A stretch of 59,525 nucleotides of DNA, filler included, from Basidiobolus meristosporus CBS 931.73 (GCA_002104905.1; 3 parts of 3 records of this genome joined end to end with filler, not necessarily neighbours in it); one strand, 5' to 3'; shown: positions 1 through 59,525, numbered from the whole stretch's first letter. The notes: generated from the sequence alone by a model not told the origin. Numbers and translations are program-made.

Positions 1-405
1 AGGACCATGTCAAGTACAAATACTACTAATATTCTCCAATAAATCACCTGGCGAAACAATATAACCAATTGCAAATTTTGCAACTTCACCTTAAATATTC
101 ACTCAAGTTAGATACTTAGATCATAATCTAAAAATCTTAGAGAACTCTGACCAAATTCCTTGTTGTGTGCAGTAAATAATGAAATTTCTGCCCACACTTC
201 ACCAGGTTTCATTGAAAGAAAATCTATTTAACCAGATACATCAGAATACTCTAAGAACCGGATTTCCTATAATGATAAAAGCATAAATCAAAGGTACTAT
301 TCTAAGCTTCTCCTTCCCACATATATCCAAGAGTAGTTGACCTCCTCAAGCTGAACATAGTTAGTTAATAATATGATTTTCAAAGTTTACACACCTCGGA
401 CATTG

Positions 406-477
406 GCCTGCTTAGCGCAGTGGTAGCGCGTCAGTCTCGTAAACTGAAGGTCGCCAGTTCAATCCTGGCAGTAGGCA
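406..477 (+). tRNA. tRNA with CGT anticodon (Thr by anticodon; body resembles elongator tRNA-Met)
   Basis: Complete cloverleaf: acceptor GCCTGCT/AGTAGGC, D stem GCGC/GCGC, anticodon stem TCAGT/ACTGA with loop CTCGTAA, T arm GCCAG-TTCAATC-CTGGC, discriminator A; T-run just downstream. Confidence 0.9.
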
Positions 478-674
478 TCAATTTTACAATATAGGATGAG
501 TATTTTAGCAGTCAATCCGTAAGCAGTATCAATCATTCGAGCACCTGAGAATAAAATTATGAGAGGTAGTCCATCCACCAACATAATCCACCGCCCACAT
601 TCGATATATATATTAGGAACTCGTGTGTGGCGTAAATCCTTATAAATCCCTTTGTATGAGGGGTGGGTCAAGCC

Positions 675-1649
675 ATGTTTGCCATCACGAAGGCCTTTAA
701 AAATTTGGGTCATCGCGCACCCAGCTCCACGGCCCTAAAGCTTCACGCCTGGATCTATTACGGTGCTCCAGGACAGGACGCGCCCGCTACTTACAAGAGA
801 CACAAGATTGATGTCCTACGGGTGCAGTATTTCAACTTATTGACCACAGGTCAGTTAGAACGGATTGACGAAGACCCAGACGAGCTCTTCGATACGCAAA
901 ACGGCTTCTCCGAAGAGAACGTCCGGGAGCTGAAACAGTATTCTACCGAGCAACTTGTAACTGTGGCTGGTCATGTGGCTGGGCTCCGGGCTCTGACCAG
1001 CGACGAGGCGATTCTCTCTACCGCCGTCAACATACTGGTGGACTTCGTGACTGAGCACCAGTTAACCGGCGTCGACATTGACTTTGAGAGCTACGGAAAG
1101 TGGACTGGCGAAGATTACGCCGGTTACAAAGCCTTCCTTTCTACCCTTGGCGCTAGACTACATTCCCTCGGCAAAAAGCTTGCCATCTGCGCACCGGTGT
1201 GGACTACCGACCACTGTCCTCTACAGTGGAGATATGAAGATTTCGTGCCCTTGCCCGTCGATTATATAACCCCTATGATCTACGACTACCAATGGGACCA
1301 CGGTGGTGGTCAGCCCATTTGCCCGCTGGCTTGGCTGAAACGGTGGACAATTACTATCAGCAAGATCATTCCCAACGACCGGTTGGTGATCGGTATACCT
1401 TCCTACAGTTATTGTGCTGTGGAGGATGAGTACGAGTTCAAGAACTTGACCCTCGACCAAGTCAAGGACCGTGGTGGATATGCGGGCGGTCGACGAGACC
1501 CTGTCTCCGCTGAGATAGTGAAGAAGGTGGACGGACTTGTTTATGTCATCAACGACCAACACTCTTTGAATGTCAAACGAACAGTGCTCGAAAATCTTGG
1601 TGTCAAGCAACTGGCGGTTTGGCATCTTGGTGGTAATGACTGGTTTTAG
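675..1649 (+). CDS. Glycoside hydrolase family 18 (chitinase-like TIM barrel), intronless, no signal peptide
   Basis: 324-aa ORF from ATG 675; catalytic DxDxE (LTGVDIDFES), VDYITPMIYDY motif, C-terminal LAVWHLG motif typical of GH18. Confidence 0.85.
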   Translation: MFAITKAFKNLGHRAPSSTALKLHAWIYYGAPGQDAPATYKRHKIDVLRVQYFNLLTTGQLERIDEDPDELFDTQNGFSEENVRELKQYSTEQLVTVAGHVAGLRALTSDEAILSTAVNILVDFVTEHQLTGVDIDFESYGKWTGEDYAGYKAFLSTLGARLHSLGKKLAICAPVWTTDHCPLQWRYEDFVPLPVDYITPMIYDYQWDHGGGQPICPLAWLKRWTITISKIIPNDRLVIGIPSYSYCAVEDEYEFKNLTLDQVKDRGGYAGGRRDPVSAEIVKKVDGLVYVINDQHSLNVKRTVLENLGVKQLAVWHLGGNDWF

Positions 1650-4600
1650 TGATTCGGCGTATCACGTGAGGAGCACAGAGGATGCCACAATAAAGGGCTT
1701 GGATCGATTGATAGAAATACTAGGCAGATGATGTCAATAAAGGAGAAAATTCTCCCTCGATTTTGTGGCCTAATCCCATAACTTTGGAGAAAAGGAAATC
1801 GATGGCAATATATATATATTTCTGATGAACATCATAATGACTATGAAATAACAACCTACGTAAAGTAAGTGCCATTCCTGTGTGCACGCTGCAAGCCCAT
1901 GCTTGAAAAGTCGTAGTATGAGTCACTTTGTCGACATTTTTTTGCCATGATTCACAATGTCCCACGGTAAGTATTGATACATTTCTTTTGCAGTTTAGTG
2001 TAGTTGCTTATCGAATACAACTGTATGCTTCATACCTAACCCTTCGTCGCCTGGTCATTGCACTGCCCGCTTTCATGAATCACAAGGTAGCACCACGTTT
2101 CTCTATTTTCTCCCATTTTTAATGGAATCCACCGACTGTTTCCAATAAATATGGATAGCAACATTGACTAGTGCTTTATTAACACTAACTTTGTTTGATT
2201 ACTTAACTGGATTGCCCATTGGTGCTTAATACGTGCAAAAAGCTGGTATAATGGTCCATGAGTTAATGATATGTACAGAAAGATACATAGAAATATGCAT
2301 CCACATAGTTGATACACTTGGCATCTTTGTATTAATGTAGCAGACCATAGATTATTTAGCTAGCCTCACTAAATATTGCATTATCGGATACTACAAACAG
2401 GAATATTTAGTAACTACTCTTTGGCACTGATGAGAAGTACAAATGTTAAGTAACATCCAGTTAAAAAGCCAGTGGCAAGGATCAACGGGATATTGAACCA
2501 TATCAGTGACATGCAGTAATGCTGAGTATAACACAACAATCGAGTTACTAATGGTGCTATCATGCAGAGCATCAATCTCGGATATTTGCGATCAAAAGTG
2601 TGACACTGTCATGGATATTACAATGGAGTTTAACTATTCTCTCTAATATCATACATTTTTGGTGAAGGTCAGAATTATTCAGGACTGAGGCTTGATATTT
2701 TAGTATGTAAGCGAATATCTAATACTCACGCCCACAATTATGATACTGATACAAGTGTGTACCTGTAATGTGTAAAACACATGCACCGGAATGTTGGCCT
2801 CAGTGTAAATCTAGGGTTCTATCACAGCTGCCCATATTTCTCTTCAGCGCAAATAATGCCATCATTTACCACAATAAGAGACGTTATTCCTGTGTGTACA
2901 TAGCAGCAAATGCTTGACTATAACCGGTCATATGTTACTCATTTTATTTTGTAAATTTACTTTTACCAGACTTAATGTCTGTTTCCACTGAAATATCTAA
3001 CCTTGAAGTGGCAATGAGCACCCTAAGTACCCTCCTCTACTGCCAGCTGAGTAACAGTAATTTGTGGCTACCAGAGGGTTTGATCAATAACTTGCGCTTG
3101 GTCAAACCGGTTTGAGTTGGACAAGGCATGGGATGGTTGAGAATTGGAAATATCAAATCCTGGCTGCTTACCCAAAGTCTTGCTTGTTTGCATTGGCTCA
3201 CTCAATCATCCCCATCCTCAATTGATGGCTAGTATTCTTGGCTGGGGGCTAAAGTGTCCTGATAATAAGCACCAAGTTGTCTGACACATGACTCATTAGT
3301 GTAGCCTAACTAGGAGTCACCAAGTACAGTAGCCAAAATGGCTTGCAACAAAGCAATGATGCAAACTAGTAAGAGGAAGGAGAGCTGCATGACCAGCTAG
3401 TGGAGTCTCATGCATATTTTCCCATTTAAATTGCCTTCTTGATTCTACTCAATTAGCGTTATGCAGGCTAGATTGATTTATCCTGGGTGCCTCTCCATTT
3501 GCCACTTTGCCTCCTAGTACCATGGTTATATAGTGTAGGTTTCACTTCAAAGTGTGAAGGATGACAGCACTCTGGTCAATGATGCCTTCAATATCATTCA
3601 AAATTTTCTCATATTTTGCAAAAAGAGTACATGAACTCGAATATTGCCAACTATACCCATGTGTTTGTTGTCAAATAACTGTGGAAAATGCTCATCTCTA
3701 ATTGCAGACATTATGCAATGTAATCTTTCATGCAAAGTGGGCTGAATAATAAGTGTGCAGAGTGCATTAGTAACCTTGAATTCAAAACATCTTTCAACAT
3801 CAGTGCAGTTGAATAGCTATTTGTAGCTTAGGCACTTAGAGCTAAGACATAAGGTGCAAATACTCTATCTGATGGCTAAGACAGAATGGAATATGCCTCT
3901 CATGTGCAATGATATATAAGCACCACTACGTGTGTCCACTATCATGTCTGATATGCAGATTTCTATAACTTGAGATGGTGATCTGTAATATAATCCAAAG
4001 GCATCCCATATATATAGTAATCCTTACAGAAAGCTAACCATCAGGAAGAGTGCTGCTCTTGACTGGAATATAACTCTTGTAGCCATCAGGGCAATGCACC
4101 CCTTCACAATCAATGACTGTGCAGTGACACCTCTCTCTCTTCTGGCAATAGTACCTACTAAATCAATTAATGAGTTGTCAGCGCTTGAATTGGACTAGTA
4201 CTTGTCAAGCTTGGTACATAAGTACTTCAATCTCTAGTAAAGCATTGAATCAATCATTGGATTGGCATAGTATGATACAGTTGAGAGCTTACTACACAGC
4301 CTAAGCTTTCCATTTTCACAAGCTTAACTTTGTTAAGGGTATCAGGGAGAAAGATGGGCAGAATTTTTTTATGCTGAAGCTGAAAATGGTTGCAGGGATA
4401 CATGCTCCAGAGATACTACTGCCTGCCTTTCAAGATGCCAGAGAGGCCAAACCAGTAGCTTGGCTTGTATAAGCAATGGTAACTCTTGCAAAGATAGTTA
4501 TCCTTAGATCTTCAAGACTCAGTAGTGATTAGAAACCATTAGCTCAATGGATTTCAAAATAAATCAAAACTCCATGTGGGCACTTTCCCTACTATGGATC

Positions 4601-4999
4601 TCTCACCAATTGCTCTTGATTTCAACATGACTGGGCTAAAGCATGACCACTAAGACACATGTATAAGTCCTGTTGCCTGGTGGAGCACTCATATCCCCAG
4701 CTCTGTCAATCCACTATGACAACCTGTATCCATACTTCTATATACATTACTAATGGCTGTTTTCTCCATCAAAGCTTGCACCTTCCCTGCATGGGGTACG
4801 CTTGGATGGCTGCAGCGCACATCTATTGCCATAATGAAACCAATATCAATGTGTTCTGGCAGTGGTTAGGGCTTGGGTGCACAAAAATTCCCTGTAAAAA
4901 TAAAGTGCCAGAATCATAGATTTTCTTGCAGAGTGTATGTAGCAACAATATGACTGCTGCACCAACTAGGGTAGCATTTCTGTTATTCATACAGGAATC

Positions 5000-7150
5000 T
5001 TGTTGATCAATGTAGTCCCAATGTTGAATAGCATAGTCTGATAATTACCAAAATTCAATCTTGCAGTAGAATGACAACAAACAAGGATTGTCAGATGTGA
5101 TAATCTCACTTTTGAGCATCTAACCACCTTACCTACCAAGAAGAACTTTATGCACAACATCAAGTTATTGCAATTGACAAGGTCTTGATGGGTTACAACA
5201 GCACACTTGATGAAGTTGGATAGAGTGCTATTAAAGTTAGCCTCAAGGTACCAAAGGAAGCTACGCACTTACCTTCAAAGAAAAACTCTATGTACCAAAA
5301 ATAGCAAGAGTCCATTGTTTCTGGGCTTTGCCATGGCAGTAGCACTCAGTTTCAGTTTGAAACTTCTGGATGCAGGATCACTGATCAAAATGGAACCATA
5401 TTGCAATGGGTTTCAAAGATGAATAGATATACAAGATGACCTATATTCTAACACATATGGAAGCTACTATTGATCTCTCAAATGAGAAAACACTAATGCT
5501 TTGGCACAGGTGACTGGACATATCTAATCTACTTATTTGAGGAGAATGACTAAAGCTCATCTAATTCCTAGAGATAAGATTCCATAATAATGAAGTGTAT
5601 ACCTCTGAGTTTTCATCCACTTTTACAAACTCAGTGGATTAAGCAAGAGACCACTACACCATACCCCCACAGCAAAATGAAGTGTTAGAATGTCCAAACA
5701 TATTAATTATTAATAAGAAAAGATCAATAATGCACAATCAGTCATTATCTTATAACTGCAAAAAATCTCAAATTTGAAATCCATGTTACTTTTAGCTGAT
5801 AATCTGCTAATATTCAGATGTAATTTAGCTAGCATATGGCTGGTGAGTTTCCTTCAATCTTTCAGTTACAATGTTTGGTATAAGTGGGAAGCAGCTATTT
5901 AACAAATTTGGCAGGAATGCTAGTTGGCTTGGTCTCTTCTGGCAATATATGTCTGCTTGCTGGCCAAATGGCTAATTCCTCAGATACTTAGTATTGTGGG
6001 TTTTGAGAAACTTGAAACTTGGATGATAATAGTATGATATTGAGCCAGCCACTCCTGGTCTTATTAAATATTGCATGATTTTTGGAGCAAATCAGTTGCT
6101 ATTACTCCAAGTCTTGAAAGCAGAAGGTAAGTTCTGATACTCTATGCCTCTGCACCATTTGAGGCAGGGTATGAGTAAATATCATTTACACAGCACCTGA
6201 GAATATATAAGTGTGCAGCATATACCAAAACACTGCCCAAAAATCAATCAAAATTTAAGACAAAAAGCCTCAAGCATACATGTTTAGGCTACTGCTATGC
6301 AAGTGAGACATACAGATTCTACATTGCCAGCATAGAGAAAAAGAGGAAGTCCAGGGATGCTTTAAGTGATGAGTGCCTCAATTTCTGGATAAGATACCTC
6401 TGGATAATGACAAAATTCTGACCTCAAGTCCACTAGATGTTGAGCTCTGCTCACCATGGAGAAGCCTGGTTTCTGGGCTCAGACATATTCAGTGCCCAAG
6501 AGCATCTTGTATGTGATCACTCCAGTATTGTAAGGTAGATAAATCAATCAGATCATAAATGGCCCAAAATCCTATATCAATGAAGGTGTAGGTCTTGATT
6601 AATCTGTCCCTATTGCAGAGCTCCAGACAATACCAGAGCATTTAAATAGTTCTCAGATTGAACTTTAAAGATCTGTACTGACTGAGCATATTGGGCTTTA
6701 ATGTAAAATCACCTCTAGGACTTGATCAAAATACCCATCAATTTAAAGTCAACTGGATATAGTTGGATCTTCAATACATATCACAAGGCAGGTGGTTGAT
6801 TTCATTGATGGAAAGCCAGACTTGTAGCCAAGGAATACTCCCACATATAATGGACTGGACTATACTGAAACCTTTGTACTGGTAGATAAGACTAATCCCA
6901 TCATTTAAATTGGCTATTGCAGCCAAATATAAGCCTATTACTCATCAAATGGATATATAGTTGCATCATTGAGTGCAAAGCTTGGTAGGGACTCATATAT
7001 GAACCATTCAAATGGGCTTGCTGAAGAAGATAAGCTTTACTTGATCTATAAGCTTTGAGCATGTTGATACAGTCCCAATTATACCAACAGCCTAAAATTG
7101 AGCAGTAATGCTTATTTTGATTTCCTGGGTTTCTAAAGGAGTGCTGTTAA
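5000..7150 (+). mobile_element. Degenerate Ty1/copia pol relic
   Basis: Interrupted motifs in copia order: GAG-pre-integrase LWHR*LGH (~5500), integrase TTPY.PQQN (~5650-5690), RT KARLVAK and GLDYTETF (~6810-6870); many stops and frameshifts. Boundaries approximate. Confidence 0.7.
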
Positions 7151-9990
7151 CTGTTGTGTCTTCTACAGGCCAGAGAGAGGAGACCCAGATCAACCATCTT
7201 CAGATGTTTGTGATCTCATTATAGCCACCAATGACCAAAAAACAGAAAGTTACAAGATCCTGTTGCTCTGTAAAGTTCAAAAGTCCAGTCTAGGAGGGCT
7301 AGGTTACTACTAAAAAGTAGAGTTTCCATAGACAGAGGACCTGGACCATCAGCTTAAGCCAATCCAAATACATATATGATACACTTACAAAGTGTAAAAT
7401 CTAAGACTGTAAGCCAACTGCTACCCAAGTTAACACTATGAAAAATAATTGTATAGATCCCTTCAAAAGGCCATCACAGAACCTAAGCTCCATAATCATG
7501 AGATATTGATGCGGTGATGACAGTGTGCCAAAAGCGGTTAAAAGATGCACCCCAGATTTCACAAAAAACTTAATCAATCTTTGCATTATAGCACTAACAA
7601 GATGACTTTTGATTGGTTGCTGCTAATTTGCTCACTTTTTGATCCTGGAAACAAAGACACCTCCTATATTTGGGCACATTGCTTGGCTATTGCCTCTTTT
7701 CACACTACTTACTTCCTAACTCAAACAATGCTCTTACTTTTATGCATTTATATTGGCTTATTTCCATTCAATATGCAATTGTACCTCAATTACTAATTGT
7801 ACTAACCTATACAAGTCTCCATACCAAACACAAATATCAAGCCCAACCTCACACTCAATAAGCAGCTTTATTAATATCCACCATTCAATATGAATTCTGT
7901 TGCAACACCTTTTTTCCATGACTTTGGTGGGAGCCCTATAGCTTTATGCCATTGTTCATTCACCAGTTCTCATACAGCCTGGTCCTCAGCTGGCACTGTT
8001 AGATCTAGCATCTCAACTGCCAGTCTTTGCAATATTCAAGTGCATATTCTTGAGCACTGCTCTTGAGAAGTGCTGCACCCTTTGCTGTGCCTGTTGTTGA
8101 CCCAGAATCTCACTGTTGGCACTGCAATAGTTCTCTGAGTTCTTGACTCTGTTGCTTTGTCTGTAAGTGGAATCTCTACTCTGTCTGCCAGAGAGGACAT
8201 AGAGGCTGTGGTAGACATATTGCATTTCTCTGCAAATTCATCTACCGCACTGGAGTGTGGCTCAACTGGCTACACATTCAATTCTTGAGAAAGCAGGTGT
8301 TATCCTCTTGAGGCTTTATTCCATTGCTATTTTCTGGTTAGCATTGCTCCTGGTATCTAAGCAGTACTCTGATGTCAAGCCTCTCATCAGCCTGACTTAG
8401 CAATATTCAATTACATTTTTTAAATACAACTCTTGATGCAGTACACCAACCTCTTATAGTGTATATTTCAGCTCCTAAGTACCATTGTGTAGGTGAGTAG
8501 GCAGATACAGAGAATAGTCAAGCTAACAGTACTGGCATTACCCAACCAAATTGGGAATATTACTTTGAGCTGTGTGTTGGGCATGATTAGCTAGCCAATG
8601 GTGGATGGCCAGAAAGTACTGAAAACTACTGATCATAGATGTGCACATGATAGTACTTATGCTGTTGGCATCAAGAAGCTAGGCAGCCCTAATGTGTAGG
8701 TGATCAGATAGTAAGGCCAGGTAGGGCTAGATGCAACAAGCACTAACATTTATTAGGACAACTCTGCCAACATAGGTCAGATATTTCCTGGGTACAAGCC
8801 AACATCTACACTTTTTGGCATGAAACTCACATGAAACAAAACAGGATACCCCCTATAGGTGGGACTAGAATCCTGCCAGGAGAATCAATATATTGGCTAG
8901 GTGATGCAAAGTTCTATCTGGTATTTCAGGACATTTTTTAGTCAAAGCAGCAGCAAGCAGATATATGCTTGCAAGATGCCCAAAGATGAAATATTGACAA
9001 AAGGCCATCAGAATAACAACACATTACCGGCTAAATTCAAAGTTACTCAAAACTAACAACTCTTAAAATCTCAGGTACTATTTGATGGACATAATCAGAT
9101 TGGTTGAAACTATGTGTGGACTACCAGTTGTAGCAGTGGTTATGCTAATGAAGAGGTGAGTCTTCATAGTTGAAAATCTGGGTGGCATTGGCAAGATAGA
9201 AAAATCAAATGCCATTTGGTAAATTAGAGCAGCAATAATATAAAGGGCTAGCAGTAGGCTGCTACAGTTCTGTAGGGTTGAGATATATGATATGGGATGG
9301 AAATTCACCTTTTTATGCTAGCACCAAGTACAGCAATATCAGATGTAAAATCATATGGGTAGCTATAGAAAAAACTCAGCCAAGCTTACTATCCTGCTGA
9401 TAGCATAATAGCAGAGAAACTTACCAAATCACTTACTAGTGACAAGTTTTGCAATCTTAAACCAAAATTACAACTGGTCAGTATTGACACTTAATGGAGT
9501 GCAAGTACTCTGAGCATTGTATTGCCCCCATTTACTTACCAAACTTAGCCACAAAGATCATTGACCTTCAGTCAAAGTAAAGCTGGCCTAAATTTGCTAT
9601 TAGTCTATTTATTTGGTACACTTTACTAAAGTATCCAGTACCCAGAGCATGGGTTTTTCAAGGGTGGCCAAGCAGTAGCATACCTTGAACACATGCTCTT
9701 GGGACCTTTGAAATATACCTTTCATGCTTTTTTGTTGAGATCATCTGAAGAAAAATATTACTTTTACATTCAATATATCATCAAGTGAAAGCAGCACTGT
9801 CTACTTGGCTCCCAATTACCAAAATATCTCCATACACTTTTGGTAAAGTAGCTGGTCCTATAAGACACTTTCAGCCATAATGCTGTGGCATATTTTGATT
9901 GTATAGAAGTTATATTGCATTTATGAATAAGTTTGACAAGATATACAACTAGATCTTCAAAGTCACTACTTTGAAAGATTGACTGTTTCA

Positions 9991-10694
9991 GGCTCATAAC
10001 TATTGTAAAAGTTTTAGAGATAGCATAAGTGATTGGGAAACAAGCAGATTATGTGGTTAACATTGTGATTTGTTGAACAAAAAGTATATTTGTACTTGAC
10101 ATAGTTTTGGTAAAATATACACAAAGAATATCTTAAGGAAGGTCCCAAGAACATGCGCGCCTATTCTTTGCTCTTTGGACAGCTTTGCAAAACTCCATGA
10201 TCTAGGAACCTGATGTTTGGCCAAATGTCCCAAGAAAATCATGACAATGAATCTGGTCAGAGCTCTCCAGATTTGTAGGTAATAATCCAAGTTACAAAAT
10301 TGGGTGTATATTGTTGTAAGAGTTTAGGAGATATTGGAAATGATTGGGAGGACAAGTAGATTATGTGGTTTTCACTTAATGATTTAATGAATGTAAAAGT
10401 AGTATTTATACTTTTACCTGGTCTTGGCATTACAAACATGTGGAATAGGTTAAGGAAGGTCCCAAGAACATGCATGCAAAGTTTAGGGCTGTTTGGACAA
10501 CTATGAGAATTTTCATGTTCTGTGTACCTGGTATTTTGGTGAAAATATTCCAAGTAAATCCCAACAAGGAATTTTGGTTGGTATTCTCTAGGATCTGAAG
10601 GTGATGATCTAAGTGACTAAGTTAGGTGAATATTTAGGTTGAAATACAAATTTTTACAACATATATTTGGATGCAATCACAAATCTCTACAGTA
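9991..10694 (-). mobile_element. Old copia 5' LTR with primer-binding site, interrupted by a younger solo LTR
   Basis: 10001-10694 minus the nested insert is ~340 bp similar to the LTR family; on the minus strand it is followed by GTTATGAGCC (10000-9991), a copia-type PBS. Confidence 0.65.
10312..10661 (-). mobile_element. Solo LTR (350 bp) with 5-bp TSD TATAT
   Basis: TGTTGTAA...TTACAACA inverted ends; TATAT at 10307-10311 and 10662-10666; high similarity to LTRs at 15558 and 17918. Confidence 0.9.
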
Positions 10695-11720
10695 TTCCTA
10701 AACATGTTTGACATATCTAACTAGTCATGACCATGTAAAGTTTTATTACCATATTCATATTTAATAATATATCAAGCAAGCAATCTTTTGTTTGCTGACA
10801 CTTCCAATGACCCTCAATACTACCACAGCACTTGCAACTTTCTGTACTCACCTGCAGAAGCTCCTTCACTCAATGTATGTGCTGATGCAAACATAATAAG
10901 CTGCTAGCAGATCTACTAGAACCCACCACTTAGGGGTAAATGTGCTTTATTATTGAGCATCCATTACTTTAGTGAGCACCAAACAGCTTTATGCCCTTCC
11001 AAAATTACAAGTTACTTCTTTTTTGGTTCTGCTGTGAGCAGTCAAGTCCTAGCACCTTGCTAATTAATCTTTGCAACAGCTACAGGCAATAATATTGGGC
11101 ATTATCTATGATAGTGCTCTCAGACAAGAGTAGCAATATCCCATAGTACAAGCCCATATTCCAGAACCAGAGTGTAGGCACTTTGATGAGTGTTTCCCTG
11201 CTGCAAATATCTGTTTTGTTTACTAGTGTGATATCCAGCCTATCTACAACAGAGGGGCCAAAGGCTGTGTTAAAGAAGTACCATCATTTAAAAGCTCCTC
11301 AAGCCACTGAAGAATTGCTTGACTATCTCTTAGTTGATCTAGTGGCCAAATAGAAGTCTTTTACTGGCCTGTCTTTCCTGCAATTGTGAAGTTTAGGCTG
11401 GTCTGTATTAGCAATATCAGTTGCTACACACTGCAGCTTTGTCCTACAATTATGTGCTTCTGTCTTGGGTAGACTTTGTTTCCATTTACTCAACTTCACT
11501 ACTGTGAGGCCTATCACTGCTGCTGATACTCAGTGCCAAGGGCTGGATATGTCTAATACACATCATCCTACAGAGTACTGTTGCAACACTAATAAGTTAC
11601 AGATGTCCTCTGATGATGGAAAAAAGCCAGGAGAGACTTTACTCATTTTGCAGGCCAATCCCTTAACACTTGTGGAGATGAAAATAATCACAATACCAAT
11701 AGCTCCCTGCATCTCATATC

Positions 11721-12069
11721 TGTTGTAATTATTCAGTTGTCACCAAAATATTCATGCTAACTAAGTCACAGAGATCTTACTCTTTGATTAACATTCTGTC
11801 CTGACCATTTTTCTTGTCAGGATTTAATTAGAACATTTTCACCAAATTATCAGGTACCCAGATTATGAGCTTTCTCAAAATTGTCCCAAAGCCCCCAAAC
11901 TTTGCACACATATTCTTAGGACCTTCCTTAACAAGCTCTACACATTTGTTTGCTCTACTTTATCAAAAGTATAAATACCATACTTTTAAACAATAAATCT
12001 ACAAGTGAATAACATGTAAATCCTCTAGTTCTCCACATCACTTCCAATACTCCTCAGAATATTGCAACA
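11721..12069 (+). mobile_element. Solo LTR, related subfamily
   Basis: Starts TGTTGTAA, ends TTGCAACA, 349 bp; flanks ATATC/ATGTC (4/5 match); close to the copy at 34779. Confidence 0.8.
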
Positions 12070-13482
12070 ATGTCAATACTGAAAGTACACTCAAACTTCA
12101 AACCCTTGCTTGTAAAGTCACAGTATGAGTTGTTTTACTTGCCTCATGTTCAGTACTCCTTGTGGAGTTTTGACAGAATGTTCTTAGCTAAAAACTGTAT
12201 TTGACAATTGAACATCCAATCTACCTATCAAAATCACCCCTTAGCTGTGCAGCCCAATGCACTCTATTTACAAGTTGAGTTAGTTAGTACTGTTAATAGA
12301 CAGCACCAGTGGAGCTTGTATGTACCATTTGACAAGTCTGTCTGGCTGTTGTGTTGTTTCCTTCATGCATGCAAATGCGGAATTCTCCTAGCATTATTGC
12401 TCTGTACAGTAGTTCATGGTGTCCATTGGTGTGGAGTACAAGTTTATCACCATATTCTTTTGTGGACTAGTGGGCTATATTACAATGTACTTCCGATTCA
12501 TTCCTAAAAGCTCTGCCGCGGATCAATGGTTGGCAAAACTATGGAAGTAAGGTTGCTGAGCAATGAATTCAGAATTTTTTCGTACATTGATTTTTCGTAC
12601 TCAGGGTTGCATGATAAGCTATCATTCCCATTTTAGGACTATTGATTACCATGTTGCGTACAATTACCGGCACGCTGAGTGGATTGAACAGCTTGTTCAG
12701 GGCAATCTTATACACGAGGTGGACTGCCGCATGTGCACCCATAGCAGTGGAGATTCTAAACAACACATCAATGCATGTTTTCTTCTCATTCCTAAGTCTC
12801 TGTTCCCATTACGGTTGCTCACAAACAGCTTATGAGACATTATGCTTGGGGAGATTGTGTGGCTGGTATAAACGAGAACTTGCTGGTATGTTTCGAGCAT
12901 CCATGTACCTGAGACAACTTCGGCGATGTAAGGGTCCAGGAGGACAAATGTTGAGAATTCATGTACTTTTCGTGGTCTCTCTGCAACCCCCGGCCAAATA
13001 GTTTGAAGTCAGGAATTGACTCCATAACGGATAGGTTAGAAATCACAAGTAATTGGGACTATACCAAAGGCTGCTTACATCAGGTTAGTTGGCAGGCTAT
13101 TAGTGCACGGCTGTTTGTGCGTGCATCCGCAGTTATATCGCATAATATGCTTTGGCCAAAGCTTAGAATATTCATCCTGATAAGACAAATTTAGTTAATC
13201 TACTGTACGTGTGGTGGCAGGCGTACGCTTAGCCAAATCTGGTTGTATCATCAATAACAACACCTGGATCCAGTGATTTGGAAATTTCGTTGGGCGCCTT
13301 CTTTTGTTGTGATTTCCCATTTCCAAGGCATTGCCTCAATATTAGACTATACCAGCTGCTGCTTTGGCACTTCCGTCAACACTGATCAGCCTTTCAGCTG
13401 CGGACGTTGACTTTAAATTCCTGCACCATCCGTTGGTGAAGGTTATTTATTATATCATTGCTCATTTGGACCGACTGATCCA

Positions 13483-14700
13483 ATGTCTATGAAGTGCGCC
13501 GTCTTTAGTAAGCCAGGAAGTGACCTAGTGGTGGTCAAAAGGCCAATTCCAACCCCAGGTCCCGGTGAAGTTTTGATCAAGGTGGAGGCTTGCGGAGTAT
13601 GCCACTCGTAAGATTTATCAAGGAACATCACACACCCGCCAACAGTACTAAGATTTCCCAGTGATTGCGTCCTGCAACATAATGCAATGCCTGGCATCAA
13701 CTATCCGGTGACTCCTGGTCATGAGGTGGTTGGCAGAATCCAGAAACTGGGAGAGAATGTACGAAATACTCAGCACAAAGCAAGCAGCGGTTACTAACTT
13801 TGGTTTTAGGTTTGTTCGCTCTATACTCAAGGCATGAGAGTGGGTGTTGGGTGGAGTGCAGGCTACTGCAGCACATGCGAAGCGTGTCGTCGTGGCTCAT
13901 TCATTGATTGCGAGAAGCACTGGGTAACTGGAGTTAGACAAGGCGGAGGATACGCGCAGTACATGGTGGCCAGGCAAAGTGCTTTATGCAGAATCCCTGA
14001 TGAGTTGAGTTCCGCTGAGGCTGCACCATTACTGTGTGCAGGAATTACTGTCTACAACTCGATGAGACATATGGACAACATTCATCCAGGGGATATCTGC
14101 GCTGTTGTTGGGATAGGTGGCTTAGGCCATCTTGCAATTCAATACGCAAACAAGTTTGGCTACCGAACGGTAGCTCTTTCCAGCTCGGCAAGCAAGCAAG
14201 AACTGGCCAAGAGCTTAGGTGCGCATGTGTACATTGATCAGTCCAAACAAGATGCAGTTGAGGAACTAAAGAAGTTGGGTGGAGCCAAGCTAATTGTTGT
14301 GGCTGCACCTGGAGGAGATGTATCGAAGTTGGTCGAGGGTATGGCTTTTGGTGGGACATTGTTGGTAGTGTCTATGTTGCCCGAACCAATACAGATTGAC
14401 TCGCTAAGTCTGATCCTTAAGAGAGCGCAAGTTCGTGGGTGGCCTAGTGGCACCCACAAGGTATGTGTGTCCGCTCAGATTACTTGAAAAGTACAATAGG
14501 TTATTGAGCACAATTTACAGGACGCTGAGGACGCTTTGAACTTCTCCGCGCTGAGTAACACTAAGCCACTGGTACAAACTTACCCACTCAAGCAAGCTAA
14601 GAAGGCATATGAAGATATGATGAATGGGAAGCCTAAATGCCGCGCGGTTATTGTTTTTGATGAGAGTGAAACACAGGTTTCGTGCTGTAGCTTGCTTTAA
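13483..14700 (+). CDS. Zinc-dependent alcohol dehydrogenase (MDR superfamily, AdhP/CAD-like), 4 exons
   Basis: Exons 13483-13607, 13662-13758, 13810-14460, 14521-14700 joined by GT-AG introns give CGVCHSD, PGHEVVG, structural Zn CxxCxxC..C, PLLCAGIT and GIGGLG motifs. Confidence 0.9.
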
Positions 14701-15557
14701 CATGTGAGAAGCCCAGATTCCATACTGTAAATGATTTTAACTGATGCCGGTCCCTACTCCATGCCCACCACTCTCTGTAGTATTTATTTGTTGACAGAGT
14801 CGTTGCCTTGCCAAGTACCTCAATTACAAATATTTGTTCTGAATAGAGATATCTTTATTAAGCTTATTACAAAACAGCTTAACAGTTGAAAAGTTGAGTC
14901 AAAAAATATTATCCTTAGCTCCGTGGAAGCACTGACAAGAAGCTTATGTAGACAACCAAAAGATCCCAGTGATACTACATATCCGTAATGGTGCAAGCTC
15001 AATCACTTGTATATCCAATCATTGTCAATGTGGGAGTTGCCTTGCTCAGCCTAACTTTTGCATTGGCCTCTTAATCTGATAGATGTGGTACATTCACAAA
15101 TACCTATGGCTGCAATGAACCACACCTCTGTCTGTTAATTAGGTTGTTTATCACTGGATTAGTGCTTGCTGTTGCAGCTTGTTCTTGTGAAGCATATATC
15201 CACTAACTGCTCCATCTAATATAATGATCTTATAAATACTTACCAAGGTTGATTAGACTTACATTACTTACACTTTCAATGCATTTACTATAGGGTGATT
15301 AATCCCAGTATAGAGTACTGAAAGGTGGACTTGGCATGATTCAAGAAGGATTTTTCTGGGTTGAATAGGGTATCACATTATGTGCTCTCATCTACCAATG
15401 AAAATAGCATTTATCCATCAGCCAAAATGGCTCATCAATAAATCCTGTTGGCTACTTCTCTTGCTCCCTCTGCTCATCATATGTTGATAGTCAAGTATGA
15501 GCAAGCGTTTCTACTTGTGGGAAGCTGGATACCAGCCCATATTTATAGTCTACATTG

Positions 15558-17661
15558 TGTTGTAAAAATTTGTAATTCAACCTAGATATTCACCTAGCTT
15601 AGTGACTTAGATCATTACCCTCAAATCCTAGAGAATACTGACCAAATTCCTTGTTGGGATTTACTTGGAGTATTTTCACCAATATACAGGTACCCATAAC
15701 ATGAAAATTCTCAAAGTTGTCCAAACAGCCCCAAACCTTGCACACATGTTCTTAGGACCTTTCTTAGTCTATTCTGCGTGTTTGTAATGCCAAGACCAAG
15801 TAAAAGTATAAATACCACATTTACATTCAATAAATCATTAAGTGAAAACCACATAATCTACTTGTCCTCCCAGTCACTTCCAATATGTCCAAGACTCTTG
15901 CAGCAGGCTATGAGCCCCAAGCTGTCACTCTCTGGAATGTCTACCACTGCTATTACTGGAATTTTTCCCTCTGCTGAAAAGTTGGATGGATCTAACTACC
16001 AAGTGTCAAAGGTGAAGATGCAGACACTGCTACAAGAAAGAGGCCTTTGGGATATTGTCATGGGAGAAGAATGCCCTCCTAAGACCGTGGGAGAGGAAGC
16101 CTTAAATTATCAGAAGAAAGAACAAAGTGCCTCTAACTGCAAATGCCTTAATGTTAAAGACAAATTGCTAATTCAATGCTCAAGAGCAAAAACAGCAAAG
16201 AATGCCTGGAAGGCATTAGAAGACACCTACCAGTCATGTTCAGCAGCTAAGAAAATGTATCTGAGAGAAAAACTCTTTGCTAAAAAGATGCTGCCAGGAG
16301 AAGAAATGAAAAAACTTAATTAACAGAATTACCCTGCTGGTAGATGAGATGGAATCTGTGGGCATACCAACTACTGATGAGGATGCAGCAGTTACCATCC
16401 TGAATAGCCTGACAGACAAGTTTCAGGGCCTTGTATCAGCCCTAGAGTCTAGAACTGAAGATTTGACCTAAAATACATATATGGAAGGCTCCTGGATGAA
16501 GAATTATGAAAATCAAGCGCCAATAAGAACAAAGAAGAAAATGCTTTAATAAGCAATGATAGCCAACAAAGAAGGTACTTGAGACCCTGCAAAGGCAACA
16601 GCAACCTGTTCTGTAACTATTGCAACAGGAAAGGACACACATCAGACCAGTGCTTCAGAAAGGGAAATAATCAGCAAAAGAAGCCTGAATATGAAAATGC
16701 TGCAACAACTAGAAATAGACTATTAATATATGCACTAAATATGCCCACAAACAAGGATTTTTAGACGTGGTCTATTGACTCTGGAGCATCTCAACACTTT
16801 ACACACCAAAAAGAACTTTTTACCCAATATCAAGAAATTCCAATTAAGAAGGGTTTCATGGGTGACAATACAACACTTGATGCAGTGGGAGAAGGTACTA
16901 TTTGAGTAAGCCTAAGAAGCAGTGAAGGAAGTCATACACTGACCTTTAAAGAAGTACTCTATGTACCAGAAATAGTCAAATCCTACTATCTGTAAGCAAG
17001 TCCATAGCAGAAGGACCCAGTTTCAGCTTTGACAATTCTGGATACAAGATCACTGATCAAAATGGTGCCCAATTAGCTTTGGGTATCAGAGATCAGAATC
17101 TACACAATTTGAGTTATATTCCATTATATCTGGAAGCCAATATGAGTAACTTAAATGAAGAAACACCAATGCTTTGGCACAGGAGATTGGGACATATCAA
17201 TTTTGATTATTTGCGCAAAATAATCAAAGATCGGCTAATTTCTGGAGTAATTGTGATCCCCCAGCTAGTTTGGAGCACTGAGAGGCCTGTATATATGGGA
17301 AACAAGCCAGGCAACCATAAAAGTGCTTTGAGTTATTCAAAACTAAGAAAAAATTAGATCTAATTCACCCAGATCTGTGTGGACCTATGCAAAATTTATC
17401 CTTAGGTGGGATGAAGTATTGAATCACCTTTATTGATGATTATGAAAGATACACATGGGTCTACTTCATAGAGAGAAAGGAAGAAGCACTGTCTAAGTTC
17501 AGGGAGTTCAAAGCCATGGTGGAGAGAGAAACTGGTGAAAAAATCAAGTAAATACACTCTGACAATGGTGGAGAATATCCGCAAAACTCTTCATCCACTT
17601 CGGCAAATTCATGGGATAAAGCACAAGACTACTGTACCATACTCTCCACAGCAAAATGGCG
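15558..17661 (+). mobile_element. 3'-truncated Ty1/copia retrotransposon (5' LTR 15558-15905, PBS 15906-15917, gag-protease-integrase remnants)
   Basis: LTR followed by GGCTATGAGCCC; gag KLDGSNY..KM..LL..GLWDIV; CCHC knuckle CNYCNRKGHTSDQC; protease IDSGASQHFT; LWHRRLGHINF; integrase TTVPYSPQQNGV, where homology stops; multiple stops and frameshifts. Confidence 0.9.
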
Positions 17662-17917
17662 TAGGGTTAGGGGGGAGACAGTCACCAACAGGTGAAATCT
17701 TTATTTCAGTTGAAACAAAGAAGCCAGCGCAACTGTTGTAGCTTTGATACAAGAATGTGTAGCTGAGGGGAATATGTAGGTAAGTTAATAAGAAGTGATG
17801 ATAGTTCTTTGGTGCTCAAGACACTGTTCAGGGGGAAGGGGGGTAGCAAGAGAGGTAAGAATGACTTCTGAACAACATTAATGAGGGGAATGTGATAAGG
17901 ATTGATATTCATCATAG

Positions 17918-18266
17918 TGTTGTAAAAATTCGTATTTCAACCTAAATATTCACCTAACTTAGTCACTTAGATCATCACCTTCAAATCCTAGAGAATACTG
18001 ACCAAATTCCTTGTCGGGATTTACTTAGAATATTCTCACCAAAATACCAGGTACCCAGAACATGAAAATTCTCAAAGTTGTCCAAACAGCCGCAAATTTT
18101 GCACACATGTTCTTGGGACCTTCCTTAACCTATTCCACGTGTTTGTAATGCCAAGACCAGGTAAAAGTATAAATACCACTTTTACATTCAATAAATCATT
18201 AAGTGAAAGACACATAATCTACTTGTTCTCCAAATCACTTCCAATATCTCCAAGACTCTTACAACA
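17918..18266 (+). mobile_element. Young solo LTR (349 bp) with perfect 5-bp TSD CATAG
   Basis: TGTTGTAA...TTACAACA; CATAG at 17913-17917 and 18267-18271; retains CpGs lost in sister copies. Confidence 0.9.
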
Positions 18267-18441
18267 CATAGAGGGAGTGTGCTGCTGCAGATATTGCTGC
18301 CAAAGGTCTGTCAAGTACTTCAGGTAGGCCAGCTTGGGTTTTTCTGACTGCGGAATATAATGAGGAAACTTCTTGACTTCAGGATCTCCAAGTATAGTTC
18401 TTCAGCAGGAGCCATGTGTAGTGTGGTGTGTTCTCTTCCAT

Positions 18442-18635
18442 TTAGGGTTAGGGTTAGGGTTAGGGTTAGGGTTAGGGTTAGGGTTAGGGTTAGGGTTAGG
18501 GTTAGGGTTAGGGTTAGGGTTAGGGTTAGGGTTAGGGTTAGGGTTAGGGTTAGGGTTAGGGTTAGGGTTAGGGTTAGGGTTAGGGTTAGGGTTAGGGTTA
18601 GGGTTAGGGTTAGGGTTAGGGTTAGGGTTAGGTTA
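18442..18635 (+). repeat. Telomeric (TTAGGG)n tract, ~32 units, right chromosome end
   Basis: Uninterrupted TTAGGG repeats up to the contig end, G-rich strand pointing to the end. Confidence 0.97.
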
Positions 18636-18735
18636 NNNNNNNNNNNNNNNNNNNNNNNNNNNNNNNNNNNNNNNNNNNNTTAATTAATTAANNNNNNNNN
18701 NNNNNNNNNNNNNNNNNNNNNNNNNNNNNNNNNNN
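18636..18735. other. Artificial contig linker N44-TTAATTAATTAA-N44
   Basis: Exactly 100 nt, six-frame stop spacer, identical to 48385-48484. Confidence 0.97.
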
Positions 18736-19200
18736 GGAAGACAGAAGGGAAAAGTGGTTGTATGCTAACTGCGGTGTTTACCTCCAAAATACACTACTTG
18801 ATCTGACTGAAACCCAAGCTAGCCATCGATTACATACAAATTTGAAATAAGTATTCTCAGCAACACACGGGCTGCAGAAGCTAACGATTGAGAATGGCGA
18901 AGTAGTAGCAAAGTTTAAAGGGAAGCCAGCTATGCGTAGGAATATAGACTCACCTCTGGAGACTTCGCCTGCTTGTGAAGCCTTGACAGCCATTGTGTTT
19001 GAACCTAAAGCTAGCACATCCCAAGTTGGTTTGGGCGAGTGAATAAACATCCTGTTGCAGAAGGAACGGCGTTGTGTTTTTTAGAATTCACAAAGTGTTA
19101 TAAAGGTGCGTGCCCAGCGAAGTATATCTAATTCGTGAACTCACCACAACATAATGATCGCTTTAGCTGCGACTTGTGGAGTTGTATACTGGTTACATAC

Positions 19201-19288
19201 TTAGTAGCGCACTAGAGGATTGTGCTGAAGTTGACATGCAGGCTAGTAGTACCATGACCAAGGAGCAGAAAACGGTACTGAATCGCAT
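19201..19288 (-). pseudogene. Orphan exon 1 (signal peptide) of family B
   Basis: Encodes MRFSTVFCSLVMVLLACMSTSAQSSSALL followed by a GTATGT donor, nearly identical to exon 1 of the gene at 21430-21856; homology ends ~35 nt into the intron and no matching exon 2 follows. Confidence 0.7.
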
Positions 19289-20202
19289 TGTGTGTGCTTC
19301 TGTGTGTGTGCTTTTGTGTGTATGCCTGATGAATAAGGTGAACATTACAAGCGATTTTATAGGGAATTAGCCCGGCTTGTAAGGAAAAACAGGCTGAGCT
19401 ACCATGCTGCTGAAGCGGAATAACTTATATTATATACCATAGTATTGTATTCACTCCGAATATAAGCACTGGTGAGCGCAATCTAGGCGTAAATAAAGTG
19501 TCGTAGTTTCTGTTACACTGAGGCTATTAGTCCTAAGTGCATGCATAGTTTGTTCGAGGTATAAGGATGGAGGATAATATTGGGCGGTTACATAAGTATT
19601 GCCCATGTGTTCATCTCTTGGTGGTAGTGAAAGAACACGATTAACAGTATGTGATTGTGAAAGAACACGATAACCAGCATGTGATTGATAACGTAAAAGA
19701 TACACGAGAGGCATCCTTTGGTTGAGCTGCTAATCTAATATATCATGCTGTCAAGCTTGCTATTAATACTGCCATCATCCAAGTTATGCAAGATAAAGGC
19801 CAATTTTTGAGGCTCTCTTTTGAGGCTCTCGCTGCATTTCTACACATTCCCGTTTACTAGAGAAATACTTGCCACTTTCAGATAACATAGTATAGGGATC
19901 TCTCTACCACGGTTAGCATTGTTGTTGACAGAAACCACGTGTTTGTACTTATATCAATTATATATATAAGAATCTCTCTGCTATGGCTAGTTTAGTCGCT
20001 TATTGCTGTGGAAGACAGAAGTAAAAATGGTTGTATGCTAGCTGCGGCGCTTGCCTCCGAAATATGCTACATTATTCGACTGAAACCCATCAATTTTGTG
20101 AAGCTTCCTAGATACGATGTTTGTTAACCTTCATCTTGGCCGAAAACTGGTTTTGTATATAAATGCTGGTGCTGAGCATTTTTTGAGTATTCAACATTCA
20201 CA

Positions 20203-20635
20203 ATGCACAAACAACTTTCCGCAGCTTGTGCTCTATTAATGGTCGTCAGTGCCTTTGGAAGTCCCGTGGATGTGTCAAGCACAAATCTCCGATAGGAACC
20301 CACAAAGCGGCCAAGTGGTGAAGAAGTTCTCGTCCAACAAGGAGGAGGATGCGCAGAATATTCGACACTATATCGATGGCATTCTTGGCCAGATGTCAAG
20401 AAATGCGTTCGATCAGACCCTCTCGGATAAGCAAGAAGCCGACCAAGGAGTCGAGGAAGAGGAGGGCAATCCTGAAGAGGCCCAGCTATGGGGGAGATAC
20501 GGCGGATATGGGCGGCGGAGGGGAAGATACTGGGGACGAGGAGGTTACGGTCGCTACGGTGGTTATGGAGGTCGGTGGGGATATGGACGCTACGGGGGAT
20601 ATGGAGGGTACGGTGGATGCGACTGGGGTTGCTGA
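20203..20635 (+). pseudogene. Family A copy A1, frameshifted
   Basis: ATG 20203; lacks 17 nt (GTAGCGAGCGCGTCCAT) present in A2, giving TAG at 20293-20295; the downstream pro-region and G/R/Y tail are intact in another frame. Confidence 0.85.
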
Positions 20636-20772
20636 GTAAACTCCTTAATAACAAGGATCAAGGCTTTCATTCACTCCAACAACACAGCTTGTCTGTGTGC
20701 TTGAATAAAGTACCGTTGCATTTTATCTATCGGTAGTGAATGGCCATGTGATTATGACTCTTATTAAGAATG

Positions 20773-21053
20773 CTAGCTGGCAGAAACTCTCACTGCTCCA
20801 ACGGTCACTTCTTTTCCGTACTTCGCGATTTGTATCTCGAGTTGTTTGGAGGTAATCGTAGCAATCCTGTTCCTTTTCCTGTTACAATCATGCAGAGAAG
20901 GGTACAGGATCGCTTTGGCGAAGGTGCTGGGCGGTCCGGAAGTGATGCTTGCGGTAACTACCGGTTCGCAGATCACGTGTTGGCATGAGCCGAGGTTGAT
21001 ATGTGGGTTAGCAGTGCCACGGTTAAGGAGCACAGAACGGATTTGAATTGCAT
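20773..21053 (-). pseudogene. Family B pseudogene 1
   Basis: Signal-peptide codons fused out of frame to exon-2 sequence (GSCQHV...ILYPSLHDC...VGAVRVSAS*) by a 146-bp deletion relative to the intact gene. Confidence 0.8.
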
Positions 21054-21429
21054 TGTGTGTGTTTCACCGCTGAATTGAATATTGAAGAGGATTGTATAAA
21101 GCTATAAGGAGATAAGCACGGTTGGCAAGGAAAGACAGGCAGAGTTACCATAACAATGAAGGGGAATATTTGATTATTGGAAGAATCACCCTTACTTTAG
21201 TTTCTAGCCAAGAGAGCCGGTGCCTTGCTATTAGTATCACAAAGACGTTGCGGTTGCTACGGAGGATACACTCCATTCACCTTTTGCTGGATAATCATAA
21301 TGATATGTAGGCATATTCTAGGCTTTCGTTCACTAGTCTGTTACAGTTGCTCTTTCATTCTGGCTGTGTATATCTAATGGGATGCATTCTTTGTAACTCC
21401 TGACTGAACAATGCGGTTTATTGAGGATG

Positions 21430-21856
21430 CTAGCTGACAGATACTCTTACTGCTCCAACAGTCACTTCTTTTCCGTTCTTCGCGATGTGTACCTCGAGTT
21501 GATTGGATGTTATAGCAGCAATCCTGTTCCTGCGATTGTTACAATCTTGCAGAGAAGGATACAAGATGGCTTGGGCAGAGGCACTGGGTGATTCGGGGGT
21601 GATGCTGGCAGTATCCACCGGTCCAAAGGTCACGCGTTGGCATGAGCCAGCTGAGAATGGTAGTTGTTGTGCAGTATCTTCAGGAGTATTCACCAATTCT
21701 ACATTGTAAGTATTTGGTTAGTAAGGCTCACTGGTTGCGGCTAGTTGAGTTATATACTGATTACATACTTAGTAACGCACTAGAGGATTGTGCTGAAGTT
21801 GTTGTGCAGGCTAGTAGTGCCATGGTCAAGGAGCAGAAAACGGTACTGAATCGCAT
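21430..21856 (-). CDS. Family B: 118-aa small secreted protein, 2 exons (possible betagamma-crystallin-like fold)
   Basis: Exon 1 21856-21769, intron 21768-21699 (GTATGT...TACTAAC...TAG, 70 nt), exon 2 21698-21430: MRFSTVFCSLTMALLACTTTSAQSSSALLKLVNTPEDTAQQLPFSAGSCQRVTFGPVDTASITPESPSASAQAILYPSLQDCNNRRNRIAAITSNQLEVHIAKNGKEVTVGAVRVSVS; TATAAAA upstream on the minus strand. Confidence 0.85.
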
Positions 21857-22450
21857 TGTGTGTGCCTCGGTGTGTGTGCTTCTGTGTGTACGTCTGATGA
21901 ACAAGGTGAGCATTGTAAGCGATTTTATAGGAAATTAGCCCGGCTTGTAAGGAGAGACAGGCTGAGCCACCATGATGAAGCGGAATATTCTGTACTAATG
22001 TATTCACTCCGAGATTTCCAAATTCGCTTTGGGCTAAGCACTTTTTTTTTAGAGAAACTATCGAACTCAAGCAATGCTCCTTGTATTGTTCGATTACACT
22101 GGGATGACTAGTGTTGGCTTGCATATGTGGCACGGATGCGTTGCCTGCTCACTTCCATTAGTATCGTAACACCGATTATGGTGAGTGCGATCTAGGCGTA
22201 AATAAAGCGTTGTAGTTTCTGTTACACTTCAGCTTTAAATTTTGTGTGCATGCTTAGTATTGAGTGCTACACATAGGTGTTACCCACTCGTAGCCCACTC
22301 ATTCATCTCCTTGTGAAGGAATCAGATGGTGGTGATGACTTCTGGTGAAGAACGGCAAATGGTGGTGGTCAAAGAAAAAGATGACCAGTATGGGATTGAT
22401 AACGTAAAAGATACACAAGAGTAGGCTCCGTTTATCCTTTGGTGCTCACC

Positions 22451-22633
22451 ATGCGTAAGTACTTTTCCATCGTTCTAATACTTTTTAATGTGACAAGTGT
22501 GTCCATCTCTTCTCCAAAGCCGGGAAACGGTGTGTAGGAAGAAGGCGCTCGCACCAGAGAGGGCAAGTGGCGAGGTCGTTATGGTCACTTCGGGGACTAT
22601 GATGGTCGCTGGGAACTTGGAGGGTTTACTTGA
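22451..22633 (+). pseudogene. Degenerate short family A paralog
   Basis: One frame reads MRKYFSIVLILFNVTSVSISSPKPGNGV*EEGARTREGKWRGRYGHFGDYDGRWELGGFT*: signal-like start, GV(E)EEG spacer and RGRYG..G.Y.GRW tail similar to family A. Confidence 0.55.
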
Positions 22634-23001
22634 GCTGCTAATTTAATACATCATGCTGTTAAGCTTACTACTAATATTGCGATCATCCACAACTCTAAAT
22701 CATGCAAAATAAATGACAATTTTTGAGGCTCTCTTTTGAGGCTCTCGCTGTTTATCTACCCATTTCCGTTTACGAGATAAATACTTGCCATTTTCATATA
22801 ACATAGTATAGAAATCTCTATACCACGACTAGTGTTGTTGTTAACAGAAATCGAGTGTTTGTACTTTGGCTGCGGTGGTTGCCTCCGAAATATACTACAT
22901 CATTTGACTGAAGCTTCCTAGATGCGATATCAATCAACCTCCATCTTGTATCTGTATATAAAGACTGGTGCTGAGCTTTATTTGAGTATTCAACATTCAC
23001 A

Positions 23002-23451
23002 ATGTACAAACAACTTGCCGCAGCTTGTGCTCTACTAATGGTCGTCAGTGCCTTTGGAAGTCCCGTAGATGTGTCAAGCACAAATGTAGCGAGCGCGTCC
23101 ATCTCCGATAGGGATCCACAAAGTGGCCAAGTGGCGAAGAGGTTCTCGTCCAACAAGGAAGAGGATGCGCAGAATATTCGACACTACATCGATGGCATTC
23201 TCGGCCAGATGTCAAGAAATACGTTCGATCAGACCCTCTCGGATAAGCAAGACGCCGACCAAGATGTCGAGGAAGAGGAGGGCAATCCAGAAGAGGCCCA
23301 GCTATGGGGGAGATACGGTGGATATGGGCGGCGGAGGGGCAGATACTGGGGACGAGGACGCTACGGTCGCTACGGTGGTTATGGAGGTCGATGGGGATAT
23401 GGGCGCTACGGGGGATATGGAGGGTATGGTGGATGCGACTGGGGTTGCTGA
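23002..23451 (+). CDS. Family A copy A2: secreted prepro-peptide with Gly/Arg/Tyr/Trp tail ending CDWGC (149 aa)
   Basis: Intact ORF; hydrophobic signal MYKQLAAACALLMVVSAFG; acidic spacer DQDVEEEEGNPEEA; 50-aa tail with 21 G, 10 R, 10 Y, 4 W, 2 C; TATATAAA ~45 nt upstream and AATAAA downstream. Confidence 0.92.
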   Translation: MYKQLAAACALLMVVSAFGSPVDVSSTNVASASISDRDPQSGQVAKRFSSNKEEDAQNIRHYIDGILGQMSRNTFDQTLSDKQDADQDVEEEEGNPEEAQLWGRYGGYGRRRGRYWGRGRYGRYGGYGGRWGYGRYGGYGGYGGCDWGC

Positions 23452-23576
23452 ATAATAAGAATCAAGGCTTTTATTCACTCCAATAACACAGCTTGTCTGT
23501 GTGCTTGAATAAAGTATCGTTGCATTTTATCTATTGATAGTGAATGGGCATGTGATTGTGACTCTTATTGAGAATG

Positions 23577-23834
23577 CTAGTTAGCAGAGACTCTCACTGC
23601 TCCAACGGTCACTTCTTTTCCGTTGCTTCGAGGTAGTCGCAGTAAACCTGAACCTTTTCCTGTTGCAATCTTGCAAGGAAAGGTACAGGATTGCTTTGCC
23701 GGAGGTGCTGGGTGGTCCGGAAGTGATGCTTGCGGTATCTGCCGGTCCGCAGGTCACGTGCCGGCAAGAGCTGATATCGATATTCGGGTTAGCAGTACCA
23801 CGGTTAAGGAGCAGAGAACGTTATTGAATCGCAT
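23577..23834 (-). pseudogene. Family B pseudogene 2
   Basis: Same deletion junction as 20773-21053 plus a second internal deletion. Confidence 0.75.
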
Positions 23835-25367
23835 TGTGTGTGTTTCACCGTTGAATTGAATACTGAAGAGGATTGTATAGAGCTATAAGGGGATAGGGAC
23901 GGTAGGCAAGGAGAGATAGGCAGAGTTACCATGGCAATGAAGGGGAGTATCACCCTTACTTCGGTTTCTAGCCAAGAGAGCCCGTTCCTTGCTACTAAAA
24001 TCACGTGAAGTATGGGCACTACAATAGTATAGTATGAGCGACTTGTTATAGTGTGAGTGATTTGAGTTTCTATTTGCTGTAAGAGTAAAACCGGATTGAA
24101 TGCATGCATATATATTTGTAGAGTGAAATAACTCACTGGCTCTTGTGGAAATCTATACAAAACACGAATCTTTATAGCCTTTCCACTACTGATAGTGGTG
24201 GTGAAAGACACGTCCAGTTGATGTGTAGATAAGGTGAAAGGCTTTACCAACTTAGGTATTTATCCCAAGTGAAATGTAAGTATCGGTGCTTAGTGAAAGG
24301 TTCCACGAGGTCGGGGTTCTCGAAGACTCTTCTAAAGACGTGGGGACGAAACCGGGGAGATACACGATGAGGGACGGGGATTACGTCCTATTGAACCTCC
24401 ATCACTCCCTACCACGGTAGTCCCTCACCGGCTTCCATACGGGGATTCTGATTCAACCTCTCGTCTGCCCCACAGCACGGATAAGATCTTATGACCATCT
24501 GAGCTTTGTGGAGAGTATCTTTTGAGCGTTTGTTCGATAACCATGATGGCTATGATAGATAAATAAACTTACTTTGGCGCCTGATGGTAAGATGGAGCAT
24601 CTATCACATCAAGCTAGCAGCATTCCACTTGCCAAGTTATTACCTACTGATACTTACATAGACGATCATAAGGTTCATTGTAGTCATACTCAAAATATTA
24701 TTATCTCTTCAGTATTCTCAACAGCAGTGCAGTGGCCTCAGCACTTGCTGTTATGAACAGTTTCCTTCACAGGTATGGCTAAAGTCTCAATATACTGGGA
24801 CATTGGCATGCTTTGTACGGTGCTCCAGCTGTCTTTCAGAGAGGCCCGTACTGTTTAGCTGATTACAGCACACTAGCATATATAAGCTATGTCATTATTT
24901 CTTGTTACTAATTTCCTTCTGCAGAAAGCCAAATACCAACACATGACTTGCTTTGTACTCCCACTGCAGGTAGCTAGCAGATATACAATTGTACTGCATA
25001 GGACTCTACTTCATATAGTAATTTGGTGTTATTTTGAACAATGATAAGCAAGAGTAGGAACTCTCCATTGCTCTAAAGCTACTGGTAAACATAAGCTCAG
25101 TAAACTTGTTCTAGGCAGCATTCCAACTCATATTTTCGCAATAAATAACCTTGCAGCATATAGAATGGTGCTGATAGCTCCTTGATCCATACTGTTGGCT
25201 CTTGGAGTTAGCCTGCAGTAGGGATTTTAAACCTACATCGACTCCTTAGTGAGCACTTCTTTATGTAATTGATGATTGATAATTACTTACAGGCTGCCCA
25301 GGTACAATAGGCCTCTGCTTTCCTCATTTAAGTATCACCAGAACCCTTGGTTGACTGGACACTTCTG

Positions 25368-25502
25368 AACCGGTATTGCACTGTCAGCTTCAGGTACCAT
25401 ATCAAGTACCCTCAACCGGTATTGCACTGTCAGCTTCAGGTACCATATCAAGTACCCTCAACCGGTATTGCACTGTCAGCTTCAGGTACCATATCAAGTA
25501 CC
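25368..25502 (+). repeat. 46-bp tandem repeat, ~3 copies
   Basis: AACCGGTATTGCACTGTCAGCTTCAGGTACCATATCAAGTACCCTC repeated head to tail without spacers. Confidence 0.9.
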
Positions 25503-25934
25503 AAACATTCTTCACAATGCTTTAATATTTGAAATATTTACAACAGGCACCATATAACTAAGAATGACAAAGTAGTAGTCCGAATACTTGTGGCAGTTAT
25601 CAGTACTTGAGCCGCAATCCCTGCCAATATCACCTACGATGAACTTACTTACAAGCAAGCCATATGCACAGTGAGATAAGTACGGAAGTATACTAATTTT
25701 ATACTATCGCAGCCTAACTTTAAGCTTATTTATTCCTCGCTCGGCTGACCTATACTTGAGGATGTACTGCGGCAGGTTGACTGTATGCGTAGCCGACCAG
25801 GAATACATGGATGTAGCTAGATAGGTTCAAGATATGTGATAAATGTTTTAATCAACCATGCCACTCTTTAATGAATATGAGTTGTGGCAGCAACGGAAGG
25901 GGATACGGTGATAGGACGCATGGAGATGGCGAAT

Positions 25935-26114
25935 GCCAACCAAGGAGTCGAGGAAGAGGAGGGCAATCGTGAAGAGGCCCAGCTATATGGGAGATACGGC
26001 GGGTATGGGTGGTGGAGGGGCAGATACTGGGGACGAGGACGCTACGGTCGCTACGGTGGTTATGGAGGTCGGTAGGGATATAGAGGCTATGGTGGATGCG
26101 ACTGGGGTTGCTGA
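25935..26114 (+). pseudogene. Family A copy A3, 5'-truncated with nonsense codon
   Basis: Starts at the acidic spacer; TGG to TAG at 26073-26075; tail shortened but still ends GGCDWGC*. Confidence 0.85.
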
Positions 26115-26242
26115 ATAATAAGAGTCAAGGCTTTCATTCACTCCAGCAACGAATAAAGTACTGTCGCATTTTATCTACCGATAGTGAATGGCCATATGTA
26201 TAATTCGATGGGATGTATTCTTTATAACTCTTATTGTGAATA

Positions 26243-26477
26243 CTGGTTGGCTGAGACACCTGCTTCTTTTCCGTTATTTGGAGGTAGTCGCAACAATCCT
26301 GTTCCTTTTCCTGTTGCAATCTTACAGAGAAGGGTACAGGATTACTTTAGCGGAGGTGCTGGATGGTCCGGAAGTGATGCTTGCGGTATCTACCGGTCAC
26401 ATGCTAGCATGAGCCGAGGTTGATACGCGGGTTAGCAGTGCCACGGTTAAGGAGCAGAGAACGGTATTGAATCGCAC
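26243..26477 (-). pseudogene. Family B pseudogene 3
   Basis: Same deletion junction; start codon changed to GTG. Confidence 0.75.
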
Positions 26478-27856
26478 TGTGTGTGTTTTACCGTTAAATC
26501 GAATATTAAATACGATTGTATAGAGCTATAAGGGGATAAGCACTGTTGGCAAGGAGAGACAGGCAGAGAAGGGGAATATTCTATTAGAGTACTTTTTTCA
26601 GTCTTGGGAGTACGCATATGATTACTTCAGTTTCTAGCCAAGAGAGCCCGTTCCTTGCTACTAGTAACATAGAAAGACTTCAAAACGTCATAGTTGCTAT
26701 AAGTGCAAAACCTGATTGAATGCATGCATATGTTCGTAGAGTGAAATAACTCATTGAAATCTCTATAGTCTTACCGTTAGGCATATGACTGATAGTGGTG
26801 CTGACAGATGATACCCAGTTGATGCCCCGTTGATGCGTAGATAAGCCTTTCATACGAGGATTCTGGTTCAAAATCGTCTGCCTCAAACACGGATTTTGAC
26901 CAAGACAAGATCTTGTGACCATCTGAGCTTTGTGGAGTGTATCTTTTGAGCGTTTGCTTATTAACCATGACGGCTATGGTAGATCAATACACTCATGCTG
27001 GAGTATCTATCACATCAAGCTACTAGTCAAGTTATTACTTACACTCTGATCACTGACTGACACTTAAACCATCATATCTCTGGTGTATAGAAGATCATAA
27101 GGTTTGTCGTAGTCATTTTCACAGAACCATTATCTCCTCAGTATTTTCAGCAGAAATACTCTGACCTCAGCACTCATTGCTATGATCAATGGTTGTCATT
27201 TAGTAATAATGATTGCAGCTAGTTCTCAGTGCTTGAACCGCAACCCCTTCCAATATCAGCTAGCATGAACTTACAACAAGCTATATGCAGTGAGAATATA
27301 TTCGATAAGTACACTAATTTTTATATTATCGCAGCCTAACTTGGAGCTTACTAATTCCGCTTACCATACACCGGCCAAGTATATACTTCAGGATTTACTG
27401 CGGCAGGTTAACTGTATGTGTAACCGACTGGGAATAAATGCTGGAGTTGGCTCAAGAGATGTCATTAATCATGCCATTCTTTAGTAAATATGTTGATATA
27501 AAGGGAGTTATGGCATCAACGGAAGGGGATAACGACGCTACAGTGACAGGATACATTGGTACATGGAGATGGCTGCAACTGGAAGTTCACACAATCAATA
27601 TCAACATATGGTTAATATGGATGTTGCTAACCTGCAACATATCTGCTAAACAAATGATCTTGTGAAGCTTTTCGTTGTGGTATGCGTGTTTGATTGAATG
27701 AAGAGCCACTAAACAGTTTCTATTGAACGATCGTATGGATCACCCGCAGCGCTTCTCACTGAAGGCAGAGGTAAAGTTGAGTGTCTTTAATAAGCTCCAT
27801 CATCAGCTTCTGCTATACGGGTATATATACTCATAATCAGCTCATTCAGATTCACA

Positions 27857-28276
27857 ATGTACAAGCACTTCTCCATCCCCTTTGCTCTCCTAATTGCCTC
27901 ATATGCAGTGGCAACTCCTGTGCAGCCAGAAGTAACCAATGTAGCAAGTGCTTCCATCTCCATCCGGGACCCACAAAGCGGCAAAATGATAACACAATTC
28001 CAATCCGCAAAAGACGAAGATGCTCGCGCCATTCTTGACGACATATTCGGCCAAATGTCAGGCGGTGGGTTGGCAGATGAATAAGTGTCTCCTACAAGTC
28101 AAGACACTGACTCTGAAGAGACCCAGCTTTTGGGTAGATATGGTGGCTATGGAAGGTGGGGAAGCAGATACGGGGGACGAGGACGTTACGGTCGCTATGG
28201 TGGCTACGGAGGCCGATGGGGATATGGGCGCTACGGGGGATATGGTGGCTATGGTGGATGCGACTGGGGTTGCTAA
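27857..28276 (+). pseudogene. Family A divergent copy A4 with one in-frame stop
   Basis: 27857-28084 and 28085-28276 are the same frame separated by TAA (28082-28084); signal peptide, DTDSEETQ spacer and tail ending CDWGC otherwise intact. Confidence 0.8.
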
Positions 28277-28751
28277 TGCACTACATCCTTACGTTTAATA
28301 AACATCATAATGACAATGCTCATCGTAATTAATCAGTGATGTTTACCAAGCTGCAGCATGGAGAGAAAGTCGGATATGTGTATGGATAAGGTGGATGTCT
28401 AGGCAAAGATAAGTCTTATTGCAGTTTGGCTGTCAATTATCTTCATAAATGGTGCCAATCTTTACCTTTAAATGCGGTCAATTTTTACCTTCAATGCTGT
28501 CAATTTTTACCTTTTAATGGTGTACTGTTAGTAGTCATTTTTTTTCGCATGATAACACTACTCTAGAAGCTCTTATTGTATCTTCCTAATGCCTGTAGAA
28601 TAGATGCAAAATATAATATATCGTTCGTCCGAAACCCATCAATTTCGCGAAGCTTCCTAGATGTGATGTCTATAAACCTCCGTCTTGGCCAAAAGCTGTC
28701 CCTGTATATAAAGGCTGGTGCCGAGCTTTATTGGAGTATTCAACATTCACA

Positions 28752-29201
28752 ATGTACAAACAACTTACCGCAGCCTGTGCTCTACTAATGGTCGTTAGTG
28801 CCTTTGGAAGTCCCGTAGATGTGTCAAGCACAAATGTAGCGAGCGCATCCATCTCCGATAAGAACCCGCAAAGCGGTCAAATGGTGAAGAAGTTCTCGTC
28901 CAACAGGGAAGAGGATGCGGAGAATATTCGACACTACATCGATGGCATTCTCGGCCAGATGTCGAGGAATACGTTTGATCAGACTATCTCGAGCAAGCAA
29001 GGCGCCGACCAAGGAGTCCAGGAAGAGGAAGGTAATCCTGAAGAGGCCCAGCTATGGGGGAGATACGGTGGATATGGGCGGCGGAGGGGCAGATACTGGG
29101 GACGAGGAGGTTACGGTCGCTACGGTGGTTATGGAGGTCGGTGGGGATATGGACGCTACGGGGGATATGGAGGGTATGGTGGATGCGACTGGGGTTGCTA
29201 A
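28752..29201 (+). CDS. Family A copy A5: secreted prepro-peptide (149 aa)
   Basis: Intact ORF from ATG 28752 (the track's 28731 start is a TTG), colinear with A2; TATATAAA upstream. Confidence 0.92.
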   Translation: MYKQLTAACALLMVVSAFGSPVDVSSTNVASASISDKNPQSGQMVKKFSSNREEDAENIRHYIDGILGQMSRNTFDQTISSKQGADQGVQEEEGNPEEAQLWGRYGGYGRRRGRYWGRGGYGRYGGYGGRWGYGRYGGYGGYGGCDWGC

Positions 29202-29326
29202 ATAATAACAATCAAGGTTTTCATTCACTCCAACAACACAGCTTGTCTGTGTGCTTGAATAAAGTACCGTTGCATTTTATCTATCGGTAGTGAATGGCCA
29301 TGTGATTGTGACTCTTAGTGAGAATG

Positions 29327-29584
29327 CTAGTTAGCAGAGACTCTCACTGCTCCAACGGTCACTTCTTTTCCGTAGTTTCGAGGTAATCGCAGCAAACCTG
29401 AACCTTTTCCTATTGCAATCTTGCAGAGAAAGGTACAGGATTGCTTTGGCGGAGGTGCCGGGTGGTCCGGGAGTTACGCTTACGGTATCCAATGGCCCGG
29501 CAGTCACGTGCTGCCATGAGCCAAGGTTGATACGCAGGTTGGCAGTACCATGTTTAAGGAGGAGGGAACGGTATTGAGTCGTAT
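29327..29584 (-). pseudogene. Family B pseudogene 4
   Basis: Same deletion junction; start codon changed to ATA; additional stops. Confidence 0.75.
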
Positions 29585-31036
29585 TGTGAGTACTTCACCG
29601 TTGAATCGAATATTAAAGAAGATTGTGTAGAGCCATAAGGGCATAAGCAGAGTTACTAAGATAATGAAGGGGAATAATATACAACTTTATCGTGTGTGTG
29701 GCTTGGATTTCGATACGTAAACAAATGGCATAGTTGCTTTGATTGAATGCATGCATATAATCGTAGAGTGAAATAACTCATTGAAATCTCTATAGTCTTA
29801 CCGTTAGGCATATGACTGATAGTGGTGCTGAAAGATGATACCCCGTTGATGCCCCGTTGATGCCCCGTTGATGCGTAGATAAGCCTTTCATACGAGGATT
29901 CTGGTTCAAAATCGTCTGCCTCAAAACACGGATTTTGACCAGGACAAGATCTTGTGACCATCTGAGCTTTGTGGAGTGTATCTTTTGCGCGTTTGTTTAA
30001 TAATCATGACGGCTATGGTAGATAAATACACTCATGATGAAGTATTTATCACATCAAGCTACTAGTCAAGTTATTACTTACACTCTGATCACTGACTGAC
30101 ACTTACACCATCATATCTCTGGTGTGTAGAAGATCATAAGGTTTCAAAGGTATATGTTTTCTACAATATTTGAACACGCTTGCTACAACTCATTGGAGAT
30201 ATTCACAAATGAGACTATACAACTAAAAATGATCACTTGATGCAATAAATGGACGTTGTTTGATAAGAATCCTTCAATACTTGAACCAGCCTATACGAAT
30301 ATCAAACAAACTATATGCACTACAAGGGAATATATTACATAAGTACAGAAGTACAATAATCTTTATATTTCGTATACCACCATTCAGATGCGCTATACAC
30401 TGACTCCATATATACTTCAGGGCGTGCTGTGGCATGAGTAACCGGCTAGGAATAAATACTGGAGTTGGATGTAACTAGATAGGTTTATCAAGCTCCATCA
30501 TTATTCCATTCCTGAAGACACCGACTCTGATGGCAGCAACGGAAGGAGATTAGGACGCTACGTTTCTGGGTAATTCACCACATCCTTACCTTAAATAAAC
30601 ATCACATTGTCAATGTTTCATGCTAAACTTCATACTAAGCCTCATCGTAATTGATAGAAGCCACTCGGTGATGTTTGCATAATTCATCAAGCAGCAGTTT
30701 TCATAGTTCCTCAAGCTGCAGTAGGGAGAACAAGTCAGATAGGTGTATGGACAAGGCTGTGGTAGTGGATGTGTAGGTGGGTATCAACAGTTTGGCAGTC
30801 AATTGAAGTGGTTCTTTTTCGCAGCATTTTTACCGGCCACGTTAGTGGAAACACACATACTTACTTCATCAGTATGCTTGTCCTTATCTTACTAACAACA
30901 GTATACTAGAGCTAGCACAAAGCTTCCTAATGCTTGTAACATAGATTCGATCGAAACCCATCAATTCTGCGAAGTGTCCTAGATGCAATGTCTATTAGCC
31001 TGGTTTAGTATATAAATCGAGTGTTCAACATTCACA

Positions 31037-31240
31037 ATGTACAAGCAACTTACCGCAGCTTGTGCTCTACTAACGGTCGCCAGTGCCTTTGGAAGTCCCG
31101 TGGATGCGTCAAGCACAAATCTCCGATAGAAACCCACAAAGCGGCCTAGTGGTGAAGAAGTTCTTGTCCAACAGGGAAGAGTATGCGCAGAATATTCGAC
31201 ACTACATCGATGGTATTCTCAGCCAGATGTCAAGGAATAC
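31037..31240 (+). pseudogene. Family A copy A6, frameshifted and 3'-truncated
   Basis: ATG 31037; same 17-nt deletion as A1 (ACAAATCTCCGATAG); homology ends at 31240, before the spacer and tail. Confidence 0.85.
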
Positions 31241-31599
31241 TCTTATAAAATAACTGGCCTATGCACATGAAAAGATTTTTGCTACTTGGAGTGCAATATA
31301 ACTCGATAGTATGCGTGGCTTGGGCCTCTAAACGTAATTTAATGCCGTAGTGATTCTTTCTTCTTATCTGAATGTATGCATGCAGAGTTTGATCGAGGAA
31401 TATGAGTAAAGAGTAACAATGAGCTGGAACGAATTGTTCTTTCTACTTTTGACAAAATCACACGCCAACTCTTATAGCCGTATGAAGCAACCTTCAATTA
31501 GGCACTTTATCTGTTTTCTTATGCTACTCTGTATAGATTACTATGGATAGCTTACTATGGATAGCATATATATAAACTTTATTCTTTGGTATTGCACAT

Positions 31600-34500
31600 C
31601 CACAATATGGTCAAGTGGGCAAGGAGCTTTTATCCTTCATATTTGTATATGTTGTTCTTATTATGTAGATTATTGTTACCATCTTTGGAGTGTATCTATG
31701 CATGGTTGATCAATAGTTTTGATGGTCAGAGTATACAAGCGTTGTAGTTGTGCATAATGCCTCAATTTTTTTGCTCCATCATATTAATCTGTTGCTACTG
31801 TGCTAGCCGTCAACTTGCTGATACTCTTAGCCATCAATCAGCAACTCTTGTTCAAATCAGTCATGTCTACTGATGCATTGGGGCTCCAGATTATATTAAA
31901 AGAATTTGCCCCTTTAAAGACTTAGGTACCATGGAATCATCTAGTTCCACTTTCAAAACTTTGCACAGGTAGTGTGCTACATGAATATAGATTAATGCTT
32001 CTTTTAAAGCAGTGAAGGTATTGATTGGTCCTTCCCCAAAGTCACTGATGTTGAAAAGACCAGAGTATTTCTGCTCTTCCTCTATGGCCAGTGAAGGCAG
32101 TATAGGTGCTGCTTGTGTTACATGAGTTCCAACTTGCTTGTACCTGTCAATTTTGCTTGTTTTAAAGCCTCCTATATACTTGTGTTATTTTGCAGCCCTC
32201 TGAGTTGTCAGAGCTGATAAATGTTGAATAAAACACTTGAGTGAGTACTTGTTCCACCATGAGCAATCTGAAACTTGCAACTCTGCTGATAATGTGTTGG
32301 TATTTGACTTTTATTCCAAGGGTATTTATCTGGCACTCAACTGGTGCTTTCCTTCTTATTTCTATACAGTGATATTCATGCAAGTTTTGTGCAACTTATT
32401 GGCAAATTGATATGTCTGTTGTTTGGTCTAGCCTCCTGTTAGTGTCTATTCCTCTTGTCTGCTCAATAGCTAGGGCCAGAGATATTGATATTTATTAGCT
32501 CCATTAAGCACTGAGTTCAGTAAGCATTACAATGGCATTTTGCTCATCTTTCACTACTTTCTACTGAGCATTAGTTAGCTACTAGAGAAAGCTCAAAGAA
32601 CTAAATTCAAAAGGGCAAAGGGACTCTATGCTAGCTGACTGTTAAACAAAGGGTTACCAAGCCTGTGTGTAGAGACAACTATGATTCCCATTCAGCTGCT
32701 AAGCTGTGAATTTGGCATATACAGACTGTCTCTAAATCAATGTAATTATAACTATGAAGCATACATAAGTCACTCTGAGTGGTGGAAATATACATGTTGT
32801 CACAGTGCTCAGATAATAGGTTGCACACCAACTTAATCAGTGTATGCATGGCAGCCACAATGTAATTGTAGCTAAGCATTTCTTAGTAAAATCCTGCAAG
32901 GTGATGCTATTTCTGGTGATCACTAGTACTAGATCAGCTGTTGTTGTATCCCTAAACCTGCACAAGTCCCCAAAATCAGTTTCCTTAATTATCTAATCTG
33001 CTTGTCCTTTAGAAATGCCCAAAAGGCATTACACTAATCTGAAGCAGTGCTACACTGCAATGCTATGAATGAGTAGGTGATGTATATCTGATCTGCCTTA
33101 CTATTGCTGCAATGGATGCTACTATGATGCACCCTTGTAAATTTAACCTCATTGAAGGTCTCAAAGTTGGAATAAATCTGATTTTCTGCTAGTTCTCAGT
33201 TGATATTCTGATGGGATTTGAAGGTATTCAGCTGGTCTTTGTTCTTTAAGTTGTTGGTTGCAATTTTTGTTGGAAGTAGTAAGCAGCTGTTAACCAAACC
33301 TGGTATGAATGCCAGTTGGCCTATCCTCCTCATACAGAATATATCTGCTAGTCATCCCAACAGGTAGTGGCTGATATATAAAAAGGTGTATATATAGAAA
33401 ACTTGAATTGAGCCAACATCATGGTGGTATTTTGCTGACCATTTCCAAGTCCTTTCTGTTTGGGAAGAGTGCTATGGTGCATATGTTGGGGACACAGGAG
33501 TTGCAACTGATATTACTAATTCTAATATTTCTGAGCTTCACATATTTGCAATCTACTTTACTGCAAGTAGGTTGTAAACCTAGTATGATACATACTAGGC
33601 CACTTTACCATATTCAACAAACTAGTTCCAGCTAGGGACAATAGGTCTGTATTTGTAGGCAAATATTGGAACACATGTGTAGAGAAGCAGTGGGCCTTAT
33701 ACGTGTGCTGATGCATGGCAAACTGGCAATGCAGTACATGAGCTCTACTTTTGAGTTGCATAGCCTCAATTGTTGCCTTGGACAAAGCCAATGCAACTAC
33801 ATATTTTTATAGCTACTTCCTCAGAATTACAAATGTCACTTGCTTCATCTCTTATTGAATCCTTGATACTGATTCTTTGGTTTACATTATGTTCAGGTGA
33901 CTAATTTAGGAGCCAAGAGCTTCTTAGGCACTTCAATGCAGTTATATAACTCTTTATGCTGTGCATACTCAAGTGACATATTTTTTTGTGGTACTCTCAG
34001 CTATAATTTATTGGTTGGCTGTCATGTCATTGTTAATACTATAATATCAATGATACTGATGAGTTAGTCAGCAATTATGATCACTAAAGCTATATGCTTC
34101 ATATTGAGCAGTGAGTTACCATGAATGAGACAAAAGTGAGCTCAAAAATGGTGTCCAGGCACACATTGATCACATCTAAATATGGCTACAGCCTAAAGCT
34201 GGTGTGGAGCAATACTGCAATTTACTTAAGCCCTCACCAGTTGAATCTACAGTGGCCTGGAAATAAGTAATCATTACATACTGCACTGATGATGAGTGTA
34301 CTCAGTTTTGATAGCTCAGTAGTGGTAGATATGCTTAGTGGTAAATATCTTGATGAATGAAATATGTATACTCAGCCAAAGCCAATGCAATAACAGACTC
34401 TGCAGATCTTTAAATACTTAAGATACAAAATCCACAACATTGTTGTATCAGATAGCTTGAGCTACTTACAAGCTTACATAGCTCATCAGAATGCAACATA

Positions 34501-50598: not shown

Positions 50599-53500
50599 TT
50601 GAAAAACACATACCCTGAGCCTTCTTTATGTGAATCAATCAATGCAAGTAATCTCCACGAATTGAGTATCTATGTCAAAGGTCTACCCATCGAAATGGAA
50701 GCTGCTGATATCCGAAAGTACTTCTCTACATGGGGGAATGTCAGCATGTGTAATGTGATAAACGTCAGCGTGAAGGGCAGAAAGAAAGCCGCTATAGTTG
50801 TATTTAGCCCACCGCCACCTACTCTAGATTTCATGAGCCAGGACCTTCAGCCTGCTAATATGAAGGAGGAAAATAGATTTCTTTACATGGATCTCACCAC
50901 CAAAACTTCTCAGCAACTGCAAAGTCAAGAAAGAGGTGAATACGTGAAGTTGTTTTTCCGAGCTGAGGCCACTTGCTTCGACATGGGAGTGATGGCAACC
51001 CGCCGCAGATTTCTGAGCGTTTGGAAGCCATCCGGCACTTGTATCGTCGAAGTAAATGCGGAGAGAAAGCTAATATTTTTCAAATTCCACCACTCGAACG
51101 ACCACTACAGGATAGGTGTAAGATTCGACGACGTTCGGAACAGTATAGTACTGAATAGAGGTGAAAAAGACACGTATGTGCTGTATTTTCGAACTGTTCA
51201 CTGTCCTTTCATGTGGCGAAGACAGGAAAGGGCTTCTCCTTCCTCAGAAAGTTGGAGTGAAGAGGATTCGTGGGTGCGTGTCCCTTACATTGTTGATCAA
51301 CAGGGGCAGAATACCAACAGAGTCCGTCTTGGTGACTTCTCCGCCTACCGAGTAAATATTCCAAGTCACAACCAACGGGGAGAACCATTCCAAGATACTC
51401 TTGACCGTATGACGTGCTGCGGGCTTATTTCTACCCAGCCCGATTCCACCCTTCCCATCGAAATGAAGCAGTCAGGAGACTTGGTTGTTGATATTCACTC
51501 GATACTTCCGTTCGAGTTGGCTTACCTGGTAGAGTGCTTGGTCAGCGCACAGAAATTAACCATGTACAACTTAACGCACGAGTGGGTTGCGTTTTTGAAT
51601 GACCTTGATGTAGGGGTTGCCAAGAATGTGCTGATGAATATGATGACGGCCAAAAGCTTGATCGAAGATCCCTTGGCATATACCCAGGAGATGTTACCAA
51701 TGCTCGGAAATGGCCTGATCAACCTTGAGGGAAGCCTCATACAACACGTGTGGATCTATCGAGCTTACATTTCTCCCAGCAAGTTGCACCTCTTACCCCC
51801 GTCACTGGAGCCATCAAACCGAGTGTTAAGGCATTTTCATCAATACCAACAACACTTCATCCAAGTCACCTTTTCCGAAGAGCACTTTGAGAAGATAGGA
51901 GCTAGTTGTCAACTGAATCAAGCCATCTTTGATAGTTTTGAGGAAATTTTGACCGAAGGATTTCACATTGGCAAGCGGCATTACCGATTCCTGGCATTTT
52001 CAGCCACACAACTTCGTGAACATAGCTGCTGGTTCTTTGCGGGTACATCTGATGGTATAGATGTAGATTTCATCCGCAAGTGGATGGGCGATTTCAGTGA
52101 CATCGGGAACGTTGCCAAGCGTGCTGCCTGTATGGGCCTATGCTTTTCCAATACGCAAGGAGTCAAAACCCTGACCAAGGAGCAAGTAAAAGAAGTCCCG
52201 GATATCACACGCAATGGCCATTTGCATTCGAATGGAGTCGGCCAAATCGCCATGTCATTAGCAGCAGAAATCTCCAGTCGATATCATCAGAAAATAACAC
52301 CTGGTGCTTTTCAGTTCCGGTTCGGTGGGTACAAAGGAGTTCTTTCGGTCGTACCTGATGACAAGATGGACGGAACGCTTGTTCACCTACGCCCAAGCCA
52401 AAGAAGGTTCAGTTCGGAATCTTGCGACTTGGAGATCGTCCGAGCTGCCGAGTTTGTGCCAGCTTATCTGAATCGACAAGTCATCGCACTATTATCTACC
52501 ATGAGGGTCTCAGATGATGTATTTGTGCATTTGCAAGCAGAACACCTACGGCTAACTGACGAAATCATGAGCAGCCAAGACCTGGCTTTAGAATTCCTGG
52601 CTCTCCACTACCGCTCCAGCTGGATAGGCGATGCATTAGGAGATATGATCGCTGCAGGCTTCCTGAGGTCGGGAGACTCGTTCGCCAAATCACTCCTGGG
52701 CTTACTAAGAAATCAGGCACTTCGGGATGTCCAGGAACGAGCAAGAGTTCCCATCCAAAAGGGGGCCCATTTGATCGGTGTCATTGACAGCACGGATTCG
52801 CTGAAGGAAAACCAAATCTTTGTTCGATATACGGATCCTCGGCACCCCACCACTGTTAAAAGTTATGTAGGCCCAGCGTTGGTTATTAGAAACCCATACA
52901 TACACCCAGGAGATATGCATATGGTTGAGGCGGTTGATTGCCCGGAGCTTCATGCGCTTGTGAATTGTGTTGCATTCTCTACACGTGGCACTCGTGGTTT
53001 GGCAAGTAAATGTAACGGTGGCGACATGGATGGAGACACATATATGGTTATCTGGGACAAGCGGTTGTTTCCACTGTACAAGTTGCCTCCGTTGAGCTAC
53101 AGCAAACATGAGGATGAATCTGCCCAGCCAGTCACCATTCGAGACACCGTGGACTTCTTCATCAATTATATGAAATCCAACAATTTGGCCCAGATTGCCA
53201 ACGCTCATCTAGCCTGGGCTGACCAGTCAGAAGAGTCCGCTTTATCTCCCAAGTGTATCGTGCTGTCTAAACTCCATGCTAAAGCGGCGGATTTCGTGAA
53301 ATCAGGGATCCCAGCTGTTCTGCAGCCCAGTTTGATTCCAAAGCACTGGCCTGATTATATGAACAAACTACCAAGAAAATCATATCCTTCTACGCATGCC
53401 CTGGGTAGGATGTACAGGAGCGACGCCTTGAACCGCCAACTATCCGAGTACTCGGCCAATAGTCTTAGTGAAGTTCACTTTGATGAAAGAATGATCGTGT

Positions 53501-53958
53501 TGGGATACGAAGAATACTTGGTGGAAGCCAGGCAGCTGAAGCATGAGTATGACAGGACGATCTCCGATATTATGCGCCAGCATGAAATTCAAACGGAGGC
53601 TGAGCTAGTCTCCGGGTGTGTTCAGCGTTTTTCCTTCGTGGTTAGCCGTACAAAAGAGAGATACCTACTCAAAGAAACGCTCAGCAACATTATCCAGGCG
53701 GTTTGGAGAATATTTCGCCAACGGTTTAATGATAACTCTCCGGCAGTAGAAGCTGTCGACGAAGATGTCGAAATGTTGAATCGAAGAAAGGCCAGCGCTT
53801 GGTACTACGTAACATGCCATCCGACTGAAATATTACTTCAGAAGAATCAGCAGCTCTACAGCGACCATCCCAATCAAGCTGTCCACCCGGTCTACCTATC
53901 TTTTCCTTGGATAGTTCATGATATCTTGGTGCTGATATTACGGGATGCAACTCTTTAG
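50599..53958 (+). CDS. Cellular RNA-dependent RNA polymerase (QDE-1/SAD-1/RDR type) with N-terminal RRM-like region; true start unresolved
   Basis: 1119-codon frame; FLAFSATQLREHSCWF, AFQFRFGGYKGV, LNRQ, RNPYIHPGD and catalytic GGDMDGD (DxDGD) motifs. Confidence 0.95.
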   Translation: MKNTYPEPSLCESINASNLHELSIYVKGLPIEMEAADIRKYFSTWGNVSMCNVINVSVKGRKKAAIVVFSPPPPTLDFMSQDLQPANMKEENRFLYMDLTTKTSQQLQSQERGEYVKLFFRAEATCFDMGVMATRRRFLSVWKPSGTCIVEVNAERKLIFFKFHHSNDHYRIGVRFDDVRNSIVLNRGEKDTYVLYFRTVHCPFMWRRQERASPSSESWSEEDSWVRVPYIVDQQGQNTNRVRLGDFSAYRVNIPSHNQRGEPFQDTLDRMTCCGLISTQPDSTLPIEMKQSGDLVVDIHSILPFELAYLVECLVSAQKLTMYNLTHEWVAFLNDLDVGVAKNVLMNMMTAKSLIEDPLAYTQEMLPMLGNGLINLEGSLIQHVWIYRAYISPSKLHLLPPSLEPSNRVLRHFHQYQQHFIQVTFSEEHFEKIGASCQLNQAIFDSFEEILTEGFHIGKRHYRFLAFSATQLREHSCWFFAGTSDGIDVDFIRKWMGDFSDIGNVAKRAACMGLCFSNTQGVKTLTKEQVKEVPDITRNGHLHSNGVGQIAMSLAAEISSRYHQKITPGAFQFRFGGYKGVLSVVPDDKMDGTLVHLRPSQRRFSSESCDLEIVRAAEFVPAYLNRQVIALLSTMRVSDDVFVHLQAEHLRLTDEIMSSQDLALEFLALHYRSSWIGDALGDMIAAGFLRSGDSFAKSLLGLLRNQALRDVQERARVPIQKGAHLIGVIDSTDSLKENQIFVRYTDPRHPTTVKSYVGPALVIRNPYIHPGDMHMVEAVDCPELHALVNCVAFSTRGTRGLASKCNGGDMDGDTYMVIWDKRLFPLYKLPPLSYSKHEDESAQPVTIRDTVDFFINYMKSNNLAQIANAHLAWADQSEESALSPKCIVLSKLHAKAADFVKSGIPAVLQPSLIPKHWPDYMNKLPRKSYPSTHALGRMYRSDALNRQLSEYSANSLSEVHFDERMIVLGYEEYLVEARQLKHEYDRTISDIMRQHEIQTEAELVSGCVQRFSFVVSRTKERYLLKETLSNIIQAVWRIFRQRFNDNSPAVEAVDEDVEMLNRRKASAWYYVTCHPTEILLQKNQQLYSDHPNQAVHPVYLSFPWIVHDILVLILRDATL

Positions 53959-54550
53959 ATATGTGTTGCAGACAAATAACGTTACCATCGGTCAATTGTT
54001 ATATCCGCGTGTCGATATGTATTCTTTGCCTAGTAAGTTGGATAAATGTATCATTCCAAGTACAGGTCACAAACACAAACCAGCAATTACATTGCAGAAC
54101 GACCGTCAATGCGCATCATGCCCGAGCAGTAGTCATGGATTCGAAGTATCATATTTACTGGATCGAAACCAACTGTATTGTAAAATTAAACTGATGCTTG
54201 CTCGTGATCAATTCGTATCAAAGCCCTTGTAGATTACTGGATTGATACGGATCTTGATGGGTTGTTCCAGATTGAAAATAAACCAATGTGTGTGGTGTGC
54301 AATAGCTCCAATAGCTGCATTGATATAGAATATCGCTGATACTCGTCCTTTAATAAATTGATGTAGTATTTCACTATAGATTCCAGACCCATAGAAGAAT
54401 TATGTTAGTGGATCGCGGACTCAAACTCCAATCAACTGGCCTCTAGAAATATATCATACCAAGCGGTCAATAGAGAGGCTATTGGGAAGTGTGTTAACTG
54501 GAGAGTGAAGTTGAGCGGCCGCCTGTCATCTGTGTTGCATATTCGGCAAT

Positions 54551-55066
54551 GGTTTGTCCACTCGACACCATGAGGAGTTGAATCCTTATTTGGAAGAAGT
54601 GATTATCCGCTTTTGGTATTAGCGTGCTCCAAATCTCTAAACCCATTTCCATTTTCGCGTGAGTAGGCCTCACACAGAGCTTGTTCATGTAGGGGTTGGT
54701 GTGGAAATATGTACCAATAGGTATTCCGGTGAGCATCTGGATCGATGGATTCTATCCATTTGGTAACTCTCGGGGTGAGTGAAATGCCTTCTTTCGGATT
54801 TACATATATTCCATGGCGAGATTATACCAAAAAGCACAAGTTTGCACTGCCGAAAATCTCTATTTATTTTTTGTAGGTTGGAGTAACACCCCAGGGCTAG
54901 GCGTATTATCAGTTGAAATATTTTATGGCTTTACCGGTTTTAGATAGGAACCAACAGGTTGTGTACCGGGATTGGTGCAAGGTGGCCGAGTACACCAATA
55001 CCAAGAGTGGATAATCACCTTCCTCGAATAGGGATTCTACTCCCCATGGCGTCGAGTGGGCAAATC
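54551..55066. repeat. Diverged inverted repeat, 80-bp arms (54551-54630 and 54987-55066)
   Basis: Manual ungapped alignment of one arm to the reverse complement of the other gives 62/80 identities. Confidence 0.8.
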
Positions 55067-55709
55067 AACAGTAATAATAATAATCAAATATGCAAGATAT
55101 ATACTAGGTCAACACTTGGGAGAAGTGTGCAGGAAATTGGTGGTAGTGAAATCAAATGGAATTTGGCAATATCAAATATCCGAGCTTCCCCTGTGGGATT
55201 TAGTGACCTGGCTTAAGAAGGGTCGGAAGTAGAGGAAGGGATAATGTATTTTGCTCCTAATTTATTCGTAGTCTTACTTCGCTAATTAAAGATTTTTGAT
55301 GAAGACCATGTCAATGCAGCAGAAATCCAACTCGAATTAAGCCTCCAATTTCTCAATAATGATTATAATTAGCCACCATACTCGAGTCTGTTATTACATG
55401 GAATATGCTGGCTTTCATATACACCATTTCTATGATTAGTTTAGTTGACTTCAAATGAGGTATGAATACTTTCAGGAGAACTTCGATAAACCTGTTGGGA
55501 GACCATTGGAATGCCATCAAAACACCATTAAACTTTTGACTGCAAAAGAAGGTACAGGCATATCCACCAGTCCTAGTTGACAAATTTGATAAATTCTTAG
55601 GTACCAGAGCTTAGACAATGTTGTCACTAGACTTTAATGGTATGATCTCCGTATCCATCTTGCTGTGCTCTTCTTGATTCAGTCGAATATGTTGCCTAGA
55701 ATGCTGGCC

Positions 55710-55825
55710 AATGTTTCGGTTCAGTCAGTAATAATAATGTGACTAATGTTTCGGTTCAGTCAATAATAATAATGTGACTAATGTTTCGGTTCAGTCAATA
55801 ATAACAATGTGACTAATGTTTCGGT
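55710..55825 (+). repeat. 35-bp tandem repeat, ~3.3 copies
   Basis: AATGTTTCGGTTCAGTCAATAATAATAATGTGACT unit. Confidence 0.9.
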
Positions 55826-57519
55826 GAAAGACATAAATAGCTGATATCTTGGTGCACCATACAAGTAATGAGGGTTGAGTGATATGTATTGCATTCATAG
55901 TGCTTTATCATTAAACCTTGATGGACCCAAACCATATATATCTCATCTGATGGATGTAAGTGTAAAAAATATTGGGATTTTTGGTAGTTAGACCTAGCGC
56001 CACTTTGAAACAATCCTATTTATATAGCTGTAGTTACTAAATGGGTACTATTGGTTAGCGCAGTACATACTGCTTGTATTTAAAATGTCTCCGGTGGCTC
56101 CTTTACTCAGCCGACCCTCATAACGAAACAGACACTTGATTAAATCCAGACACTATCCATAGAGCAACTCATTTTTGGCTCTATCAAATCCCAATTCGGC
56201 GATGATAAGCAACATTGATGGAATTGATCGAAGCTCCTTGCGATAGAATCAACACTTGGCCACCTGAAGACGTGGCAAGAAAGGTGTAGGCGTATAAACC
56301 ATCACCACACCTGTATAGGTGGTTCCATTAGAAACCAGTAGTAATGCGAGGGTATATATTATATACATGCGCAGCTATGGTGTAGCTTTGCATCAACGAC
56401 AGCGACTTCTATATTGTCCATTGGCAGACAAACGTCAAATTCAAAATCCAGCCATTCCATGGGATTAGATTAGCCAATTTCAAATCGCTTCAATATTCGG
56501 GTATTTGTAGCAAACGTACAAACAAATAAGGCCCGCTGGTCTAAAGACGTTTGGCCATCATCATTCTACTTCGGAGAGGAGGATATCCCCAAAAGTCTTA
56601 TCCTCAGCCATTATTTAATCTGGTGAGGAGCGATTCCCGAAATGGCTTATCCGAGAGTCATATCGATAACTCCTCGACCATTTGACAATTTGAGAACATT
56701 GGTCAAGACAGCATTTTATGGTTAATCTTCGACCCGGTTCGAGTCTAAGTACTCTATGTTTTCCATTTTTACTGAATTCATCAAATGGTCAAATATTCTT
56801 TATCCAGCAACATAACGAAATCTCAACTACCGGCAGCTTGGATTATTGGAAACATATGATATGGACTATTGGTAAGGTACTCATTGTGATGAAGAAGATG
56901 GTTACCATATCATCGCTTACATATCAGGTTTAGTTGCTCTGCTGTACTACACGCTGTAACCTCACTTGAACAACAAGTGCACCATCATATGTTTACTCAC
57001 CAGGGTGTACAGAGACACAACCAACTTAGCCATGGTATAAATTACTCGCTCACATTGAAAGTTACTCGGAGATAAGCGTGCTAAGTTGGTATGTTCATCA
57101 ATAATACAGACTGATGAAATTACCACATCGCTCTCAATTGCACTATTGACTCTCTGATACGTGTGGAAACGACTCCAAAAAGGAGGAGTGATCTGCTTGA
57201 ATGGGATGATAGCTCGGAAATGTACCGTGGTGATCAACTTGAACGGGAATGTATCGTAATATACTTCTCACCAGAAATCCTTGGTATACATCAGATGAAG
57301 AAATTTCCATTTGTGGCATATCGAGAAACAAAAGACACCATTGAATTTCCTAAAAGGTTCTAGTGCATGGGGAGGATGTATTATAGCGCATAGGTACAAT
57401 CTCGTATCTCTTATCTCATCCAAAAGGGAAACCGACAGAGACTCGAAATGCCAGCTGTCAATGGAGCACGATTGATGTAGGCCCACTATAAATAGCCCAT
57501 CTCGCACCAGTACTTGTTC

Positions 57520-59100
57520 ATGCCGAGCGACATGAATTCTGAGAAAGCCACCACCCATCGCAAACAGAAGGGCCTTCTGGGCAAGGTCTGGAAAAGATTA
57601 TGCGCCCCCGGGAAACATTATGCCGTTCGTGCAGCAGCAGTAACCCAGTCAGTTACCATTGACAAGTCGGAGGCAGTGACCGTAATCGGGGAGATTTTGC
57701 CAGCCAAAACACCTCTACCAGAGTCGGACTCTCGCAGTGATATCGTGTTTGAAGATCAGAAGCAAATCTCCATGGGATCTCGCTTTTTTGACTACATCAC
57801 CAGCTTTGCCGGGTCCCGTTTCACATTCATCGTGACACTCTCGGTCTTCTTCGGGTGGGGAATAGCTGGTATTGTTCTCGGTGCGCCACAGAACTGGCAG
57901 ATCGCCATGTCGGATGGTGGTTCCATTCAGTGCTATATCTCCGACTCACTCCTCATGCGCCAACAGCAAAACCAATGCACCCAGTTGTTGACCATCATAG
58001 CTCAGTTGCGCTCAAGAAACAAGACATTCAAAAGACTGTTGAGTAACCCAGAGATAGTCAGAAAAATCCAAGAGTTGAAGAGCCAAAATCTTCAAATGCC
58101 CCAGGACCATATTGGTAATGGCGCCAAACTCCCCTTGGAAGGCTGGTTTGACAAACTCTGCAGCTGGGTCTCATGGCTCATCGGGTCGATCTATTCCCAA
58201 GTATTCTACTGGGTTGCTATTTTCGTCTGGATTGGCTGTGGTTATATCGACGATTGGAGTAACTTGTGGCAACTCTACATCAACACTGCCTCCGCTGTCC
58301 AGCTCAGCTTTACCTCTATGTTCCTGCAACACACCAGACGAATCCACATGGAATATTTCGAAAAATGCCTGAAATCAGTGGTCGAGGCGGATTGCGAGGT
58401 GGAGAGTCTCCTGCGCCAAGTCACCACTGACTCCGAGTTAAACCCGATGATTGAAATCCAGCCCCTCAGAACCGGGTTTGGGGTCAGAGCCATTGACTAC
58501 TACGCAGATCTCGTTGGTTCTGGCGTGGGAGCCTTCATCTCCACCTGCGTCTTTATCATCTGGCTGGCCATCGGAAATGTGATGGACTGGAACTCCAACT
58601 GGTGGCTTATTATTGGTACATACACCGGTTTGATCGGCTACATCGATGGATTTATGTTGCGAAACGTGTATTTCCGTCAAGACACCATTATCAACCAACA
58701 ATTCCAAGAGCTAATCGACGAAGACTATGAGATCTTCCAAAAGCTCAGCGTAGAGGTTCCAGAAGAGCGCCTGGTCGACGACAAGTCTCTGATCTACAAG
58801 ATGAGCCACTTCATGGGCGTTGTTTGCTCACATCCCTGGTCGGTCTTGAGTTCGGTTCTTATCACAATCGGTTTGATCTGTGTTGCGAGTGGAATGCTCT
58901 GGAATGAAACCGGTCAGTTAATCTGCAACACGCCGACAATGATTATCGAAGGTTTCCTGTTCAACGTGCTGATCCAGGCCCACAATGTGGCCGACACCAA
59001 GAGACGTGTCGTGATTCACAACGTTCTCCTGAGAAGACTCAAACTGCTTCAGTATGTAAGACCACTTAGTGATGACTGCGAGAAGAAGTTGGTCGAGTAG
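57520..59100 (+). CDS. FET4: Low-affinity iron permease, Fet4 family
   Basis: 526-aa ORF from ATG 57520; repeated hydrophobic iron-permease modules (WQIAMSDGGSIQCYISDSLLMRQQQ, WQLYINTASAV, WWLIIGTYTGLIG, LICNTPTMIIEGF); TATAAATA at ~57487. Confidence 0.9.
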   Translation: MPSDMNSEKATTHRKQKGLLGKVWKRLCAPGKHYAVRAAAVTQSVTIDKSEAVTVIGEILPAKTPLPESDSRSDIVFEDQKQISMGSRFFDYITSFAGSRFTFIVTLSVFFGWGIAGIVLGAPQNWQIAMSDGGSIQCYISDSLLMRQQQNQCTQLLTIIAQLRSRNKTFKRLLSNPEIVRKIQELKSQNLQMPQDHIGNGAKLPLEGWFDKLCSWVSWLIGSIYSQVFYWVAIFVWIGCGYIDDWSNLWQLYINTASAVQLSFTSMFLQHTRRIHMEYFEKCLKSVVEADCEVESLLRQVTTDSELNPMIEIQPLRTGFGVRAIDYYADLVGSGVGAFISTCVFIIWLAIGNVMDWNSNWWLIIGTYTGLIGYIDGFMLRNVYFRQDTIINQQFQELIDEDYEIFQKLSVEVPEERLVDDKSLIYKMSHFMGVVCSHPWSVLSSVLITIGLICVASGMLWNETGQLICNTPTMIIEGFLFNVLIQAHNVADTKRRVVIHNVLLRRLKLLQYVRPLSDDCEKKLVE

Positions 59101-59525
59101 AGTGCCCAGCTGAGAAACTTCCATATGTGTATATAACTTAGAGTGAAAGTTATTCTTTATAGATCCATGTCTGTTAATAAATCCAAATTTCATCGAATAG
59201 AATCTCAGATACTCCATTAGCATGAGCTCGCGTTGGACGCGGATCAGTAAATCATCCTCCAGCGTCACTTGATATTAGGATCGAAGAATACTGAATCCTG
59301 CTGAATGATCATGTATTACTGCAACGTGAGAGATTTGCTGCTTGGTATTTTATAACCTACAAATGAATACAAAGCTTGTAGTTGATCACATTCAGCCCTA
59401 TTCAAGTGGCGTATTGCTAAAGTAGACCATTGGGCGTCTTGTACATGCATGTGAGGTAAGCTGAAAGCTTGGTATTGGTGACAAGATCCAAGCTTATCAC
59501 ATAAATTGTCCAAGGAAATACTAGG

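Follow-up and report, generated by a model that had tools for sequence, protein, structure and literature searches.

The window analysed here is a stretch of 59,525 nucleotides, filler included, in which records of the Basidiobolus meristosporus CBS 931.73 genome are joined end to end; the early-diverging fungal source supposed in the original prediction is thereby borne out. One of the scaffolds in it, of 29,649 bp, carries an array of genes for small proteins of the secreted type (Table 1). When the coding sequence of copy A2 was searched against the window by blastn, exactly six matches were obtained, and all six copies, A1 to A6, were found at the places given in the original prediction. 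Nucleotide identity among the copies is 83-92% over 180-450 nt, which is far above chance. An ORF listing combined with DNA alignment showed that A2 and A5 are intact, with 149 aa each, and that the other four copies are broken or truncated.

Table 1. Gene copies and associated features of the array, in positions of the window.
Feature	Position	Strand	blastn match to A2 coding sequence	Remarks
Repeated block array with gene copies	18736..32400	.		direct-repeat families D1-D18; megablast
A1, L-type, broken	20203..20635	+	20203-20635	17-bp deletion, coding nt 83-99
231-nt element, family D1	20761..20991	.		~80-125 nt downstream of L-type copies
A2, intact L-type gene, 149 aa	23002..23451	+	23002-23451	identical protein on record, P0014
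A2 predicted signal peptide, codons 1-19	23002..23058	+		read from sequence
A2 conserved N-domain and acidic spacer, codons 20-100	23059..23301	+		net charge -11
A2 cationic tail, codons 101-149	23302..23448	+		net charge +9, predicted disordered
A3, 5'-truncated fragment	25935..26114	+	25935-26114	spacer end and tail only, last ~180 nt
A4, divergent S-type (139-aa subtype), broken	27857..28276	+	28115-28274 (tail of A4)	in-frame TAA at 28082-28084
A5, intact L-type gene, 149 aa	28752..29201	+	28752-29199	P0013 on record
A6, L-type, broken	31037..31240	+	31037-31240	17-bp deletion as in A1; 3' truncation after ~codon 74

The deletion in A1 causes a frameshift directly after the signal peptide, with loss of the signal-peptide frame, and leaves a 121-aa ORF without signal peptide at 20270-20635, which is represented by a public model of the same length (P0017). 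Fragment A3, which is also devoid of a signal peptide, has lost 18 bp in frame and contains an in-frame TAG; the same fragment is found on three other scaffolds, where it has been modelled as 62-aa proteins (P0038, P0048). A4 is 97.6% identical to an intact S gene and is substituted at two tail positions that are invariant elsewhere, and its public gene model (P0005; cf. P0003) skips the TAA by means of an implausible 21-nt intron. A5 starts 476 nt after A4, and this pairing of S and L genes is found again on other scaffolds.

The block array begins at the scaffold edge and ends near 32.4 kb. By megablast, the region from 18.7 to 32.4 kb was common to arrays on scaffolds MCFE01000777, 138 and 343, whereas that from 33 to 48 kb was not. 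The genes are hosted by higher-order blocks of roughly 10 kb in the order L-broken, L, fragment, S, L and so on, and the array copies sit at scaffold ends, in repeated DNA. The 231-nt D1 element, further copies of which lie at 21418, 23542, 26193 and 29292, belongs to the repeat unit. A transposon origin of the unit of ~2.8 kb was rejected because the six intergenic and flanking ORFs scanned in the window contain no transposon domains and the unit lies within a larger block shared between scaffolds. The mixture of intact and broken copies had earlier been ascribed to birth-and-death evolution, an explanation that we do not retain: on at least four scaffolds, one higher-order block shows the 17-bp deletion and the 5'-truncated fragment at matching places, and these lesions hence were copied along with the block and do not represent independent deaths. 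A monophyletic pseudogene lineage defined by the 17-bp deletion was likewise discarded, since the nearest relatives of the deleted copies are intact copies, at 1.4-2.2% distance. Comparison of the copies indicates that the blocks have spread by copying to many sites of the genome, with their copies mixed and homogenised by gene conversion.

In the encoded protein, a predicted signal peptide leads into a conserved N-domain of ~55 aa, after which come a variable acidic spacer, the junction EEA(E/Q)LWGR and a cationic tail of Gly, Arg and aromatic residues. In A2, the predicted signal peptide has Lys3, a hydrophobic core of 15 residues (maximum Kyte-Doolittle mean 2.76 in a 10-residue window) and small residues at -3/-1 (A-F-G, followed by S), and the spacer ends in EEAQ, followed by LWGR. 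The A2 tail, which is the one quoted in the original prediction, contains 21 Gly, 10 Arg, 10 Tyr, 4 Trp and 2 Cys (43% Gly, 20% Arg, 20% Tyr and 8% Trp over 49 aa), including three GRYGGYG units and a terminal CxxxC (CDWGC); the tail of A5 differs from it by one residue. In five of six subfamily representatives, a front half with a net charge of -7 to -16 is balanced by a tail of +7 to +15. The proposed layout of signal peptide, acidic region and cationic Gly/Arg/Tyr/Trp tail thus proved real and charge-balanced, and it is under purifying selection. The tail is disordered by prediction; the AlphaFold2 model, with a mean pLDDT of 46.5, places a helix at A2 residues 5-15 and a low-confidence helix at residues 52-80. 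Every subfamily has the junction EEA(E/Q)LWGR, and no other element of the superfamily is as strongly conserved. No recognised convertase site (KR/RR) occurs at the boundary between propiece and peptide in any subfamily; the KR at A2 residues 46-47 is KK in A5 and missing from the S type. Because no conserved dibasic site precedes the tail, its cleavage is a conjecture.

The family includes at least 28 plus 11 distinct protein sequences on at least 12 scaffolds. Four distant paralogues (L005, L006, P0051 and P0053) keep the signal peptide, an A-S-[IV]-S motif, the acidic spacer and the exact junction, and carry different cationic aromatic tails; in L005 and L006 the tails consist of naturally occurring (WGRGR)n runs, which contain no Tyr and have a net charge of +13 to +15. 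In B. ranarum, three homologues of 115-119 aa have a true stop right after the acidic spacer, just before the junction. A hidden tail exon was rejected for two of the contigs, in which a six-frame composition scan detected no frame rich in Gly, Arg, Tyr and Trp. These homologues, known as three annotated proteins from a fragmented assembly, are complete without a tail, and the N-domain may therefore have a role of its own.

Sequence searches of Pfam, NCBIfam and PDB returned no match to the family, and the record names only "hypothetical protein", in agreement with the earlier statement that no family could be recognised. A profile built from 24 members and searched against 1.84 billion representatives gave 14 matches at E<=1e-3, 10 of which were Basidiobolus proteins; the other four, an insect "suex-1-like" protein and three unnamed metagenome/Logan proteins, were matched mostly in the tail. 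A tail-only protein search retrieved nothing beyond the family itself, and a scan of metagenome contigs detected no relatives. For A2 and A5, no RNA run was listed among the sequencing runs; the seven that were retrieved are contig sets of the DNA type. Recognisable relatives, as far as sequence comparison reaches, are confined to Basidiobolus. No similarity to characterised antimicrobial peptides was recognisable in the Pfam, profile, PDB and tail-only searches. A match to a characterised cell-wall glycine-rich family had been named at the outset as an observation that would speak against an undescribed peptide system; the plant glycine-rich protein (GRP) model PF07172 matched neither A2, A5 nor the N-part of A4 (hmmscan, E<=1). 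The automatic UniRef name of P0024, "rSAM-associated Gly-rich repeat protein", is most likely a compositional artefact, as five subfamily representatives had no such NCBIfam match (hmmscan, E<=1). Feature matches in the ESM Atlas, among them an oomycete glycine-rich protein, sonorensin bacteriocins, apidaecin and a miracidial antigen, were dismissed as noise, since all scored <= 0.83, a range reached by shuffled sequences; plant GRP scored 0.51-0.64.

The tail is nearly invariant across 24 proteins, and its conservation exceeds that of the N-domain. Between the L and S subtypes, dN/dS of the tail was 0.05-0.12 at dS 0.5-0.7, and 13 of 17 tail changes were synonymous (P about 1e-5); the front half or pro-region gave 0.1-0.2. 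L and S tails are almost identical although the front halves are saturated at silent sites. The only length variants seen in the tail were in-frame changes of 18, 9 and 30 bp. These substitution patterns indicate purifying selection on both halves of the protein, with an almost frozen tail. The signal-peptide frame is missing in half of the sampled L copies, yet constraint looks equal in these. We are highly confident that the array belongs to a real, selected gene family of the secreted type.

Our preferred reading, to which we assign a probability of about 40%, is that the family encodes charge-masked precursors of antimicrobial peptides. While the protein is being secreted, its acidic half would keep the tail neutralised; once it is outside the cell, a non-Kex2 protease would free or unmask the tail at the conserved junction. 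Through its arginine and aromatic residues the tail would then make contact with the anionic envelopes of microbes and serve as a linear, gene-encoded antimicrobial peptide that is used against competing organisms in gut, dung and litter. A high number of gene copies would serve dosage. This reading is supported by the balanced charges, the predicted disorder of the tail and the joining of a conserved front to variable cationic tails across subfamilies. A conserved prepro region with a variable cationic C-terminal peptide is a pattern in many animal antimicrobial precursor families, and the order of signal peptide, charge-balancing acidic region and C-terminal cationic peptide is shared with defensin, cathelicidin and preprodermaseptin precursors. 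Unlike those precursors, the Basidiobolus proteins have no dibasic or other known convertase site at EEA(E/Q)LWGR and no homology to them. Synthetic (RW)n and other Arg-Trp peptides, which are antimicrobial and antifungal in vitro (PMC3509626, PMC8140080), resemble the tails of L005 and L006; the synthetic peptides are short and amidated, whereas the Basidiobolus tails are Gly-interspersed and those in the window Tyr/Gly-rich rather than Trp-rich. The Gly/Tyr-rich NLP and CNC peptides of Caenorhabditis elegans are clustered, infection-induced antimicrobial genes (PMC2453101), and the NLP-29/CNC group resembles our family, in kind only, in comprising small secreted proteins with GGYG-type Gly/Tyr(/Arg/Trp) repeats that arose by local duplication in tandem clusters of about 12 kb (PMC2453101). 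However, no homology is detectable, no named nematode protein was among the 14 profile matches, and the nematode precursors, of an animal and not a fungal host, lack a long conserved acidic N-domain.

Several observations weaken the antimicrobial reading. The tail is conserved and homogenised, not diversified, in contrast to the nlp-29 cluster, which diversifies under positive selection (PMC2453101), and a frozen tail is more in line with a product selected for dosage, for instance one with a structural role. The tail-less B. ranarum homologues, the lack of a dibasic site and of similarity to characterised antimicrobial peptides, and the equal constraint on L copies with and without the signal-peptide frame also count against it. 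A Gly/Arg/Tyr adhesive or coacervate would fit the same sequence features about as well. The protein might be an adhesive, coacervating or wall-building material, in which Arg/Tyr/Trp "stickers" and Gly "spacers" drive phase separation and wet adhesion, possibly with Tyr oxidation and Cys cross-linking, and in which the acidic half keeps the protein soluble before deposition; we hold this as a possible but somewhat doubtful alternative. The sticky beak of capilliconidia or the spore wall would be candidate sites, with many identical copies supplying bulk, and an adhesive-tipped beak of unknown composition is present on Basidiobolaceae capilliconidia (PMC13370150). The tail composition is close to that of mussel Mfp-3, a protein of 5-7 kDa with 25-29% Gly, 26% cationic residues, >20% Dopa and 30-35 gene variants (PMC5132118), and in a tick cement glycine-rich protein both phase separation and adhesive ageing are driven by Arg and aromatic residues spaced by Gly (PMC11794139). 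Coacervation and adhesion of both are driven by Arg-aromatic contacts (PMC5132118, PMC11794139), and both are like our family, in kind only, in being disordered and secreted, ~5-7 kDa, rich in Gly, Arg and Tyr/Trp and encoded by many gene variants (PMC5132118, PMC11794139); there is no homology, the animal proteins have no acidic N-domain, and the Basidiobolus tail ends in CxxxC. Predicted disorder and invariant, homogenised, high-copy genes also suit an adhesive. Structural glycine-rich proteins, however, usually differ in repeat number, whereas the 49-aa tail is almost fixed, and the (WGRGR)n tails of the paralogues offer no Tyr for cross-linking. Plant GRPs likewise have a signal peptide ahead of a repetitive, Gly-rich region that contains Tyr, but are longer and variable in repeat number and lack a charge-balancing acidic half, and, as mentioned above, their Pfam family was not matched.

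It is unlikely that the N-domain is the functional secreted protein and the tail a lineage-specific low-complexity anchor to anionic walls, mucus or nucleic acids, without any precursor being involved. All subfamilies have a conserved N-domain, which is under purifying selection, and the B. ranarum proteins end before the junction, with no tail-like frame on two contigs; however, that sample comprises three annotated proteins of a fragmented assembly, the tail is under the stronger conservation, and the junction is the superfamily's most conserved motif. Very improbable, finally, is a repeat-borne ORF without current function, held open in satellite-like or segmentally duplicated DNA, or a RiPP precursor. 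Many copies are broken, the copies are found in repeated DNA at the ends of scaffolds, and their similarity could be maintained by gene conversion, but dN/dS is well under 1 at substantial dS, a ratio that conversion alone does not lower, and the scanned window ORFs are free of transposon domains. As for RiPPs, the proteins have one tail each and no KR-delimited repeats, unlike Kex2-processed repeat proteins and dikaritin-type precursors, and no Pfam domain, including those of modifying enzymes (UstYa/DUF3328, tyrosinase), was detected in the six window ORFs or in the gene lists of other arrays (L001-L003), a search that intron-containing genes may have escaped.

The array therefore belongs to a small secreted protein family undescribed before, with the appearance of an antimicrobial precursor or a glue precursor. 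To our knowledge, gene-encoded antimicrobial peptides of fungi have cysteine-stabilised folds (defensin-like, AFP/PAF group), and among fungi we know of no described family that is linear, glycine-rich and cationic and has an acidic carrier. We suggest tentatively that the Gly/Arg/aromatic tails (GGYG- and WGRGR-type) may be gene-encoded effector peptides, linear and disordered, and the first family of this kind known from a fungus, freed between EEA(E/Q) and LWGR and either killing gut competitors or forming an Mfp-3-like spore glue; if so, release at this non-dibasic site would represent an undescribed propeptide-processing specificity. In the guts of reptiles and amphibians, Basidiobolus shares its habitat with dense bacterial communities; its adhesive conidia serve dispersal, and it occasionally causes disease in people and animals. 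With at least 40 copies and a frozen 49-residue tail, the secreted family is a candidate for competition or for spore-glue material in this fungus, and its invariant non-dibasic junction may indicate a new processing protease.

With the coding sequence of A2 as query, all six of the originally predicted copies (A1-A6) were recovered at their predicted positions on the piece 18736-48384, which is the entire 29,649-bp scaffold MCFE01000866.1 of Basidiobolus meristosporus CBS 931.73 (Fungi, Basidiobolomycota; assembly GCA_002104905.1). They belong to a 149-aa (L) and a 139-aa (S) subtype. The public model of A4, P0005, bypasses the in-frame TAA via a 21-nt "intron," which we rejected as not credible after comparison of the models and direct reading of the sequence. 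Two otherwise invariant tail positions are changed in A4, as expected of a dead copy.

Features of the scaffold and of related arrays (window positions unless a scaffold is named)
Feature	Position	Description
A1		17-bp deletion, coding nt 83-99
121-aa leaderless ORF	20270-20635	in A1; equivalent copies on L001-L003 (other B. meristosporus array loci)
A2	23002-23451	intact 149-aa ORF
A3		3' fragment; in-frame TAG and 18-bp in-frame deletion
A4	28082-28084 (TAA)	divergent S subtype, 139 aa; in-frame TAA
A5	28752-29201	intact 149-aa ORF
A6		17-bp deletion as in A1; also ends after about codon 74
rDNA array edge	39000-48384	right end of scaffold
LSU fragment	39000-41744	begins at model position 665
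5S gene	42579-42697	opposite strand, inside spacer
Full SSU	45465-47271
5.8S	47439-47592
LSU start	47853-48384
L005 array	6924-12246 (MCFE01000402)	paralogues with (WGRGR)n tails
L006 array	681-3666 (MCFE01001163)	paralogues with (WGRGR)n tails

When 24 L and S proteins were aligned, the N-terminus proved hydrophobic, with positions -3 and -1 occupied by small residues, and was followed by a conserved block (TNVASASIS-RDPQSG ... F-S-K-EDA ... D-I-GQMS). Next come an acidic spacer that varies between proteins and a 49-residue Gly/Arg/Tyr/Trp tail, invariant at most positions. Net charge is -7 to -12 in the front half (N-domain plus spacer) versus +7 to +9 in the tail. In the AlphaFold2 model (mean pLDDT 46.5), the tail is disordered and residues 52-80 form a helix of low confidence.

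Exact look-ups yielded 28 or more distinct L-cluster sequences, comprising 149-aa and partial models, and at least 11 from the S cluster, spread over at least 12 scaffolds; all close relatives are named "hypothetical protein K493DRAFT_..." and come from strain CBS 931.73. A 24-member profile retrieved only 14 matches among 1.84 billion representative proteins; the credible ones were exclusively from Basidiobolus, and the remainder, an insect "suex-1-like" protein and three unnamed metagenome/Logan proteins, shared GGYG composition only. A second search at the superfamily level again returned Basidiobolus proteins only, and no relatives were detected in Pfam, NCBIfam, PDB sequences, or JGI metagenome contigs. 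The original statement that no family could be recognized thus holds, and the family, hitherto undescribed, is a new, genus-restricted variant within secreted glycine-rich cationic proteins. A homologous gene with its flank is also present on a 4,280-nt contig of another sample under the same species label; this contig is just 80-93% alike and carries different tail variants, so the family extends beyond a single isolate. Two automatic UniRef names appear to be wrong: "RSAM-associated Gly-rich repeat protein" for P0024, since five superfamily representatives, including A2 of the same L subtype, gave no such NCBIfam match, and "RxLR effector protein" for B. ranarum P0052, from which the RxLR motif is absent.

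Selection acts on the family members, which are real genes. By the Nei-Gojobori method, L-S comparisons gave a dN/dS of 0.05-0.12 for the tail (dS 0.5-0.7) and 0.11-0.2 for the front half, where dS is saturated (above 2); among L copies, omega was 0.14-0.36. In one L-S pair, 13 of 17 changes were synonymous, where 24.5% would be expected (P about 1e-5). Both the reduced dS of the tail and the L-type tail on the S gene at L002 3148-3567 indicate that gene conversion also acts, but conversion alone cannot account for the lowered dN/dS.

The damaged copies had been attributed to birth-and-death evolution, which was not borne out. The order of a 17-bp-deleted L, an intact L, a 3' fragment, an S, and an L is repeated on scaffolds 777, 138, and 343, which share with the present scaffold the entire stretch of 18.7-32.4 kb, but not 33-48 kb; the lesions were therefore copied with the block rather than being independent "deaths," and block duplication plus gene conversion is the better description. 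Of 14 L copies sampled, 7 carry the 17-bp deletion, which is not monophyletic (A1 differs by 1.4% from one intact copy, and L002_5805 by 1.7% from another); this points to mosaic conversion or recurrence. By bringing a +1-frame ATG into frame, the deletion creates a 121-aa ORF that starts with MCQAQISD and lacks a signal peptide. Omega among deletion copies (0.12-0.5) resembles the values for intact ones, with a single outlier of 0.99 that rests on only five differences. The 121-aa form may be a leaderless isoform in use, or a pseudogene that gene conversion keeps renewing. Tail length also varies in frame (-18, -9, and -30 bp), and intergenic ORFs contained no transposon domains.

Additional tandem arrays exist in B. 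meristosporus, with at least five copies at L005 and three at L006. Their proteins (188-249 aa) retain the signal peptide, an A-S-[IV]-S-[DN] motif, the acidic spacer, and the junction [DN]PEEAELWGR common to the L/S family, and terminate in (WGRGR)n tails with a charge of +13 to +15. The L005 type has an extra His/Lys-rich insert, with HHKK repeats, whose length varies; several copies have a frameshift inside the tail, and some public models are fused or truncated or bear faint "Phosphodiest" Pfam labels. Database proteins P0051 and P0053 possess still other Arg/Tyr/Trp/Gly tails after the same junction, the best-conserved element across the superfamily; P0051 is present just once in its 12.5-kb locus. 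In B. ranarum, three homologues of 115-119 aa consist of signal peptide, N-domain, and acidic spacer, with a true stop immediately before the junction position, and the two contigs read from this species contain no frame rich in Gly/Arg/Tyr/Trp. At the B. ranarum locus L007 (6361-6425), the reading frame of the tail-less homologue stays open for about 20 codons right behind its stop; these encode Gly, Tyr, and two Cys (...GNYGHNCYESSNSGC...), and may be a decayed or never-expanded tail remnant.

Elsewhere on the scaffold, the leftmost rDNA unit is truncated, which looks like a junction between rDNA and unique sequence. At 43498-44176, the rDNA intergenic spacer has ~367-bp sub-repeats (families D13 and D20; 71-76% identity). 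Between the gene array and the rDNA lies an AT-rich (36-39% GC), ORF-poor region of about 6 kb (32400-38400) that is absent from the other arrays examined. An ORF at 38460-38849 (+), about 150 bp upstream of the truncated LSU, yields from an internal Met (MKIASILVSLLTVVNA...) a product that starts like a signal peptide and has nine Cys beyond the predicted cleavage point of that peptide. This product, which matches nothing in Pfam, may be a small secreted cysteine-rich protein.

As for function, we tentatively favor (probability roughly 0.4) an antimicrobial reading, in which a cationic effector peptide would derive from a charge-masked precursor. The pairing of acidic half and cationic tail, the conserved front followed by variable Arg/aromatic/Gly tails, and the invariant junction fit such a precursor. 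The antimicrobial activity itself is suggested by analogy with the Gly/Tyr-rich NLP and CNC peptides of C. elegans, which form infection-induced clusters (PMC2453101), and with Arg/Trp repeat peptides that are antimicrobial (PMC3509626, PMC8140080), as well as by the bacteria-rich habitat of Basidiobolus. However, a known cleavage site is absent, the tail has stayed invariant instead of diversifying, and homologues without a tail exist. The original antimicrobial interpretation is a reasonable but tentative one.

The main rival, an adhesive, coacervate, or wall protein, is somewhat less likely. The tail composition is very near that of mussel Mfp-3 (PMC5132118), a tick cement protein undergoes phase separation and ages as an adhesive through Arg and aromatic residues spaced by Gly (PMC11794139), and capilliconidia of Basidiobolaceae bear a beak with an adhesive tip (PMC13370150). 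That the N-domain is the functional protein and the tail its anchor seems improbable, and a non-functional ORF or RiPP precursor very improbable.
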